In this document: positions 1-64,000 of the stretch, piece by piece
Layout of the letters: each line of letters opens with the position of its first letter
How positions within the stretch are numbered: position 1 is the first letter of the stretch
DNA from: Methylobacterium sp.
GTDB taxonomy: Bacteria; Pseudomonadota; Alphaproteobacteria; Rhizobiales; Beijerinckiaceae
Direction: 5' to 3'
Length of the DNA: 64,000 nucleotides
Assembly (NCBI GenBank): GCA_044227265.1
Contig: JBGAFL010000004.1
Span: 28,368-92,367, forward strand
Notes under the pieces: generated by a model
Databases searched by the model: none
The model's input: the letters and a program-made list of their open reading frames with translations, nothing else
What the model was told of the DNA's origin: nothing
Position numbers and translations under genes: made by a program

Positions 1-960
1 AAGCGCCAGACGGCCAACATGCTGCCGGGCTTCAAGGAGGTGCAGCCTGTCGTGTTCTGCGGCCTGTTCCCGGTCGATGCCGCCGAGTTCGAAAATCTGC
101 GCGGCGCGATGGGCAAGCTGCGGCTCAACGATGCCAGCTTCTCCTACGAGATGGAGACCAGCGCCGCGCTCGGCTTCGGCTTCCGCTGCGGCTTCCTCGG
201 ATTGTTGCACCTGGAAATCATCCAGGAGCGTCTGGAGCGCGAATTCAACCTCGACCTGATCTCGACCGCGCCATCGGTGGTCTACCGCCTGATGATGCGC
301 GACGGCGAGGTGAAGGAGCTCCACAACCCGGCCGACATGCCGGACCCGATGCGGATCGAGACGATCGAGGAGCCCTGGATCCGCGCCACCATCCTGACGC
401 CGGACGAATATCTCGGCGGCGTGCTGAAGCTCTGCCAGGATCGGCGCGGCGTGCAGATCGATCTCAACTATGTCGGCAAGCGCGCCATGGTGGTCTACGA
501 CCTGCCGCTCAACGAGGTGGTGTTCGATTTCTACGACCGGCTGAAATCGATCTCGAAGGGCTATGCCAGCTTCGATTACCACGTCTCCGATTACCGCGAG
601 GGCGACCTCGTGAAAATGTCGATCCTCGTGAACGCCGAGCCCGTCGATGCCCTCTCCATGTTGGTCCACCGCACCCGCGCCGAGGCGCGCGGCCGCGCCA
701 TGTGCGAGAAGCTCAAGGACCTGATCCCGCGCCACCTCTTCCAGATTCCGGTCCAGGCGGCGATCGGCGGCAAGATCATCGCCCGCGAGACCATCCGGGC
801 TCTGTCCAAGGACGTGACCGCGAAGTGCTATGGCGGCGACATCTCGCGCAAGCGCAAGCTTCTGGACAAGCAGAAGGAAGGCAAGAAGCGCATGCGGCAG
901 TTCGGCCGGGTGGAAATTCCGCAGGAAGCGTTCATTGCGGCGCTGAAGATGGACGATTGA
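1..960 (+). CDS. lepA: Translation elongation factor 4 (LepA), 5'-truncated at the window edge
   Basis: The frame is open from position 1. Contains [22 protein letters not shown] and the C-terminal [29 protein letters not shown], both LepA signatures. Confidence 0.98.
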
Positions 961-1006
961 ACGACACCAATGTGCGCCGCCTTCCTGCCGTGCTAGTCTT
1001 CCGAAC

Positions 1007-1300
1007 ATGGAACGATCCGCCGCCATCACGCGGCTGCGCAGCACGAGCGAGCGGCTTCACGAGGCCGGTATCCGCGCTCTCTATCTGTTCGGCTCCGTCG
1101 CCCGCGATGAGGCGGGGCAGCAAAGCGATGTCGATCTGTTCGTCGATCCTGATTACGAGCGTTTCGGCTTCGTCGAGCTCCTGCGCGCCGAGGCGATGCT
1201 GAGCGCCGAACTCGGCCGCCCGGTCGACCTGACGACCCGCGAGGGCCTGCATCCGCTTTTGCGCGCCAAGATCGAGAAAGACGCGATCCGCGTGCTGTGA
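1007..1300 (+). CDS. Minimal nucleotidyltransferase (MNT/MntA-like antitoxin)
   Basis: 97 aa with the LYLFGSVARDEA..SDVDLFVD motif (GSx10DxD). Overlaps the next ORF. Confidence 0.9.
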   Translation: MERSAAITRLRSTSERLHEAGIRALYLFGSVARDEAGQQSDVDLFVDPDYERFGFVELLRAEAMLSAELGRPVDLTTREGLHPLLRAKIEKDAIRVL

Positions 1301-1644
1301 TGAAGCGCTCGGTCGTCGCCCGCCTGCAGGATAGGCTGGACATGATCGACGCAGCGGCCGAGCTGATCGCTGGAGGCGACTTCGCGGCGTATCGATCCGA
1401 TCGCAAGCTGCGGCTGGCAATCGAGCGCTGCATCGAGATCGTGTCGGAGGCGAGCCGACATGTCCTGGCCGAGCAGAAGGCACGCTTTCCCGATATTCCC
1501 TGGCCGGAAACTGCCGCGATCGGCAACAAGCTTCGGCATGAATACAATCGCATCGACGATCTCATTCTGTGGCGTGTCGCAAGCCAATCGCTTCCCCAAT
1601 TGCGCCCGGTGATCGCGAGCATTCTGGCAGATGCGACCAATTGA
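1297..1644 (+). CDS. HEPN/DUF86 (HepT-like) toxin partner
   Basis: 115 aa with AIERCIEIVSEASR, IPW and IGNKLRHEY. Translationally coupled to the MNT gene. Confidence 0.88.
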   Translation: MMKRSVVARLQDRLDMIDAAAELIAGGDFAAYRSDRKLRLAIERCIEIVSEASRHVLAEQKARFPDIPWPETAAIGNKLRHEYNRIDDLILWRVASQSLPQLRPVIASILADATN

Positions 1645-2140
1645 GTTCTTGAAAGCGCATACTGACGCCTCCGCGCGCCACCGACGCCGGAGGTTTTTCT
1701 CACCGAAACAGGGGACGCGGGACGCCGTGAAGACCCTGATATCGTTCGAGCTCTGCGCTGCCGGTCTCCCCGGCGTCCCGCGATCGGACGGTCTGCACCG
1801 GCCGATCGATTTTTGCGTCACGGATTTCTTCGCTCGCGCACCTTCCGGCAGGTTCCGCCCCTCGTAGTGGGGACGGGCAGCGGATAAACCCGAGGCTCGG
1901 GCGGATCGCTCCGCCTTCGCCTCATCTCGGCACGAGCGCCCGGGGCGTGGACCGACCGAAGCCACGACGCGGGAGCCGCCTCACCGCCGCTGGGTCGACC
2001 CACGGTCGGTCCACCGCGGGGGCCCCCTGCTTGGTCAGCCCCGGATCGAGATCCGCGGCCGGCGACGAGCGGGAATTGGGTTAGCAGAACGCGCCTCATA
2101 TGTCAAGATTTATTTCCTATGTATTGAGATGCGAGACTCC

Positions 2141-2275
2141 AATTCCTCGCCCGCTGCGCGAGGGGAACCGCGCGAAGCGTGGTGGAGTGGGCTGCCTGAG
2201 CCCATCAAGAACAGGCGGTGCCGGCCCCGTCCGTCCGCTTCGCGCCCACCTCCCCCCAGAGGTGGAGGAGAGGTT
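2141..2275. repeat. REP-like palindromic intergenic element
   Basis: GC-rich imperfect inverted repeats (cctcgcccgctgcgcgagggg ... gcgcgaagcg ... ccgcttcgcgcccacctcccccagaggtggagg) of the style common in Rhizobiales intergenic DNA. Confidence 0.5.
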
Positions 2276-2289
2276 CGGAAAGGCCGCTG

Positions 2290-5200
2290 TCATGCCTCGT
2301 CGGGCGCGAAGAGTTCGGCAATGTCGCACCTGACGGCCTCCGCCTCCTCCTCTCGCCCGAGCGCCGACAGGTATTCTGCGAGGTTGTGCATGGCAGCGAA
2401 GAGCTCGCGCGCGAAAGCGGCGGGATGTTCTCGACCCAACCCGCCGTACAGCTTGACGGATTCGAGTGCGGCAGCGAGCGCCGCCTCGCGACGGCCGAGA
2501 TCGGACAGCATGGTGCCGAAGTTGTTCAGGGACATCGCCAAATCGGGCGTGAATGAATCCGGGCGCGCCTTCGCCAGCGCGCGCATGATCTCGACAGCCT
2601 CCTGCGCCGCTTCCAACGCCGACTCGCGACGCCCGAGTTCGGACAGCCTGTTGCCGAGGTTGTTCAGGGACGAAGCCAGAGCGGGAGTGAAGGAATCCGG
2701 GCGCGCCATCGCCAGAGCGCGCCTGATCTCCACAGCCTCCTGTGCAGCCTCCAATGCCGACTCGCGCTGGCCAAGCTCGGACAGCCAATTGCTTAAGTTG
2801 TTCAGCGATGTCGCTAAATAGGGCACGAAGGCATCAGAGGACGCCTTCGCCAACGCGCGATATAGCCTCGTGGCTTCATGTCCGGCCTCCAACGCCGCCT
2901 CATGATAACCGAGCCCGGACAGCATCTTGCCAAGGTTGTTAAGTGAGGCGGCTAAATCCGGTGTGAAGGCATCCGGGCGCACGTTCGTCAGCGGGCGCCA
3001 AATCTCTACGGCCTCCCCAGTTGCCTCCAACGCCTCCTCGCGACGGCCTTGGTCGGACAGAAGGGCGCCAAGAGTGTTCAGCGACGACGCCAGATCCGGC
3101 GCGAATGCATCCGGGCGCGCCTTGGCCAGCGCGCGCCTGATCTTGACGGCCTCCCGCGCCACCTCCAAAGCCTCCTCACGACGGCCGAGATCGGACAGCA
3201 TCTTGCCCAGGCTGCTCAGTGACGTCGCCAAAACGGGCGCGAAGGCGTCAAGGCGCGCATTCGCCAGCACGTGCCCGATTTCGACAGCCTCCTGTGCGGT
3301 CTCCAACGCTGCCTCGCGACGACCGAGTTCAGACAGCATCTTGCTGAGATTGGTCAGGGACCCGGCCAAATAGGGCGTGAAGGAATCCGGGTGCGCCTTG
3401 GCCAGCGCGCGATAGAGTCCTGAAGCCTCCTGCGCCGCGTCCAACGCCGCCTCGCGACGGCCGAGATCAGACAGCATCTTGCCGAGGTTATTCAGGGATA
3501 TCGCCAGAGCGGGAGTGAAGGAATCCGGGCGCACTTCCGCGAGCGCCCGGCTGATCTCGACGGCCTCCTGCGCTGCTTCCAACGCCGCCTCAAGACGGCC
3601 GAGCAGCGACAAATAGTTCGCCGAATTATTCAGGAAGAGGGCGGCCTGCTCGGGATGGTCCTTCAGATCCACGCCGAGCCTCCCGGCTATCTCGGCAGCA
3701 AATCCCGCTGCGGCGAAAGGCACTTCGCCGCTCGCAACCTCCGCGAAATCGACAACCCGCTCCGGCTCGCGCTCGATCATCGCGATCAGTGCCGCCTCTA
3801 GCGGCGTCGCGCCGTTCCGGGCCACGCCCGGCGCATCGAGATCGTAGAGGAGGCGGCCGAGCCGATCGCCAAAATCCCGCTCGTTGCCCTTCAGCGAGAG
3901 CGAAAGCCAATGCGGCAGCCTGTCGTCACCGTCGGGGAGCTTCGCCTCGAACAAGGCCGCATCGAGAAAGCACGCCGCCACCCGGTCCGGCTGTAGCCGG
4001 ACCAGCCGCCCGCCGCGCCACCAGGGCGTCTCGGACACCACTTTCAGCAGGCGGTTCGCCTCGATTCCCTCGCCGATCCCAGCCTGCGCTAGCGCGCGGA
4101 CCGCAGCGAAATCGAGCCCTTCCGCGACGATGCCGAGCGCGAGCAGCCGCTCCAAGCTCGCCGGGCCGATGCCAAGGCGGTCCGAGGCCCGGCGCACGCG
4201 GCCGCGCTCGCGCTCGGCAAGATCGCGGATGATGGCGCCGCCCTCGATGCCGAAAGCCGCATCGGGGCTAAGCACCGCATGAACCGCGGCAGCCAGGACG
4301 AAAAGCGGCAGGCGGTGGAGCGTATTCTCCGAGGCCCAGGATTCCGCCCGCTCCAGATTCGGTAGTGGCAGGCAGGCTCGCCCGGCGAAGGTGGTCGCGG
4401 CCTCAGAGATCAGCGCGACCGCCTCGTCGGCATCGAGTGCATCCGGCGCAGCGATCGGATGCTTGCCGAAGCGGCCTCCGAGCGGCAGGGCCTCGTTCTC
4501 CCAATGCGCGAAATCCCTTCTGGAAAGGAGCAGCAGGCGGAGCGGGAAGGCCGATTGCTCCGCCTCAGTGAGTGCCGCGAACAGACGACGTGCCAGATCC
4601 GGGCTCTCCTCGGGATAATCGAGGATGAGCAGCAGGCCCCTCGCATCGCCGATCGGGACCTGCAGCGAGTGGCCCGGCCGCAGGAAACCGGCCGTCCAGC
4701 CGCGCCGTCGCAATTCGGCGGCAACCTCCGCCGCGAGCCGCGTCTTGCCGGCGCCGCCCTCGCCCGTGACGAGGCGGATGGAGGGCACGCCCGGTTTTGC
4801 CTCGGCCCAGGCGAGAATCTGCTTCAGATCGTCGTCGCGGCCATGCAGCTTCGTCGCCAGCCTGAAATTCCAGCGCAGGGCTGCGAGCAGGTCGATATCG
4901 TCTGGCGCAACCGCATCCGACAGCTCCCGCCAGCCGATCTCAAGCTCGGAGCGGGCCGGCTTCGCACCGGGGACGATGACCGAGAAGGAATCCTCGCCGA
5001 TTTCGACCGCGATGTCGGGGGCCTGTCTGGCCGCCTCGATCTTTTCGAGGATCGATCTCGTGTCCTCCCTGATCGCCTCTTGGCTGGCGATCACCGCCCC
5101 GATCTTCTGCTCGACGACCGTGACGGGACGCTCAAAAGGGTCGAGGATGAAAGCCTTTACCGACTTGTAGACCTCGTCGGCCCGGTTCGGGGGCTTGACG

Positions 5201-5898
5201 ATTGAGATATGGCCCTTGTCCAGCGGTTCGGCGGGATAGGCGACGAAGCCCGGATCGCCGCTTTCGGGATCGACGACATAGCCGAGGATACGGACAGGCT
5301 GCGATTCTCTGAGCACGAGGTGGTGCAGCCCGCGCGTCGTCGCCCATCTGCGGTAGTCGACATTCAGCTTCAGGAGGTTGGGATCGCGACGAAGGAGACA
5401 GCGTGTCGCCTCTGATGGCCAAACCAGGACCCGAAACCAATCACCCCATACCGCGTAATCGGAACCGGCATGCGGTGTTGCCAGGAAGGAGACCTTGTCC
5501 ACCCGGTCGAGGAAGCTCGCGGCCGCCTTGGAACTCTCCGCTTCCGCGACGAGATCGAGCAGCATGCGCTTGATGACGAGCCCGCCCAAGCTATGCCCGA
5601 TCAGGATCAGCCGCCCTTCCGCGAGTTTTGGTTCAGTCCTCAGGCTAAGGAAGACGTTGCGAGCCCTGTCGACGAGATGCATCGCCGTGCCACGCCACCG
5701 CGAGATCGCCGCCGGGTAGCCGACCGACCAGATCGCATGGCCCGGGATGTCTTCGGCGAGCCAAAGCGGCCACAGCGTCGCCTCGTCTCGGCGGTCCGCC
5801 TGCCAGGTCGTGCGGATGTTTCCGCCGAGGCCGTGGACGAAGACGACGTTCGTCGTCAGTTCCCCGCGGCTTTCGGCCAGGCATTCGAGTTCGGCCAT
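2290..5898 (-). CDS. NLR-like STAND protein: N-terminal alpha/beta-hydrolase (lipase-like), P-loop NTPase, C-terminal TPR array
   Basis: VVFVHGLGG and the GHSLGG nucleophile elbow at the N-terminus; Walker A GEGGAGKT; Walker B-like LLLILDYPE; about ten 46-aa TPR units at the C-terminus. Confidence 0.9.
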   Translation of the reverse strand: MAELECLAESRGELTTNVVFVHGLGGNIRTTWQADRRDEATLWPLWLAEDIPGHAIWSVGYPAAISRWRGTAMHLVDRARNVFLSLRTEPKLAEGRLILIGHSLGGLVIKRMLLDLVAEAESSKAAASFLDRVDKVSFLATPHAGSDYAVWGDWFRVLVWPSEATRCLLRRDPNLLKLNVDYRRWATTRGLHHLVLRESQPVRILGYVVDPESGDPGFVAYPAEPLDKGHISIVKPPNRADEVYKSVKAFILDPFERPVTVVEQKIGAVIASQEAIREDTRSILEKIEAARQAPDIAVEIGEDSFSVIVPGAKPARSELEIGWRELSDAVAPDDIDLLAALRWNFRLATKLHGRDDDLKQILAWAEAKPGVPSIRLVTGEGGAGKTRLAAEVAAELRRRGWTAGFLRPGHSLQVPIGDARGLLLILDYPEESPDLARRLFAALTEAEQSAFPLRLLLLSRRDFAHWENEALPLGGRFGKHPIAAPDALDADEAVALISEAATTFAGRACLPLPNLERAESWASENTLHRLPLFVLAAAVHAVLSPDAAFGIEGGAIIRDLAERERGRVRRASDRLGIGPASLERLLALGIVAEGLDFAAVRALAQAGIGEGIEANRLLKVVSETPWWRGGRLVRLQPDRVAACFLDAALFEAKLPDGDDRLPHWLSLSLKGNERDFGDRLGRLLYDLDAPGVARNGATPLEAALIAMIEREPERVVDFAEVASGEVPFAAAGFAAEIAGRLGVDLKDHPEQAALFLNNSANYLSLLGRLEAALEAAQEAVEISRALAEVRPDSFTPALAISLNNLGKMLSDLGRREAALDAAQEASGLYRALAKAHPDSFTPYLAGSLTNLSKMLSELGRREAALETAQEAVEIGHVLANARLDAFAPVLATSLSSLGKMLSDLGRREEALEVAREAVKIRRALAKARPDAFAPDLASSLNTLGALLSDQGRREEALEATGEAVEIWRPLTNVRPDAFTPDLAASLNNLGKMLSGLGYHEAALEAGHEATRLYRALAKASSDAFVPYLATSLNNLSNWLSELGQRESALEAAQEAVEIRRALAMARPDSFTPALASSLNNLGNRLSELGRRESALEAAQEAVEIMRALAKARPDSFTPDLAMSLNNFGTMLSDLGRREAALAAALESVKLYGGLGREHPAAFARELFAAMHNLAEYLSALGREEEAEAVRCDIAELFAPDEA
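2300..3660 (-). repeat. 138-bp tandem repeat array encoding 46-aa TPR units
   Basis: A ttgttcaggga-like anchor recurs at 2522, 2660, 2798, 2936, 3074, 3212, 3350, 3488 and 3626, an exact 138-bp period. Confidence 0.92.
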
Positions 5899-6094
5899 GC
5901 GTGCGCCACCGGGTCGCTCAACGGCCCCTTCATCGCGCCCGCAACCGGAGCGCGCAAGCCGGGTCGAGACGGAATTCAGTCCGAAGCGCGCGGCTTTGAA
6001 TCCTCGTCACACCTCGCGGCTCGGCCACCCATTCTCGACGCGGCGGCGTCGATCCCGTCGGGCCGCCGAACCCGCTGTGGTCTTTCGGACCGCA

Positions 6095-6119
6095 TGAACC
6101 TCTGCTGTGAGATAGCGTT
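6095..6119 (+). promoter_or_regulatory. Candidate EcfG (general stress response sigma factor) promoter
   Basis: TGAAC-N16-CGTT, one mismatch to the GGAAC-N16/17-CGTT consensus, ending 8 nt before the kaiC-like ATG. Confidence 0.5.
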
Positions 6120-6127
6120 ACCTCCGC

Positions 6128-7627
6128 ATGACGAAAACGGCAGAGAGTCCAGGCAAGGCCGCGACGGGTATCGACGGCCTCGACGACGTGCTGGGCGGCG
6201 GCCTCACCCGCCATCGCCTCTATCTGATCGAGGGCGATCCTGGCACCGGCAAGACAACGATCGCGCTGCAATTCCTGCTCGAAGGCGTCGCCAAGGGCGA
6301 AAAGGGCCTGCTCATTTCGCTGTCGGAGACCAGGCAGGAGATGATCGAGACCATGCACTCGCATGGATGGGAGATCGGCGACGGGCCGACGATCTATGAG
6401 GTGACGCCACCGGAAAGCCTGCTCGACGCCAACCAGCAGCAGAGTCTGCTTTATTCGTCCGATCTGGAACTGGGGGAGAGCACCAAGGCGATCTTCGAGG
6501 AGGTCGAGCGGGTCCAGCCGGTCCGCATCGTGCTGGACAGCCTGTCCGAGATCCGACTGCTCGCCGGCAACTCACTGCGGTATCGGCGACAAATTCTGGC
6601 GTTCAAGCATTATTTCGCTCACCGCGGCGCGACAATCCTGATGCTCGACGACCTGACAGCCGATGCGATGGACAAGTCGGTCCATAGCATCGCGCATGGC
6701 GTGATCCGGCTGGAGGAGATGGCGCCCACTTACGGCGCCGAGCGCAAGCGGCTGCGGGTCATGAAGTATCGCGGCCAGCGGTTTCGCGGCGGGTATCACG
6801 ATTTCACCATCGAGACCGGCGGCGTGCAGGTATTTCCCAGGCTCGTCTCACTCGAGCACAAGACGAGCTTCATCCGCGGCACCGTCAAGAGCGGCATCGC
6901 CGAACTCGATGCGCTGCTCGGCGGCGGAATCGAGACCGGATCGAGCACGTTGATCCTCGGACCGGCCGGCACCGGCAAATCGCTGTTCGCGATCCAATAT
7001 GCGACAGCTGCGATTGCTCGCGGCGAGCGCGCAGCGATCTTCATCTTCGACGAAGAACTCGGCCTTCTGCTGGAACGCTCGCGCACCATGGGCTTCGACC
7101 TTGCCGGGATGCGCGATCGCGGCCAGCTCCTGATCGAACAGGTCGATGCCGCGGAATTGTCGCCCGGCGAATTCACGCATCGTGTCCGCAAGGTCGTCGA
7201 CGGGGCCCAGGCCAAGACCGTCGTGATCGACAGCCTCAACGGCTACCAGGCCGCGATGCCGGAGGAGCGTGCGCTCATCCTGCACGTCCACGAACTTTTG
7301 CAATATCTCAATCGCCAGGGTGCCAGCACCTACGTGACGGTCGCTCAGCATGGTCTCGTCGGCGACATGAAATCGCCAGTCGACGTCACCTATCTCGCCG
7401 ACACCGTGGTCCTCTTGCGCTATTTCGAGGCCCTCGGCTCGGTGCGGCGGGCGATCTCGATCGTCAAGAAGCGCACCGGCGAGCACGAGGACACGATCCG
7501 GGAGTACCGCATCACCAATGCCGGCCTGCGCGTCGGAGAGCCGTTGAAGGGCTTCCAAGGCATCTTGCGCGGCGTTCCATCGCTTCTGCAAAGCGAGGCC
7601 TCGCTCATACCGGCCAAGGCCGGCTGA
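6128..7627 (+). CDS. KaiC-like / RAD55-family double-domain ATPase
   Basis: Two RecA-type domains with Walker A motifs GDPGTGKT and GPAGTGKS. Begins TGIDGLDDVLGGG; the second domain contains YLADTVVLLRY. Confidence 0.93.
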   Translation: MTKTAESPGKAATGIDGLDDVLGGGLTRHRLYLIEGDPGTGKTTIALQFLLEGVAKGEKGLLISLSETRQEMIETMHSHGWEIGDGPTIYEVTPPESLLDANQQQSLLYSSDLELGESTKAIFEEVERVQPVRIVLDSLSEIRLLAGNSLRYRRQILAFKHYFAHRGATILMLDDLTADAMDKSVHSIAHGVIRLEEMAPTYGAERKRLRVMKYRGQRFRGGYHDFTIETGGVQVFPRLVSLEHKTSFIRGTVKSGIAELDALLGGGIETGSSTLILGPAGTGKSLFAIQYATAAIARGERAAIFIFDEELGLLLERSRTMGFDLAGMRDRGQLLIEQVDAAELSPGEFTHRVRKVVDGAQAKTVVIDSLNGYQAAMPEERALILHVHELLQYLNRQGASTYVTVAQHGLVGDMKSPVDVTYLADTVVLLRYFEALGSVRRAISIVKKRTGEHEDTIREYRITNAGLRVGEPLKGFQGILRGVPSLLQSEASLIPAKAG

Positions 7628-7637
7628 TCGGCGCTCC

Positions 7638-8726
7638 GTGACGCTTCCGGGCAACCCCGTCTCCGAACGGATCCTGATCCTGGCGCCCCATGGCAGGGAT
7701 GCGAAGCTGGCGGCAGGATTGTTCGCGGAAGCGAAACTGCCTGCCTTGATCTGCGAGGATATCGATGCCGTCCGGCGCGGCCTGGAGCAGATGGCCGGAA
7801 TGGTCATCCTGACCGAGGAATCGGTCCGCACGGCGGATCTGTCGAGCATCCGGGAATGGATCGCGATGCAGCCGACTTGGTCGGACATGCCGTTCGTGGT
7901 CCTGATTGGCCATGGTGGCGGCGTCGAGCGCAATCCGGCGGCCGCCCGGCTCTCTCAGGTTTTCGGCAACACGACCTTTCTGGAGCGACCCTTTCATCCG
8001 ACGACACTGATCAGCGTCGCGCAGACGGCCTTGCGCGGGCGCCGGCGGCAATACGAAGCGCGCTCGCGCCTCGAAGAACTCCGGCTCGGGGAATCGAGAC
8101 TCAAGATCGCGCTCGCAGCCGAAAAAGTCGCGGCGCAGCACCAGCGCCTCTTGATCGACGAACTCAATCATCGCGTGAAGAACACGCTCGCCACGGTCCA
8201 GTCGATCGCGATGCAGACCTTGCGCAATGCCGAGACGACCGAACTCGCCAAAGACGCGCTGGAAATGCGCCTGCTCGGCCTCTCGCGGGCGCATGACGTG
8301 CTGACGCGCGAGAACTGGGACGGGGCCGACCTCAATGACGTGGTCGCCCAGGCCATTGCACCTTTCCGAGACCGTGATGGGCGTCGCTTCCTTTGCGAGG
8401 GACCGGATGTGCGGCTCAACCCGCGCATGTCGCTCGCGATCGCGATGGCCTTGCAGGAACTGGCGACCAACGCCGTCAAATACGGCGCTCTCTCCAGCGC
8501 GACCGGAACCGTTTCGATCGGTTGGACCATCAGCCGCGATAATGAACCCGAAGAGTTGCATTTTTGCTGGCGCGAAAGAGGTGGTCCGCCAGTGACACCG
8601 CCATCCCGGCGCGGCTTCGGCTCGCGCCTGATCGAGCGAAGCCTCGCCCGAGACCTCGACGGCGTGGTCTCTATCACCTTCGAACCATCGGGAGTCTTCT
8701 GCAGAATCAAGGCGCCGTTGTCGTGA
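7638..8726 (+). CDS. HWE/HisKA_2-family sensor histidine kinase with a degenerate N-terminal receiver-like domain
   Basis: H-box ELNHRVKNTLATVQSIA, ELATNAVKYGALS, WRERGGPPV and GFGSRLI. Starts 10 nt after the kaiC-like gene. Confidence 0.92.
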   Translation: MTLPGNPVSERILILAPHGRDAKLAAGLFAEAKLPALICEDIDAVRRGLEQMAGMVILTEESVRTADLSSIREWIAMQPTWSDMPFVVLIGHGGGVERNPAAARLSQVFGNTTFLERPFHPTTLISVAQTALRGRRRQYEARSRLEELRLGESRLKIALAAEKVAAQHQRLLIDELNHRVKNTLATVQSIAMQTLRNAETTELAKDALEMRLLGLSRAHDVLTRENWDGADLNDVVAQAIAPFRDRDGRRFLCEGPDVRLNPRMSLAIAMALQELATNAVKYGALSSATGTVSIGWTISRDNEPEELHFCWRERGGPPVTPPSRRGFGSRLIERSLARDLDGVVSITFEPSGVFCRIKAPLS

Positions 8727-8746
8727 ACCTCGGGGGCCGCCCGGTG

Positions 8747-8876
8747 GACGCATCCTCCGCTCTCCACCTCAACCAGAGGCGCCGAAGCGCAGCGAAGGCC
8801 TCCAAGGAGGACTCCAGCAGGCAATGCGCTGGCGGAAGGATTCCTTCGAGGCGCTGACGCGGCACCTCAGGATGAA
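8747..8876. repeat. REP-like palindromic element
   Basis: gacgcatcctc...gaggcgccgaagcgcagcgaaggcctccaaggagg ... tccttcgaggcgctgacgcggcacctcaggatga; inverted-repeat architecture between convergent genes. Confidence 0.6.
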
Positions 8877-8927
8877 TGGGAGGAGTTGGAGGAGCAAGCG
8901 CAAACCGAATTGAGATCGAATTCTAGC

Positions 8928-10403
8928 TCACGCGGCGGCGAGCGGCTTCGAGACCTCCTCCAGAGATTTGCCTTCGGCCGCCGTGCCCCAGATCCCGCCG
9001 ACGATCGCGGCAAGGCCCATCAGCGTCGCGCCCAGCAGATAGCCGCCGAAGACCCAGTCGCGCGAACCGGTCTCGACCAGCGTCCCGAACAGCAGAGGCC
9101 CCGAAACGCCGCCGATTCCCGTGCCGATCGCGTAGAAGGCGGCGATAGCGAGCGCACGGATCTCCAGCGGGAAGGTCTCGGCGACGGTGAGATAGGCCGA
9201 GCTTGCGGCGGCGGAGGCGAAGAAGAACACCACCATCCACACGGCGGTCTGCTCGACTGGCCCGAACAGGCCGATCTTGAACAGGTAGCCGGCGCCTGCG
9301 AGCAGCAGGGCCGAGATGCCGTAGGTGGCTGCGATCATGGGCCGGCGCCCGACCGTATCGAACAGACGCCCGAGCAGCACCGGCCCAAGGAAGGAGCCCA
9401 GCGCGAAGGGCAGCAGGTACCAGCCGACATGGCCGCCGGGCACCTCGTAGAAGCGCTGCAAAACCAGGGCATAGGTGAAGAACAGGGCATTGTAGAAGAA
9501 GGCCTGCGCGATCATCAGCGTAAGGCCGACGAGCGTCTGCTTGCGGCTCGACACGAACATCGCATCGGCCACCTGCGCGAGCGGGGTGCGGTCGCGCGTC
9601 CTGATCTTGTAGCTTTTGCCCGGATCGACCGGCGGCAGTTCGATGCCGCTCTCGGTGAAGCGCTTCTCGATGCCGCTCACCACGCGATCCGCTTCGGCGA
9701 CGTAGCCATGCGTCACGAGCCAGCGCGGGCTCTCGGGAATCCAGCTGCGCAGCAGCAGGATGACGAGCCCGATGCTGCCGCCGACAAAGAAAGCGATGCG
9801 CCAGCCATAGGTCGGATCGATCCATTCGGGGCGCAGCAGCGCGATCGACAGGAACGAGCCGAGCGCGGCCCCGATCCAGAACGAACCATTGATGACGAGA
9901 TCGGTCCAGCCGCGCACCCGCGCCGGCACCAGTTCCTGGATCGTCGAATTGATCGCCGTGTATTCGCCACCGATCCCCGCACCGGTGAGGAAGCGGAAGA
10001 TGCAGAAGCTCCAGATGTTCCAGGACAATCCGGTCGCGGCGGTGGCGGCGAGGTAGAGGAACAGGGTGATGAAGAACAGCTTCTTGCGCCCGATCCGGTC
10101 GGTGAGCCAGCCGAAGCCGAGTGCGCCGAGCACGGCGCCGACGAGATAGGAGCTTGCGGCAAGCCCGACATCGAATTCGGAGAACGACATCGGCGGCTGG
10201 CGCAAAGCTCCCACCAAGGAGCCGGCGAGCGTCACCTCCAGCCCGTCGAGCACCCAGGTGATCCCGAGCGCCACGATGACGAGGACGTGGAAGCGGCCCC
10301 AGGGCAGGCGGTCGAGCCGGGCGGATATGTCGGTATCGACGATCGTCCCCAGCGGTACACGCTCCGGCGTACCCGTTCCCTGCCCTTCGACCCGTGTCGA
10401 CAT
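8928..10403 (-). CDS. MFS transporter (sugar/aromatic acid:H+ symporter-like)
   Basis: About 12 hydrophobic segments; motif A GWLTDRIGRKK, GAGIGGEY and AETFPLEIRA. Confidence 0.93.
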   Translation of the reverse strand: MSTRVEGQGTGTPERVPLGTIVDTDISARLDRLPWGRFHVLVIVALGITWVLDGLEVTLAGSLVGALRQPPMSFSEFDVGLAASSYLVGAVLGALGFGWLTDRIGRKKLFFITLFLYLAATAATGLSWNIWSFCIFRFLTGAGIGGEYTAINSTIQELVPARVRGWTDLVINGSFWIGAALGSFLSIALLRPEWIDPTYGWRIAFFVGGSIGLVILLLRSWIPESPRWLVTHGYVAEADRVVSGIEKRFTESGIELPPVDPGKSYKIRTRDRTPLAQVADAMFVSSRKQTLVGLTLMIAQAFFYNALFFTYALVLQRFYEVPGGHVGWYLLPFALGSFLGPVLLGRLFDTVGRRPMIAATYGISALLLAGAGYLFKIGLFGPVEQTAVWMVVFFFASAAASSAYLTVAETFPLEIRALAIAAFYAIGTGIGGVSGPLLFGTLVETGSRDWVFGGYLLGATLMGLAAIVGGIWGTAAEGKSLEEVSKPLAAA

Positions 10404-10524
10404 CGACGCCTCGTTAACTCTACCTCAAGACAAGTGTTGGCAACGCGCGACGAATCGGTTCGCGAACGAGCAAACGGAAAGGAGCGCGGGGCTTGAATGG
10501 TGTGATCTAGCGGGCAATCCCGAC

Positions 10525-10809
10525 ATGAACACCGTTCTTCGCCTTGCAACCCTGACGATCGCGATCACCAGCGGTCTCACTGCGGCTCCACCCAAGGCGG
10601 CCGACGCCACGCTCGGCCGCGACCAGCAGGCCGTCACGCTCACCGAGGCCGAGCGCTGGTCGCTGCGCCCGACCTACGTCACCGCCGAGACGATGGCGCT
10701 GCGTCCCTCGCGCGAGATCCTTCTCTCGGATCTGCCGGACGAGCGCCGCACTGTGCGGATCGTCTATGAGGGCTACGGCGAGGCCAGCTCGCTCACGGGC
10801 GCTCACTGA
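10525..10809 (+). CDS. Small putative exported hypothetical protein
   Basis: 94 aa with a signal-peptide-like N-terminus (MNTVLRLATLTIAITSGLTAA) and a C-terminal RRTVRIVYEGYG. Confidence 0.55.
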   Translation: MNTVLRLATLTIAITSGLTAAPPKAADATLGRDQQAVTLTEAERWSLRPTYVTAETMALRPSREILLSDLPDERRTVRIVYEGYGEASSLTGAH

Positions 10810-11893
10810 GGCGCGGGTCGAGCGCATCGGCGAGCCCGTCGCCGACCAGGTTGAGCGCGATCAACGTCACGACGAGAAAGCCGGCGGGCCCCGCCAGCAT
10901 CCAGGGCGCAGCCTCCAAGGCACGCGAACCTTCGGCAATCAGGACGCCCCAACTCGTCTGCGGCTCCTGCACGCCGAGGCCCAGGAACGACAGGAAGCTT
11001 TCGAGCAGGATCACCTTCGGCACGAGCAAGGTCGCGGCAACGATGATCGGGCCGAGCGTGTTGGGCAGGATGTGCCGCCTCAGGATCGCGGCCGGCGAGA
11101 GACCCATGGCCTCTGCCGCGCGCACGAAATCGCGCGCCTTCAGGCTCAACGTCTGCGTGCGGACGATGCGCGCCATGTCGAGCCATTCGACGGACGCCAC
11201 AGCGACCAGAACCAGCCAGAGCCCGGCCCGAAAGAACACCAACAGCGTGATGACGAAGAACACGAAGGGCAGCGAATAGAGGATGTCGACAATACGCATC
11301 ATCAGCGCATCGAGGCGCCCGCCGGCCATGCCCGAGATCGCGCCATAGGACACGCCGATGAGCAGAGCGGCGAGCGTTGCGGTGAGCCCGATCAGCAGCG
11401 AGATCTGCCCGGCGGCGAGGCAGCGCAGCAGGATGTCTCGGCCGATCGTGTCGGTGCCGAGCGGCAGGTAGAGCCGGTGTAAGGGGGCCTCGACCACGAT
11501 GCGCCTTCCATCCCCTGCCCGCTCCACGACATTCGCGACCCCGAACAATTCGGAACGCGGCAGGTAGACCAGGCCGCGCTCGTTGATGGGCTTGTCCGAG
11601 GACAGAACGAGCCGAACCTTGCCAGTCTCGACGACGACATCGTCGAGGCGGACACGCATGCGGAAGGCGAGCCGTTCGAGCGCCGGCCCGATTGCATCGG
11701 GTCGCGGATGCGCCTCGAGGCTTGGAGGGACGCGCACGAGTTCGGGATAGATCCGGCCCGGCGAGCGGCCGATGAGCGAGGGGCCGACCACACAGGCCAA
11801 TCCGATCGCCAGGAGCATTCCGAGCGCCAACATAGCAGCGCCGTTCCGCACGAACCGTTTCCGCGCGAGTCCGGCGAGCGAGACCGCGCTCAC
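10793..11893 (-). CDS. oppC: Oligopeptide ABC transporter permease (OppC-like)
   Basis: LGTDTIGRD, the EAA loop FVRAAEAMG and ESFLSFLGLGVQEP..SWG. Confidence 0.92.
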   Translation of the reverse strand: MSAVSLAGLARKRFVRNGAAMLALGMLLAIGLACVVGPSLIGRSPGRIYPELVRVPPSLEAHPRPDAIGPALERLAFRMRVRLDDVVVETGKVRLVLSSDKPINERGLVYLPRSELFGVANVVERAGDGRRIVVEAPLHRLYLPLGTDTIGRDILLRCLAAGQISLLIGLTATLAALLIGVSYGAISGMAGGRLDALMMRIVDILYSLPFVFFVITLLVFFRAGLWLVLVAVASVEWLDMARIVRTQTLSLKARDFVRAAEAMGLSPAAILRRHILPNTLGPIIVAATLLVPKVILLESFLSFLGLGVQEPQTSWGVLIAEGSRALEAAPWMLAGPAGFLVVTLIALNLVGDGLADALDPRLSERP

Positions 11894-12813
11894 GAGGCAA
11901 CTCTCAAGCGCGGATCGACCCAGGCGGCGAGGAGATCCGAGATCAGATTGAACAGGATGACGAGCGCCGCCACCATCACCACGGTGCCCATGACCAGCGT
12001 ATAGTCGCGGTTGAGCGCGCCATCGACGAAGTAGCGCCCGATCCCGGGCAGGCCGAAGATCGTCTCGACCACGACCGAGCCCGTCAGCAATCCGGCCGCG
12101 ACGGGGCCGAGCGTCGACAGCACCGGCAGCATGGCACCGCGCAGGGCCGCGAGCGCGACACGCCAGGGCGGCAGGCCGATCGCGCGCAGCGTACGAATAT
12201 GCGGCTGAGCGAGCACCTCGTTCAGCGAGGCGCGGGTCAGCCGCGCGATCGCAGCGATCTGCGGCAGAGCCAGCGTGATCACCGGCAGAACGAGGTTCTT
12301 CGGGTTTCCACCACCCCAGCCGCCGACCGGCAGCCAGGCGAGGGTCAGCCCGAACAGGATCTGCAGCAGCGGCGCCACGACGAAATTCGGCACGGCAAGG
12401 CTGAGCGAGGCGGTGAGGCCGACGAGGCGATCGGCCAGCCTCCCCCGCCGGAACGCAGCCACAGTGCCGAGAAAGAGCCCCAGCGACAAAGCCAGCACCA
12501 AGGCCAGGGCGCCGAGCGTCGCGGAGACAGGCAGCCCGCGCGCGAAAAGATCGTTCACGGTGAGATCTCGGAACGTGAAGGACGGGCCGAAATCGCCTTG
12601 TGCCAGCGAGGCGAGGTAGCGGCCGTATTGTACGATCAGCGGCTGATCGAGCCCGTAGAGGCGCTTCAGGTTGTCGAGCGCAGCCTGTGGCAGCGGACGT
12701 TCGAGATCGAACGGGCCGCCCGGCGCCAGCCGGATCAGAAAGAAGCTGAGCGTCACCACGACGAAAAGCGTCGGGATCGCCTGAAGCAGACGGCGGACAG
12801 CGTAACCGATCAC
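11890..12813 (-). CDS. oppB: Oligopeptide ABC transporter permease (OppB-like)
   Basis: RLAPGGPF, GDFGPS, VVVETIFGLPGIGRYFV and NRDYTLVMG. Confidence 0.93.
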   Translation of the reverse strand: MIGYAVRRLLQAIPTLFVVVTLSFFLIRLAPGGPFDLERPLPQAALDNLKRLYGLDQPLIVQYGRYLASLAQGDFGPSFTFRDLTVNDLFARGLPVSATLGALALVLALSLGLFLGTVAAFRRGRLADRLVGLTASLSLAVPNFVVAPLLQILFGLTLAWLPVGGWGGGNPKNLVLPVITLALPQIAAIARLTRASLNEVLAQPHIRTLRAIGLPPWRVALAALRGAMLPVLSTLGPVAAGLLTGSVVVETIFGLPGIGRYFVDGALNRDYTLVMGTVVMVAALVILFNLISDLLAAWVDPRLRVAS

Positions 12814-14408
12814 GAGGTCAGCGACAGGTAGCGCGTCGGCGCGACGTTGCGCAGGTTCATCTCCACGCCCTGCAGGCGAGGCGAGACGAGGCCCTTCGAG
12901 CGGCTATGCAGCAGGGGGATCCAGGGCAGGTCGGCGAGCGCGATCGATTCCGCCTCGAACAGCAGGTCGGCGCGCCGCGCGACATCACGCTCGGCGGCTG
13001 CCGCCGCGAGCAAGCCGTCGAAATGCGCGTTGGAATAGCGCCCGGCATTGAAGCCGTCATTGCCGGTGCCGAGCAGGAACAGGAAATTCTGCGGATCGGA
13101 ATAATCGGCGAACCACGATATCCGCGCCAGATCGAAGCTGCCCCCGTCGCGCAGATAGGCGAAATGCGTCTTGGCATCTGTGTTGACGAACCGCGTCTCG
13201 ACCCCGATCCCGCGCCACATATCGGCGAGCGCAATCGCGGTGTTGCGGTTGTTGTCGGTGATGTTGAAGCGGTATTCGACCCTGAGCGGGTTGCCCGTCC
13301 CGAACCCGGCCTCCGTCAGGAGCGCGCGCGCCTGATCCTCACGATCGATTGGGAGATCCTCGCGGCCCGGAAGTTCCGGCGGCGCGCGATAATTGTCGAG
13401 CCCCTGCGGACAGAGCGAATAGGCGGGGGATTGGGTCTCGCCCCAGACGATTTCGGCGAGAAATTCCCGGTCGAGCGCCATGGAGAGGGCCCGGCGCACC
13501 CGGACGTCGTCGAACGGCGCCTTGCGCAGATTGATCGCGATCGCGGTCAGGCCGAGCGCCGGGCCGAGCCGGATTTGCGGGCCGAAACGCTGGCGCAAGG
13601 AGCGCATCTGATCGGCCGGCAGGTCGGATAGGGAATCAATCTCGCCGGCCGCGTAGCGCCGCACGGCGGCCGAGAGATCCGGCGTCGGGATGAAGGCGAC
13701 GGTCTCGATCGGGATCGTCGCTTCATCCCGGAAATGCGGGTTTTTTCGCAACGTGATGCGATCGTTCGGAATCACATCGACGAGCTGATAAGGGCCGTTC
13801 GAGACGAGATTGCCCGGCCGGGTGAAGGCATCGCCGAACTTCGCGATCGAGGGCGGATGCACCGGCAGCGCGGTCTGGTGAGTCAGGAGTTCGAGGAGAT
13901 AGGGCACCGGAGATTCGAGCCGGATGACCAATGTCTGCGGGTCCAGGGCCTCGACGCCGAGCGCCTCCGGAGGCGCCTCGCCGCGATTGACCGCGCGCGC
14001 ATTGCGGATCGGATAGAGCACCTCGGCATATTTCGCCGCCGTCTGGGGCGCGAGGATGCGGCGGAGCGCAAAGCGGAAATCCTGCGCCGACACCACGTCC
14101 CCATTCGACCAGCGGGCATCGGGCCGAAGGGTGAAGCTGTAGGTCAGCCGATCCTGCGAAATCTCCCAACGCGCCGCAGCGCCGGGAATGATACGCCCGA
14201 AATTGTCGTAGGTGAGCAGGCCCTCGTAGAGATCGCGCAGGATATGCGCTTCGGCGACCGTCGAGGAGCGATGCGGATCGAGCGTCTCGGGATCGGCGTC
14301 GTTGCCGCGCCGGTAGAAGCTTGTATCCGCAACGGCCTCGCCGACGAAGCAGGATGCCGCGGCCGCCGCAGCCCCAGCAAGATAACTTCGTCGGCTAATC
14401 GATGTCAT
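12810..14408 (-). CDS. oppA: Oligopeptide ABC transporter substrate-binding protein (OppA-like), Tat-like leader
   Basis: SRRSYL leader, DPETLDP, YEGL, LVSNGPY and WFADYSDP. The ATG at 14408 is preferred over the longer ORF start. Confidence 0.93.
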   Translation of the reverse strand: MTSISRRSYLAGAAAAAASCFVGEAVADTSFYRRGNDADPETLDPHRSSTVAEAHILRDLYEGLLTYDNFGRIIPGAAARWEISQDRLTYSFTLRPDARWSNGDVVSAQDFRFALRRILAPQTAAKYAEVLYPIRNARAVNRGEAPPEALGVEALDPQTLVIRLESPVPYLLELLTHQTALPVHPPSIAKFGDAFTRPGNLVSNGPYQLVDVIPNDRITLRKNPHFRDEATIPIETVAFIPTPDLSAAVRRYAAGEIDSLSDLPADQMRSLRQRFGPQIRLGPALGLTAIAINLRKAPFDDVRVRRALSMALDREFLAEIVWGETQSPAYSLCPQGLDNYRAPPELPGREDLPIDREDQARALLTEAGFGTGNPLRVEYRFNITDNNRNTAIALADMWRGIGVETRFVNTDAKTHFAYLRDGGSFDLARISWFADYSDPQNFLFLLGTGNDGFNAGRYSNAHFDGLLAAAAAERDVARRADLLFEAESIALADLPWIPLLHSRSKGLVSPRLQGVEMNLRNVAPTRYLSLTS

Positions 14409-14415
14409 TAGCCGG

Positions 14416-14853
14416 TCATGCACCGGTCTCCGCAATGAGGCCTGCCGCCTCGATGCCGGCGACCGCACAGATCTCGTCGTTGTCGGACGTATCGCCGGAG
14501 ATCCCGACAGCTCCGAGCAGGGCCCCGTCGCGATCCCGGATCAGCACGCCGCCCGGCACCGGTACCAGCGCATCCGGCCCGACGACATGGCTGACGGCCG
14601 AGACGAAATAGGCCTGCTCCTCGGCGCGCTTGGCGATGGCCCGCGAGCCGATGCCGAGCGCAAGGGCCCCGTTCGCCTTGCCCCTGGCGATCTCGCCTCG
14701 CCGCAACGAGGTGCCGTCTTCCGCCGCCAGACATTTGAGCGCACCGCGTGCATCGTAGACGACGACGCAGAGCGGTTTGAGGTTGCGTGTGCGGGCTGTC
14801 TCCAGAGCGACGGAGACCAGGGTCTGCGCGGCGGCAAGGGTCAGGTTAGCCAT
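14416..14853 (-). CDS. GlcG/HbpS-family heme-binding protein
   Basis: VVVYDARG, AR.KA, PGGVLIR and GAVGISGDTSDNDE. Confidence 0.9.
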   Translation of the reverse strand: MANLTLAAAQTLVSVALETARTRNLKPLCVVVYDARGALKCLAAEDGTSLRRGEIARGKANGALALGIGSRAIAKRAEEQAYFVSAVSHVVGPDALVPVPGGVLIRDRDGALLGAVGISGDTSDNDEICAVAGIEAAGLIAETGA

Positions 14854-15255
14854 ATCTGCGGCTCGTGAGTTCCAATGATCGCCAAGGTGTCCGTACCCTG
14901 CGTTGATCGACACGCTTCCTCACCGTGTTGCCACCGTCAAGGGCGGGATCGGACGATCATCTTCACGCAGCACGGACCGCGGCCAATTGCGTTCGAATAT
15001 GGAACCGCCTTCGGAGGTCGCTGCGGACGATGGCCGATTTGGTCGTCGAACGAAGGCACTCGCCAGCTTCGGACCAGATCCGATTTTCGATCTGAAGCAA
15101 GAACGCACCTTAAGCTGAAAACTCGACGGTTGTCGTCAAAAGATAAGCTCGCCTACAGGCTTCCGAGCCGGCAGGACAACCTTAGAGAAACACCTTAGCC
15201 TTCCATTGGCCGCCTCACCTGCAACCGGAGATAGGTGCAATCTCGTGAGGGGATC

Positions 15256-15573
15256 ATGCTTGGCCAAACGCTTGCGCGTACGCTCGTCACAACGAGCGAT
15301 CGCCGAAATGTTCTGTTGGCCTTCGGGCTTGTCGTGTTGATGGCCGCCATCCGCTTCGGCGTCTGCGACATGGGCGCGGCTGCCGGCGCAAGTTGGGATG
15401 TATTCAGTCTACAGGAAGCTCTTGCCGCGCTGCTGAGCTTGGGTTCGATAGCAGCGAGCCTATTTTATTTCTTTGTAGGAAACGAGCTGCGCCTTGGCAT
15501 GATCATCGCGATGCCAGAAATTTTCCTACTTTTATGGCTTGGCAATCTTCAAATACAATTTTTGACATTCTAA
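15256..15573 (+). CDS. Small membrane hypothetical protein
   Basis: 105 aa with three hydrophobic segments and a GAGGGG RBS-like sequence upstream. Confidence 0.5.
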   Translation: MLGQTLARTLVTTSDRRNVLLAFGLVVLMAAIRFGVCDMGAAAGASWDVFSLQEALAALLSLGSIAASLFYFFVGNELRLGMIIAMPEIFLLLWLGNLQIQFLTF

Positions 15574-16511
15574 TTTTTCTGAAAATCAAGAATTATTCTA
15601 TAACTGATCGGCATCGATCGACGTATTGATCGGATTTGATTGGTTGGCATATTTCAAGCGTATATTGGCTAAGCTACCTAATTGTTCACGGGATTTGGCA
15701 TGGCGACGCTTGAGGTGGTCGGCGGCCGTTGGGTCATGGCCTGCCAAACCCCGTGAGTAATTACGTTGCGGGCGGCTGCTGCGCCCGGCGGTCGTGCAGA
15801 GGAAAGTGACCACCGGCGACCGCGCGATGTGGGCCGCACGACGCGGGCCGATATCCACACCGGCGTCGACACCGCACGCCTCAACGGCGGACCTGCGTTC
15901 GGAACCATTCTCAAGACCGTCGGCGCCTGAAACACCCATTGCAGAGGTGGGTAATTACCCGATAACAATACACCATCACACAGTGAGACTGAACTGCTAG
16001 ACAACCTCACGATCTAAACGAAAGAATTGCAGTCATGGCGAAACCGTAGTTAATTAAAATCCTTACTCAGTGTGTACATAAAGTTTTCAACCTTATTTCT
16101 GTAGAAGAATCGACTTACTCAATTGCGAAATTTTAATATTTGACCAAATAGACCGTGAAAGAAGCAAATTGAGAATTTGCAAGAAGGTTGGAACCAACTC
16201 CGAGTGATCTTTGATCCAGCGTTATACGATCAGGGAAGCGTAGAACAAGAATGGACAAATCTTTGCAGCAATGGAAGATTTTAGCTCTGCAGATTCGGCA
16301 GCTCGCACGCACCCAACCAGCCAGCCAGCCAACCGGTACAGGAATTAATTCCTATCATATTTCCTGGCACGCAACAAATGTTACCTTTGAGCAACATTCC
16401 GCCAGCAATGGCCTTAGGAGCCGAGCGGAGCGCGAATTCGCGGATTGTAATTTTGCGCCAGGTGGAGGGATAGTACAAGCTTAGCCATAACGAGAAGAAA
16501 GGGCCAAACCG

Positions 16512-17765
16512 ATGACCAGCAAACTGAGGCTGCGTGCTGCCGTTGCCGCTTGCGCCATTCTCGCCTCAGGCTATGCCTCTGCAGCAGATGCACCACCGAT
16601 TGCCGCACCAGCCCCGGTTGCCGACAATTGCAACGCTTCGATTTCCTTCCCGTCCTATGGCGGTGTGATCAAAGCCAATCCGGACCCATATTGCGTCGGG
16701 TCACCGGTCGGCGACATCTATGTGGGCGGCGCCCTCAGCGGTTACGCCTATCACTACAGCAAGCCACTGCCGTCCATTTACACGCCCGCCGTCCCGGGTA
16801 TTGATAACGATCGCAGCGGGCGCGTCGACGTTTTGAACGCGTTGGCAGTGATCCAGAAGGCCGATGGACCGTTCCAGTTCGTTGCGATAGCCGGACTCTA
16901 TGCGGTGCCCGTGCTCGGCCTGCCGACCTTCTCGTCCGTTGACCAGACTGACCTGCTCTACGGGCCGGTTCCGGTTGCTTTCGGCAAATGGCAGATCAGT
17001 GACGAATGGTCTGTCCAGGGCGGCCGCATGATGACGCTGATCGGCTCCGAGTCGATGTTCAGCTTCCAAAGACTGAACATTACTGGCGGCCTGCTGTACA
17101 ATCAGGAAAACCTGATCAACCAGGGTGTCCAGGTGAACTATGCGAGTGGACCTTGGGCGGTCTCATTCGCCGCGACCGACGGCGCCTTCTCGGGCGAGAT
17201 CAACTGGGTCACCGGCTCGATCAGCTACAAGCTCGACGATACAAGCGCGATCGGCGTCAATGGCGGCACGCATTTCAGCAGTTTCAATTCGGCATTGCGG
17301 AGCCCGCATTTTCAGTATGCGACGCCGCTCACGGTTCAGAACAGCAGTATCATCAGCGCGAACTATACTTACGCCAACGGCCCTTGGATCATCACGCCGT
17401 GGATCCAATATACGAATGTTGAAAGGAACGCGGCGTTCGGCCTGGCCGGTGCAGAAACCTTTGGCGCTGCCCTGCTTGCCAGCTACAGCTTCAACGACAA
17501 CTTCCATCTTGCCGGCCGTGGCGAATATATCGAGCAAAGCGGCAGTAAGACGAACCCGCTCGGCCAGACTTCGGTGCTGTATGGCGCGGGCAGTTCGGCC
17601 TATTCGCTGACAATCACGCCGACCTTTACCTGGGATCGGTATTTCCTGCGCGGCGAGTTCTCGCACGTACAGTTGACGAACTTTCAACCGGGGCTCGGAT
17701 TCGGCCGCTTCGGCACGGCGGGCCAGCAACAGCGCTACATGCTGGAGACAGGCATAACCTTCTGA
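16512..17765 (+). CDS. Outer-membrane beta-barrel protein / putative porin (OmpL-like BBP2 type)
   Basis: Signal peptide, alternating amphipathic strands and C-terminal Phe (RYMLETGITF). Confidence 0.8.
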   Translation: MTSKLRLRAAVAACAILASGYASAADAPPIAAPAPVADNCNASISFPSYGGVIKANPDPYCVGSPVGDIYVGGALSGYAYHYSKPLPSIYTPAVPGIDNDRSGRVDVLNALAVIQKADGPFQFVAIAGLYAVPVLGLPTFSSVDQTDLLYGPVPVAFGKWQISDEWSVQGGRMMTLIGSESMFSFQRLNITGGLLYNQENLINQGVQVNYASGPWAVSFAATDGAFSGEINWVTGSISYKLDDTSAIGVNGGTHFSSFNSALRSPHFQYATPLTVQNSSIISANYTYANGPWIITPWIQYTNVERNAAFGLAGAETFGAALLASYSFNDNFHLAGRGEYIEQSGSKTNPLGQTSVLYGAGSSAYSLTITPTFTWDRYFLRGEFSHVQLTNFQPGLGFGRFGTAGQQQRYMLETGITF

Positions 17766-18045
17766 TTCATACGAAATCCGATTGATTGCTTCGCAAGCGG
17801 ATTTCACTTTGCTCAATCGCCGCACGGGCTTGGTGATACGGTTTCCGACTGATTCAGTCGGAAACCGTATCAGTAGAAAGATCGAACCTTCCGAGCCACG
17901 CAGATCGATCTTTCAGAAGGAATGGGCGCGTCCGACATTCGTCCCTTTCGGCGCCGAAATGCGCCTAAAGCCCGGAACCAAACCAACTCAGCCGGATAAG
18001 GAATTGCTCGCTCACCGACCTCACGCCGACCTCTGCGCAAGGTCT

Positions 18046-19344
18046 TCAACAATCGAGATAAGCGTCGCGCTCCCATTGCGTCAGGTGCGCGCAGTATCGA
18101 TCCCATTCATCAAACTTCAAGTGTAGGTATCTGAATACCAGCGCCCCCAATGCATCGTTCAAGACCGAATTGCATTCCAAAGCGCGCAAAGCATCGAGCA
18201 AATTCGACGGTAGTTTCTTGTTAGCCTGAAATCCGGTTTCGATCGCATTCGCGTCGAAGTCGGAGCGCTTGCCCGGATCCCGTTGCTGTCGGATACCATC
18301 GAGTCCCGCAGCTAGGATGCTGGCCTGCAGCAGGTACGGATTGGCCGCTCCGTCGGGGAGCCGAAACTCGATGCGCCCCGGTGCGGGCACACGGATCATG
18401 TGCGTTCGATTGTTGCCCGAATAGGAGACCATGTTCGGCGACCAACTCGCGCCGGACTGTGTCCGCGTCGCATTGATCCGCTTGTAGGAATTCACAGTCG
18501 GGTTCGTGATAGCTGTCAGCGCATCGGCGGAATAGATTAAGCCGCCAATGAAGTGATAGCCGAGCCTCGACAGGCCCTGCGGGTCGGACGGATCCTCGAA
18601 CAGATTTCGACCCTCTTGCCAAAGGGAGACATGGACGTGGCATCCCGACCCGGTCAGCTCCGGGAACGGCTTGGGCATGAAAGTCGCGCGTAAGCCGTGC
18701 TTTTCAGCAATCGACTGCGTCATGAACTTGAAGAATGTGTGCCGGTCAGCGGTCACGAGAGCGTCACCAAAGGTCCAATTCAGCTCGAATTGGCCGTTCG
18801 CATCCTCGTGGTCGTTCTGATAGGGCTTCCATCCGAGCGCCTGCATCGCATTGCAGATCTCGGCAATCACGTCGTAACGACGCATGAGCGCCAGCTGGTC
18901 GTATCCTGATTTCGTCCGATTATCGGCCTTGTCGGCCAATTCGGTCCCGGCTTCCGTGACGAGAAAGAATTCCGGCTCGACACCGGTCATCATCTGAAAA
19001 CCATCCCGCTCGGCTTGAGCGATGACGCGCTTCAGGACGTTGCGCGGTCCTTGTGCCAGGGGTTTTCCGCCGACCTGGAGGTCGCAAGGCAGCCAACCGA
19101 CTTGCCGCAGCCAGGGAAGCCGCATCAACCCCGGCGGGTCCGGCATGGCAACAAGGTCTGGGTCCGCCGGACTCATGTCGAGCCAAGTGGCGAAACCCGC
19201 GAAGCCGCTGCCATTGGCGACGCAATCGCGGATGGCGTCAGCCGGAATGAGCTTGGCGCGCTGAACTCCGAGCAGATCGATATACGACGCTAGAAAGTAT
19301 TTAATTTCGCCATTCTTCAGAACCTGTTCGAGATCGTCGATCAT
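18046..19344 (-). CDS. gmaS: GlnT-type glutamine synthetase-family enzyme, gamma-glutamylmethylamide synthetase (GmaS)-like
   Basis: KYFLASYIDLLGVQRAKLIP, GSGFAGFATW, GVEPEFF, YQNDHEDANGQFE, TFMPKPF, NSYKR, WSPN and NRTHMIRVP; ends QWERDAYLDC. Confidence 0.82.
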   Translation of the reverse strand: MIDDLEQVLKNGEIKYFLASYIDLLGVQRAKLIPADAIRDCVANGSGFAGFATWLDMSPADPDLVAMPDPPGLMRLPWLRQVGWLPCDLQVGGKPLAQGPRNVLKRVIAQAERDGFQMMTGVEPEFFLVTEAGTELADKADNRTKSGYDQLALMRRYDVIAEICNAMQALGWKPYQNDHEDANGQFELNWTFGDALVTADRHTFFKFMTQSIAEKHGLRATFMPKPFPELTGSGCHVHVSLWQEGRNLFEDPSDPQGLSRLGYHFIGGLIYSADALTAITNPTVNSYKRINATRTQSGASWSPNMVSYSGNNRTHMIRVPAPGRIEFRLPDGAANPYLLQASILAAGLDGIRQQRDPGKRSDFDANAIETGFQANKKLPSNLLDALRALECNSVLNDALGALVFRYLHLKFDEWDRYCAHLTQWERDAYLDC

Positions 19345-19790
19345 TTTCGGTCATCCAGGGCATCGGTCGTTGCCGCTTCGGTCGATCGAGAACTCGATTT
19401 CTTCAAGAGGCCAGCCTGCGGCGGGCGCGGTGCGGCCGGCCATGACGTGCCGGCTCGGGAAACAGGACCGGCCACGAGGAGAAGCGCGGCGCGGCGCTCT
19501 CCGCTCGCAAGCAGAGCATGACACTACAACGAGAAAGATTATGTCCGGCAGTCATTCGAGCAAGAGCTGTTATTTCGAAGGTCGATGTTCGCGCCACATC
19601 GAAGCATGGCGAAATAATGCTGTCGGACTGATTGACCATAGGATGAGGGCCTCGCGGCCCGATTCCATCCAGACGGATCGCTCTGAGGCCCGCCGTCAGC
19701 CCGCGAAGGCTTACGAGGAATTGGTCGGCCACGCAAAACGAGAGGGCCGCGAACGGCGATGGCCGGCCGTCGTCGTGATTGAGCGAGAGC

Positions 19791-20663
19791 TCAGGCTTGA
19801 AGGGTTGGCTCGCGATGCAGCCGGGTTTTCAAGTCGAACACGTCGACTGGGCAGGCATCGATGCAGCTGCCGCAATTCACGCAATCGCCGGACAGGATCA
19901 GAGTCGTTCCCTTCCCCTTCAGGGCGGGGACGATAACATGCGGCTCGGTGCAGACATTGAAGCAGGCGCCGCAATTGGTGCAGTCATGCCGCCGCGTTGC
20001 CGCGACGCGGGTCAAGCTGGCCTTGCCGATGATGCCGTAGAAGGCACCGACCGGGCAGAGATGGCTGCACCAGCCGCGCCGCGTCACCAGCAAGTCGAGC
20101 AGAAACACAGCGAGAATGACCGCCCAGCCCGCTCCGAGGCCGAAGATCAGGCCGCGCTGCAGGATGCTGACCGGATTCACGAACTCCCAAGCGACCGTTC
20201 CGGTGGCGAACGAGGCGAGGAAGGCGCCGCCAAGCACCCACCATCGAGTCCGGCGATCGAGCATGCGGTCACGTGTGATGCCGAGCTTGCCCCTCAGCCA
20301 ATAAGCCGTGTCCGTGACGATATTGACCGGACAGATCCAGCCACAATAGGCACGCCCGCCGACAGCCAAGTAGAACAAGGTGATCAGGCCGGCGCCGAGC
20401 ACGGCGACTGAGGCCGGTGCGAAACCCGCGGCAACCGATTGAAGGAAGACGAAAGGGTCGGCGAAGGGCACGGTGCCCAGCAACTCGCTCGAGGCGAAAT
20501 TGCCGCGCATGATCCAAAGCCCGAACAGCGGGCCGGACATGAACGCGGCCAAGGCCGTGAGCTGCGAAGCACGCCGCAGCAGCCACCATTTGTGCGCGCG
20601 CAACCAGCCCTTCGCGGCAACCGCTTCGAGACGTGCATCGGCGGTCAGCGCGGAGATGATCAT
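19791..20663 (-). CDS. mauN: MauN, membrane polyferredoxin (NapH family)
   Basis: CGWICPVN, WCSHLCPVG and two CxxCxxCxxxC(P) clusters. The ATG overlaps the mauM stop codon. Confidence 0.9.
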   Translation of the reverse strand: MIISALTADARLEAVAAKGWLRAHKWWLLRRASQLTALAAFMSGPLFGLWIMRGNFASSELLGTVPFADPFVFLQSVAAGFAPASVAVLGAGLITLFYLAVGGRAYCGWICPVNIVTDTAYWLRGKLGITRDRMLDRRTRWWVLGGAFLASFATGTVAWEFVNPVSILQRGLIFGLGAGWAVILAVFLLDLLVTRRGWCSHLCPVGAFYGIIGKASLTRVAATRRHDCTNCGACFNVCTEPHVIVPALKGKGTTLILSGDCVNCGSCIDACPVDVFDLKTRLHREPTLQA

Positions 20664-21322
20664 GCCAGCCTCCCGGCCGGATTGCGACCGTGACCGCCAA
20701 GCCCGAGTTCGCGCGGGAGCACCCGGATCGACGCTTGATCGGTGACACAGTGCTTCTCGCAGGTTCCGCAGCCGGTACAGTGTTCCGAATGGACGACCGG
20801 GATCACCATCCGGCGCCCCTTGATCGTCTGGATTTCGAGCGTGATGGCTTCGTCGCGGATCGGGCAAACCCGGTGACAGATGCTGCAGGTCATGCCCTTG
20901 TAGTTCAGGCAGGTCTCGTGGCCGACGAGGACGGCGACGCCCATATCGGCGTCGCGAATGCTGGGAATGTCGCGATCGAGCGCGCCGGTCGGGCAGGCCT
21001 TCGCACAGGGGACATCGACACACATGTAACAGGGGGTTTCGCGCGCGACGAAGAAGGGCGTGCCGAGCGGAGCGTCCTCCGCAAGCGTCGCGAGTCGGAG
21101 CGTGTCGAAGGGACATGCCCGTACGCAAAGCCCGCAGCGCACGCAGGCCGACAAAAACGCGTCCTCCGGCAACGCACCCGGTGGACGCAATGCCTTCGCT
21201 TCTGCCTTTCGCGTCGAATCCACGTAGGCGGTGAGCGACAACCCTGCGAGACAGGCAACGCCGCCTGCCTTGGTGGCGTTGGCGAGAACCTCGCGGCGCG
21301 TAGGTTTCTTCGCATGTGCCAT
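20660..21322 (-). CDS. mauM: MauM, periplasmic 4Fe-4S ferredoxin (MauM/NapG family)
   Basis: Tat motif TRREVL, LRPPGA, CVRCGLCVRACP and further Cys clusters. Confidence 0.92.
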   Translation of the reverse strand: MAHAKKPTRREVLANATKAGGVACLAGLSLTAYVDSTRKAEAKALRPPGALPEDAFLSACVRCGLCVRACPFDTLRLATLAEDAPLGTPFFVARETPCYMCVDVPCAKACPTGALDRDIPSIRDADMGVAVLVGHETCLNYKGMTCSICHRVCPIRDEAITLEIQTIKGRRMVIPVVHSEHCTGCGTCEKHCVTDQASIRVLPRELGLGGHGRNPAGRLA

Positions 21323-21347
21323 GAGGACGTTTCCCTCTTTTCCCCTC

Positions 21348-21716
21348 CTAATTCAGTTTCTTCTCAATCACATCGAACTCCATGTGAATGATCGGGTGAA
21401 TCCAGCAGCGGACTATAACATGACCTGCCTTCTTCATCACGGTGGATTTTTGAGTGCCGGGGGGTTGGGTATTGAGCGTTTCGACCGTTCCATCTTCGAA
21501 AGTAAGGTAGAGATTGTGAGCGATGTCAGCATGGTTCGAGAAGACCACGGTGTCACCGACCGCAGGCTCGGCGCCCGTCTCATGCGCCTCGAGATGCTCG
21601 ATCACGATCTCGACCGTTGCGGCACGTGCCAGCGGCACTGGGGCGATGGCGAGTGCAAGCATGGCAAAAGCAGTGCCTAGAGCGAACGAACGGCCCATTC
21701 GAAGATCCATCCTCAT
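21348..21716 (-). CDS. mauL: Small exported cupredoxin-fold protein at the mauL position
   Basis: Signal peptide, GDTVVFSN, AHN and CWIHPIIHM; located between mauG and mauM. Confidence 0.65.
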   Translation of the reverse strand: MRMDLRMGRSFALGTAFAMLALAIAPVPLARAATVEIVIEHLEAHETGAEPAVGDTVVFSNHADIAHNLYLTFEDGTVETLNTQPPGTQKSTVMKKAGHVIVRCWIHPIIHMEFDVIEKKLN

Positions 21717-22795
21717 GGCAGCACCGGCAGCGAGACCGGCATCGGCTCGGCGGCGAGCGTTTCCAGGAAGGCAACGAGGTCTCGGCGCTCACGTTCGCTG
21801 AGTTCGACAGACTTCATCTCGAAGGACAGGCTCGGCCGCTTCTCACCGCCCTTCGCGTAATGCTCGATCACCGCATCGATCGTGTGCAACTGGCCGTCAT
21901 GCATGTACGGACCTTGCAGCCGCAGATCCCGAAGCGACGGCGTCTTGAAGGCGTTCTGCATGGCGACGACGCTTGGCGGCGCGAACTTGCCGCGGCCAAG
22001 ATCTTCGCTCGCTTTCAATCCGATGTCGTGAAAGCTGTCGTCGCTGAAGCGCCAGGAGGAGTGGCAGGCCGAGCAGTGCGCCTTGCCGGTGAACAGCGCG
22101 AAGCCGCGCTTTGCCTCGGAGCCGATCGCCGAATCCTCGCCCTCAACCCATCGGTCGAACGGCGACTTTCCCGAGACGAGCGTGCGCTGAAAGGTCGCGA
22201 GCGCTGCGGTGACGTTCTTCTGGTTGATCGGATCCTCACCGCCGAAGGCCGCCTGGAAAAGCGGCGCATAGCCCGGAACGGCTTTTAGTCTCTCGACGAC
22301 GAGATCCATCGTCATATTCATCTCGTCCGGCGCAGTGATCGGCATTTTCGCTTGCGCCTCCAGTGAGGGCGCGCGCCCGTCCCACTGGAACGCCGCGCCC
22401 CAAGCCATGTTGCGCACGTGCGGGGTCCTCCGCGCCAGCGGCGCCATGCCGAACCCGACCGCCTTGGCCAATCCGTCCGACCAGCCGAAGCTCGGGTTGT
22501 GGCAGGTGCCGCAGGACATGCTGCCGGAGCGCGACAGCCGCGGATCGAAGAACAGGGCCTTCCCGAGTTGCTCTTTCTCCAGCGAATGCGGATTCGATCT
22601 AGGAAAAGGAATGCCCTCTGGTCGGCGGAATTTCTGCTTCAGCCCCGCGAGATCGGCGGCCGAAAGCCCCTCGATCGCATTGTTATCATTGGTCGCGTCG
22701 CCGGGGCCGATCACGACCCCATAGGAGAGGCAGCCGACGGCAACGAACCAAGCGATGAGAGTACGTGTCCCGAGAATGGGTTCCAACATTTTCAC
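21713..22795 (-). CDS. mauG: MauG, di-heme TTQ biosynthesis enzyme
   Basis: LGKALFFDPRLS, two CxxCH motifs (CGTCH, CSACH), QWDGRA and FKTPSLR; located in the mau operon. Confidence 0.93.
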   Translation of the reverse strand: MKMLEPILGTRTLIAWFVAVGCLSYGVVIGPGDATNDNNAIEGLSAADLAGLKQKFRRPEGIPFPRSNPHSLEKEQLGKALFFDPRLSRSGSMSCGTCHNPSFGWSDGLAKAVGFGMAPLARRTPHVRNMAWGAAFQWDGRAPSLEAQAKMPITAPDEMNMTMDLVVERLKAVPGYAPLFQAAFGGEDPINQKNVTAALATFQRTLVSGKSPFDRWVEGEDSAIGSEAKRGFALFTGKAHCSACHSSWRFSDDSFHDIGLKASEDLGRGKFAPPSVVAMQNAFKTPSLRDLRLQGPYMHDGQLHTIDAVIEHYAKGGEKRPSLSFEMKSVELSERERRDLVAFLETLAAEPMPVSLPVLP

Positions 22796-22821
22796 CTTGT
22801 CGGTCGAAAGAGCGCTCTCCC

Positions 22822-23712
22822 TCAGGAAGCGACCGCCATGTCCGCAGCTTGCCGGTCGGCGATCTCGAGCAGCAGCACTTCGCGCGCAGCGTAATCGGCA
22901 AGGCTCGCCATCGGCGCGAGCCGCGCCGACGCGTTCGTCTCGCCGGCATCGACCGAGTGGAATCCGGGGGCTTCGAGCTCCCGCAACGTTTCGTTCCGCA
23001 CCTTTTCGAGTGTTTCGATGAGGACTGCGAACGGTTGATTTTCAAGTTCCCGCGCAGAGGTCAGCGCCCCGCTATGGACAAGCATGTCCAGGCGCACCGT
23101 CCGCATCGCCTGGTGCGGGCCACGCGAGAACGGCGGGCTGCCCTCGCGCCAGAGCTTCAGCACCGCGAAGGCGTTCAGCAGCCGCCAAGCCGAATCTGAG
23201 GCGTTGCGGGCACGCTGGTAGAGCCGGAACACGGGCTTCATGTCGTCGGGGACGAACGCCACCGTCTCGAGGTCGAGATCGAGCGCACTCGGCCGGAACG
23301 GCAGGCAGCGCCAGCGCGCATCGTTTGCCGGATCGGCGAGGCGCCAACCTGCGATCGCCATGCCGCGGCCGAGTTGCAGCGTCCAACGGGCGAGACGGTC
23401 ATCGAGGTCACGTCGGCTGGCAGCCAAAGCCGCGAACGGATCGCGACACGTGAGCCGATAGATGATCTCGTTGAGCTTGCCGGCCTCATTGCCGTAGAAG
23501 GCGATGATGGCCGGCATGCCCTCGATCGTCTCGTTCAGGACATCACCCAACGCATTGGCGCGGATGTCGATTTCCCAGGCCAGCGTAATCGGATTCCTCA
23601 CAAAGAAGCCGACCATGACGTTGCGCTCGGATCGATCGGCCTTCGATGCCTCGATGGACGATGCCGGCGTCTCGGCCTTGATCGACTCCCTCAAATCATA
23701 TGGAATCCACAT
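22822..23712 (-). CDS. mauJ: Methylamine utilization protein MauJ
   Basis: MWIPYDLR N-terminus recalled for MauJ; located between amicyanin and mauG. Confidence 0.82.
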   Translation of the reverse strand: MWIPYDLRESIKAETPASSIEASKADRSERNVMVGFFVRNPITLAWEIDIRANALGDVLNETIEGMPAIIAFYGNEAGKLNEIIYRLTCRDPFAALAASRRDLDDRLARWTLQLGRGMAIAGWRLADPANDARWRCLPFRPSALDLDLETVAFVPDDMKPVFRLYQRARNASDSAWRLLNAFAVLKLWREGSPPFSRGPHQAMRTVRLDMLVHSGALTSARELENQPFAVLIETLEKVRNETLRELEAPGFHSVDAGETNASARLAPMASLADYAAREVLLLEIADRQAADMAVAS

Positions 23713-23737
23713 CGGTTTGACCTCGGTCTCGTGACGG

Positions 23738-24094
23738 CTATTCCACCGTGACCTTGCCCTTCATGAAGGGGTGCGGGGTGCAGACGTAATTGTAGGTTCC
23801 GGGTGTGTTGAACTTGACGGAATAGGTCTCGTTGGAGCGCAACATCGGACCTTCGACGTCCTTCTCGAGCCCAGCACCGGCCTTGAAATGCACGTTGTGC
23901 GGCAAGGGCTCGGTGTTGATCCAGGTCACGGTCGAGCCGCTCTTCACGGTCACGTCCGGTGTCTGGAACTTCATCTTGGCGATTTTGATCTCGGTGCCTC
24001 CGGACGCGCCGGTCACGACCTCGATCGCGTCGGCGGCCAATACGGGCCCGAGGGGGGCGACGACGAGCGCCGCCGCGAGCAGGATGGAACGCAT
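23738..24094 (-). CDS. mauC: Amicyanin (type-1 blue copper electron acceptor of MADH)
   Basis: Signal peptide, PHNVHF and YVCTPHPFM (His, Cys, His, Met ligands). Confidence 0.95.
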   Translation of the reverse strand: MRSILLAAALVVAPLGPVLAADAIEVVTGASGGTEIKIAKMKFQTPDVTVKSGSTVTWINTEPLPHNVHFKAGAGLEKDVEGPMLRSNETYSVKFNTPGTYNYVCTPHPFMKGKVTVE

Positions 24095-24195
24095 GAGAGA
24101 TTCTCCGAGTAAGGGCGCGCGAGCCGGCGATCAGGCGAAAGGCTGGTATTCCGTCCGCGACTTGACTGACGGGATACGTCTCACGTGTTCTTCGG

Positions 24196-24225
24196 CGTCA
24201 TGGCCGGGACAGCCCGGCCATGACG
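24196..24225. terminator. Perfect 13-bp-stem hairpin between mauA and mauC
   Basis: CGTCATGGCCGGG-ACAG-CCCGGCCATGACG. Confidence 0.6.
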
Positions 24226-24260
24226 GTGGAAGCCGACGCGACACTTGGTGGCTGACGGAG

Positions 24261-24818
24261 CTAGGCCTTCCCTATGATCGGGGAGATCGTGCAGTGATAG
24301 GTCATGGCGTCGTCTTCGGCGCCGAAGCACCAGATGACGTCATTGCCGAATTCGGGACGGTAGACCGGCAGCTCACCTTCCGTGTTCAGGCAGCCGCAGC
24401 GGTTCGACATGTTCCGGCCGCAGCAATCCCGGTACGAGATCAGATAGCTCTGCTTGTCGGTCGGGTTGTAGCAGCTCGCGACCCAAGAGCTCGAGGCGAG
24501 CTTGGTGCCGGGCGGGCAATTGGTGAGTGAGCCGCCTGCGCAATCGCAGATGTTGCCGTCGATCGAGCAGTGCCGCCAGTAATCGCAGGCCTGGATGTCG
24601 TTGTCCTGCGGGGCCCACTTGGCACGTGGATCGCCGGCGGCCGAGGCGGCATTGGCGCGGCTGACGCGGCCACGCCGGTCGACCGGCAGGAGCGGCACCA
24701 GGGCCACGCCCGCTACCGCGGTACCCACGCGGCCTATGAAGCCGCGGCGGCTGGTATGTCCTGCCACCTTGCGTGACAGCTTTTCGAACATCTCGTCGAA
24801 ATGGGATTTGCCGAGCAT
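24261..24818 (-). CDS. mauA: Methylamine dehydrogenase light (TTQ) chain
   Basis: Tat leader SRRGFIG, CDYWRHCSIDG, YRDCCG and NDVIWCFG (both TTQ Trp residues present). Confidence 0.98.
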   Translation of the reverse strand: MLGKSHFDEMFEKLSRKVAGHTSRRGFIGRVGTAVAGVALVPLLPVDRRGRVSRANAASAAGDPRAKWAPQDNDIQACDYWRHCSIDGNICDCAGGSLTNCPPGTKLASSSWVASCYNPTDKQSYLISYRDCCGRNMSNRCGCLNTEGELPVYRPEFGNDVIWCFGAEDDAMTYHCTISPIIGKA

Positions 24819-24876
24819 CTTATACCCCATCGTTTATTGGGTTGCGTGAGTGTGGAGGGACCTGGCGGCGCCGCTT

Positions 24877-25494
24877 TCAGGCGGCGATTGCGCCCTGGTC
24901 CTTTTTCCGGCTGGTCATGAACTGCTGGATGGAGGCGAAGCCGCTCTTGTCCGCCTCGAGGAGGCTTTCGAGATGCTCGCGGGTATTGGTCAGGCCCTTG
25001 GAACGGATCACCCCGTCCGAATCCAGGAAGACGCCGTAGGGGATCTTGCCGACCTGGAATTTCATGCCGACCTCGGCCGAGACGACGTAGCGGATGTCGC
25101 CGAGTTCGTGTTTGGCGAGGAAGCGCTCGTGCTCGTCGGGCTGGCCGTCGCTGATCATCACGACCGAGACCTTCTCGGCTTTGGAGATCGACTTGATCAG
25201 CGGAAACAGCTTGTCGCAGACCGGGCAGCTCGGTGCCGTGAACATCAGCAGCGTTGCCCGTTTCTGGGGATTCGGCCCGCCGATGCGCAGGTTCGCCCCG
25301 AAATGATCGGGAATGTCGAAGCTCGGGGCGAGATCGCCGATCTCCGGCCCGTGATCGGTGATCATCGCGCCCATCGGCGAGGAACGCTCGTGCAGCAGGC
25401 CGACCTGACGAAGGACACCGAGCATGACGACGGTGACGCCGATCAGGGCCAACCAGAGCAATACGTTGGATGCAATGAGGAATTGCGTCGCCAT
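24877..25494 (-). CDS. mauD: MauD, thioredoxin-like MADH accessory protein
   Basis: N-terminal TM, LLHERSSPMGAM, CPVC and VGKIPY; 205 aa. Confidence 0.95.
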   Translation of the reverse strand: MATQFLIASNVLLWLALIGVTVVMLGVLRQVGLLHERSSPMGAMITDHGPEIGDLAPSFDIPDHFGANLRIGGPNPQKRATLLMFTAPSCPVCDKLFPLIKSISKAEKVSVVMISDGQPDEHERFLAKHELGDIRYVVSAEVGMKFQVGKIPYGVFLDSDGVIRSKGLTNTREHLESLLEADKSGFASIQQFMTSRKKDQGAIAA

Positions 25495-25499
25495 CGGCG

Positions 25500-26084
25500 T
25501 CATCCTTTCGAATACTGGGCCTGGTTGGAACGAACGGCGTTCTGCAGACCCGTGAGCAGTGACGCGCTGACGTAAAGGAGCATCGCGAGAGCGGCCGCCG
25601 CGACGCCAAGTCCGAACTCGAGCGGTTCCGCCGCACGGGCCATCGGAGCCGCCCAGGCGGCACCGAGAGCGAAGAGGGCGAGCGCCGCATTGCGAGCCAC
25701 AAGCAGCCAGCTCAGCGGCTGCTTCATGCCGTTGCGCAGGCAGCCGCAATCGATCGCCGTCCGACCACGCCAGACATTGACGCCGATCGCGATCCCGAAA
25801 ACGGCCAGCAATCCGGCTGCCGCGAGCGCGGCATGGGGTGCGAGCATCGGGATCAGGAGCCCTGCGGCCACCGCGAGTTCCACGAAGGGAAGCGCGGCGG
25901 CGATGGGAGCCGCCAGCCACTCCGGCGTCAGCCGGAAGTTCCGGACGACGCCGAAGAACTCTTCCCGGTGCATGAGCTTCGAGACCGCGGCGGTCGCGAA
26001 GAGCAGCGCCAGGAACGACCTGAGAAAGGTCGAGACGAGCGGTTCGGCCAGGATCGACTCAGCCAGATACGACATGGCGATCAC
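25500..26084 (-). CDS. mauE: MauE membrane protein
   Basis: Hydrophobic protein with AIDCGC and ARNAAL; lies between mauB and mauD. Confidence 0.93.
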
Positions 26085-27313
26085 ATGTCCGAGGTAGTGA
26101 TGACCTGCGGGCCACGACCGAGCTGATCGACCGAGCCGGTCTCCTTGCCGGATTCCGGATCGAAGATGTGCAGCGTGCGCGTGCCGGTCGAGAGCGCGTA
26201 GAGCTGGGGCTTGGCATCCTGGCTGACGCCGACCGAGTCGATCTCATGCTTGAGCTCGAGCTTCTGCAGGCGCTTGCCGGTCTTGGCGTCGATCACCAAG
26301 GCGAAGCGGCTGGGCGTCTTGTGCTTCGATGTCGCGCGCTGGTCGACAAGCAGGTAGATGCGATCGCTGTCGCGATGATAGGCGACCTGCTGCCAACCGC
26401 CCGGCGCCCAGCCGTCCTTCTTCTCCTCATCAGTGAGAGCTTCGATCGCAGGGAGGAACTTGGCATCCGCCCCCGAGAGATCAATCTGGAAGATCTTGCC
26501 GGTATAGGTCGGCCAAACCAGGCGCTTATTCTTGGTCGAATAGGCCGGATGGTTGATGACGTACTCGTTCTCCTTATGGAAAACCTCGGTCTTCTTGATC
26601 TCGTCCTTGCCGCCAGCGCCCATGGTGACCTTGGCCAGGCTGCCGTCTCGGCAATGCATGTAGAAGGTTTGGTCGGACGCCGGGAAGATGTGATAGCAAT
26701 CTGGTGCCTTGATCATGCGGTCGAACTTCTTGCCGGCGAGGTCGACGACGCCGACCGCTGGCGAAGGCGAGAATTGGTAGAACAACAGCGTCTTGTTGTT
26801 CGGGGTAAGCGCCGTCATCCACGGATAGGTGCCGACTAGGAAGCGCGGGTTGTTGGGGAGCGCGATATCGGCGGTCGGCTCGGTGGTGATCGGATCGAAG
26901 ACCTCGACATAGTCGGTGCGCTTGCCGCGGGAGACCCTATCCCAGACCGTGCTCGCCTGAGCGAAGAACGAGCCGTCACTTGCGACCACCGGGTTGGTCA
27001 TGAAGCCGCCATCGACCATGCTGATCACGCGGGCCTTGTCGCCGTCGAGGACGTATTGCTGCGAGACCGAGGCGAAATGCGCAGGATCGTAAACGTAGAC
27101 GCGGCGGGCGTTGGGAGCGGGCGCCTTGAGGACGACGGGATCATCCTCCTTGCCCGCGGCCAGGTTGTCCGCTGCCTCCTTGGCGGCAGCCGCGCCTTGT
27201 TGCGCAATCGCGGCGGGAACATTCGCGAAAAGGGCCACCAAAGCAGCCGCTCCGATTAGAGAGGAGCCGTAGCGGAGCGCTTGGCGGACATGGCTTCGGT
27301 CGTGCATCATCAT
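26081..27313 (-). CDS. mauB: Methylamine dehydrogenase heavy chain
   Basis: Signal peptide, [36 protein letters not shown] and WAPGGWQQ (beta-propeller). Confidence 0.97.
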
Positions 27314-27377
27314 TTCCTCCTCGAGGCGGCGGAATTCAGCGGATAACGAAGGGTGAAGGTGAAGCTGGGCTGACGGC

Positions 27378-28235
27378 CTAGAATGCCGCCAGCACGAGCA
27401 GAGCTGTGCCTGCTGCGACCAGCAAGGCCCCGTCGACGGTGGCGGCGCTCTCCTGCCGGCGGGCGAGCCAATCCTGGACGTCGATGTCGCTGACCGGCAG
27501 GTAGTTCACGAGCATCGGCAAGAAGCGGCCGGCATTGAAGGCGAGGAACAAAGCGATGGCGAACCCGACATGCCCACTCAAGGCTGCCGCGCCCGTCACC
27601 AGATAGAGGATCGGAGTCTGAACGTAGGTCAGATAGTTGAGTCCGAGCGAGAACCCGTAGAGGCCGCCGATCATCCACACGGGGAAGCGCTGACGTGCAT
27701 CATGCGGCACCTGGGCACGACGCTGCGGATAGGGCACGCGTACGAAGCCGAGCTGGTGCGCGCCGTAGACCACACCGATCAGTCCGAGGACGAGTAACGC
27801 TCCGACCGACAGTCCGGAGAGCCCGACGAGCGATCCAGCGAGCCCGAGTATCCCACCCAGGGTCAGCGCGCCGGCGAGATAGCCGACGCCATGGAGCAGC
27901 AGAGCCGGCGTATAGCCAACTACGGACCGCCATGAATAATGACCGACCGGGCGCAACAGGCACAGGCTGGAATAGCCGCAGGGCGACCAGGTCGACAGCA
28001 AGCCACCGGCGAAACCGAGGCCGAGCAGCAGGGAAGGCACGATGTCGGCCCGTCCGACATGGCTCAAGGCCAGAGACGCTCCCGCAGCGCCGGTCACGGC
28101 TGCGGTGACAACAACACCGATGCGAACCGCGCGCGACGTCTCCTGCGGAAAGGTGACGCAATCCGCAACTCCCTCACCCATTCCTTGAGCGAGCGACACG
28201 ACTTCTCGTTCGCTGGACGGCGCCAACGTGGCCAT
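27378..28235 (-). CDS. mauF: MauF membrane protein
   Basis: [26 protein letters not shown] and [11 protein letters not shown]; first gene of the cluster. Confidence 0.93.
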
Positions 28236-28602
28236 GCCCTTCCTCCCATTTTTTTTCGAGCCTGCGGCGCCAGCGTCGGCGGCGCAGTTCGAATCCGTCT
28301 TGCCGTTTCCCTAAAGGAACATATTTTTCGTTTCAAGAGGATTATTGCGGCAGCGTCAGGCAACATGCGTACAAAATAGGCAGACATTGCGCGCCAGTGC
28401 AGCACATGAGACCGGCAATCCCTTCGACAGATCGCTGCTCTGACGATGCGTTTCGGGATTTTGCAGATGCCAGAATCGTGCTTGTGGATCGCTTGACGGC
28501 GCCGCGTACCGGTCGAGCCGCGCGATCTCCAGCCTGCGTGAGATTCGCCCGACCAGAGCACCGATCATCTCGGATCGATGGCCACGTTCTGGCGGACAAC
28601 AC

Positions 28603-28881
28603 ATGATTTGGGCGACAAGGAACGTTCATCGAGACGATCTGCGCTCGATCAAGCTTCTGTTTCGCGAGCAAGTCGAAGCGTTAGATCCCGGGCGGCAAAT
28701 GCTTCTCGTCGGCATCCATGCAGACTGGCAGATCACTCAGGCCTGGGTTGGCGTGGTCGAATACGACTTGCTGACACCCTATATCGGCTTCACGCACTGC
28801 ACCCGCAACAAGCTGCCAACTGCGCCGATCTTGATTGCTGGAAATCTGAAACGTTTTGGCGAAGTCTTCCACACTCGCTGA
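28603..28881 (+). CDS. Hypothetical protein divergent from mauF
   Basis: 92-aa ORF with normal globular composition (MIWATRNVHRDDLRSIKLLFREQ...); no recognised motif. Confidence 0.45.
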   Translation: MIWATRNVHRDDLRSIKLLFREQVEALDPGRQMLLVGIHADWQITQAWVGVVEYDLLTPYIGFTHCTRNKLPTAPILIAGNLKRFGEVFHTR

Positions 28882-28917
28882 TAAGCAAGCTTCAACGCTT
28901 TCGCGCGTTTTAATATT

Positions 28918-29532
28918 CTATCTTTGATAGACAATGATTGAAAGATAAGTCATCGGTGTCTTGATGAGATTGGCAGGTCCGTGAAGCGCGGACGAATCAA
29001 ACATCAGCGAGTCGCCTGGCGCAAGATGATAATAATTTCCTGCATGCGCATAGATCAGTTCGCCCGTCAGCATATAGATGAACTCGACACCGGTGTGTCG
29101 AAAACTCGTGTATGGCTCGGCTCCGACTTCAAGTTTGATCAGATACGGCTCGACGACGATTTCGCCGCGGATGCCCGCGCCGAGCAACTGGTAAATGTGT
29201 CCCGCTTTGGTGCCACGGCGTTCGATCACCACGCCCTGGTCTTTCTTCACATGAGAGCAGTCACGTCGCTCTTCGAATGTTGCGAATAGAGACGAAATTG
29301 GAACATGCAACGCGTTCGCAATTGCATTCAGGGTCGCGAGCGAGGGCGAAATGGCACCATTTTCGATCTTCGATATCATTCCAGACGAAATGCCGGCAGC
29401 AAGACCAAGATCTGATATCGACAGATCGTGCTCGCGCCTTAAATTTCTGACTTGATGACCAATGGCTTGCTCAAGAGAACGCTGCTCCACAACCGGAGCA
29501 TTGGATGCAGTATTCAGCATGTGACTTTGCAA
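28918..29532 (-). CDS. XRE-family HTH + cupin transcriptional regulator
   Basis: IGHQVRNLRR..ISSGMISKIENGAISPSL, IERRGTKAGH, FRHTGVEFIYML and GDSLMFD...HGP. Confidence 0.92.
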   Translation of the reverse strand: MQSHMLNTASNAPVVEQRSLEQAIGHQVRNLRREHDLSISDLGLAAGISSGMISKIENGAISPSLATLNAIANALHVPISSLFATFEERRDCSHVKKDQGVVIERRGTKAGHIYQLLGAGIRGEIVVEPYLIKLEVGAEPYTSFRHTGVEFIYMLTGELIYAHAGNYYHLAPGDSLMFDSSALHGPANLIKTPMTYLSIIVYQR

Positions 29533-29924
29533 AGTTTGGCGTGAGATTTCAGCGCCATTGCGCTGTTCGGCAAACTGCTCGATTCAGGATTTGGGGGAGA
29601 CGCGTCGATGATGAGCGCGTCAGGCTCCCATTGCAAGGCCACTCGGCGTCTGCTCGATGCGGCAGCATGCCTCGGTTTCAGGGTAATTTTCAATCTGGCC
29701 AAATATCTCTGGTAAAAATTTCGGCGGCTCAAGTGTGAAACCGCGACCGCTTCAGCAGCCCTGTCTGCCCCGTTCGGCGCTGGGGACGTGAGGCTTTCCT
29801 GAAAGAATCGTCACCCGTGATGGGCAGAGCTCAACTAAATCGTGAAATTTAGTTTGCTCGAATCGTGATGTACCTTTGGATGCCCATTCCACACTTGCAA
29901 TCTCGGGGGTTCAAAGGTTCTGCT

Positions 29925-30290
29925 TGGCTCTGACAATCCGGTATACGCTCGCGGGCTGATCTTGAGGCGGCGAGCGACATCAGGGTGTCGGATGCCATCG
30001 GCCAGCGTCGCCTTCACCTCCCCTGGATCAATGGACGGCAGACGCCCTTTATGGTTGCCGGCGACTTGGGCCCTGGCGATGCCTTTCCATCTGGCGTTCG
30101 CGACGCAGATTGGTTTCGAATTCGGCGAAGACACCGAGCATGTCGAGGAAGGTTTTGCCTGCGGCAGCGCGAGTGTCGATCGGCTGTTCGGTCGCCTTGA
30201 GCGCGGAGCCCGTGGCTTTGAGCGTTCGAACGATGTCCCGCATGGTCGCCGATCGAGCGGGCGAGACGATCGATGCGAGCAGGAGCCCAT
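29925..30290 (-). pseudogene. Serine recombinase (resolvase/invertase) remnant, N-terminally truncated and frameshifted
   Basis: RIDRLARSIG, DIVRTLK, EQPIDTRAAAGKTFLDMLGVFAEFETNLRRERQME and, in another frame, GIARAQ..KGR..HTH. Confidence 0.85.
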
Positions 30291-30449
30291 GAGCGGCATG
30301 GTCGAGTTCGAGGGCGGCATCGGCCTCGCGCCGCGGCGTGCGCGTCGAGGGTGGATTGTTGCCACAGCCCTAGGTGCAGGCTCAGCCAACCTGTGGTTGC
30401 TAGAGTGTTCGCCCTGAGGGAGCGATCCAGCGCAACTTGTTAGAAAGAT

Positions 30450-30525
<76 letters not shown>

Positions 30526-30692
30526 CCCTCGTCCGGCCGTCGCAGCCTTGGGCTTGCGGCGGGAAGGGCGGCCCGCAATACGGGGTGGGCGGCGCAGGGT
30601 CAACACAGGCTCGCGATGCCGAGGGTCGCCAATTGTGTCCTGCCCCGGCGCCCGCCCTCGCTTGGACATGTCGAGCTGACATCGGAAGGCTC

Positions 30693-31772
30693 ATGGAGCC
30701 CGGGACCGCCCTCCAGAATACAGATCAGCATCGCTGGCGCTTGTTCGTGCGCAGCTTCGGTGCGGCGATCTTCGTGCTCGGATGCGCGGCGGTGGCCTTC
30801 ATCGGTCTGCTCGATCCGTTTGGCCTTCGTGCTGCGCCTGGCCGCGCGCCCGGTCCACTAATGGATGGCAATCAGCGCTTCATGTATCCGCAGGTCGTCC
30901 GCAGCGGTGCTTACGATGCGGCCGTGTTCGGAACCTCGACCTCGCGCCTCATCGATCCGCGCGATCTCGACAAGGCCTTCGGCGCCCATTTCGCCAATCT
31001 CTCGATGAATGCGGCCACGGCCTATGAGCAAACCCGGCTGGCGCAACTGTTCCTGTCCGAGACGGCGCCGAAAGCCGTCCTGTTCGGGATCGATACGAAT
31101 GTCTGGTGCGCGGCTGATGCCGACCAGCGCCGCCTCACGTTCCGCCCCTTCCCGCCCTGGCTCTACGAGCCGGACCCATCGCGGGCCATTCTGCGCCAGG
31201 TCAATTGGCAGAGCCTCACGACGGCGAGCCGGGTGCTGCTCTACCGCCTCGGGCTGGCCAAGGAGCGCATCCGTGGCGACGGTTTCGCGGTCTTCACGCC
31301 GCCGGAAGCCAGCTACGACGCGGCGAGGGCGCGGGCCCATATCCATGGCGGCCTATCGAGCCAGGACGAGGGGGAACCTGCCGCCGATTTTCAGGTGAAG
31401 GCCGATGCGCCGGATGCCCCGATGCCGGCTCTGACCTGGCTCGACGAACTCCTCGCATCCTTGCCGCCCGGCACGAAAAAGCTTGTCGCCTTCATGCCTG
31501 TCCATGTGGCCGAGCAGGGCGCTCCGGGCACGCCGCGCGGCCTACGCGAGGCGGCCTGCAAGGCCGAAGTCGCGCGGATCGGGAAGGCGCACGGCGCCAC
31601 CGTCGTTGATTTCCGCATCCCCTCCCCTGTGACCACGCAGGACCAGAATTACTGGGACCGCCTGCATTACCGCCTGCCGATTGCCGGCCGAATCGTCGCC
31701 GGTTTGCTTGCGGCGAGCGAGACGGGCCGGGACGATCCAGGCGGCCTCTATCGGGTCTTGATGCATCCCTGA
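30693..31772 (+). CDS. Membrane-anchored SGNH/DltD-like protein
   Basis: N-terminal TM followed by DP; VFGTSTS, FANLSMNA and C-terminal YWDRLHY (DxxH). Confidence 0.65.
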   Translation: MEPGTALQNTDQHRWRLFVRSFGAAIFVLGCAAVAFIGLLDPFGLRAAPGRAPGPLMDGNQRFMYPQVVRSGAYDAAVFGTSTSRLIDPRDLDKAFGAHFANLSMNAATAYEQTRLAQLFLSETAPKAVLFGIDTNVWCAADADQRRLTFRPFPPWLYEPDPSRAILRQVNWQSLTTASRVLLYRLGLAKERIRGDGFAVFTPPEASYDAARARAHIHGGLSSQDEGEPAADFQVKADAPDAPMPALTWLDELLASLPPGTKKLVAFMPVHVAEQGAPGTPRGLREAACKAEVARIGKAHGATVVDFRIPSPVTTQDQNYWDRLHYRLPIAGRIVAGLLAASETGRDDPGGLYRVLMHP

Positions 31773-31864
31773 ATGGAGAGGCCGCGTGCCTGCCGCATTC
31801 TGGTCGAGCTTGCCTGTTTCAAGTCGCGCGCCCGGCCGGACCGAGGCGCATGAGAGTCAATTGC

Positions 31865-32122
31865 ATGATCGTTCGTACGCTTTTCGCCCTTCTCGCCACG
31901 ACCTCCGTTGCATTCGCGGCGCCAGCCCCCGCACCGACAGCAAACCGCGACACCCTGCGCCAGTATTGCACCGGAGATTACCTGACCTATTGCGGCAATC
32001 TGGCCCCAGACAGCCCGGAGACGCGCGCCTGTTTCAAGGTGAACAAGGCCAAGCTTTCGCCGAACTGCCAGGCAGCCATTTCGAGCTACATGAAGGGGCA
32101 GAAGCGGGCCGACGCTCGCTGA
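31865..32122 (+). CDS. Small secreted four-cysteine (Cys-rich repeat-like) protein
   Basis: Signal peptide followed by CTGDYLTYC...ACF...LSPNC. Confidence 0.75.
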   Translation: MIVRTLFALLATTSVAFAAPAPAPTANRDTLRQYCTGDYLTYCGNLAPDSPETRACFKVNKAKLSPNCQAAISSYMKGQKRADAR

Positions 32123-32153
32123 GGCAAGCGCGAAACCTCAAGTCTCGGCCGCC

Positions 32154-33224
32154 TCAGGCCTTCGCCTCGGCCTCGGCCCGCGCCCATTGCGCCTTGGTCT
32201 CTCCGATGAAATCGGCGAGACGCCCTGCTGCGATGGCAGCGCGTAAGGCCGCCATCAGGCTCTGGTAATAGGCGAGGTTGTTCCAGGTCAGCAGCATCAT
32301 CCCCAAAATCTCCTCGGAGCGGACGAGGTGATGCAGATAGGCGCGCGAATAATCGCGCGCGGCCGGGCATTCGGATTGCTCATCGAGCGGCCGCCGGCCG
32401 GCGCGTGTCGGCATCACGCAATCGAACATGTCGATGCCGCGCGCCACCGATTGCATCAGGTCGTCCGGCGTGCCGACGCCCATGAGATAGCGCGGCTTGG
32501 TTGTGGGCAGATGCGGCTCGACCGCCTCGATCATCGCCAGCATCACGGCCTGCGGCTCACCGACCGCGAGCCCGCCGATCGCATAGCCCTTGAGGTCGAG
32601 ATCGGTCAGCGCACGGGCGCTCTCGACACGCAAGTCGGGTAGGTCCCCGCCCTGCACGATACCGAACATCGCCCTGCCCGGCTGCTCGCCGAAGGCGGTC
32701 CGGCAGCGCTCTGCCCAGCGCAGCGAGAGATGCATGGCTCGTCCGATCGTCGCGCGGTCAGCCGGCAGGCGCACGCATTCATCGAGCTGCATCTGGATGT
32801 CGGAACCGAGCAGGCCCTGGATCTCGATCGAGCGCTCCGGGCTCATGTGATGCGTCGAGCCGTCGATATGTGAGCGGAAGGTAACGCCCTGCTCGTCGAG
32901 TTTTCGCAGGGCCGAGAGCGACATTACCTGGAAACCGCCGGAATCGGTGAGGATCGGCCCGTCCCAGCGCATGAAGCGGTGCAGGCCCCCTAACCGCGCC
33001 ATCCGCTCCGCACCCGGGCGCAGCATCAGGTGGTAGGTGTTGCCGAGAACGATATCGGCACCAAGATCGCGCACCTGTTCCGGGTACATCGCCTTGACGG
33101 TCGCGGCCGTGCCGACCGGCATGAAGGCCGGCGTGCGGATGTTTCCACGCAACGTCGTGATCGCTCCGGTGCGGGCGGCGCCGTCCTGGGCGGCAATCGA
33201 AAAGCGGAAGGGATCGCTGGTCAT
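32154..33224 (-). CDS. tgt: tRNA-guanine transglycosylase, with an apparent internal in-frame deletion
   Basis: [35 protein letters not shown] and [10 protein letters not shown]; 356 aa, shorter than the usual Tgt. Confidence 0.93.
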
Positions 33225-34315
33225 GGCGCTGCTCCAGGAAAGAGCAGGCTCGCATCGCCGTAGGAATAGAAGCGATAGCCGGCCGCGACCGCATGCGCAT
33301 AGGCCGCGCGCATCGTGTCGAGCCCGCTGAAAGCGCTGACCAGCATGAACAGGGTCGAGCGCGGCAGGTGGAAATTCGTCATCAGCGCGTCGACGGCGCG
33401 GAAGCGGTAGCCCGGCGTGATGAAGATGTCGGTCGCTCCCGCATAGGGCTGAATCCGGCCGTCTCCGTCCGCCGCGCTTTCGAGCAGCCGCAGGGAGGTG
33501 GTGCCGACCGCGACGATCCTGCCGCCCGCCGCGCGGATGCGGTTGAGATCCTCGGCGGTCGCCGCATCGATCGTCCCGGTCTCGGCATGCATGCGGTGGT
33601 CGGCCGTATCCTCGGCTTTGACCGGCAGGAAGGTGCCCGCACCAACGTTGAGCGTCACCGTCCGCCGCTTCAGGCCGGCCGCATCGATATCGGCGAGCAG
33701 GCCTTCGGAGACATGGAGACCCGCCGTCGGCGCGGCGACGGCGCCCGGATTGGCTGCGAAGACGGTCTGATAGTCGGTCGCATCCCTGGCATCGGGCGCA
33801 CGGCGTCCCGCGATATAGGGAGGCAGCGGCATCGTGCCGACCGCTGCGATCGCCTCGTCGAGCGCGGAGCCGGAAAAGTCGAACCGAAGCGTGATCTCGC
33901 CGCCCTCGCCTTTCGACTCGATGGTCGCATCAAGCCGGCCGAGTTCGCAGGTCGTGCCCGCGCCCTCCTCCGAGGGTCCGAAATGCAGCCGGTCGCCCGG
34001 CGCGAGGCGTTTTCCCGGCCGCGCAAAAACCCGCCAGCGATCCGGCGCCTCGCGCTGGTGCAAAGTGACTTCGCAGCGCTGGCCGGGCGCGCCAGGGCGC
34101 AGCCGCGTGCCATGGAGCCGGGCGGGAATGACCCGGACGTCGTTGAAGACCAGCACGTCGCCGGGATTCAGCAGGCTCGGCAGGTCGCGCACGGCCCGAT
34201 CCTCGAGCGGCGCACCGGGGCGCACCACGAGAAGCCGGCCCGCATCACGCGGAACCGGCGGCCGCAAGGCGATCGCCTCCTCCGGCAGATCGAAATCGAA
34301 CAGATCGACACGCAT
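33221..34315 (-). CDS. queA: S-adenosylmethionine:tRNA ribosyltransferase-isomerase
   Basis: [47 protein letters not shown] and YRFYSYGDA. Confidence 0.97.
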
Positions 34316-34467
34316 GGCCGTGCCTTCAACACGGTTCGGATGGTTCGATCAATTCCGGACAAATGGATCGCGCGAGGCTATCGTAGCGGAGCCTCGCGCG
34401 CCCCATTTAACGCCTTGGCCGGATCGACACGGCGATGTCGAACGCGCCGAACCGACGGAGATTGGCC

Positions 34468-34692
34468 ATGGCCGACGGAAATGGGGCTGAGAAGCCGAAA
34501 CGCATCACGCTCGACGGGCAACTCGTCGATTACTGGGAGCGGGAGGCCAAGAAGTTCGACGCGCTTGCCCATAACGCCATGTTCGGGTGGATCGCGCGTG
34601 GCTACGCGCGCCGGGCCGATCGGGCGCGGGCCTTGGCGGAGCGCAGCCGCGCCCGCGAGGAAGCACGGATGCACAGGAGCGGAACAGCCTGA
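34468..34692 (+). CDS. Small hypothetical protein
   Basis: 74 aa with a GGAG RBS; helical, charged sequence (LVDYWEREAKKFD). Confidence 0.6.
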   Translation: MADGNGAEKPKRITLDGQLVDYWEREAKKFDALAHNAMFGWIARGYARRADRARALAERSRAREEARMHRSGTA

Positions 34693-34896
34693 GCTGCAGC
34701 CCCCGCCACTCCCATAGCTAGGGAAAGACTGCGCGACGGCCGCGCTTGGGACGACCGTCGCGATCCAGCGTGAGAGGACACGAACACAGACTCGCAGCAC
34801 GAATAGCCGTGGCTAAAACCTTTGCCGTGGCCTTCCGCAGGGCCGGCAGCTAAGGCATCGGCATCAGACACCCTGAAGGCGAGCCTGCGGCCCTTG

Positions 34897-35784
34897 ATGA
34901 GCCGAACAGAGAAAGCTGCGTTGCTCAGCGCCGCGATCGGCATGCTGGTCATGGCGCTCAAATTCGGCGCCTACTGGCTCACCGGCAGCATCGCGCTGTA
35001 TTCGGACGCGCTCGAGAGCATCATCAACGTCGCGGCGGCCATCTTTGCCTTGGTCGCCTTGCGCGTGGCGGCCCGCCCGGCAGATGCCGAACACCCCTAC
35101 GGCCACCACAAGGCCGAGTATTTCTCGGCCGTATTCGAGGGCGCTCTCGTCGTCGTCGCGGCCCTGATGATTCTGCGCGAGGCCTATTTCGGCATTCTCG
35201 ATCCGAAGCCTCTCGATGCGCCTCTCATCGGTCTTGCCGTCAACGGGGCTGCGACAGCGATCAATGCAGCCTGGGGCACCGTGCTCCTGCGGCGCGGAAA
35301 GGCCTGGCGCTCGCCCGCTCTTGCCGCCGATGCCAAGCATGTGCTCGCCGATGTCGTGACCTCGCTCGGCGTGCTCGCCGGCGTCGGGCTGGTCTTCCTC
35401 ACCAACACGTTCGTGCTCGATCCGATCGTCGCCGGCCTCGTCGCCCTGCAGATCCTATGGTCCGGCTGGACCATGATCCGCGATTCGATCAACGGCCTGA
35501 TGGACCAGGCCGCCTCGCCCGACATGGTCCAGAAAATCCGCGAATTGATCTCGCACCACAGCGAGGGCGCGCTCGAAGCGCACGACGTGCGCACGCGCCA
35601 TGCCGGCAGCGCCACCTTCATCGACTTCCATCTCGTCGTGCCTGGCGAGATGAGCGTGGCTGATTCGCACGCGATCTGCGACCGGCTGGAGGAGACCATC
35701 GAATCCGAGATCGAGGGCGCCGTGGTCGTCATCCATGTCGAACCGGGCGACCATGCCAAGCAGCGCGGCGTTCCGGTGATCTGA
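34897..35784 (+). CDS. Cation diffusion facilitator (FieF-like) transporter
   Basis: SDALES, PADAEHPYGHHKAEY, DAKHVLAD, FIDFHLVV and IHVEP. Confidence 0.93.
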   Translation: MSRTEKAALLSAAIGMLVMALKFGAYWLTGSIALYSDALESIINVAAAIFALVALRVAARPADAEHPYGHHKAEYFSAVFEGALVVVAALMILREAYFGILDPKPLDAPLIGLAVNGAATAINAAWGTVLLRRGKAWRSPALAADAKHVLADVVTSLGVLAGVGLVFLTNTFVLDPIVAGLVALQILWSGWTMIRDSINGLMDQAASPDMVQKIRELISHHSEGALEAHDVRTRHAGSATFIDFHLVVPGEMSVADSHAICDRLEETIESEIEGAVVVIHVEPGDHAKQRGVPVI

Positions 35785-35786
35785 GG

Positions 35787-36527
35787 TCACGGCGCCTCGG
35801 TCGTCGCCCCGAAAATCGGCTCGAAGGCCGCCCTCAGTGCCATGTCCACTTCGGCCATCGAGACGATCCGGCCGAGATCGGTCAGGCTTGTGACACCGTG
35901 CAGGCGAACGCCGCAGGGCACGATCCCTGAGAAATGCGTGAGATCCGGCTCGACGTTGAGGCTGATGCCGTGGAGGCTCACCCAGCGTTTCACGCGGATG
36001 CCGATCGCGGCGATCTTGTCCTCGACGCCCTCCCCCTTCTCGGGCCGCCGCACCCAGACGCCGACGCGATCCTCGCGCCTTTCGGCTCGCACATTGAACG
36101 AATCGAGCGTCGCGACGATCCAGGCCTCGAGGCTGGCGACATAGGCCCGGAGATCCTGCCGTCGCCGGCTCAGATCGAGCATGACATAGGCCACGCGCTG
36201 CCCTGGCCCGTGATAGGTGAACTGGCCACCGCGCCCGGTGCGGTGAACCGGGAATCGGTCCGGCTCGACGAGATCGGCATCCCGCGCGGAGGTCCCTGCC
36301 GTGTAGAGCGGCGGGTGTTCGAGCAGCCAGACGCATTCGCTCGCCTGCCCCAGCGCGATCGCCGAGGCGCGCGCCTCCATCTCGGCGACGGCCTCGTCAT
36401 AGGCGACGAGCGTGTCTGCGATCCGCCATTCGACCGCGGGCGCCCCAGCCCTAGGCAGGAAGCTTGCCGGCGCGATGGAGAGGCGCGAGGCGGCCGAAGC
36501 ACCGCCGATCGCCGCTTCGTTTACCAA
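35787..36527 (-). CDS. lipB: Lipoyl(octanoyl) transferase
   Basis: [37 protein letters not shown] and IVPCG. Confidence 0.97.
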
Positions 36528-36576
36528 GGCTTCACCATGTTGCGCGTTGAGTGGTCATCGGAGCGGGGAGTAACAC

Positions 36577-36882
36577 GTGGCGGTTCTGGAAGACCTCAAG
36601 GTCGACCTCAAGGTGGTGCTCGGGCGCAGCCACATGCCGCTGCACATGCTGCTGCGCATGGGCCGCGGCGCCGTGATCGAGCTCGAATCGACCGAGACCG
36701 ATATGGTCGAGATCCTCGCCAACGACCACCCGATCGCGCGTGGCCAGATCGTTGTCACCGGCAACCGCATCTCGGTCGAGGTGACGGAGCTGATCCGCAA
36801 GGCGGCAGTGGTGCGCACGCAGGGCGTCACCATCGGGGACGGCGCGGTGCCGGTTCTGGAGCCGATTTCCGCAAGCGAGTGA
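36577..36882 (+). CDS. FliM/FliN (SpoA) C-terminal domain protein
   Basis: DLKVVLGRS, GAVIELES and IARGQIVV; not within a flagellar operon. Confidence 0.8.
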   Translation: MAVLEDLKVDLKVVLGRSHMPLHMLLRMGRGAVIELESTETDMVEILANDHPIARGQIVVTGNRISVEVTELIRKAAVVRTQGVTIGDGAVPVLEPISASE

Positions 36883-36987
36883 AACGGCTCACGGCAAAGC
36901 TTGTGCGCCCGTTCCGCATCTGATATCGCCTGCGCCGCTCACAGGGCATCGGCGTTTTCGGGGACTTATCCGGGGCCGAGGTGCTGA

Positions 36988-37072
36988 GCGGCCATGGCGG
37001 AATTGGTAGACGCGCTAGCTTGAGGTGCTAGTCCCGCGAGGGGTGGAGGTTCGAGTCCTCTTGGCCGCACCA
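36988..37072 (+). tRNA. tRNA-Leu (anticodon GAG)
   Basis: GCGGCCATGGCGGAATTGGTAGACGCGCTAGCTTGAGGTGCTAG...GGTTCGAGTCCTCTTGGCCGCACCA; 85 nt with a long variable arm. Confidence 0.97.
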
Positions 37073-37198
37073 ACCTGTATTCTCTGACAAGATCGGGCAT
37101 GTTCGGGTGCCGGCAAGGTGCGGGTTGCGCGCGTCTTGCGCCATCGGCGGGCAGGCATCCGAGCGCTTTCCAGTTGCGTGCGGTCGCGGAGGACAGGC

Positions 37199-37441
37199 AT
37201 GTTCAGGCTGATGGAATACAGGCGGCGGCGCGGCCCCGGACAGTCCCTGTTCCATCCGCGCGTGCACACCGCACAATATGTCTCGCGCGAAGAGGCGAGC
37301 CGCACGGCCGAATCTGAAATCCGCCGGTTCCAGAAACACGGCTACAACGAGGAAGAGGATTACTGGTGGGCCTGGAACAAGGCCGACGAGATTGGCATCG
37401 TCTTCGTCGTCGAACCTGACCCGACCTCGAAGATCGCGTGA
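37199..37441 (+). CDS. Small hypothetical protein
   Basis: 80 aa, RBS-like GGAGGACAGG upstream, contains GYNEEEDYWWAWN. Confidence 0.55.
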   Translation: MFRLMEYRRRRGPGQSLFHPRVHTAQYVSREEASRTAESEIRRFQKHGYNEEEDYWWAWNKADEIGIVFVVEPDPTSKIA

Positions 37442-37537
37442 GGTTTTGGGCTGGTTCCTGCTGCTTGGAGGCAAGACCCGACGCTTGGCATCTACGGGTC
37501 AGGGCTAGTCACGATCCAAATCGGACATTCAGCGCTT

Positions 37538-37830
37538 TCAATCGCCACTACTGAGATGTTCGTGCGCAATACGCCAGCCGGAACTGTCGTTGGTCAGAAC
37601 ACGGGTCGCACGCCCACCGCCTCCGACGGCTTCTCCCTTTACTTTGCCCGTCCAGCTGAAGCTGCATAGGACGGCCACCGAGGCATCGGACTGGGCAACC
37701 CATACCGAGTTTTGGCAATCACCCCTCGAAGCTCTCAAAGAGAATCTCTCAAAGAGAATAGAGTCTTTCGTACTCCACGCCGACAGCGCCCCCAATGGAG
37801 GCGCCGGCAACGCTCGGCTTCCATCCATTG
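37538..37830 (-). pseudogene. NTF2/SnoaL-like (DUF4440-type) gene remnant
   Basis: C-terminus FSWTGKVKGEAVGGGGRATRVL..GWRIAHEHLS; a 14-bp tandem duplication at 37732-37759 disrupts the frame. Confidence 0.55.
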
Positions 37831-37974
37831 CGGGCGTCGCGCGATGGTACCAAGCGTCCGATTTAGTTCAGCGGAGGCCGAAAGATTTCCGCCCTTCCCG
37901 CGCTCCACCACCTCGCCCCACTGGCGTGGCGAGGGAAAATGCGCCGCGATCGCGCAGTCGGGCTACGGCAAGAA

Positions 37975-38628
37975 TTACAGCCCGACCCGGTCGAAATCGA
38001 GCGACGAGGCGCAGATTGCGACTTGTGTCCGGTTGCTCACGCCGAGCTTGCGCATGATCTCGGAGACATGCGCCTTCACCATGGAATCGCCGATCCCGAG
38101 TTCGTAGGCGATCTGCTTGTTGATCTTGCCGCGCTTGATCAGGGACAGCACGGTCATCTGCGCGGGCGTCAGGGTGGCGATCTTGTCGGTCGCGGCCGAG
38201 GGTGGCGCATGGCGCTCGGCCAGCCTTTCGTTGGCCGGGCTCAGGATGTCCGGCACGAAGACGCCGCCGCTGGTGATCTCCCGGATCGCCTCCATATAGA
38301 TCGCCTTGCCGGATGATTTCGGGACGTAGCCGGAGGCACCGAGCTGCAGGGCTTCGCGCACGATCCGCGGTTCCTCATGCGCCGAGACGACGAGGATCGG
38401 AATGCGCGGATAGGCGATCCGCAACGTCATCAGCCCATCGAATCCAGTCACGCCCTTCATCGAGAGATCGAGCGTGATGAGATCGAGACTCGGCCTGTCG
38501 CCCAGCAGCGCGCGCGCCGCGGGGATGGAATCAGCCTCCTCGATGCGCCCCTGCGGCAAACCAAGCCGGATCATGCTGCGCAGGGCTTCGCGAAACAGCG
38601 GGTGATCGTCGACGAGGATGATGTGCAT
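37975..38628 (-). CDS. NarL/LuxR-family response regulator (AgmR/ErbR-like)
   Basis: IILVDDHPLFRE, LDLSMKG, LTPAQ..INKQIAYELG...VKAHVS; divergent from exaA. Confidence 0.92.
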   Translation of the reverse strand: MHIILVDDHPLFREALRSMIRLGLPQGRIEEADSIPAARALLGDRPSLDLITLDLSMKGVTGFDGLMTLRIAYPRIPILVVSAHEEPRIVREALQLGASGYVPKSSGKAIYMEAIREITSGGVFVPDILSPANERLAERHAPPSAATDKIATLTPAQMTVLSLIKRGKINKQIAYELGIGDSMVKAHVSEIMRKLGVSNRTQVAICASSLDFDRVGL

Positions 38629-39018
38629 CGAAACGCCTCACACCGTTGCCGCGGATTTCGGCGGACACGGGATGCGGGCCGTGCGAACCGGCGGCTCGTC
38701 GCATCGGCGATCTGCTGTGCAGAAATACTAAATCCCAGGCCTTCAAAGAAATGTCTGCTGCGCCCTACGGGCGTCAAGCGTCAAATTTCAAACATTTTTC
38801 TTATGTCATTCAAACAATAGAAGTGTTTCATACAAGCAATATAACATGCCAAATCCTCCCAATTATAAGATTCTAATATGGAATATGTACAAAAGTTAGG
38901 ATGCGATTGCCTAATCTTCCGTCCATACGTCTCCCGGAGAGCACTCGCATGGGCGTAGCTCTCACAAACTTCAAGGTTGCGGTCCGCGAAGGACAAGGCG
39001 ACCGTTAGGGAGAGACGC

Positions 39019-40932
39019 ATGGCCGCCAAGACCGTGGGGACTTCGCTGCGCAAGGTATTGCTTGCGACGGCTTCGACACTGATCACTGTTGGCTTGATGA
39101 CGGTTCCGTCCAGCGCCGAAAAGCTGGATCGGGATCTGAAGCCGGTGACCTGGGAGGACATCCTCAACGATCACAAGACTACCGATGATGTGCTGATGTA
39201 CGGCCTCGGCATGAATGCCCAGCGCTATTCGACCCTCGACAAGATCAACGCCAAGAACGTCGGCCTCCTGAAACCGAAATGGTCGTTCTCCTTCGGCGAC
39301 GAGAAGCAGCGCGGCCAGGAAGGCCAGGCGCTCGTCCATGACGGCGTGATCTACATCACCGCATCCTATTCCCGCCTCTTCGCGCTCGACGCGCATACCG
39401 GACGGAAGATCTGGTCCTACACGGCCCGCCTGCCCGACGACATCCGCCCCTGCTGCGACGTCGTCAGCCGCGGCGCCGCGCTGTACGGCGACAAGATCTA
39501 TTTCGGCACGCTCGACGCTTCGATGGTCGCGCTCAATGCCAAGACCGGCAAAGTCGTCTGGAACAAGAAGTTCGACGACCACTCGGCGGGCTACGCCTTC
39601 ACCGGTGCGCCGGCGATCGTAAAGGACAAGAAGACTGGCAAGGTCATGCTGATCCACGGCAATTCGGGTGACGAATTCGGCGCGCTCGGCAAGCTCTATG
39701 CCCGCGATCCGGAGACCGGCGAAGAGATCTGGATGCGTCCCCTGGGCGAAGGCCATGTGGGCCGGCTCAACGGCAAGGATTCAACTCCGACCGGCGACCC
39801 GAAGGCGCCGTCCTGGCCGGATAAGGATGGCCAGAAGGTCGATGCCTGGCATCACGGCGGCGGCGCGCCCTGGCAGGCTCCGATCTATGACGAGAAGACC
39901 AACACCATCATCATCGGCACCGGCAACCCGGCACCGTGGAACCACCATTACCGTTCCGGCCCCAACGGCGACTGGAAGCCTTACGACAGCCTCTACACCT
40001 CGGGCCAAGTCTATATCGATCCCTCGAACGGCGAGCCGGTCGGCTTCTTCCAGCATACTCCGAACGATGCCTGGGACTTCTCCGGCAATAACGAGATCAT
40101 CCTCTTCGACATGGAGAAGGACGGCAAGAAGATGCGTCTCGGCGCCCATGCCGACCGCAACGGCTTCTTCTTCCTGACCGACACGGACAAGCTCACCGCC
40201 CGCGACGGCAAGATCAACAAGCCGACCTCGCTGGTCGCCGCCTATCCTTTCGTGAAGAACATCAATTGGGCCAAGGGCTACGATCTCAAGACCGGCCGCC
40301 CGATCGAGCCGGAAGGTGCTGAAAGCCGTCGTCCTCCGGCCCCGGCCGAAGGCGAGACCAAGGGCAAGTCGATCGTGGTGACGCCGAACTTCCTCGGAGG
40401 CAAGAACTGGAATCCGATGTCCTACAACCAGGATACGGGCCTGTTCTACATTCCCTCGAACGACTGGTCGGAGGATTACTGGACCGAGCACGTCACCTAC
40501 AAGGCTGGCTCTGCCTTCCTCGGCCAGGGCTTCCGCATCCACCGCGAGTTCGACACCCATGTCGGCGCGCTGCGGGCGCTCGATCCGAAGACCGGCAAGA
40601 TCGTCTGGGAGGCGCTCGAGCCGATGCCGCTCTGGGCCGGAACGCTGACCACGAAGGGCAACCTCATCTTCACCGGCACCAGTGACGGCTACTTCAAGGC
40701 CTGGGACGCGAAGAACGGCAAGGAGCTCTGGAAGTTCCAGACTGGCTCGGGCGTCGTCTCGGTTCCGATCACCTGGGAAGAGGGTGGCAAGCAGTACATC
40801 GGCATTGCCTCGGGCTACGGCGGCGCGGTGCCGCTCTGGGGCGGAGACATGGCCGACCAGACCAAGCAGGTCTCGCAGGGCGGCTCGTTCTGGGTGTTCG
40901 AACTGCCGACCGATACCGCCTCGGCCGACTGA
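39019..40932 (+). CDS. exaA: PQQ-dependent type I alcohol dehydrogenase, Ca2+ type (ExaA/PedE)
   Basis: Signal peptide, RGQEGQ, vicinal CC (PCCDVVSRG), SGDEFG, TPNDAWDFSGNNE, LGGKNW and GSFWVF. Confidence 0.95.
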   Translation: MAAKTVGTSLRKVLLATASTLITVGLMTVPSSAEKLDRDLKPVTWEDILNDHKTTDDVLMYGLGMNAQRYSTLDKINAKNVGLLKPKWSFSFGDEKQRGQEGQALVHDGVIYITASYSRLFALDAHTGRKIWSYTARLPDDIRPCCDVVSRGAALYGDKIYFGTLDASMVALNAKTGKVVWNKKFDDHSAGYAFTGAPAIVKDKKTGKVMLIHGNSGDEFGALGKLYARDPETGEEIWMRPLGEGHVGRLNGKDSTPTGDPKAPSWPDKDGQKVDAWHHGGGAPWQAPIYDEKTNTIIIGTGNPAPWNHHYRSGPNGDWKPYDSLYTSGQVYIDPSNGEPVGFFQHTPNDAWDFSGNNEIILFDMEKDGKKMRLGAHADRNGFFFLTDTDKLTARDGKINKPTSLVAAYPFVKNINWAKGYDLKTGRPIEPEGAESRRPPAPAEGETKGKSIVVTPNFLGGKNWNPMSYNQDTGLFYIPSNDWSEDYWTEHVTYKAGSAFLGQGFRIHREFDTHVGALRALDPKTGKIVWEALEPMPLWAGTLTTKGNLIFTGTSDGYFKAWDAKNGKELWKFQTGSGVVSVPITWEEGGKQYIGIASGYGGAVPLWGGDMADQTKQVSQGGSFWVFELPTDTASAD

Positions 40933-40944
40933 GCTCCTGAACAC

Positions 40945-40976
40945 AAGGTCCGGGGATTTCGACAGCCCCGGACCTT
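40945..40976 (+). terminator. Hairpin after exaA (terminator or mRNA stabiliser)
   Basis: AAGGTCCGGGG ... CCCCGGACCTT, an 11-bp stem. Confidence 0.65.
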
Positions 40977-41111
40977 CGATCTTCGGAACCTCGTCTGCAG
41001 CATCGGACCGAAAACCAGAGTCAGTCCGATGCTGTAAGCTATTCAATCACATCGGCAATTTCCGAAAGCCAGTTCGCATCTTTCGGGCCGATGCTGTGGA
41101 GGAGCTGACCC

Positions 41112-41813
41112 ATGTCGGCCCGTCGAGTTCGTGCGCCGCGCGTCATTCTCGCCGCTGGTCTTGCTTCCAGCCTCGTATCGGCGGTCAAGGCGCAGACCAT
41201 CATCGTCAACACGGAAGAGCGACCTGATCCCTGGGTGGTCAATGGCTGCACCATCGCGCCCAAGACCAAATGCCCTGGTGCGGATCTGCGCCATGCCGAT
41301 CTCAAGAACGCAGATCTGGGCGGCGCCGACCTCTCCGGTGCCATCCTCGCCCGGGCCGATCTGCGCCACGCCAATCTGCGCGGGGCCAATCTCGACAATG
41401 CCAATCTCGGCGGCGCGAAACTGCAGATCGCTTTCATGCAGGGCGTGAAGGCACGCAATGCCTCCTTCATCGGCGCCGATTTCGACCATGCCCGCATTGC
41501 GGGCGGCGATTTCAGTGGCGCGGATTTCACGCTCGCTGCGCTCGAAATGACGCAGGCGACGCGCGCCAAGTTCATCGGCGCCAAGTTCATCAACACCGAC
41601 CTGCAGGAAGCCAAGCTCTACGAGGCCAACCTGAAGGACGCGGTGATGGAGGGCACCAAGATCCGCTTCGCGATCTTTCAGGATGCCTGGATGGAGAACT
41701 GCAAGGGCTGTCCGGTCCATTGGCAGACCGGCAAGCCGGTCTGGGAAGTCTATCCGGAACCGATGGTGCAGAAACCGGGCGAGGCCAGCAGCGACCCACA
41801 GGGGCAGAAGTGA
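41112..41813 (+). CDS. Exported pentapeptide-repeat protein (PedD-like)
   Basis: Signal peptide and more than 25 A(D/N)Lxx-type repeats, capped by NGCTIAPKTKCPG and CKGCP. Confidence 0.9.
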   Translation: MSARRVRAPRVILAAGLASSLVSAVKAQTIIVNTEERPDPWVVNGCTIAPKTKCPGADLRHADLKNADLGGADLSGAILARADLRHANLRGANLDNANLGGAKLQIAFMQGVKARNASFIGADFDHARIAGGDFSGADFTLAALEMTQATRAKFIGAKFINTDLQEAKLYEANLKDAVMEGTKIRFAIFQDAWMENCKGCPVHWQTGKPVWEVYPEPMVQKPGEASSDPQGQK

Positions 41814-42235
41814 GGCGGATCGTGGCGGCTCTCGTCATGCCCTTCGGCCTCGCTACGGCCTCCCCCGCCCTCGCCACCGATCATTTGGCTGACGGCAGCA
41901 TGCGCCAGGCTTTCGCGCGCTGCCGTGCGATGCTGGAGGAGCAAGAGCGGCTGCGCTGCTATGACAAGCTCGCCGGCCAGTTGTCGCCGCCGCGCTTCGA
42001 GGGACGCCTGACCCTTCAGACCGAGCCCTTCGAGATCACCGGGCCGACCGTGCTCCGCTACGAGAGCGATGGTCCGATCTTCGTCATGTACCTCAAGGAT
42101 GCCCAGGGCGGCATCGTCCAGAATCTCCACATCGGGGGCGGAGGCATCGCGACCTACCTGATCGAGAAGCCCGGCACCTATTCTCTTCACATCAACGGCT
42201 CGGAAACCTGGCGGATCTGGCTCGATCCAGCCTGA
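41810..42235 (+). CDS. Exported hypothetical protein in the exa cluster
   Basis: GTG start overlaps the previous stop codon; signal peptide; CRAMLEEQERLRCYD motif followed by a beta-rich domain. Confidence 0.75.
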   Translation: MRRIVAALVMPFGLATASPALATDHLADGSMRQAFARCRAMLEEQERLRCYDKLAGQLSPPRFEGRLTLQTEPFEITGPTVLRYESDGPIFVMYLKDAQGGIVQNLHIGGGGIATYLIEKPGTYSLHINGSETWRIWLDPA

Positions 42236-42273
42236 ACCGCCGCTCGTCCCCTCGTCGAACAGAGGCCTCGACC

Positions 42274-42696
42274 ATGAAAACCCTTCTCCCTGCACTCGCT
42301 CTCGGATTGAGCGTCGCGATCGGCGCCTCGGGCGCCGTGTTCGCCCATGGCGATGCCGCGCCACAGCCGGTCGACACCACCGGTCTCGAACCGCTCGGCG
42401 AAGATTTTCGCCCGACCAATCCTTACGTCGGCAACGCAAAGGCGATCGAGATCGGTGCCAACGGCTACAATCAGAATTGCGCTCGGTGCCACGGCCTCGA
42501 TGCCAAATCCGGCGGCATGGCGCCGGACCTACGTGAATTGGAAGAGGGCGAGGCGGGAGATGGCTGGTTTATCACCCGCGTGCTCAACGGCGCCAAGCGC
42601 GAGGATCGCTACAAGATGCCGCCCTTCCAGGGCATCCTGAGCCAGGAGGCGATCTGGGCAATCCGCACCTATGTCGAGACCCGGCCGAAGGATTGA
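42274..42696 (+). CDS. exaB: Cytochrome c550 (ExaB/PedF)
   Basis: AHGDAAPQPVDT, YNQNCARCHG, PDLR, KMPPF and EAIWAIRTY. Confidence 0.92.
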   Translation: MKTLLPALALGLSVAIGASGAVFAHGDAAPQPVDTTGLEPLGEDFRPTNPYVGNAKAIEIGANGYNQNCARCHGLDAKSGGMAPDLRELEEGEAGDGWFITRVLNGAKREDRYKMPPFQGILSQEAIWAIRTYVETRPKD

Positions 42697-42744
42697 GGGC
42701 GGAAAGGCGTGGGGGTGTGGAAACGTGAACGGCGCGGTGCCGGG

Positions 42745-43026
42745 ATGCTTCTCCTCGGCATGGCGCTCGCCCTGGCGGGACCATGCCGTGCCGAAGTCAA
42801 GGAGTATCAGATTCGCCGGATGTTGATGCTCAAGACCGAATGTCAGGTCACCGGGCTCGACATCTCGGTGAAGGAAGGGCGCGACCGCTTCCTCGCCAGC
42901 TGCGAAAACGTCAGCCACTACCCCGACGGTGTCGAGATCCTCTGCCCCGACACCGATGACGAGCGGGAATGCCACATCGTCACCGCCAAGCGCGACTTCC
43001 GGCATCTGCATCTGTTGCGGCCATGA
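42745..43026 (+). CDS. Small exported four-cysteine hypothetical protein
   Basis: Signal peptide; mature part with Cys at TEC, ASC, ILC and REC. Alternative GTG start at 42709. Confidence 0.7.
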   Translation: MLLLGMALALAGPCRAEVKEYQIRRMLMLKTECQVTGLDISVKEGRDRFLASCENVSHYPDGVEILCPDTDDERECHIVTAKRDFRHLHLLRP

Positions 43027-43664
43027 AATCCACCGCGTTCGAGCCTGCGTCTCCCCGGCCGCCCGAGGTTTCGAACACCGGAGCAGATCTGTCGGCGCAC
43101 GAGCCGCCAGAGCGCCTCAGCACGACGACGCTGCTGCTTCATTGGCTGGTAGGGCTCGCCGTGATCGGGATGCTGGCTTACGGTTTCTGGTTGCAGACCC
43201 TGCCGAGCGGACCACCCAGGACCCCCTTCGTACAAATCCACAAATCGTTCGGCCTCGTCGTCTTCCTCGCGGCGCTGGCGCGAATCGCCTGGCGATGGCG
43301 CGAAGGTTTTCCCAAAGCGAACAGCGCTCACCGGCTATGGGAGCGGCGGGCGGCACTGAGCCTGCAACTCTTCATGATCACGGCGACGATCGTGATGCCG
43401 CTGACCGGAATCGGACGGTCCCTGGCCTATGCGCGCCCGGTCCAGCTCTTTGGCTGGCCGGTGATTCCGAAGTTGTTCGAGACCAAGCAGGAAACTCTGT
43501 ACACGTGGCTCTCAGGCATCCATGACGCCACCGCGCTGCTGCTCACCGCGGCGCTCGCCATTCATGTCGGCGCGGCGCTCAAGCACCATGTCATCGATCG
43601 GGACGACACGTTGCGGCGCATCTTCGGCCTGCAGCCGCGAATGCCTCCAGTTCCGCGGATTTGA
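43023..43664 (+). CDS. Cytochrome b561 (CybB-like)
   Basis: LLHWLVG, IHKSFGL, GIHD and IHVGAALKHHVIDRDDTLRRI; the ATG overlaps the previous stop codon. Confidence 0.92.
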   Translation: MKSTAFEPASPRPPEVSNTGADLSAHEPPERLSTTTLLLHWLVGLAVIGMLAYGFWLQTLPSGPPRTPFVQIHKSFGLVVFLAALARIAWRWREGFPKANSAHRLWERRAALSLQLFMITATIVMPLTGIGRSLAYARPVQLFGWPVIPKLFETKQETLYTWLSGIHDATALLLTAALAIHVGAALKHHVIDRDDTLRRIFGLQPRMPPVPRI

Positions 43665-43739
43665 CCGGGCGATGGAGTACGTTCGGCGACCGGCGCTTAT
43701 GGCGACCCGGTCGCGAGCCGAATTTCCGGGTCTGCCTGT

Positions 43740-44009
43740 TCAGACGGCCGCTGCCGCCGGCTTACGGAACAAGGCTGTGCAGGCCGTGTCGCGGTGCATG
43801 CTGAGAATCGACGCACGATCGATCTCCGGATGCTCGGCCAGCACGCGTCGGACATCGGCGACGACCTGCTGGTAGCGCTCCGGCTCGAAATCCTTCTCGA
43901 GCGGACTCACAGCAATATACGACTCGACGACGAGCACGCGCTCGCAGCGCTCCCGATCGAGTTCGACGGCGATCCATGCCGATTTGATCAAGCGATTTGC
44001 AGCCAGCAT
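43740..44009 (-). CDS. Small hypothetical protein
   Basis: 89 aa (MLAANRLIKSAWIAVEL...) with a GGAGG RBS upstream. Confidence 0.6.
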   Translation of the reverse strand: MLAANRLIKSAWIAVELDRERCERVLVVESYIAVSPLEKDFEPERYQQVVADVRRVLAEHPEIDRASILSMHRDTACTALFRKPAAAAV

Positions 44010-44215
44010 TGGCGCACCTCCGACTTTTGACCGCGTCTCCGCGCAATCCTTCACGTCGAAGCATGAACCCTGCGGGTCATCCTGCCAATGGGATCGCGGC
44101 GGCGATTGCGGCAGTGTCGATCCCGAAACACGAGCCGACGAGCGCCGGCCGGCAGATGCCTGAGCGCAGGGCCGCCATTCGAGCCCTTTCGGTATCTGGG
44201 GACAGTCGAGCGCAC

Positions 44216-44320
44216 ATTCCGCCCTTCCGGGGCCGCGCAGCGGAACCTGGAACCCACCCTTGAGACGGCGAACCATAATCGAGTCGAGTCCGACCATGGG
44301 TTCCCGGTTCGCCTGCGTCG
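44216..44320. repeat. REP-like element, copy 1
   Basis: ttccggggccgcgcagcggaacctggaaccc ... ggttcccggttcgcctgcg; nearly matches the ends of the element at 54345. Confidence 0.65.
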
Positions 44321-44435
44321 GCCACGCGCGCAGGCGGCGCATCGGCGAGCCCGGTTCGGGTCCCGCGGCGCGGTTGACGGGCGCATGCACGCGCGGCGGC
44401 AACCTCAGCCTATGCCGCGCGGATTGCCGACGCGA

Positions 44436-44651
44436 TCAGGAGAGGCCTTGGCGCGAACCTGTGAGCATGACGACGTTCCCATTCAAGGTAGAAACGTCAC
44501 CCGGAACGATGCCTTCCGACCGGTTCGCATCGGACTGATCCTTCGGTTGTGGCAACGCGATCCAGCGCACCACCATCTCGTTCTGGTGGCGCCCGATACG
44601 GCGGTTCCTCTGGCGCTGCGCCCAGGCCGGGATGGTGTCGGTCACGCTCAT
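44436..44651 (-). CDS. Possible small hypothetical protein
   Basis: 71 aa with a GGGAG RBS-like sequence; no motif recognised. Confidence 0.3.
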   Translation of the reverse strand: MSVTDTIPAWAQRQRNRRIGRHQNEMVVRWIALPQPKDQSDANRSEGIVPGDVSTLNGNVVMLTGSRQGLS

Positions 44652-45168
44652 GGCAGATCTCCCCCACGTGTTCCAAGTCCTTCAAAGCACAGACGATCCT
44701 GCGTCGCAGCCCGCAAATGCGGCTTTCTGTTTCAGATCACGCAATTGACTCACGGCGATCCGAAAAAAATTCGTCGGAACCGAAAAGAATACAAAATAGC
44801 AAATGCAGTCATCCTGACGTTGTTACAGTCACAGATTGTGAATTGTTGCCAAGCGCCAATTCATGCCTGATCCTATGCGAGCCCGGTCGACCGGCGCGCG
44901 GCTGGGACGAAAGGGCGCGCTACGATTCGGTGTCTGGAACCGGAATCCGCGCGACACTCGAACGAGCCGGAAACAATCCAGCATCAATCGACGGGTAAAA
45001 ATCCGGCACGCTGCGGCTCAAGTTCCCCCATGCAAGTCGCCGCGTCGGCGGCGGACCGTTTCGGATATCGACCCGAGACGATCCGCCGTCAGGCATGACC
45101 CGATTGGCCCGGTGGCTTTGTCGGGGTGCCAGCCGGTATCGATCGCGAAATTCGATCGAGTCCCGTCA

Positions 45169-45861
45169 TCATTTCTCCTGGTTGGAGATTGCGTAGACGG
45201 CATCGCCCAGGCGCCGGAGCGCTCCGTCGCGCATGGCGCGCTTCCAGAGCCGCGTGTTGAGCGCCGCGACCGGATCGCGTCCGGGGATCGGAATTCCGCG
45301 AGCCGTCAGGATCTCCGCAATCTCCCGGGCATGAAGCGGGCGCTTGGCCTCTTCGAGCGCGGTCATCGCCGCCTCGAGAAGCACGCGGCCGCGACGCCGC
45401 GCGATTTGACCTTCGGACGGTTCGGCGAACGAAGCCAGGCCAGCTCGATCTCCCCAATCGGCACCATTGGGACCATGATTGAGAGCGGAATCATGGGCTT
45501 CTCGACTCGGTTTGCGGGAAACATCGGCAGTTGCGCGATCGGGCGCGATCGTAGCGCGTGAGCGGGCAACGAGGTCGTCGAGAGTGCCGCGCCATCTTCC
45601 TTCAGCATCGCCGGCATCGCTCGATGGCTGACCTGCGATACCCGCTCGTGTGACGCCCGATTGCGCTGAAGCGAGATCACGATCGGCTGATGATCCATGA
45701 ACCACCTCTGATCGAACTCCGCCGTGCTCCGCCGGCGTGGCGGCGAGCCGCCTCCCGAGTTCCAGATAGAGAGTGAGATCCGTGATCGCGCGGTCGATGA
45801 GGTCGCGTTCGTGGCGAAGCGCATCGAGGCGCGCTTGCGCGGTCTCCTCGTTCAGCACCAT
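45169..45861 (-). CDS. Orphan DNA-binding protein: N-terminal coiled coil, long low-complexity linker, C-terminal winged helix (HARE-HTH-like)
   Basis: QARLDALRHERDLIDRAITDLTLYLELGRRL, then PLHAREIAEILTARG...ALNTRLWKR...RRLGDAVY; GGGAG RBS before the ATG at 45861. Confidence 0.75.
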   Translation of the reverse strand: MVLNEETAQARLDALRHERDLIDRAITDLTLYLELGRRLAATPAEHGGVRSEVVHGSSADRDLASAQSGVTRAGIAGQPSSDAGDAEGRWRGTLDDLVARSRATIAPDRATADVSRKPSREAHDSALNHGPNGADWGDRAGLASFAEPSEGQIARRRGRVLLEAAMTALEEAKRPLHAREIAEILTARGIPIPGRDPVAALNTRLWKRAMRDGALRRLGDAVYAISNQEK

Positions 45862-45880
45862 TCTGATCACTCCCAAAATT

Positions 45881-46280
45881 GGAATTATCGGAATAAATAT
45901 CGTCCAGACCATTCCTTATCGGAATGGAATTGAGCGCGCAACGCAATTCCATACCACAAAATCGGAATGTAATGGAACATTCTCTCCGCGACCTCGCTGC
46001 TTGTACTGGCAGTTCCCTCCGTCGTCGACCGAATTACTAATCGAGATCTTGAAATGGACGACAAACTGTCAAGTCAGGAATATTCCTATCTCCCCAAAAC
46101 GACGTGAGAAAGGCCGCGAACGAGCCTGCCGAAACCGCCGGATTGAAAGAAGCGGTCGTTGACACTATTCCAAGCAAATTACTCATCTTCCTCTAGAAAA
46201 TCCGGCTGCCCCTGCCCACCCGTGTGCCGCCGCGTTCCGTATTCGGCCTCATACCTTCGTAATAGATGGAATATTCCATC
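45881..46280. promoter_or_regulatory. Cluster of GGAAT/ATTCC half-sites and palindromes (candidate operator array)
   Basis: GGAAT at 45881, 45890, 45921, 45926 and 45964; ATTCC at 45911, 45946 and 46167; palindromes AGGAATATTCCT (46076-46087) and GATGGAATATTCCATC (46265-46280). Confidence 0.65.
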
Positions 46281-46402
46281 GATCCGTCGCTTGCTTCGGT
46301 CTGATCGACTCGGCATGGCGTTTGCGCGTCGGCCCGGCCGCGCACAGCCTCGCGGCCAAATCGTCCGAATGTCCGCCGGGATTCCCTAGCCCGAGACCAA
46401 AG

Positions 46403-47263
46403 ATGGCCTCTGCCCCGATCGATACCTTGCTGCGGCTGATGGCGGATCTGCGCGATCCCGTGCGCGGATGCCCCTGGGACGTGGCGCAAACCTTTGCCAG
46501 CATCGTCCCCTATACGATCCAGGAATCCTATGAGGTCGCCGATGCGGTCGAACGCGGCGATGTCGACGACATCCGCGACGAACTCGGCGACTTGCTCTTG
46601 CAGGTCGTCTTCCAGGCCCAGATCGCGCGGGAGGCCGGCCTTTTCGATTTCGATGCTGTCGCGACCGGAATCAGCCGCAAGCTGATCCGGCGTCATCCCC
46701 ATGTCTTCGATCCGCAAGGCGCGCTCCTGCAGGAGCGCGGTCCGACCGACCAGGCGGCGGTCAACAAGATGTGGGAGCGGATCAAGGCCGAGGAGCGCGC
46801 GGAGAAGGCGGCGCGTTCCGCATCTCCCCCGTCAGGACCGCTCGACGGCGTGCCCCATGCGCTCCCTGCCCTCTCCCGTGCCGAGAAAATCTCGCGCAAG
46901 GCCGCGAGCTTCGGCTTCGATTGGCCGGATGCGGTGTCGGTCATCGCCAAAGTGCGCGAGGAGGTCGACGAGGTCGAACAGGGGCTGGCCGAGGGCGAGA
47001 CCGAGGCGATCCGGGAAGAAATCGGCGATCTGCTGTTTTCAGTCGCCAACCTCGCCCGGCATGCGGGCATCGATCCCGAAGAGGCCTTGCGGCGCGGCAC
47101 AAACAAGTTCGAGCGGCGCTTCACCGCAATGGCCTCACGACTCGCCGAAGCCGGGTCGAGCCTCGCCACGGCCGATCTCGCCGCGATGGAAGCGGGCTGG
47201 CAGGAGGTGAAGGCCGACGAGCCCAAGGCTGAGGAACCCCGGCCGCAGCCGGCATCTGCTTGA
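46403..47263 (+). CDS. mazG: Nucleoside triphosphate pyrophosphohydrolase MazG
   Basis: GCPWDVAQT, QESYEV, DELGDLLLQVVF, RRHPHVF, GFDWPD and EIGDLLF. Confidence 0.96.
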   Translation: MASAPIDTLLRLMADLRDPVRGCPWDVAQTFASIVPYTIQESYEVADAVERGDVDDIRDELGDLLLQVVFQAQIAREAGLFDFDAVATGISRKLIRRHPHVFDPQGALLQERGPTDQAAVNKMWERIKAEERAEKAARSASPPSGPLDGVPHALPALSRAEKISRKAASFGFDWPDAVSVIAKVREEVDEVEQGLAEGETEAIREEIGDLLFSVANLARHAGIDPEEALRRGTNKFERRFTAMASRLAEAGSSLATADLAAMEAGWQEVKADEPKAEEPRPQPASA

Positions 47264-47362
47264 TCGTCTCGGGACGTTGGCCCCTGCGATCGGGCGTTCG
47301 CGGCTTCAGCGAAGTGGTTGCGAGCCGCCGGCGGCCGAACCGCGCAAGCGTGACTGCCCGCC

Positions 47363-47512
47363 CTACTTGTTGGAGCGGCCTTTCGGCTTTGGCGGCTTGG
47401 GTCGCAGTTTCTCGACGATCGCCTTGATCGCCCGTTCGACATCGGATTGGGCGGGGCGCTCATCGCTGGCACCGCCGGCCTTCGGCATTTCCGGTTCACG
47501 GCGCTTGGGCAT
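47363..47512 (-). CDS. Possible 49-aa basic small protein
   Basis: MPKRREPE...DVERAIKAIVEKLRPKPPKPKGRSNK; no clear RBS. Confidence 0.3.
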   Translation of the reverse strand: MPKRREPEMPKAGGASDERPAQSDVERAIKAIVEKLRPKPPKPKGRSNK

Positions 47513-47774
47513 GGAGGCGACTGTATCCGAATCGTCGTGACGATTCTCCCCTCGATCTCGAACAGGATTAACGGCCCCTGACCCGTTATTCACAAGATCT
47601 GGCCTCACCGACGTACGACCGGATACCTGCCGGGTACGTCTCGATTTGGCACCGTTGTTATCGCGGCGCCGGCTGAATCCGAGTAGATCCTGCAATCCGC
47701 ACAGCGATCGCGTTGGTTAGGCTCGGCGATCCTCGGTGTGAAGTTTGGGGTCTCGCTTTCCGTATTCTGAGCGG

Positions 47775-48182
47775 TCAGTCCGACGAGCGGCGACTGGCGA
47801 GCGGCCAGTCGATCAGGCGGACCGCAAAGAGCGCCCACCATACCATCACAGGTTGGAGTGCAAGCCGCGGAGCATGATACCACCAGCTATCGGGGATCGG
47901 TGGCACCGGAACATGCTCGAACGCATGCTTGAGATTGGCCGGAAACACGCAGATCGCATAGAGCGCGAGTGACATCCCCGCCATCCGCCGAAGAGCTGGA
48001 ACCGTCAGGGCGAAAGCAGCGGCGATCTCGAACAACCCCGTGGCAATCACCACCCTATCGGGCCAGGGCACCCAAACCGGCATGATGGGCAGGAACTGAT
48101 CGGTCGCGACGAGATGGGCGATACCGACGACGCCATAAGTCACCATCAGGACCCAGCGCATCCAGGCGCGGCCATCGCGCAT
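47775..48182 (-). CDS. DoxX-family membrane protein
   Basis: GIAHLV, IMPVWVPWP, TGLFEI, VFPANL and RLALQP. Confidence 0.85.
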   Translation of the reverse strand: MRDGRAWMRWVLMVTYGVVGIAHLVATDQFLPIMPVWVPWPDRVVIATGLFEIAAAFALTVPALRRMAGMSLALYAICVFPANLKHAFEHVPVPPIPDSWWYHAPRLALQPVMVWWALFAVRLIDWPLASRRSSD

Positions 48183-48196
48183 GGCGAAGTCCCGCC

Positions 48197-49048
48197 TCAA
48201 CCGAATGTGTCCTCCGGCGCACCGCAGGAGTCACAGACGAAACGGCGCAGGGCGTCCGCGAGCCGTACGATGATCGGGTGATCCGCGCTCGTATAGGGCG
48301 TCGTGCCGATGGCGGTGACGGGGGAAAGCAGGCGCAGGGAATTCGTCGCAAAAACCGCCTCCGCACGCGCCAATTCCTCGGGGAGTAGGGGGCGCTCCTC
48401 AGTGGCGATGCCGAGTTCGGCCGCCAGGCGAAGAATCGCGGCCCGCGTCACGCCAGGCAGCACGCCCTCTGCAACGGAGGGCGTCACCAGGACGCTCTTG
48501 AAGACCGCAAAGAGATTGGCGGTGCCGGTGCAGGCGACACGCTCGGCCGTATTGAGGAACAGGGTATCGCCATGGCCCGCCTCCGCCGCCTCGCGCGCGG
48601 CAAGCACCGCATCGAGATAGCCGAGCGTCTTCATCCGCGAGAGGGGCGAGGAATCGTTCCGGCGGATATCGGTGGGATGTAAGGACAGCGGCGCGAAGGC
48701 TAGGCCGCGGGCAGTGGGCGCCGCGCTCGCAAGGACGAAAGGCCGGACTTGCGCGGGAGGCGCGATGCCACGCGGTCCGGGACCGCGCGTCACGGTCGTA
48801 CGGATCGCGGCGAGCGGGGCGACAGCGGCCACTGCCTGCATCGCCTGCCGGATTCCGTCCAAATCGACGGCGATGTCGAGCAGCTTCAGCGAGCCGGCGA
48901 GCCGCGCGAGATGGGCCTCCTCGAATGCAATCCGGCCGCCGATCGCCAGGGCCGTGTCGAACACCCCGTCACCGAGCAGCAATCCACGGTCGGAGAAATC
49001 GAACGGAGCGACATTGCCCTCGATGATCTGTCCGTCACACCACAGCAT
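48197..49048 (-). CDS. pabC: Class IV aminotransferase / aminodeoxychorismate lyase (PabC-like)
   Basis: DRGLLLGDGVFDT, SRMKTLGYL, TANLF, LPGVTRA and TNSL. Confidence 0.8.
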   Translation of the reverse strand: MLWCDGQIIEGNVAPFDFSDRGLLLGDGVFDTALAIGGRIAFEEAHLARLAGSLKLLDIAVDLDGIRQAMQAVAAVAPLAAIRTTVTRGPGPRGIAPPAQVRPFVLASAAPTARGLAFAPLSLHPTDIRRNDSSPLSRMKTLGYLDAVLAAREAAEAGHGDTLFLNTAERVACTGTANLFAVFKSVLVTPSVAEGVLPGVTRAAILRLAAELGIATEERPLLPEELARAEAVFATNSLRLLSPVTAIGTTPYTSADHPIIVRLADALRRFVCDSCGAPEDTFG

Positions 49049-49664
49049 CGATCGGCGCCTTGGCAACGATCCGGCCGCGCGCCTCGCGCCAGGCCCGCGC
49101 CATCCGCAGGAAATTGGCGAAGATTGCGTGTCCGCTCTCGGTGAGCACGGATTCCGGATGGAACTGCACGCCGTAGGTCGGGTGCCTCCTGTGCGACAGC
49201 CCCATGATCTCACCCTCGGCCGAGCGGGCGGTGACCACGAGGTTGCGTTCCATGCCCGGCTCGGCTTCCACGACCAGCGAATGGTAGCGGCCGACCTGCA
49301 TCGGCACGGGCAGGCCGGAGAACAGGCCGGTCGCATCGTGCGTCACCGGCGTGGCATGGCCGTGAAGCGGCTTTTGCGCCCGCACGACGCGCCCGCCGAA
49401 AGCCGCACCGATCGCCTGATGGCCGAGGCAGACCCCGAGGATCGGCACCTTGCCCGACAATTCCCTGATCGCCGGCAGCGTCACGCCGGCCTCGTTCGGG
49501 GTGCAGGGGCCTGGAGACAGCACGAGCGCATCCGGGTTCAGCTTGCGGATATCCGCGACATCGAGCGCGTCGTTTCGGATCGCGGTGATGCTCTCGCCGA
49601 GTTCCTCGAAATAGCGGACGACGTTGAAGACGAACGAATCGTAATTGTCGATGACGAGGATCAT
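49035..49664 (-). CDS. pabA: Aminodeoxychorismate/anthranilate synthase component II
   Basis: IDNYDSF, SPGPCTP, GVCLGHQ, RYHSL and QFHPES. Confidence 0.9.
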   Translation of the reverse strand: MILVIDNYDSFVFNVVRYFEELGESITAIRNDALDVADIRKLNPDALVLSPGPCTPNEAGVTLPAIRELSGKVPILGVCLGHQAIGAAFGGRVVRAQKPLHGHATPVTHDATGLFSGLPVPMQVGRYHSLVVEAEPGMERNLVVTARSAEGEIMGLSHRRHPTYGVQFHPESVLTESGHAIFANFLRMARAWREARGRIVAKAPIDAVV

Positions 49665-51079
49665 GGCGTGGCCGGCTCCTCGAAAGCCGCAAAGACCCGG
49701 GCCGCCTTGGTCAGCGTCTCTTCGTATTCGGGGCCGGGCGCCGAGAGCAACGTCACGCCGCCGCCCGCCTGGAGCACGGCTGTCCGGTCGTCCATGAACA
49801 CGGTGCGGATCGCGATCGAGGTGTCGAGCGAGCCGTCGAAACCGAGCGCGCCAATCGCCCCGCAATAGAGCTCGCGCGCATCGCCCTCGATCTCGGTGAT
49901 GATGTCCATGGCCCTGAGCTTCGGCGCTCCGGTGATCGAGCCGCCCGGGAAGGTGTTGGCGATGAGGTCGAGCGCGTCGGCGCCCTCCTTCAACCGGCCG
50001 GTGACCACCGAGACGAGATGGTGGACCGAGGCATAGGATTCCAGCCCGCAAAGGACCGGGACCTTGACGCTCCCAGGCTCGCAGATCCGTGAGAGATCGT
50101 TGCGCAGCAGGTCGACGATCATGATGTTCTCGGCGCGCTCCTTCGGATTGACCTGGAGCGCCTCGCCGATCGCTGCGTCCTGCGCGGGATTCTCGACCCG
50201 GCGCGCGGTGCCCTTGATCGGCCTCGTCTCGACCTTGCGGCCTTCGAGCTTCAGGAACCGCTCGGGCGAGCTCGAGGCGATGGTCAGATCCTCGAAGGCG
50301 AGATAGGCGCCGAATGTCGCCGGATTGGTCGCGCGCAAGTGCAGATAGAAAGCGAAGGCATCGAAATCCGGCGGCAGCTCGGTCGTGAAGCGCTGGGCGA
50401 TGTTTGCCTGATAGATGTCGCCGGCGCGGATATAGTCACGCACTCTTTCGACAGCAATTTCATAGGATTGCCGCGTAAAATTCGAGTGCCAGATGAAGGT
50501 ACCGGACGGCGGTAGCGGCGGGATGTCCGGGGCGCGGGCGGCGGCGAGAAGGTCGGCAAAGCGGTCGAGCTGCTCGCGCGCGCGCCGCTCGCGCCCTGCG
50601 TGCGTCTGTTCCGGGAACCCGGTCGAGATCAGGCGGCAGGCCCCGTTCCCATGATCGATCGTGAGAACCGTATCGTAGAGATTGAAGGCGATGTCGTCGG
50701 TCAGCCCGGCGCGGCGTGGCGGAACCGTGACGCGTTCGAGAGATTGGCCGAGGTCGTAGCCGAAATAGCCAATCGCCCCGCCCGGGAAGGTCGCTAGTTC
50801 CGGTTCGGGCTCGATGCGGTAGGGGGCAAGGCAAGCGCGCAGGGCTTCGAGCGGCGTGCCATCCACCGCCTGCCCATCGAGCGTGCTGCGACCCTGCCGC
50901 GAGCGGAACCCGGCGAAGGGATCGGCGGCCAGCACGGATTCGCGCCCGAGCGTCTCATGATGCATGGCGCTGTCGAGGAAGGCGAAGCCGGGCAGGCGCG
51001 ACAGGCCGGCGGCCGCCGCGACCGGGTCGAGGGGTGGAATCTCGCGGGTCCAGACCATGTGTCGGTCGTCTCGGGGCAT
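49661..51079 (-). CDS. pabB: Aminodeoxychorismate synthase component I
   Basis: GDIYQANIAQ, SSPERF, RPIKGT, AENIMIVDLLRND, FPGGSITGAPK and SIAIRT. Confidence 0.92.
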   Translation of the reverse strand: MPRDDRHMVWTREIPPLDPVAAAAGLSRLPGFAFLDSAMHHETLGRESVLAADPFAGFRSRQGRSTLDGQAVDGTPLEALRACLAPYRIEPEPELATFPGGAIGYFGYDLGQSLERVTVPPRRAGLTDDIAFNLYDTVLTIDHGNGACRLISTGFPEQTHAGRERRAREQLDRFADLLAAARAPDIPPLPPSGTFIWHSNFTRQSYEIAVERVRDYIRAGDIYQANIAQRFTTELPPDFDAFAFYLHLRATNPATFGAYLAFEDLTIASSSPERFLKLEGRKVETRPIKGTARRVENPAQDAAIGEALQVNPKERAENIMIVDLLRNDLSRICEPGSVKVPVLCGLESYASVHHLVSVVTGRLKEGADALDLIANTFPGGSITGAPKLRAMDIITEIEGDARELYCGAIGALGFDGSLDTSIAIRTVFMDDRTAVLQAGGGVTLLSAPGPEYEETLTKAARVFAAFEEPATP

Positions 51080-51388
51080 GGCAAAATGTCGTGTATCTCA
51101 GGAACGCTGCCTCGTCCCGTTCGTCAATTTGGTTCGGTGCCAGCACCAATCCACGAGTTCCGAACGGTGATCGGCACCGCCACGGCTCAGATGCGGCTTC
51201 GAGATACTTCGCGCAACACCGCAGAATATTCCAATAAATATTTGCTGTGACGATGGAAAACGTATTTTACCCCACGAGCGAGCAATTCAGTGGCCGCTCT
51301 CGCAAGCGACCCGAAATCACGCTATAAGCACGCCTTCCATCAACCGTGCCGATCGTTCCTTACCGGCTCCCGCAGGGCCGGGCGGCTC

Positions 51389-52738
51389 ATGACGAACCCG
51401 ATGACCACAACCACCGAACCGACTAAATCCGTTGCCCCGCGCATCTCCTTCGTCTCGCTAGGCTGCCCGAAGGCTCTGGTCGATTCCGAGCGCATCCTCA
51501 CGCATCTGCGCGCGGAAGGCTACGAGATGTCGCGCCGGCATGACGGGGCGGATGTCGTCATCGTCAATACCTGCGGCTTCCTCGATTCCGCAAAGGCGGA
51601 ATCCCTCGAAGCGATCGGCGCAGCCATGGCCGAGAATGGCCGGGTCATCGTTACCGGGTGCATGGGTGCACAGCCGCAGGAGATCCACGACCGCTTCCCC
51701 AACCTGCTCGCGATCACCGGCCCGCAGGCCTATGAATCCGTGGTCTCGGCCGTGCATGAGGCGGTTCCCCCGGCGCACGATCCGTTTCTCGATCTGCTTC
51801 CGCCGCAGGGCGTGAAGCTGACGCCGCGGCACTACGCCTATTTGAAGATTTCGGAAGGCTGCAACAACCGCTGCAGTTTCTGCATAATCCCGTCGCTCCG
51901 CGGCGATCTCGTCAGCCGCCCGGCCGCCGACGTGCTGCGCGAGGCGGAGAAGCTCGTCAAAGCCGGGGTGAAAGAACTGCTCGTCGTCTCGCAGGATACC
52001 AGCGCCTATGGAGTCGACACACGCTACGAGACGAGCCGCTGGCGGGACCGCGACGTGCGCGCCCGCTTCTACGACCTTGCGTCGGCGCTCGGCGAGCTCG
52101 GGGCCTGGGTCCGGCTACATTACGTCTACCCCTACCCCCATGTCGACGAGGTCATCCCGCTGATGGCCGAGGGCAAGGTGCTCCCCTATCTCGACATGCC
52201 TTTGCAGCATGCGAGTCCCTCTGTGCTCAAGCGCATGAAGCGGCCCGGCAAGCAGGATCGCCAGCTCGACCGCATCCGTGCCTGGCGCGAGATTTGTCCC
52301 GAGCTTGCCATCCGCTCGACCTTCATCGTCGGCTTTCCCGGCGAGACCGATGCCGAATTCGAGGAGCTGCTCGACTGGATCCGGGAGGCCAAGCTCGAGC
52401 GTGTCGGCTGCTTCGAATACGAGCCCGTGAAGGGCGCGGCGGCGAACGATCTCGGGGGGCTGATCCCGCCGGAGGTGAAGGCCGAGCGCAAGCGGCGTTT
52501 CATGGAGGCGCAAGCCGGCGTGTCGCTGAAATTACAGCGCGCCAAGCTCGGCAAAAGGCTCCAGGTTATCATCGACGAGGCCGGGCCGACAGTCGCCAAG
52601 GGGCGCTCGAAGGCCGATGCGCCGGAGATCGACGGCACGGTCCACGTCGCCTCGCGCCGCCCGGTGCGGCCGGGCGACATCGTGACGGTAAAGATCGAGC
52701 GGGCGGACGCCTACGATCTGCACGGGATCGCGGTGTGA
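51389..52738 (+). CDS. rimO: Ribosomal protein S12 methylthiotransferase
   Basis: [18 protein letters not shown], radical [11 protein letters not shown] and APEIDG, plus a TRAM domain. Confidence 0.97.
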
Positions 52739-53018
52739 GCGTGGATTCTCCTCTCCCCGCACGCGGGGAGTGGGGATGGGCGCACAACAGACCCGCTGAA
52801 AAACCTCGGCCCGCCAGCGCCTGATCCATGTAATGCCGGCAGCGCGCGGCATTGCCCGCGATCCATGCACCACGAAAAGTTGCGGTGGTATCGGGCAGAT
52901 GTTGAGCGCCGGCGGCGCAAAAAAGACGATCTCGCTCCGTGCCTTGCCGAGATCGTCAGACGTCCGTGGATAGCTCGGACAACCGAATTGCCTGTGATCC
53001 TGTCATCCTCGGATCAGG

Positions 53019-54209
53019 TCATTCCGTGACGCTGGTCAGGCCGCGATGCAGGGACACACACTCCCAGGCGGCGACGAGAACGAGGACGAGTGTCGCGGCA
53101 CTCGCGAGCGCCAGAGGCGTTAGGCCAGGCGCAACGGGTATCAAAGCCGCCAGCAGGCCGACACCGACGAGATGCGAGAGCGGTACGCGCCCGGCGATGA
53201 CCCATTTGAACAGGAAATTGCCCAGGACGAACAGGGCCGGGCCGCCAAGCATGGCCGCGATGCCCGGCGCCTCGACATGCCCGTTCGGATGGGCGAGCAG
53301 CAATTCGTCGGATACCGCGCCGACGACGATGCCGGCGACGATGACGATGTGCATGTAGGTATAGGCAAGACGCGCGAGCCGGCCGGGATCGTCGGAGCTT
53401 GCGATGCCGTGGCTGCCGCGTTCGGCGCCCGTGTCGAAATAGATCCACCACATCGCGACGCTGCCGATGAAGGCGACGATGAAGGCGATCAATGTCTCGC
53501 CCGCCCAAGGCGCCTCGGCGAGGGTCGCACCCGTGACGAGCACCGATTCACCGAGCGCGATGATGACGAAAAGCCCGCAGCGCTCCGCGAGATGCTCGCC
53601 ATCGACATCCCAATCGGCCGTGGTGGAAGCGCCGAGGCCCGGTACGAAGAAGCCGGAAGCGGGACCTGCAAAATCGATCGCGAGCGCCGGCGCTCAGACC
53701 CAGAAACGGGCTTCGCTCTCGAAAAAGGCGCCGGCGATCCAGAACAGGCCGGACAGGACCGACCAGAGCGTGATCCGCTGGAAGTTGCGCGTGTTGCCGC
53801 TTGACGTTCCGCGCAGAGCCCAGAGCATGAACAGCGAGCGGCCGACCTGCATCGCGACATAGGCAGCCGCAAAGGGCAGCGCCTTCTCGCCGAATGCCTC
53901 TGGGATCGAGGTCGAAAACACGAGCCCGGCCAGCATCAGCACGAAAAGTGCGAGCCGCACCACGGTTCGATCGGGATCGAGCCAGTTCGTGACCCAGGAG
54001 GTGTAGATCCAGACCCACCAGACGGCGAGAAACAGCAGCGTGGTCTGCAGCGCGCCGCTGATATTCAGGTGGTGCAGCAGATTGTGCGAGAGCTGCGTGA
54101 TCGCGAAGACGAAGACGAGATCGAATAACAGTTCGATGTTGGTGACGCGGGCATGAGCGTGTTCGCCGCACGCCCGCAGCTACCTGTTCGCCTGCCCCGT
54201 TTCCTGCAT
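53019..54209 (-). pseudogene. ltrA: Low temperature requirement protein A (LtrA) with two in-frame stop codons
   Basis: VTNIELLFDLVFVFAITQLSH, WWVWIYTSWVTN and HLAERCGLFVIIALGES in a single frame; TAG at 54180-54182 and TGA at 53694-53696. Confidence 0.88.
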
Positions 54210-54344
54210 CACCGGAATCCGTCGTCCTGCCGCCCCGCGCATAGGATCGCTCGGACCCGAGCTTGGCAAGAGCCGCCCTCTGCGATCCGGGAGTTGGCAC
54301 GCTGATGAACGCGGCTTGCTTGTAAAGCCGACGTCAATGGAACC

Positions 54345-54458
54345 GTCTTTCCGGGGCCGCGTAGCGGAACCCGGAATCCAGAACCGCGATGCAAGCCATT
54401 CGCGGCTCATTCGGTGGTTCTGGGTTCCGGGTTCGCCTGCGGCGCCCCGGAATGACGT
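54345..54458. repeat. REP-like element, copy 2
   Basis: ccgtctttccggggccgcgtagcggaacccggaatcc ... gggttccgggttcgcctgcggcgccccggaatgacg; terminal inverted repeats. Confidence 0.7.
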
Positions 54459-54534
54459 TCAGGTTGTTATTTGCGTCACGGATATATTTTATAGCTTGTA
54501 TACCAATGACCTGAATTCCGAGTCCTGGCTCGCC

Positions 54535-55161
54535 TCACCCAATCTGCGCGCTGACAATCTGCTCGACGCCCGCCGCGCTCATCGCGGTCCAGGCCTTGGC
54601 GACCGAGCCGTCGAGATCGATGCCGCGCACGGCATCCTCGATCACGAAGACCGTGAATCCGGCCGCGCGCGCGTCGAGCGCCGACCAGGCCACGCAGAAA
54701 TCGGTGGCGAGCCCGGCAAGAAACAGGCGGGTCAGGCCCCTCTCGCGCAGATAGCCCGCGAGACCCGTCGGCGTCATGCGATCCGCCTCCAGGAAGGCCG
54801 AATAGCTGTCGACCTCACCGTTGAAACCCTTGCGGATGACGAGTTCCGCGCGGCCAAGCTCGAGTCCGGCTGCGAGTTCGGCCCCCTTGCCGGCTTGGAC
54901 GCAATGGTCCGGCCACAGCACCTGATCGCCATAGGGCATCGCAACCGTCTCGAACGGCGCGCGTGCTGGATAGCTCGAGGCGAAGGAACTGTGCCCGGCC
55001 GGATGCCAATCCTGCGTGACGATCACATGAGGGACCCGGCTCGCCAGAGCGTTGACCGGCGCGATCACCGCATCCCCGTCCGGCACGGCAAGCGCGCCGC
55101 CCGGCAGGAAATCGTTCTGCACGTCGATCACCAGCAAGGCATCGCTCTCACCGAGCTTCAT
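54535..55161 (-). CDS. pncA: Nicotinamidase/pyrazinamidase
   Basis: IDVQNDF, TQDWHP..H, WPDHCVQ, RKG..DSYSAF and GLATDFCV. Confidence 0.96.
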   Translation of the reverse strand: MKLGESDALLVIDVQNDFLPGGALAVPDGDAVIAPVNALASRVPHVIVTQDWHPAGHSSFASSYPARAPFETVAMPYGDQVLWPDHCVQAGKGAELAAGLELGRAELVIRKGFNGEVDSYSAFLEADRMTPTGLAGYLRERGLTRLFLAGLATDFCVAWSALDARAAGFTVFVIEDAVRGIDLDGSVAKAWTAMSAAGVEQIVSAQIG

Positions 55162-55273
55162 GGGAGAGCCTTCTCGGTCGGATGGAGGCGCGGGCCTGCC
55201 GGCCCCTTTGCGGGCCCAACCCTGATCCCGTCATCCTCCGATCCTGTGATCACCGCATCAAGGGATCCGCCGA

Positions 55274-56248
55274 TCACGGGATCATCACCGTCGCGCCGGT
55301 CGTCTGCCGGTCGGCAAGGTCGCGATGCACCTTTGCGGCGTCAGCGAGTTTCTCGCGCGAATGGATCGGGATCTTCACGGCTCCGCTCCCGACGACCTCG
55401 AACAAATCCGCAGCCATCTCGTCGAGGCTCTCGCGCTTGGAGGTATGGCTGAACAGGCTCGGGCGCGTTGCATAAAGCGAGCCCTTCTGCGCGAGCAGAC
55501 TGATGTCGAAGGCAGGGACCGGCCCGGAGGCCGAGCCAAAGCTCGCAAACACGCCGAACGGCCGCAGGCAATCGAGCGAGGCCGGAAAGGTGTCTTTGCC
55601 GACGCCGTCATAGACGACCGGCACCCCCTCCCCCTTGGTGATCTCCCTGACGCGGGCGGGGAAATCCTCGTCGCGATACAGGATCACGTGATCACAGCCG
55701 AATTCGCGCGCGATCTTGGCCTTGTCCTCCGATCCCACCGTGCCGATCACGGTCGCTCCGAGATGCTTGGCCCATTGCGTCGCGATGAGGCCGACCCCGC
55801 CAGCGGCTGCGTGGAACAGGATCGTATCGCCGGGTTTCACCCGGTAGGTCCGGCGCAGCAGGTATTGTGCGGTGAGGCCCTTCAGCATCATCGCCGCGGC
55901 CGTCTCGTCCGCGACACCCTCGGGGACGTGCACGACACCCGCCGCATCGACGATGACTTCCTCGGCATAGGTCCCGACCGCGCCCGAATAGGCGACGCGC
56001 TCGCCGACTTGGAAATCCGTAACGCCCTCGCCGATCGCGTCGACGATGCCCGCCCCTTCCTTGCCGAGCGTGAAGGGCAGCGAGGCGGACTTGTAGGCGC
56101 CGGTCCGGAAATAGATGTCGATGAAGTTGACGCCGATGGCCGTCTGGCGGACGCGGAGCTGGCCGGGGCCCGGGGCCGGGACCTCCACCTCCTCGTAGCG
56201 CATCACCTCGGGTCCGCCGTATTCGTGAACCCTGATCGCTTTGGGCAT
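55274..56248 (-). CDS. qor: NADPH:quinone oxidoreductase (zeta-crystallin family)
   Basis: GVNFIDIYFR, GKEGAG, HAAAGGVG, YDGVGK and GSLYATRP. Confidence 0.94.
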   Translation of the reverse strand: MPKAIRVHEYGGPEVMRYEEVEVPAPGPGQLRVRQTAIGVNFIDIYFRTGAYKSASLPFTLGKEGAGIVDAIGEGVTDFQVGERVAYSGAVGTYAEEVIVDAAGVVHVPEGVADETAAAMMLKGLTAQYLLRRTYRVKPGDTILFHAAAGGVGLIATQWAKHLGATVIGTVGSEDKAKIAREFGCDHVILYRDEDFPARVREITKGEGVPVVYDGVGKDTFPASLDCLRPFGVFASFGSASGPVPAFDISLLAQKGSLYATRPSLFSHTSKRESLDEMAADLFEVVGSGAVKIPIHSREKLADAAKVHRDLADRQTTGATVMIP

Positions 56249-56467
56249 CGCTCCGACCCTTCGTCACCGACGTTCATGCGTCGAGAGTGGAGATAGGGCG
56301 GTTGTGGAGAGAAATCCCGCGAGCGTTCCGAACTCGGATCGGTTCGGCCAGCGAGATCGCAGCGGGCTTGCGTGATTGTGCTCGAACTCCCTGTGGGCAA
56401 AATCTGACGCTTGGTACGGTCTGGTTTCGACCTTCTCTGATCTTCGCTCGTCGAATAAACCCTCGAC

Positions 56468-56990
56468 ATGGACGAAGATCTTGATCTGACTTTGATGGGC
56501 CTCGCTCTCGAAGAGGCTCGGCAGGCCCTAGCGAAGTCTCACTTGCCCGTTGGCTGCGTGCTAACAGCAGGCGAAAAAGTCGTAGCAACCGGCCACAAGG
56601 CTATGGGGTCAAATCACCTCGACCACGCTGAGATGGTCGTGTTTCGCGCTGTATTCCAGGGCGATTACAGCTATTCTCGGCAGGATAACTTAAGCCTATA
56701 TACAACACTTGAGCCTTGCATCATGTGCTGGGGGACGCTTAGGCACCTTCCGATCGGGCGATTAGTTTTTGCGATGGAGGATGCTTATGGAGGATGCGCG
56801 CGCATCTCTGACGATGCCCTTCCCCCCTCGACATCAATTCCGCCCTTTGTCTATCCGCGGTCGAGTTCGGAGAGACGAAGCCTGCCAACTCTTTAATAAA
56901 TTCTTCGACGTTACTCAGGAGCCCTTTTGGGTGACGGGTGGCGCTGCTGAGTTTGTGGAAGCCGTTCGACGGAACCGGACCAGGGGCTAA
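56468..56990 (+). pseudogene. Zn-dependent nucleoside/tRNA deaminase (TadA-like) with a frameshift in a C6 run
   Basis: HAE and EPCIMC motifs. The deaminase-like tail (RVRRDEACQLFNKFF) continues in another frame after TTCCCCCCTCG at ~56820-56830. Confidence 0.8.
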
Positions 56991-57029
56991 CCACCCATTG
57001 CGTACAGTACCTGGCGTGAGTTTGGCCCA

Positions 57030-57221
57030 CTAGACTTGGCTGAGCTCGCCGTCTCCCGAATCCCCATCGGAGATCGACTCGCTGTCCCCATCGAGAACCG
57101 TGTCTTCGACGGGCGGAAACATTCGAGCGAGCCCCTGTGCTACGCCATTCAGCAGAGCATCGAAGGACGAGCCGAAGTTGCGCTCCTCGATCTTGCTGTC
57201 CAGCAACTTGACGTTATTCAC
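57030..57221 (-). CDS. Possible small hypothetical protein
   Basis: 63 aa with a GTG start, an AGAGAGG RBS-like sequence and an acidic tail. Confidence 0.4.
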   Translation of the reverse strand: MNNVKLLDSKIEERNFGSSFDALLNGVAQGLARMFPPVEDTVLDGDSESISDGDSGDGELSQV

Positions 57222-57542
57222 GGGACGCCTCTCTTCGTCGCTTTTGTCTCAGGAACTCATCGGTAATGCGGCGGGGCCGGATTCGTTGCATCGCCGCCTC
57301 GATCGAAAATTGATAAATCGCCTGCGCGCACCGGAAGGAACTTGAGTCTCTCCGTGGTTCGCCCTGAGGACGCCCGGCCGATGGTGGGAGCACCATCCCG
57401 GCATGAACCGCGCGGCGGGCGCGTCGTTGAATTTTCGACCGAGGCTTCGGGCTTTTCCTCTGCGTCGGCTATGTCCGAATACCAGTTCGCTCTTTTTCGG
57501 CCGATGCTCTGGATCGACCGACCGTCGAAAGGCTCCGCAAGA

Positions 57543-58754
57543 ATGCCGAACACTACTGAAGGCGAGGCATCCTACGATGTCGCTGTGGTCGGGGCCGGGG
57601 CTGCCGGTCTTGCAGCGAGCATTGCCCTGGCGCGGGAAGGCATTTCGACCGCGCTGATCGGTCGGCATCAGCCGGTTGGCGATGGGCGCACGGTGGCCTT
57701 GCTCGGCGGGTCCGTCCGCCTGCTCGAAGCTCTCGGCATCTGGCCCGAACTTTCGCCGGAGGCCGCGCCGCTCGCCGAGCTTCACATCATCGACGATACC
57801 GGCAGCCTGTTCCGACCGCCCCCTGCCCGCTTCGTCGCCTCCGAAATCGGATTGCCGGCCTTCGGATGGAACATCGAGAATGCCCGGCTCGTCGAAGGCT
57901 TGCGGGCTGCCGCGCGCGCGACCCCAGGTCTCGACCTGATCGAATGCGATGCCGGCGCGGCGCAGCGGGACGAGGACAGTGCCAGCATCGCGCTGGCCGA
58001 CGGCTCCAACATCATGGCTCGCCTCGTCGTCGGAGCCGATGGCGCGCGCTCACCCATGCGCGTGGCCTCCGGCCTGAGCGCGCGGGAATGGACCTATCCG
58101 CAGGCCGCCATCACCACGCTTCTCGCCCATGAACGTCCGCATCGCGACATCTCGACGGAGTTTCACACGCGGACCGGGCCCTTCACCCTGGTTCCCCTGC
58201 CGGGCGGCTACCGGTCGAGCCTCGTCTGGGTCGCTGGGGATCTGGCCGCGCGCCGTCTCGCCGAACTCGATGACGAGGCTCTGGCCGAGGCCATTCGGCT
58301 GCAGGCGCAATCGATGCTCGGCGCCATGCGTGTCGATGGTCCGCGCGGCCTCGTCCCGATGCGCGGGCTCTCGGTCGCGACGCCGGTGGCCAACCGGCTC
58401 GCGCTGATCGGCGAGGCCGCCCATGTCTTCCCGCCGATCGGCGCGCAGGGTCTCAATCTCGGGCTGCGCGATGCCGCGGCCTTGCGGGATGCGGTGGTCG
58501 CGGCCCGCAAATCCGGCCGCGATCCGGGCTCGCGACAGGCGCTTTCGGGATTTGGGCGGGGACGCGTTCTCGACGCGCAGCTGCGCGGCAAAGCGGTTGA
58601 CCTCCTCAATCGCAGCCTGCTGACGGCGATCCTGCCGGTCGATGCGTTGCGGGGCTTAGGCCTAGTGGCGCTGAGCAATATCGCGCCGCTCAGGCAGATG
58701 GTGATGCGCGAGGGCGTTCAACCCCGGCTCGGCGCGCCGAGCCTGATGCGCTGA
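57543..58754 (+). CDS. ubiH: UbiH/COQ6-family FAD-dependent hydroxylase
   Basis: VVGAGAAG, VGADGARS, GEAAHVFPPIGAQGLNLGLRD. Confidence 0.9.
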   Translation: MPNTTEGEASYDVAVVGAGAAGLAASIALAREGISTALIGRHQPVGDGRTVALLGGSVRLLEALGIWPELSPEAAPLAELHIIDDTGSLFRPPPARFVASEIGLPAFGWNIENARLVEGLRAAARATPGLDLIECDAGAAQRDEDSASIALADGSNIMARLVVGADGARSPMRVASGLSAREWTYPQAAITTLLAHERPHRDISTEFHTRTGPFTLVPLPGGYRSSLVWVAGDLAARRLAELDDEALAEAIRLQAQSMLGAMRVDGPRGLVPMRGLSVATPVANRLALIGEAAHVFPPIGAQGLNLGLRDAAALRDAVVAARKSGRDPGSRQALSGFGRGRVLDAQLRGKAVDLLNRSLLTAILPVDALRGLGLVALSNIAPLRQMVMREGVQPRLGAPSLMR

Positions 58755-58770
58755 GCGGTCCGGAAGCGCT

Positions 58771-60060
58771 TCAGCGCAAGTCCGTGCTGGTCGCGTCGGT
58801 TTCCTTGACGTCCTTCGACCGGTTCCCGACGGGCGCGGCGGTCCTGTCGGTCCTGAACGCGGTTCCGGTACGGGCCAGGTTTTCTCCATACGCGAACAGG
58901 GCCTTCATGTAGTCCTGGTCGAACGGGCCGGAGGATGCCTTGTTGAAGCGCTGATCGATGATCGCGAGCCGAAGATCGATGCCGGTCCGTTTCGCGAAGG
59001 ACTGGGTCAGCGCGAGCGCCGCCTGGGTCTGCGCCTTGATCGCGCCCGACATCGTGCGGCCGAGCACGCCGAGGACCGAGCGCGGCGCGAGGCCGAATTC
59101 CGGATCGAGCCGGTTGTTGACGATCAGGTAGACGGTCCGCGTCGGCAGGTCGAAACTCTTTCCGTCCTCACCCGCGATCGCTGAGGCGGGCGCGAGGTAG
59201 AACGGCGCCATCGCGCCGCCATCGTCATGCATTTCCTGGAAGACCTTGCCGTTCTGGCCGACCGCATCGATCATCACCGGCGGAAACACGCCGGGAATGG
59301 CCGTCGAGGCCAGGATGACCTCGCGGAACAGCTTGAGCGCCTTGTCGCCGTAGCGTTTGGCCTCCGGCCCCGAGGCCAGGCTCGCGATCGCGCCCATGTC
59401 CCAGACGGTCGCGCGTTCGGAATCGACGAGCGTGGTGGCAACGAGGAGCCGTCGGCCCTTCGCATGCTCCGCTGCGACCGCGCGTAGCAGGTCGGGCGTG
59501 ACGAATTGGTCGATGCGGGCCTTGAGCGGCCAGCTATCGGTCAACGCGGCTTTGGTCCCGCCAAACTCGAACACGTCGGCGGCGGTAATCTCGGTATAGT
59601 TCCGCTTCAGCTCCGCATCGGCGCTCGGGCCGACGAAGGCGAAGGGCGCGATCAACGCGCCGGTGCTGACGCCGGTGATCACGCCGAAATCCGGACGATT
59701 GCCGGCCTGCGTCCATCCGCTCAAGATGCCGGCGGCAAAAGCTCCGTTCTCGCCGCCACCGGAGAGAACGAGCCACGGCGCGGAAGCCAACGAGGCGCTA
59801 TCCACCACGTTCTGAAACGCAGCGCGATCATCGCCATAGAACCGCAATGGGCCCGGCAGCCCCTCGGGCTTCGCGGTCGCGACGTCGGCGGCGGTGAAGT
59901 CGGCGCGTTCGTCAGAGCCCGGCTTCGTCTTCTCGACCTTCGCCTGCTTTTCGGAATGCCGCGGCCAGGAAGAAGCGGCGCTTGCGGGAAGCCCTTGCGC
60001 AGCGATCAATCCGGCAAGCGCGAAGCAGGTGCAGATCACCCGCGTGACGGATGGTGTCAT
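58771..60060 (-). CDS. Exported patatin-like phospholipase
   Basis: SGGGENGAF, GVSTG, ASTAIPGVFPP and DDGG; N-terminal signal-like segment. Confidence 0.9.
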   Translation of the reverse strand: MTPSVTRVICTCFALAGLIAAQGLPASAASSWPRHSEKQAKVEKTKPGSDERADFTAADVATAKPEGLPGPLRFYGDDRAAFQNVVDSASLASAPWLVLSGGGENGAFAAGILSGWTQAGNRPDFGVITGVSTGALIAPFAFVGPSADAELKRNYTEITAADVFEFGGTKAALTDSWPLKARIDQFVTPDLLRAVAAEHAKGRRLLVATTLVDSERATVWDMGAIASLASGPEAKRYGDKALKLFREVILASTAIPGVFPPVMIDAVGQNGKVFQEMHDDGGAMAPFYLAPASAIAGEDGKSFDLPTRTVYLIVNNRLDPEFGLAPRSVLGVLGRTMSGAIKAQTQAALALTQSFAKRTGIDLRLAIIDQRFNKASSGPFDQDYMKALFAYGENLARTGTAFRTDRTAAPVGNRSKDVKETDATSTDLR

Positions 60061-60250
60061 GGACGGCACGCCTTTAACGATGCCCTCCTCGCCCTGGCAA
60101 CGCCAGGCCTTGGTACGGGTTCCTCGTTTGACAGGTCCGAGCACGGCACCGCGGTCGATGCGGTGCGCGAGCGCACGGCCCCGAGCATAGTCCCATGACT
60201 CACGAACACGACGGCATGCTGACACCCTGGCGGCCGCTCGCAGGCGATTC

Positions 60251-60280
60251 AGCCAAGTGGTTCGTGAGCCAAGTGGTTCG
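60251..60280. promoter_or_regulatory. Perfect 14-bp direct repeat upstream of mcl
   Basis: AGCCAAGTGGTTCG-TG-AGCCAAGTGGTTCG. Confidence 0.5.
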
Positions 60281-60363
60281 GAAGGCTTTGCGCTGAGCCG
60301 GCCATTGCACTAACCGGGCGATGATTCTTCCATGATTGACGCGATCCGGAGCTCGATTCCCTC

Positions 60364-61413
60364 ATGAAACTGCCGCGCCGATTCTTCCAGCCGCTCGCCA
60401 CTGGGGCGCCAAACCCGTTCCGCGAGCTTCCGGTCAAGCTCGAGCGCATGATCCATTTCGTGCCTCCGCATATCGAAAAAGTCCGCGCCCGCGTGAAGGA
60501 CCTCGCGGCAACCGTCGACGTGGTGCTCGGCAACCTCGAGGACGCGGTTCCGGCCGATCAGAAGGAGGCGGCGCGCAAGGGCTTCATCGCCATGGGCAAG
60601 GAGGTCGATTTCGCCTCGACCGGCACCGGCCTCTGGACCCGGATCAACGCGCTCAATTCGCCCTGGATTCTCGACGACCTGTTCGAGGTCGTCGCCGCCA
60701 TCGGCAACAAGCTCGACGTGGTGATGGTCCCGAAGGTCGAAGGGCCTTGGGACATCCACTATATCGACCAGCTCCTTGCCCAGCTCGAAGCGCGGCACGG
60801 CGTCACCAAGCCGATCCTCGTCCACGCGATCCTGGAAACGGCCGAGGGCGTCGCCAATGTCGATGCCATCGCCTCGGCTTCGCCCCGCATGCATGGCATG
60901 AGCCTCGGGCCGGCCGATCTCGCGGCCTCGCGCGGCATGAAGACCACGCGCGTCGGCGGCGGCCATCCCGAATACCGCGTCATCGCCGACCCCAAGGGCG
61001 ATGCCGAGCGCATCAGCGCCCAGCAGGACCTCTGGCACTACACCATTGCCCGCATGGTCGATGCCTGTTCGGCCAACGGCATCAAGGCCTTCTATGGACC
61101 GTTCGGCGATTTCTCGGATTCGGCGGCCTGCGAGGTCCAGTTCCGCAACGCCTTCCTGATGGGCTGCGCCGGCGCCTGGACGCTGCATCCGAGTCAGGTC
61201 GCCCTCGCCAAGACGGTGTTCGCGCCGGACCCGGCCGAAGTCGCCTTCGCGGTCAAGATCGTCCAGGCGATGCCGGACGGGACCGGCGCCGTGATGATCG
61301 ACGGCAAGATGCAGGACGATGCAACCTGGAAGCAGGCCAAGGTCATCGTCGACCTCGCCAAGCTGGTCTCCGAAAAGGATCCGGACCTGGCGAAGGTCTA
61401 CAATCTGCCCTGA
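60364..61413 (+). CDS. mcl: CitE/HpcH-family CoA ester lyase, malyl-CoA/beta-methylmalyl-CoA lyase-like
   Basis: [52 protein letters not shown] and DDATWKQ. Confidence 0.85.
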
Positions 61414-61470
61414 TCCAGGCGCAGAACTCGCCGCAGTGACAGCCCGAACGGGCGGGCGTATTCTGACGCG

Positions 61471-61821
61471 ATGGGCGACGATATGACCGAAACGCCGATC
61501 AGACGCGCGAAATTCAACCTCGGTGCCGTGGTCCGGCACCGGATCTATCCGTTCCGCGGCGTCGTTTTCGACGTCGATCCGGAATTCGCGAATACCGAGG
61601 ATTGGTGGCTGGCCATTCCGGAAGAGATCAGGCCGCGCAAGGACCAGCCCTTCTACCACCTGCTCGCGGAGAATGCGGACAGCGAGTACATCGCCTATGT
61701 CTCGGAGCAGAACCTCGTGAGCGACACCTCTGGCGAGGCGCTGCGCCATGCCGGCATCTCAGACGTGTTCGAGCGGGATCCGAACGGCTCGTACAAGATG
61801 CGGGCTGTGCACGCGAACTGA
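61471..61821 (+). CDS. hspQ: Heat shock protein HspQ (hemimethylated-DNA-binding YccV-like)
   Basis: AKFNLGAVVRHRIYPFRGVVFDVDPEF, QPFYHLLAEN and YVSEQNL. Confidence 0.93.
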   Translation: MGDDMTETPIRRAKFNLGAVVRHRIYPFRGVVFDVDPEFANTEDWWLAIPEEIRPRKDQPFYHLLAENADSEYIAYVSEQNLVSDTSGEALRHAGISDVFERDPNGSYKMRAVHAN

Positions 61822-61850
61822 CGCGCGTCGGCAAAGAATAGTCTCGAATT

Positions 61851-61882
61851 GAAAAAGGCCGGGCGATTGCCCGGCCTTTTTC
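61851..61882. terminator. Bidirectional intrinsic terminator
   Basis: GAAAAAGGCCGGGC-GATT-GCCCGGCCTTTTTC between the convergent hspQ and ialB genes. Confidence 0.85.
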
Positions 61883-62030
61883 GTGTCTCGACGGAAAATG
61901 GCGGTCGCGGATGAGATCTGAGGCAGCGACGTCAGCCAGGCCCTTGCCGAGATTTCCGCCGCGTCTGGCGCCGCGCGAAAATCTCGACCTCAGGCGATGC
62001 CCGGGCGCGTCGGGGCGCCCGGACCGTGCG

Positions 62031-62834
62031 TTACTTCGGAGGTGCTGCGCTCGCGGCCGGCGCAGTCGCCCCGGTCGCCCCGGTCGTGCCGCCCTGCTGC
62101 TTCTCGAGATTCTTGCGCATCTCGTCGCTGCGCTTCTCGAGTTCGGCCTGGAGCTTCTTCTGCTGCTCCTCGAGCACCTTCGGATCGATCGCCGGACCAT
62201 CGAAAGCCTTGCCGAAGCCGGCGACCGGCACGGCGAAGATGACTTCCTTCTGGGTCTGGTTCTGCACGGCGATGTTGAGGGTGGTGCCCTTCTTCAGCGC
62301 GGCAATGAACTCATTCGTGACGCCGCCCGCCTCGGCAAAGCAGCCGTTGGGGAAGCAGACCGCGAACCGGCCCGCCGTCAGCTGATTGCCGTCGACGTTG
62401 AAGCGGATGCCGGGAGCGAGCATCAACCCGAGCGGGAGCAGGTAGCGTACGACCTTCACTTCCTGCTTCTGCGCCGCGTTCTTCATGTCGTAGACGGCGA
62501 CCGCGAGCACCGGCTGCCCGGTATCGGACACGAAATCGCGCGTCGTGTAGCAAACGTCGGTTCCCGAATTGTTGTCCTTGCCGCAGACCTTGGTCCAATC
62601 GGCCTGGCTCGGCTCGGACTTGACGTTGATCGTCTGCGGGCCGGCCGCCGACTGAGCGGCGTTCGGCTGGGCCGGCGCGGGCGCGGGCGCGGCAGGCTGG
62701 GCCGGTGCCGGCGCGGCGGCCGCGGGCTTCTTGGCCTCGGCAAAAGCCGGACTCGCGAGGCCGGCCCCAAGACCCGCCAAGGCGAGAAGCGCTGTCATGC
62801 GCAGCGCGCGTGCGGGACGGTTGGCATCAAACAT
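62031..62834 (-). CDS. Invasion-associated locus B (IalB) family exported protein
   Basis: Signal peptide, Pro/Ala linker, WTKVCGK..CYT, LPLGLML.PG, CFPNGCFAE and GFGKAFDGP. Confidence 0.9.
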   Translation of the reverse strand: MFDANRPARALRMTALLALAGLGAGLASPAFAEAKKPAAAAPAPAQPAAPAPAPAQPNAAQSAAGPQTINVKSEPSQADWTKVCGKDNNSGTDVCYTTRDFVSDTGQPVLAVAVYDMKNAAQKQEVKVVRYLLPLGLMLAPGIRFNVDGNQLTAGRFAVCFPNGCFAEAGGVTNEFIAALKKGTTLNIAVQNQTQKEVIFAVPVAGFGKAFDGPAIDPKVLEEQQKKLQAELEKRSDEMRKNLEKQQGGTTGATGATAPAASAAPPK

Positions 62835-63297
62835 CGGCTTCCAGACCCCTTCGAAGAATTCCATGGCGCCTCGCCTGAGACGCGGCTTCAGTTGCTCTGT
62901 GCGACTGCCGAAGGCAGCTGAGCCGGCACGATCCAGCATGCGGCCCTGTGCGGAGCGCTAGACCCTTCGCCAGCTCTGCGGACGGCCGTGCGCACTCGAA
63001 CGATTGCGGCGTCTGCATCCGTGTTGAATGCGGCGAACGCGTGACGGCTGCGCCGTATGCAATACAGCGCGGCAATCGGCAACGGCTTTTCGGGCGCAAA
63101 CATCCCGATCGGCGCTCCGGCGCGACGTCACGTCTTCGTCACATCGGGAGCGGCCCGGTTCAATACCGAACACTTTGCCGCTGCACGTGGAATTGGCGAT
63201 TGACAGAGGCGGTCGCAAACGCTTCGAGAGCCCCGACACGGTCTGGCGCCACGCTGGTGCCGAGAGGCGCCGAGAGACGACGCATGGGGCCGAATAG

Positions 63298-64000
63298 ATG
63301 AGCGACGCGCGCGGAGCCGATCTGCAGCCGCTTTCGCTGAAACCCTGGACGCAGGTCGCGATCGTCGTCGCATTGGCGGCGGGAGCGGCCTACGCCTTCT
63401 GGTACCAGGAATCGGTCACGGTTGGTAAGGAAAACACTCCGCCGCAGCAGAGCTCGGTCGCCCCAGCGAAAGGTAGCTTCGTCCTCACCGCAGACCAGCT
63501 CGCGACCCTGACGACGGAGGTCGTCGTAACGCACCAGTTCTCCGAAGAAATCCTGACGGAAGGGAAAATCGGCGTCGACGAATATCGCTCGACGCCAGTG
63601 TTCTCACCCTATCCGGGCCGCGTCGTCACGATCTTCGCCCGCACCGGCGACCAAGTGAAGCAGGGTGAAAAGCTGTTCTCCGTCCAGGCCAATGAGATGG
63701 TCCAGGCGCAGAACGACTATCTCGCGGCGCTCAACATCCTGAACAAGGCACGCTCGCAGTTCAATTTCGCGCAAGCTGCCGAGAGGCGCCAGCGCGAACT
63801 CTACGACAATCGGGTCACGACCTTACGCGAATTGCAGGTCGTCCAGAACGACCTGACCTCGGCGACGAACGATCTGCGAACAGCCGAAGTCGGCCTCGAA
63901 GCCGTCCGCAACCGGCTGCGCATTCTCGGCCTGAAAGATGCTGACATGACCGCGCTCGCGCAGAAGGGCGTCATCAACCCGGAAACCACGATCAACGCCC
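63298..64000 (+). CDS. RND efflux periplasmic adaptor (CzcB/CusB-like), 3'-truncated
   Basis: Read manually because it is absent from the ORF track: MSDARGAD..., an N-terminal TM, TPVFSPYPGRVV, GDQVKQGEKLF and a coiled-coil hairpin; the frame stays open to the window end. Confidence 0.88.
   Translation, partial: MSDARGADLQPLSLKPWTQVAIVVALAAGAAYAFWYQESVTVGKENTPPQQSSVAPAKGSFVLTADQLATLTTEVVVTHQFSEEILTEGKIGVDEYRSTPVFSPYPGRVVTIFARTGDQVKQGEKLFSVQANEMVQAQNDYLAALNILNKARSQFNFAQAAERRQRELYDNRVTTLRELQVVQNDLTSATNDLRTAEVGLEAVRNRLRILGLKDADMTALAQKGVINPETTINA

Follow-up and report, generated by a model that had tools for sequence, protein, structure and literature searches.

A putative NLR-like receptor of Methylobacterium sp. 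that joins a predicted lipase-like esterase to a STAND NTPase and a ten-unit TPR array

Described systems and the gene in the window

According to current descriptions of the Avs proteins (e.g., Avs1-5 and Avs7-21; PMC13581612), one polypeptide carries a swappable N-terminal effector, a STAND module and a C-terminal TPR-like sensor, and the binding of a phage protein through that sensor leads to oligomerisation. A 2026 catalogue comprises 589 STAND clades. Fungal SesB-like/NB-ARC/TPR NLRs and bacterial BASS-motif NLR-like proteins (Dyrka et al. 2014, 2020; Wojciechowski et al. 2022) combine an alpha/beta-hydrolase effector with an NOD and TPR_10-type repeats of high internal similarity; their effector repertoire includes PNP_UDP, CHAT, TIR-like and short matching motifs, and 'all-in-one' and two-gene forms coexist. 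In the NLRs of ascomycete fungi, SesB-like and PNP_UDP domains are among the commonest N-terminal domains, at 13-14% each. Bacterial 'all-in-one' proteins of the alpha/beta-hydrolase-NOD-repeat type have also been mentioned (Dyrka et al. 2020, bioRxiv 10.1101/2020.01.06.895854).

Alpha/beta-hydrolases are cell-killing defence effectors (PMC12642450), and amyloid-coupled pairs lead to abortive infection (bioRxiv 10.1101/2024.11.07.622273). In type VIII retrons, the reverse transcriptase is paired with a serine esterase ('DUF626', i.e., DUF676; Mestre et al. 2020, PMC7736814; PADLOC PDLC02918), and the caspase-activated LcHydrolase zymogens (Evans et al. 2025, PMC12642450) provide an alpha/beta-hydrolase killing output that is coupled to sensors, including STAND-linked modules.

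The gene described here lies in a stretch of 64,000 nucleotides from Methylobacterium sp. (the window), where it forms a single real ORF with an ATG start. Its sequence suggests a bacterial counterpart of the eukaryotic NLR receptors, with a lipase-like serine esterase, a STAND ATPase and a ten-unit TPR array in one chain. The GC contents of the three codon positions (0.71/0.48/0.79) are typical of coding sequence in this genome (64% GC). Because the N-terminus aligns with those of the homologues, the start codon is considered to be right. The homologues number 201 at E<=1e-3, and the nearest full-length one is 61% identical; in a related strain from activated sludge, the esterase-coding part is approximately 96.5% identical, and 13 of the 21 listed substitutions fall at third codon positions. 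The ORF, its motifs and the TPR array far exceed chance expectation. An initial annotation, which named no strand, had described a 1202-aa protein with an effector-STAND-TPR layout and had quoted its motifs, and both statements are borne out: the ORF is single, each motif could be located, and the domain matches recover all three parts. The features, with residue numbers of the protein, are as follows.

2290..5898, minus strand: whole coding sequence, 1202 aa and stop codon (stop 2290-2292); ORF list, codon-position GC, 201 homologues
5128..5853, minus strand: predicted alpha/beta-hydrolase, DUF676-class serine esterase, residues 16-257; Pfam, PADLOC, AF2, Foldseek
5821..5835, minus strand: HGLGG oxyanion-hole motif, residues 22-26; H22, G23 and L24 in 61/64 relatives
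5581..5598, minus strand: GHSLGG nucleophile elbow, residues 101-106; Ser103 codon 5590-5592
5254..5256, minus strand: Asp215, most likely the catalytic acid; D215 in 61/64, alternatives Glu212 and Glu198
5209..5211, minus strand: His230, predicted catalytic histidine; conserved in 62/64, behind the final core strand in the model
4885..5127, minus strand: helical linker from esterase to NTPase, residues 258-338; AF2 secondary structure, long helix 261-292
3937..4884, minus strand: predicted STAND NTPase (nucleotide-binding, helical and winged-helix-like parts), residues 339-654; Pfam, AF2, Foldseek
4741..4764, minus strand: Walker A GEGGAGKT, residues 379-386 (Lys385); its G, G, G, K and T unchanged across 52 relatives
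4606..4635, minus strand: Walker B variant LLLILDYPEE, residues 422-431; Asp427 invariant, Y428/P429/E430/E431 at least 90% conserved (52 relatives)
4516..4542, minus strand: LRLLLLSRR, strand and Ser-Arg-Arg, residues 453-461; S459 and R460 nearly invariant, after the fourth strand of the model
4303..4317, minus strand: HRLPL, residues 528-532; P531 and L532 nearly invariant
3658..3936, minus strand: helical spacer from NTPase to repeats, residues 655-747; all-helical in the AF2 model
2293..3657, minus strand: ten 46-residue TPR_10/TPR_12 units, putative sensor, residues 748-1202; Pfam, TRF, unit register

Esterase, NTPase and repeats

The N-terminal alpha/beta-hydrolase with its HGLGG and GHSLGG motifs, which the initial annotation had already named, is supported by Pfam, Foldseek and residue conservation. 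DUF676 was matched at 27.7 bits (cut-off 20.3), and PGAP1 remained below its cut-off on the protein (19.1 vs 24.3). The AF2 model of the domain (pLDDT 86.6) yielded 477 PDB matches at E<=1e-3 with Foldseek, and the best 50 of the 477 are all alpha/beta-hydrolases; lipases, esterases and the Legionella phospholipase PlaB are among the matches, with E-values alike across many esterases. Ser103 is kept in 63 of 64 aligned rows, the remaining row being a gap, and the model places it between strand 96-102 and helix 104-119. As for the other candidate acids, D stands at position 212 in 59/64 (this protein has E), and E198 is found in 62/64. From the conserved Ser103/Asp215/His230 set, the domain is predicted to be a catalytically intact DUF676-type esterase.

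The best match in a defence library was the PADLOC model DUF626_VIII of the type VIII retron serine esterase (1.1e-28), with residues 16-257 aligned to model positions 10-240 of 474. However, the retron enzyme is a stand-alone partner, whereas the window esterase shares its chain with a STAND-TPR body; no reverse transcriptase was found among the window neighbours of the gene, and the Rfam search gave no match except for two distant tRNAs and no retron ncRNA nearby. LcHydrolase likewise stands alone as a protein and is licensed through two proteolytic cuts, whereas the window hydrolase is fused to its switch and involves no protease. The putative link between SesB and the window esterase is their common membership in the DUF676/AB_hydrolase clan. 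The nearest solved structure by identity is PlaB (PDB 6zti/6zth; approximately 20%, rmsd of approximately 4 A over approximately 205 columns). PlaB is a phospholipase A under nucleotide-binding control, but it is virulence-associated and has its own C-terminal domain, without STAND or TPR. Its activity is controlled by the oligomeric state.

The esterase subfamily is also found on IMG/VR contigs, once in fusion to another P-loop NTPase with a large helical C-terminus, and its fusion partners include at least four other, unrelated P-loop types. The commonest architecture in the subfamily is esterase and TPR without any P-loop; therefore, the esterase does not need a STAND switch. The linker between esterase and NTPase differs in length and sequence among the homologues.

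For the NTPase, AAA_16 scored 34.8 bits (cut-off 32.6) when residues 339-654 were scanned alone and 30.6 bits, just under that cut-off, on the full protein. Among 12 relatives, AAA_16 was matched by all 12 and nSTAND5 by 10; the relative P0128 matches nSTAND5 at 43.4 (cut-off 34). No NACHT or NB-ARC match was found in the window protein with Pfam; among the relatives, a weak NPHP3_N match occurred in only 2/12, and NB-ARC at E of approximately 5e-3 in only 2/12. A profile of the NTPase searched against PDB sequences gave nothing beyond P-loop-level matches. The AF2 model (pLDDT 93.3) has EfAvs5, tomato NRC1/2/3, MalT, SAMD9 and CED-4 as its top Foldseek matches (E 4e-5 to 1e-3); the matches have TM values of 0.3-0.4 and modest E-values (1e-5 to 1e-3), with ORC/Cdc6 and clamp-loader AAA+ proteins interleaved.

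Because Asp427 is invariant and the YPEE residues are so highly conserved across the relatives, we take the atypical Walker B for a property of the family rather than an error. The order of the motifs in STAND proteins suggests that LRLLLLSRR provides a sensor-1-like arginine, and HRLPL may correspond to the GxP/GLPL motif in the helical domain of STANDs. In the winged helix, the histidine that STANDs usually have is replaced by Q/K/R/E/A ahead of the invariant Pro637. Profile and model point to a divergent STAND of the AAA_16/nSTAND5 type, as which we provisionally class the domain. The Walker A and atypical Walker B of the initial annotation hold across the 52 relatives, and its proposed check of whether the NTPase would model as a STAND leans in its favour, through the AAA_16 score of the domain alone, the nSTAND5 matches of 10 of 12 relatives and, at modest E-values, the Foldseek matches to Avs5, NRC, MalT and CED-4.

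The C-terminal repeats match TPR_10 (3e-53) and TPR_12 (6e-38). The unit is 46 aa, neither 34 nor 42, and the ten units have a mean pairwise identity of 62%; at the DNA level, TRF reported a period of 138 nt at 2479-3603 (8.2 copies, 73% matches). The annotated TPR array is therewith confirmed as a set of repeats, and its role as a sensor is putative.

Module exchange and genomic neighbourhood

In relatives, the same NTPase and TPR chassis occurs with other N-termini, namely, PNP_UDP_1, CHAT and DUF4062. The PNP_UDP_1 and CHAT modules match PADLOC effector models, and the DUF4062 module matched none. Elsewhere, the N-terminus on the chassis is a short motif, which recurs in an adjacent upstream two-helix membrane protein; the effector position of such sister proteins, which lack the hydrolase, recruits a membrane protein. 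Module swapping is a hallmark of NLR effectors, and the exchange of N-terminal modules supports the effector-NOD-sensor reading.

Compared with Avs, the protein shares the layout in one polypeptide and the swappable effectors, and EfAvs5 is the best structural match of its NTPase. It differs in several respects. With PADLOC-DB v2, the NTPase and sensor parts matched no Avs or other model, the esterase alone being matched, which agrees with the initial annotation that this is not a named Avs type. Avs sensors are irregular and enveloping, whereas the window sensor is a regular, kinesin-light-chain-like 10 x 46-aa TPR_10/12 array; the effector is a DUF676 esterase, and we found no functional study of that effector in Avs. 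Moreover, the window gene is not known to lie in a defence island. The parallel drawn earlier with fungal SesB is apt and is reinforced by the relatives with PNP_UDP, CHAT or motif-only N-termini, although the window NOD is neither NB-ARC nor NACHT by Pfam, and the host belongs to the unicellular Alphaproteobacteria, in which NLR-like architectures are reported to be scarce. The novelty had been overstated, however, given the alpha/beta-hydrolase-NOD-repeat proteins of bacteria already on record in the 2020 preprint of Dyrka et al.

The neighbours in the window encode LepA, MntA, HepT, a KaiC-like protein and an HWE kinase. The MntA/HepT toxin-antitoxin pair lies directly beside the receptor gene, and its MntA matches PADLOC PDC-S09. 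Six neighbourhoods were inspected, of the window gene and of close relatives of either module. Defence hints were found in two of these six, a sample too small for statistics: the MntA/HepT pair in the window and, in B. indica, a ThsB-like TIR gene at a distance of 2 kb from the relative. Four of the six are housekeeping neighbourhoods without a defence island.

Proposed function, alternatives and meaning

We believe that the gene product is probably a single-chain NLR-like (STAND) sensor-effector of a system for biological conflict or regulated cell death. By analogy with Avs, bNACHT and the fungal NLRs, the nucleotide-bound NTPase and the TPR array would keep the resting protein monomeric and the esterase off. 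The array would bind a ligand that comes from an invader or is induced by infection; binding would open the NTPase, allowing NTP to bind and the protein to oligomerise, and the esterase domains thus clustered would become active. They would then cut an ester-linked cell component, most plausibly a membrane phospholipid or another lipid, and growth arrest or cell death would follow before the invader spreads.

It is rather unlikely, though worth weighing, that the protein is such a conflict-system NLR with an esterase that is not membrane-lytic and instead targets a protein, peptide or small-molecule ester; it might, for example, deacylate or process a second component or a signal. Its trigger might be something other than a phage, such as a plasmid, a toxin, kin recognition or stress. 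Peptides and small esters are further substrates of alpha/beta-hydrolases, and thioesterases, kynurenine formamidase and aryl esterases are found among the Foldseek matches of the domain, with E-values in the same range. However, characterised DUF676/PGAP1-type enzymes are lipid esterases, PlaB is among the best structural matches with the highest identity (20%), and the sister proteins recruit a membrane protein to the effector position. On the other side, in favour of this alternative, the one studied defence alpha/beta-hydrolase effector has no known substrate and has oligopeptidases among its HHpred neighbours (PMC12642450), and fungal SesB-type NLRs serve allorecognition, not virus defence. 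Even less probable is a housekeeping or regulatory STAND, that is, an NTP-switched, TPR-scaffolded esterase for lipid or envelope turnover or stress signalling without an immune role. The gene occupies a core chromosomal site between lepA and the KaiC-like/HWE-kinase pair and is adjacent to lepA in Methylobacterium sp. Leaf118 too, its GC content is in line with that of the surroundings, low-depth metatranscriptome contigs suggest basal expression, and many STAND clades are not involved in defence (PMC13581612). Yet the LepA proteins of the window and Leaf118 share 97% identity, whereas the receptor at the same position is just 61% identical, which is not housekeeping-like; the neighbour on the far side differs between the two strains, and two relatives have a split or frameshifted copy of the receptor gene. 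Also against a housekeeping role are the N-termini swapped on the chassis and the sharing of the esterase subfamily with retron VIII partners and viral contigs.

We consider it very improbable that the esterase domain acts as an integrated sensor or decoy, with the output coming from the oligomerised NTPase/TPR body or an unlinked partner. Plant NLRs do carry integrated decoys, DUF676 is reportedly among the integrated domains in surveys of plant NLRs, and no partner gene would be required. However, the complete catalytic set and the oxyanion motif are present in >95% of the relatives, the esterase holds the N-terminal slot that known killing modules take in sister proteins, and no conserved partner gene lies beside the hydrolase-bearing members in the neighbourhoods inspected.

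We tentatively raise a further possibility, itself less likely than not. Unicellular Alphaproteobacteria may possess an NLR family, defined by the AAA_16/nSTAND5-like NTPase with its LDYPEE Walker B, whose members have two interchangeable routes to the membrane. The first may be the direct fusion of a DUF676 lipase-like esterase, of which the window gene would be an example. In the other, the short, beta-rich N-terminal motif may template the same motif in the small upstream protein, where it may lie within the loop between the two transmembrane helices; this would be a membrane-embedded effector of the amyloid type, unlike the helical Bell/Bab domains.

The protein would extend NLR-like architectures to unicellular Alphaproteobacteria through an NOD that NACHT and NB-ARC profiles miss; therefore, surveys using those two profiles would under-count such proteins. 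What SesB-like hydrolases cleave and how the cells die is a gap in the field, as it is for the alpha/beta-hydrolases of bacterial defence (PMC12642450). Because the esterase is covalently joined to its switch and sensor, and its sister proteins carry well-understood effectors, the family may be a convenient system for studying substrate and activation logic. If the two-way reading is true, the window gene would be the bacterial equivalent, in 'all-in-one' form, of the SesB/NLR pair in fungi, and its family would be a tractable bacterial model for SesB-type hydrolases in NLR-controlled cell death.

Domain organization of the putative receptor gene

The receptor gene is a single open reading frame:

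2290-5898, minus strand: receptor gene, ATG start, 1202 codons

Its codon-position GC content (0.71/0.48/0.79) follows the coding pattern of a genome of approximately 64% GC, and the start codon is considered correct because the N-terminus aligns residue for residue with the N-termini of the homologues. The motifs listed in the initial annotation were all recovered, namely, HGLGG (residues 22-26), GHSLGG (101-106), GEGGAGKT (379-386) and LLLILDYPEE (422-431), and the long C-terminal TPR array that it described was likewise borne out; the strand and the size of the repeat unit are additions. The unit measures 46 residues (138 nt) and occurs in ten copies (residues 748-1202). TRF reports 8.2 strongly periodic copies with 73% DNA matches; compared pairwise as protein, the core units share 62% identity on average and up to 83%. 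In a metatranscriptome run (X18) and in an activated-sludge DNA run (X5), contigs link window position 2674 directly to 3503 across an identical overlap of 30 nt, leaving out 828 nt, the length of exactly six TPR units of 138 nt. Either related strains differ here in repeat number, or the repeats collapsed during k-mer assembly. The esterase-coding part is approximately 96.5% identical in a related activated-sludge strain, and 13 of the 21 substitutions printed for it fall at third codon positions, which indicates purifying selection on the reading frame. Evidence of transcription comes only from contigs of low depth, in one metatranscriptome and in one run with an ambiguous label; these contigs hint at basal transcription and are not taken as proof of expression.

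Residues 18-148 match the Pfam family DUF676, "putative serine esterase" (27.7 bits against a cut-off of 20.3), with PGAP1 below threshold. A much stronger match was obtained in the PADLOC library, in which residues 16-257 correspond to PDLC02918, "DUF626_VIII" (1.1e-28), a serine esterase encoded beside type VIII retron reverse transcriptases (Mestre et al., 2020; PMC7736814); an LmuA (Lamassu) match in the same scan (E = 0.029) was too weak for use. The AlphaFold2 model of residues 1-300, built on 64 relatives, has a pLDDT of 86.6 and the canonical strand order of an alpha/beta-hydrolase, and a helical insertion of lower confidence at residues ~140-190 may form a lid. Foldseek returned 477 PDB matches at E<=1e-3, and the best 50 of the 477 are all alpha/beta-hydrolases, led by a lipase-esterase-related protein (3e0x), yeast YDR428C, the peroxisomal lipase Lpx1 and the Legionella phospholipase PlaB; the last has the highest identity among the matches listed (20%, rmsd ~4 A, ~205 columns). 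In the 64 aligned relatives, Ser103 is conserved in 63, His230 in 62, Asp215 in 61 and Glu198 in 62, and position 212, which is Glu in the window protein, is Asp in 59. Because the serine, the histidine and an acid are conserved, the esterase looks catalytically competent; Asp215, Glu198 and Glu212 are all candidates for the triad acid, Asp215 being the most likely.

The initial annotation took the NTPase to be a STAND domain, and the Pfam profiles and the predicted fold are in keeping with this reading. The Pfam family AAA_16 scores 30.6 in the full-length receptor, just below the cut-off of 32.6, and 34.8 when residues 339-654 are scanned alone. Among 12 diverse relatives, AAA_16 was matched in 12, nSTAND5 in 10 and ATPase_2 in eight, with weak NB-ARC or NPHP3_N matches in only two, and one relative exceeds the nSTAND5 cut-off outright (43.4 vs. 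34). The motifs follow one another as in STAND proteins: Walker A, an hhhhD Walker B, a hydrophobic strand leading to S-R-R (453-461), a conserved "A-P..L...E/D-A..L" stretch, and HRLPL (528-532), which by its position appears to take the place of the GxP/GLPL motif. The Walker B previously described as atypical (LILDYPE) is present, and since the Y-P-E-E that follows the Walker B Asp is at least 90% conserved across 52 relatives, it is a family signature. The AlphaFold2 model of residues 320-750 is confident (pLDDT 93.3, pTM 0.91), and its best PDB structure matches are EfAvs5 (SIR2-STAND), tomato NRC1/2/3, MalT, SAMD9 and CED-4, with ORC/Cdc6 proteins and AAA+ clamp loaders scattered among them, at E-values of 4e-5 to 1e-3 and a TM of only 0.3-0.4. 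A PDB sequence search with the whole receptor matched only kinesin-light-chain TPRs, and one with the trimmed NTPase profile matched nothing beyond the P-loop level (ArsA, RFC, RuvB). By Pfam profile, the domain is neither NACHT nor NB-ARC. Based on the Pfam profiles and the predicted fold, we conclude that the NTPase is a putative STAND domain of a divergent clade without a solved close relative.

A search of 1.84 billion cluster representatives matched 205 of them with E-values up to 1e-30 and 609 with values up to 1e-10, so that this is a genuine family, though not a large one. When 185,579 species genomes were scanned, the single receptor protein gave no match, and alignment A2 recovered at least 14 distant relatives, mostly from Actinomycetota and Chloroflexota among the matches listed.

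Exchange of N-terminal modules

The relatives found in the homology searches (P-numbers) carry different N-terminal modules on the same NTPase and TPR body, hereafter the chassis:

P0002-P0010 and P0079: esterase
P0196: PNP_UDP_1 phosphorylase, which also matches a PADLOC effector model
P0246: CHAT caspase-like protease, matching PADLOC SAVED_CHAT
P0022: DUF4062

Some relatives of the chassis have no N-terminal module, and in others, here called motif-type, a G/N/Q/V/I-rich motif of 30-45 residues stands in place of the esterase. Conversely, the esterase module occurs elsewhere at 45-58% identity, fused to other P-loop types (GLRGVGKT, GLGGVGKT, GEPGSGKS, GGEGCGKS) and to an NB-ARC. Its most frequent fusion is to TPRs without a P-loop (P0041-P0115), and so the esterase-TPR combination evidently can work without a STAND switch, to judge from these architectures. 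The commonest architecture of the subfamily consists of the esterase, ~300 non-P-loop residues and TPR_10 repeats, 700-880 aa in total, with no NTPase. IMG/VR contigs carry the module as well, in one case joined to an unrelated P-loop and a 900-residue helical C-terminus:

L026:2562-6416, IMG/VR viral contig: esterase-NTPase-helical fusion, 1284 aa, PADLOC DUF626_VIII 2.8e-47, P-loop AAPGSGKT

This protein appears to be a second, unrelated esterase-NTPase-sensor design. In fungal and bacterial NLRs, SesB-like hydrolase, PNP_UDP, CHAT, TIR-like and amyloid motifs occupy one position, and the recombination of chassis and esterase appears to match this combinatorial pattern. We believe that this modularity is the strongest argument for an effector-NOD-sensor reading of the putative receptor.

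In all four motif-type loci that were opened, a small gene lies 4-22 bp upstream of the receptor:

L004:5734-5991 and 6001-8478: small gene and motif-type receptor
L006:5718-5996 and 6001-9384: small gene and motif-type receptor
L023:2251-2991 and 3001-5499: small gene and motif-type receptor
L024:2721-2978 and 3001-5472: small gene and motif-type receptor

The product of the small gene has two hydrophobic helices, and the loop between them carries a motif similar to that of the receptor (GNFAQRVRGDVTQ with GNFAIGVEGNVTQ in L006; NTGFSVFGAVTQ with NFGISVFGGIDQ in L024). A shuffle test found significance for two of the four pairs (the observed score was reached in 0 and 1 of 1000 shuffles) and none for the other two. 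Amyloid signalling drives abortive infection in E. coli (bioRxiv 10.1101/2024.11.07.622273), where the partner is a helical Bell-type domain, whereas in the motif-type loci the NLR would seem to signal, by an amyloid-type mechanism, to a membrane hairpin and not to a Bell/Bab domain.

Genomic setting

The window derives from a bioreactor metagenome, and its host sequence is a methylotroph chromosome containing a methylamine dehydrogenase (mau) cluster and a PQQ dehydrogenase. The relevant features are as follows:

19-1644, plus strand: lepA-MntA-HepT, one flank of the receptor gene
1007-1300 and 1297-1644, plus strand: MntA-type nucleotidyltransferase and HepT (HEPN) RNase, overlapping by 4 bp
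6128-7627 and 7638-8726, plus strand: double-domain KaiC-like ATPase and HWE histidine kinase, the other flank, divergent from the receptor
21713-27313 and 38977-40932: methylamine utilisation cluster (MauG-like di-haem peroxidase, MauE, methylamine dehydrogenase heavy chain), plus PQQ-dependent dehydrogenase

MntA and HepT form a toxin-antitoxin pair, an insertion that separates lepA from the receptor gene, and MntA matches the PADLOC candidate family PDC-S09 (2e-22). The KaiC-like/HWE pair, probably a stress or timing module of the KaiC type, is unlikely to be connected with the receptor, and a promoter scan of the 229-bp divergent region between the receptor and the KaiC-like gene gave nothing useful. 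Downstream of the receptor, region 1644-2290 contains one terminator-like hairpin (1789-1804, plus strand) and no open reading frame with a coding GC3 pattern or a Pfam match; no partner gene was found. The flanking genes scanned include no reverse transcriptase, protease, integrase or transposase. A mobile island or horizontal-transfer signature within +/-10 kb was rejected because GC and GC3 match the neighbours and neither an integrase nor a transposase was found among these genes. A retron hypothesis was also rejected; with no reverse transcriptase or ncRNA nearby, the receptor is not a retron system. Farther away, a low-GC stretch (0.55) at 28-30 kb (28000-30525) with an HTH-cupin regulator and unannotated ORFs abuts tRNA-Lys (30450-30525) and is possibly a small island.

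The closest full-length homologue, from Methylobacterium sp. Leaf118, is 61% identical and likewise convergent with lepA, whereas the LepA proteins of the two genomes are 97% identical. The Leaf118 locus lacks the MntA/HepT pair, and its far-side neighbour differs. Either the receptor evolves far more rapidly than the genes around it, or the site is a hotspot at which genes are replaced. Other relatives occur as single genes in housekeeping surroundings, and one lies 2 kb from a ThsB-like TIR gene; the six neighbourhoods inspected around close relatives offer at best a suggestion of a link with defence genes. Two soil-metagenome relatives are each split into two ORFs inside the TPR region (L021:8001-10797, 679+256 aa; L022:3242-6689, 1004+125 aa), the result of a frameshift, of pseudogenisation or of misassembly within the repeats. 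A ParBc_2 gene lies downstream on both contigs.

Proposed mechanism and alternatives

As read from sequence and models, the domain order, the intact catalytic and nucleotide-binding residues, the predicted STAND-type fold, the repeat array and the module swapping are established features of the receptor. By analogy with Avs proteins (PMC13581612), bNACHT proteins and fungal NLRs, it would work like an Avs or NLR: the TPR array would bind a ligand, the NTPase would then exchange nucleotide and oligomerise, induced proximity would switch on the esterase, and the esterase would destroy an ester-linked component, leading to cell arrest or death. We consider the probable function to be that of an NLR-like device for conflict or cell death whose output is the esterase. 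Within this reading, the specific anti-phage membrane lipase proposed in the initial annotation is less probable and is advanced only tentatively. Characterised DUF676/PGAP1 enzymes are lipid esterases; because of this, the structural neighbour PlaB, and the membrane protein recruited in the sister loci, a lipid or membrane would be our best guess for the target. One studied defence alpha/beta-hydrolase effector kills cells and has no known substrate (PMC12642450), and a device of the same NLR-like kind acting on a non-lipid substrate, answering a non-phage trigger, or both, is a less likely account that nevertheless deserves consideration.

The core-genome location of the gene would suit a housekeeping NTP-switched esterase, an explanation we regard as improbable given the identity of 61% for the receptor vs. 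97% for LepA in Leaf118, the apparently pseudogenised relatives, and the effector swapping on the chassis. That the esterase is an integrated decoy or sensor is very improbable, as its catalytic residues are conserved near-universally.

The architecture class of this putative NLR-like device is already in print. Kaur et al. (2020) listed alpha/beta-hydrolases among the effectors of NTP-dependent conflict systems, Dyrka et al. (bioRxiv 10.1101/2020.01.06.895854) described the same domains also as "all-in-one" proteins with NOD and repeats in bacteria, and Lee et al. (2026; PMC13581612) catalogued 589 STAND clades. By the tests made, the receptor lies outside the named Avs, bNACHT and NB-ARC families, in agreement with the earlier remark that it is not a named Avs type. 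NLR-like proteins have been reported to be rare in unicellular Alphaproteobacteria. What is new is modest: a specific clade in these bacteria, with a NOD invisible to NACHT and NB-ARC profiles, and a DUF676 esterase that the receptor has in common with retron VIII partners. The most interesting by-product of the analysis is the set of matched-motif pairs with two-helix membrane proteins.

Follow-up and report, generated by a model that had tools for sequence, protein, structure and literature searches.

We found a complete methylamine dehydrogenase (mau) gene cluster lying between a regulator of the N-methylglutamate (NMG) pathway and a gene of the GmaS family, in a Methylobacterium genome in which no genes for the NMG synthase and dehydrogenase were found. 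Both the profile score and the active site place the encoded ligase in the GmaS family, but it departs from two regularities of that family, the K-P/S-C-Y-D signature and the linkage to mgsABC, and it stands outside any NMG pathway. On balance, we regard it as the probable relic of an NMG operon whose synthase genes were replaced by mau, most likely still a glutamate-alkylamine ligase but now with an ancillary role.

Layout of the mau cluster and its flanks

In the window (the whole stretch of 64,000 nt that was analysed), the eleven genes mauFBEDACJGLMN occupy positions 19791..28235 of the minus strand, directly upstream of the gmaS-like gene (18046..19344) and on the same strand. The cluster is complete: MauB and MauA (the large and small MADH subunits), MauD, amicyanin, MauG, MauM and MauN follow in order, with equivalog or subfamily HMMs above their cut-offs (TIGR02658, TIGR02659, TIGR02661, TIGR02657, TIGR00397 and TIGR02163; PF03150 was also matched). 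The genes could be paired one by one with those of five mau loci of the same genus. Their products are 57-91% identical to the proteins of four of these loci, the fifth, rearranged locus being more distant; for MauB, the identity to the five other genomes of the genus that have mau is 75-77% in four cases and 60% in the remaining one.

A non-coding spacer of 446 nt (19345..19790) separates mauN from the gmaS-like gene, and its only ORF (19403-19732) is broken by a 1-nt indel in L113. The same mauN-spacer-gmaS layout was seen in a second allele, from a second strain or sample. A scan of 14300-20000 against Rfam gave no match to any RNA family, and a scan of 17600-20000 for promoters and terminators yielded no signal beyond that expected from shuffled sequence. 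A gene for an OmpL-like beta-barrel porin (16512..17765, plus strand; PF07642) is oriented convergently to the gmaS-like gene. A 59% homologue of this porin adjoins mauN in another genome of the genus (L116).

Upstream of mauF, and on the same strand as mau and the gmaS-like gene, lies a gene for an XRE-cupin regulator (28918..29532, minus strand; HTH_3 and Cupin_2 domains), which is the orthologue of the regulator of mgsABC-gmaS in relatives. Orthologues with 71-77% identity are located within 10 kb of gmaS in Methylobacterium, and matches were present in 56 GmaS loci. The order in M. mesophilicum is regulator, mgsA, mgsB, mgsC and gmaS, all on one strand, and mgsC adjoins gmaS in 72 of the 75 loci fetched from elsewhere. 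Orthologues of mgsA, mgsB and mgsC were not found in the genome studied here, which is 100% complete (4.87 Mb in 113 contigs); the queries matched distant paralogues only, such as a GltB paralogue with 32% identity. Genes of the mgd type were not found in this complete genome either. The SoxD-type subunit (PF04267) of the sarcosine-oxidase-like dehydrogenase is absent from it, whereas it is present in four of four same-genus genomes, where it lies near a gmaS that is adjoined by mgsC (MgsC 93-95% identical). The full NMG pathway comprises GmaS, MgsABC and MgdABCD.

Searches for mgsABC remnants by tblastn with the relatives' proteins against 14400-30600 (E up to 0.01) recovered only the regulator and gmaS, and no DNA similarity was found between the spacers and the relatives' loci, so that the breakpoints could not be located. 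No other case of mau inside an NMG operon with an orphan gmaS was found among 80 GmaS loci and five other mau loci: none of the 80 GmaS loci elsewhere has mau genes, and none of the five other mau loci of the genus has the regulator or gmaS.

The region upstream of mauF contains a sequence that resembles a regulatory element of the NMG operon. In 39 of 64 loci, a shared element is located about 45-60 nt upstream of mgsA and consists of TTTC-N7-GAAA, followed by GTTCC and then TTGAC. The similar operator- or promoter-like sequence lies about 70-100 nt upstream of mauF (28305..28340, minus strand). When the core of the element was used as a position weight matrix (PWM), the best match in the whole window was at 28315-28331, 80-96 nt upstream of mauF and on the right strand. 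Its score of 19.5-20 bits lies in the range spanned by true sites and is the ninth best over 9.7 million genome positions, and about 0.0006 core matches of that strength are expected in the 682-nt spacer between the regulator and mauF. On the other hand, the full-length motif, which is AT-rich, scores 10 bits at this site versus at least 37 bits for real sites. As a candidate NMG-type operator, the mauF-upstream site is suggestive only. A further resemblance to the mgsA operator, seen by eye about 45 nt upstream of the gmaS-like gene, was dropped, as none of the PWM scans ranked a match in front of that gene.

Active site and altered motifs of the ligase

The gmaS-like gene is a full-length ORF of 432 codons with an ATG start and no internal stops. 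The first-pass annotation of this DNA had placed its product in the GmaS/GlnT family, and the profile searches agree: the protein scores 629 bits with TIGR03105, the family of type III glutamate-ammonia ligases to which both GlnT and GmaS belong (cut-off, 469.6 bits), and carries the glutamine synthetase (GS) catalytic domain PF00120. It is below the cut-off of TIGR00653 for glutamine synthetase type I (295.7 versus 429.15 bits) and also below that of the gamma-glutamylputrescine synthetase profile. The closest solved relative is GmaS of Rhodovulum sp. 12E13 (RhGmaS; 7CQL), with 562 bits over the full length and about 66% identity, and the second-best is another glutamate-methylamine ligase (9QUR); the protein is about 40% or more identical to each of these two.

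In the description of the RhGmaS structure, 24 residues were named for the binding of ATP, Mg, glutamate and methylamine or for catalysis (PMC7948447). All 24 are kept here, the sole difference being Tyr191, which is replaced by Phe, a variant also present in 10 of 75 GmaS proteins from the genomes of other species (59-70% identical to the protein studied here). In RhGmaS numbering, the catalytic residues are Arg312, Asp177 and Glu186, and the methylamine pocket is formed by Tyr147, Gln175, Asp177, Glu179, Glu186, Asn188 and Lys30' (PMC7948447). The three catalytic residues, together with Tyr147, Gln175, Glu179, Asn188 and Lys30' of the pocket, are identical in this protein and in all of the 75 relatives. 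Two hallmarks of GmaS are also kept, namely Ala49 in place of GS Asp50' and Trp301 in place of the flap Glu.

Three sequence motifs had been singled out in the first-pass annotation, two as altered and one as kept, and residue alignment to 7CQL bears out all three. KSGYDQ (K145 to Q150; 18895..18912, minus strand) faces KPCYDQ, so that Ser146-Gly147 replaces the family Pro-Cys in front of Tyr148, the pocket Tyr (RhGmaS Tyr147). DFDAN (D362 to N366; 18247..18261, minus strand) faces DIDMY, the family form being D-x-[DN]-M-Y. WSPN (from W301; 18433..18444, minus strand) faces WSPN, with the Trp of WxPN opposite the flap Trp of 7CQL (RhGmaS Trp300), while the neighbouring Thr has become Ser (T300S).

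KPCYDQ was read in all of the 119 other proteins among the best matches from a large protein collection. The 75 genome-derived relatives comprise 66 with KPCYDQ, 6 with KSCYDQ and 3 with KPCYDE, and the Cys of K[PS]CYD is thus kept in 194 of 194 relatives (119 plus 75), whereas the protein studied here reads KSGYD. For the first-pass annotation, frequent occurrence of SGYD in genuine GmaS would have counted against its reading; none of these 194 proteins contains it. Elsewhere, KSGYDQ was found only in an allele with 99% identity, located on a 2-kb contig of a single public run. In a library of 50% representatives, made up mostly of fragments and distant GS-like proteins, a few distant members carry Gly or Ser in place of the Cys. 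The distantly related 9QUR enzyme likewise has Pro-Cys in front of the Tyr, and the GlnA of the genome studied here has K-G-G-Y at the pocket Tyr.

At the second altered motif, D-x-[DN]-M-Y was read in 67 of the 75 genome relatives, and M-Y itself is invariant in all 75 aligned sequences. In the alignment, the invariant Tyr of the family (D-I-N-M-Y) falls precisely on that of D-K-D-L-Y-D-L-P-P in the GlnA of the genome studied here, which is the adenylylation site of GSI (Tyr397). The earlier description of an altered amine-pocket motif therefore fits KSGYDQ, which holds the pocket Tyr, but not DFDAN, which is the equivalent of the GS adenylylation loop and contains none of the named pocket residues. 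The RhGmaS structure paper gives no role for either Cys146 or the Tyr of DIDMY (PMC7948447).

Beyond these motifs, 13 columns that are at least 97% conserved among the 75 relatives are altered in this protein (A9L, A46S, M91V, V96L, K119M, C147G, M188L, T300S, M365A, Y366N, G369E, L380S and T429Y); the median of the relatives is 1 and the next highest value is 7. Eight of the 13 columns are invariant in all 75 relatives. Five of the changes are located 1-4 residues from active-site residues: A46S near the equivalent of the Asp50' loop, K119M near Glu123, C147G next to Tyr148, M188L between catalytic Glu187 and pocket Asn189, and T300S next to Trp301. The divergence is concentrated in residues 1-36, 73-144 and, above all, 361-396, a hot spot that includes DFDAN and in which half of the genus-invariant positions are altered; in the catalytic core segments 217-288 and 325-360, 4% of such positions are altered. 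Judged from these alignments, the motif departures go beyond chance drift.

One reading of these changes is a shift of specificity, in which second-shell changes around the pocket would have retuned the ligase towards a different substrate such as ethylamine or a larger alkylamine. C147G, unparalleled in the 194 relatives, adjoins the pocket Tyr, and M188L, T300S and A46S touch Glu187/Asn189, the flap Trp and the Asp50'-loop equivalent, respectively. The Pro-Cys dipeptide is common to 7CQL and 9QUR, where GS has Gly-Gly-Tyr, and thus looks tied to the substrate class; moreover, RhGmaS already accepts ethylamine and propylamine (PMC7948447). However, seven of the seven named pocket residues are unchanged, and the bulk of the divergence falls outside the pocket, in the three regions given above. 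The neighbouring genes, i.e. the mau cluster and the NMG-type regulator, are specific to methylamine, and there are no other amine-catabolic genes adjacent. We consider such a shift possible but unlikely.

Descent, evolutionary rate and selection

The gene had been called a paralog in the first-pass annotation, a label that is wrong: it is present in single copy, as the sole TIGR03105-level gene of a genome that has one GlnA besides, it is placed within the genus clade in the tree, and it shares the flanking regulator with its relatives. Because of this tree position and the shared regulator, we conclude that it descends from the ordinary gmaS of the genus. It branches inside the Methylobacterium/Methylorubrum GmaS clade with SH-aLRT support of 99 in a tree of 76 rows and 97/96 in a careful tree of 36 rows, and the organism studied here and those of that clade are of one genus. 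Its end branch is 1.0-1.11 substitutions per site, compared with a tree median of 0.07-0.12 and values of at most 0.08 for most of the clade, and is more than ten times longer than those of its neighbours. The protein is only 68-70% identical to the GmaS of the genus, whereas the members of the genus are 84-99.5% identical to each other.

This divergence exceeds that of the species. Pairs of genus members whose TrpE-like proteins are 74-80% identical have GmaS proteins that are 84-92% identical. In the genome studied here, the TrpE-like protein is 71-78% identical to those of its genus relatives, but GmaS only 68-69%, which corresponds to three to four times more amino-acid changes than would be expected from the divergence of the species. 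The regulator (71-77%) has diverged in line with the species, and only GmaS stands out. These two controls rule out that the identity of about 70% results from divergence of the whole genome. Sliding windows of 60 residues, every one of which is closest, or tied, to the genus clade, likewise rule out that the divergent C-terminal part arose as a mosaic or by gene conversion. The GC content at third codon positions (GC3) of the gene is 0.70 versus 0.88-0.98 in the gmaS genes of relatives; most neighbouring genes have values of 0.76-0.87, with the porin gene and mauL lower.

Import from a donor that has not been sampled would be compatible with the low GC3 and the long branch, too. Under this alternative, the regulator-mau-gmaS block would have been acquired whole from an unsampled relative, and the divergence would reflect a distant donor instead of local acceleration. 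It has been reported that mau clusters move by transfer in Methylobacterium, entering at unrelated sites (PMC5023228); the GC3 of the gene is below that of the host genes, and the MauB identities (75-77% in four of five mau-carrying genus genomes, 60% in the fifth) are modest. On the other hand, the regulator of the same block has diverged to the extent expected for the species, leaving GmaS as the sole outlier, and both the well-supported placement in the genus clade (97/96) and the affinity of every sliding window to that clade argue for descent within the genus. In addition, no closer relative was found among the best 8,000 candidates of a 5.8-billion-protein collection. Import of the whole block is thus quite unlikely in our view.

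Comparison of the second allele with the gene revealed 9 synonymous and 3 non-synonymous differences (dN/dS 0.10; P = 2e-4 against neutrality). Despite its fast evolution, purifying selection now acts on the gene. This result bears directly on the idea of a functionless relic that drifts towards a pseudogene after loss of its pathway. Although such decay could account for the branch more than ten times longer than the neighbours', for the changes at eight positions that are invariant in 75 of 75 relatives, for the drop of GC3 to 0.70 and for the missing pathway partners, the reading frame is intact over its full length, all 24 functional residues are kept (Tyr191 as the Phe variant), and the segments 217-288 and 325-360 have lost only 4% of their genus-invariant positions. 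Together with the dN/dS value, these features make decay very improbable.

Proposed role of the ligase and comparison with known systems

The presence of the regulator and gmaS on either side of mau in this genome, and on either side of mgsABC in relatives, suggests that mau has replaced mgsABC. In the simplest account, the mau cluster would have taken the place of mgsABC between the regulator and gmaS, and the unlinked dehydrogenase genes would have been lost too. The laboratory transfer of mau into a strain that has only the NMG pathway has been shown to work (PMC5023228). The ligase gene has lost codon adaptation and gathered changes mainly in the N-terminal domain and in the equivalent of the adenylylation loop, with the whole first shell for ATP, Mg, glutamate and amine kept under purifying selection, as would fit its release from a high-flux catabolic role after such a swap. 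Presumably, catabolic flux no longer passes through the ligase, which would fit the lost codon bias and the relaxed constraint on the surface and the loop.

Because the whole first shell is kept and purifying selection acts on the gene, the protein is most likely still a glutamate-alkylamine ligase. It would retain the ATP-dependent chemistry of GmaS and form gamma-glutamylmethylamide or a close analogue. Its role may now be ancillary to the periplasmic methylamine dehydrogenase, either in supplying an effector for the retained regulator or as a cytoplasmic trap for methylamine; this is the weakest step of the proposal. Some points weigh against the relic-ligase reading, among them the partial operator match at mauF and the low GC3 and long branch noted above. 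As the NMG synthase is missing, no onward route is known here for gamma-glutamylmethylamide, which makes a purely metabolic role look futile. In addition, the changes at Pro-Cys and at positions 46, 119, 188 and 300 may mean that the substrate is no longer methylamine.

A more specific version of the relic-ligase reading is that the enzyme has been kept since its product is the effector of the XRE-cupin regulator, which would now drive mau from the NMG-type operator. An enzyme of a displaced pathway would thereby have turned into a signal generator, and its fast evolution, including the loss of the conserved Tyr loop, would reflect that an enzyme of high flux became a sensor of low flux. There is a precedent for a product acting as inducer: in the methylated-amine regulon of Ruegeria pomeroyi, the effector is a catabolite downstream of methylamine and not methylamine itself (PMC13390433). 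We put this version forward tentatively, and regard it as rather doubtful.

Very unlikely, finally, is a GlnT-like enzyme that would act as a glutamine synthetase on ammonium set free by methylamine dehydrogenase: Gly147 does bring back the residue that GS has in front of the pocket Tyr (K-G-G-Y in GlnA), and RhGmaS turns over NH4+ with the same kcat, but with a Km of 8.7 mM, about 300 times above its Km for methylamine (PMC7948447), and in the protein studied here Ala49 and Trp301 stay GmaS-like instead of reverting to Asp50' and the flap Glu, the TIGR00653 score is below the cut-off, and a normal GlnA with its adenylylation motif is already present in the genome. A shift towards ammonium is disfavoured because the GS-type ammonium residues have not been restored.

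What this locus may mean is best seen against the general picture of methylamine use. The two bacterial methylamine routes, the periplasmic methylamine dehydrogenase and the cytoplasmic NMG pathway, are treated as interchangeable modules. The locus described here looks like a natural end point of a swap from NMG to mau, with mau exactly at the site of mgsABC and with only the regulator and the first enzyme kept. It can serve to ask what GmaS does on its own, how the mau genes are controlled in a Methylobacterium where no MauR-type regulator is nearby, and which residues of GmaS are constrained only by the presence of the other pathway enzymes; candidates are the Pro-Cys that precedes the pocket Tyr and the invariant M-Y loop. 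The gmaS gene is in use as a marker for the NMG pathway, and the present case is a warning that it can occur without that pathway.

Comparison with characterized systems places the ligase closest to RhGmaS (7CQL and five further PDB entries; PMC7948447), with which it shares about 66% identity, the named residues for ATP, Mg, glutamate and methylamine, and Ala and Trp in place of GS Asp50' and the flap Glu. It differs from RhGmaS in reading KSGYDQ for KPCYDQ and DFDAN for DIDMY, in the thirteen altered near-invariant positions, and in the lack of an mgsABC or mgdABCD partner in its genome. With GlnA (GSI) it has in common the fold, the acyl-phosphate ligase chemistry and a Gly in front of the pocket Tyr that matches the GS motif G-G-Y, whereas it has neither Asp50' nor the flap Glu, is below the TIGR00653 cut-off and has Asn at the column of the adenylylation Tyr. 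It falls into one tree clade with the gmaS of Methylobacterium and Methylorubrum, which serves the NMG pathway of M. extorquens (PMC5023228), and is flanked by the XRE-cupin regulator as in part of the genus, but differs in its identity of 68-70%, in its GC3 of 0.70 and in lying downstream of mauN and not of mgsC. The mau cluster has the same 11 genes in the same order as that of Methylorubrum extorquens AM1; however, the AM1 cluster is located between IS elements and away from the NMG genes (PMC5023228), whereas the cluster described here lies between the NMG regulator and gmaS.

The element upstream of mgsA and the porin gene

In relatives of the Methylobacterium sp. studied here, a conserved promoter/operator element (TTTC-N7-GAAA, followed by GTTCC and then TTGAC) was found approximately 45-60 nt upstream of mgsA in 39 of the 64 alphaproteobacterial loci (L003-L076). 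The loci bearing this element include Methylorubrum ones lacking any XRE-cupin match within 10 kb; in one Methylorubrum locus of this kind (L004), an AraC/DJ-1 regulator is located upstream of mgsA in place of the XRE-cupin regulator.

When the window was scanned with this motif, the top full-length match was found at 16360-16395, 117-152 nt upstream of an OmpL-like porin gene (16512-17765, forward strand) that neighbours the ligase gene. A homologue of this porin (59% identity) directly adjoins mauN in another same-genus genome (L116, 5908-7041). The OmpL-like protein may be a methylamine-linked porin. A low-GC stretch of 1.6 kb (14914-16511, GC content about 55%) separates the porin gene from an HbpS-like gene; it contains several AT-rich partial operator-like matches, and none of its ORFs had a Pfam match.

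The mauL-position gene and the mauN-gmaS spacer

Within the mau cluster, the gene at the mauL position (21348-21716, reverse strand) has the lowest GC3 (0.63), and among the Mau proteins its product shows the weakest conservation (56-64% identity to the counterparts in relatives). A 109-codon ORF in the mauN-gmaS spacer (19403-19732, reverse strand) was rejected as a gene because a 1-nt indel breaks its frame in the locus carrying the second allele of the ligase gene (L113).

GmaS lineages within the genus

An additional GS-like gene, approximately 40% identical to the query ligase, was observed in five same-genus genomes (such as G007, C1:2252424-2253740), and is absent from the genome studied here.

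GmaS sequences of a different lineage were observed in two same-genus genomes (L110, G011:C1:3111986-3113263; L111, G014:C15:197423-198703). These sequences grouped with those of Aminobacter and Hyphomicrobium and shared 65-69% identity with the genus-type GmaS. The TrpE-like proteins of these two genomes are nevertheless 90-91% identical to the counterpart in G003, which belongs to the same genus and carries GmaS of the ordinary type; gmaS has thus undergone exchange within the genus.
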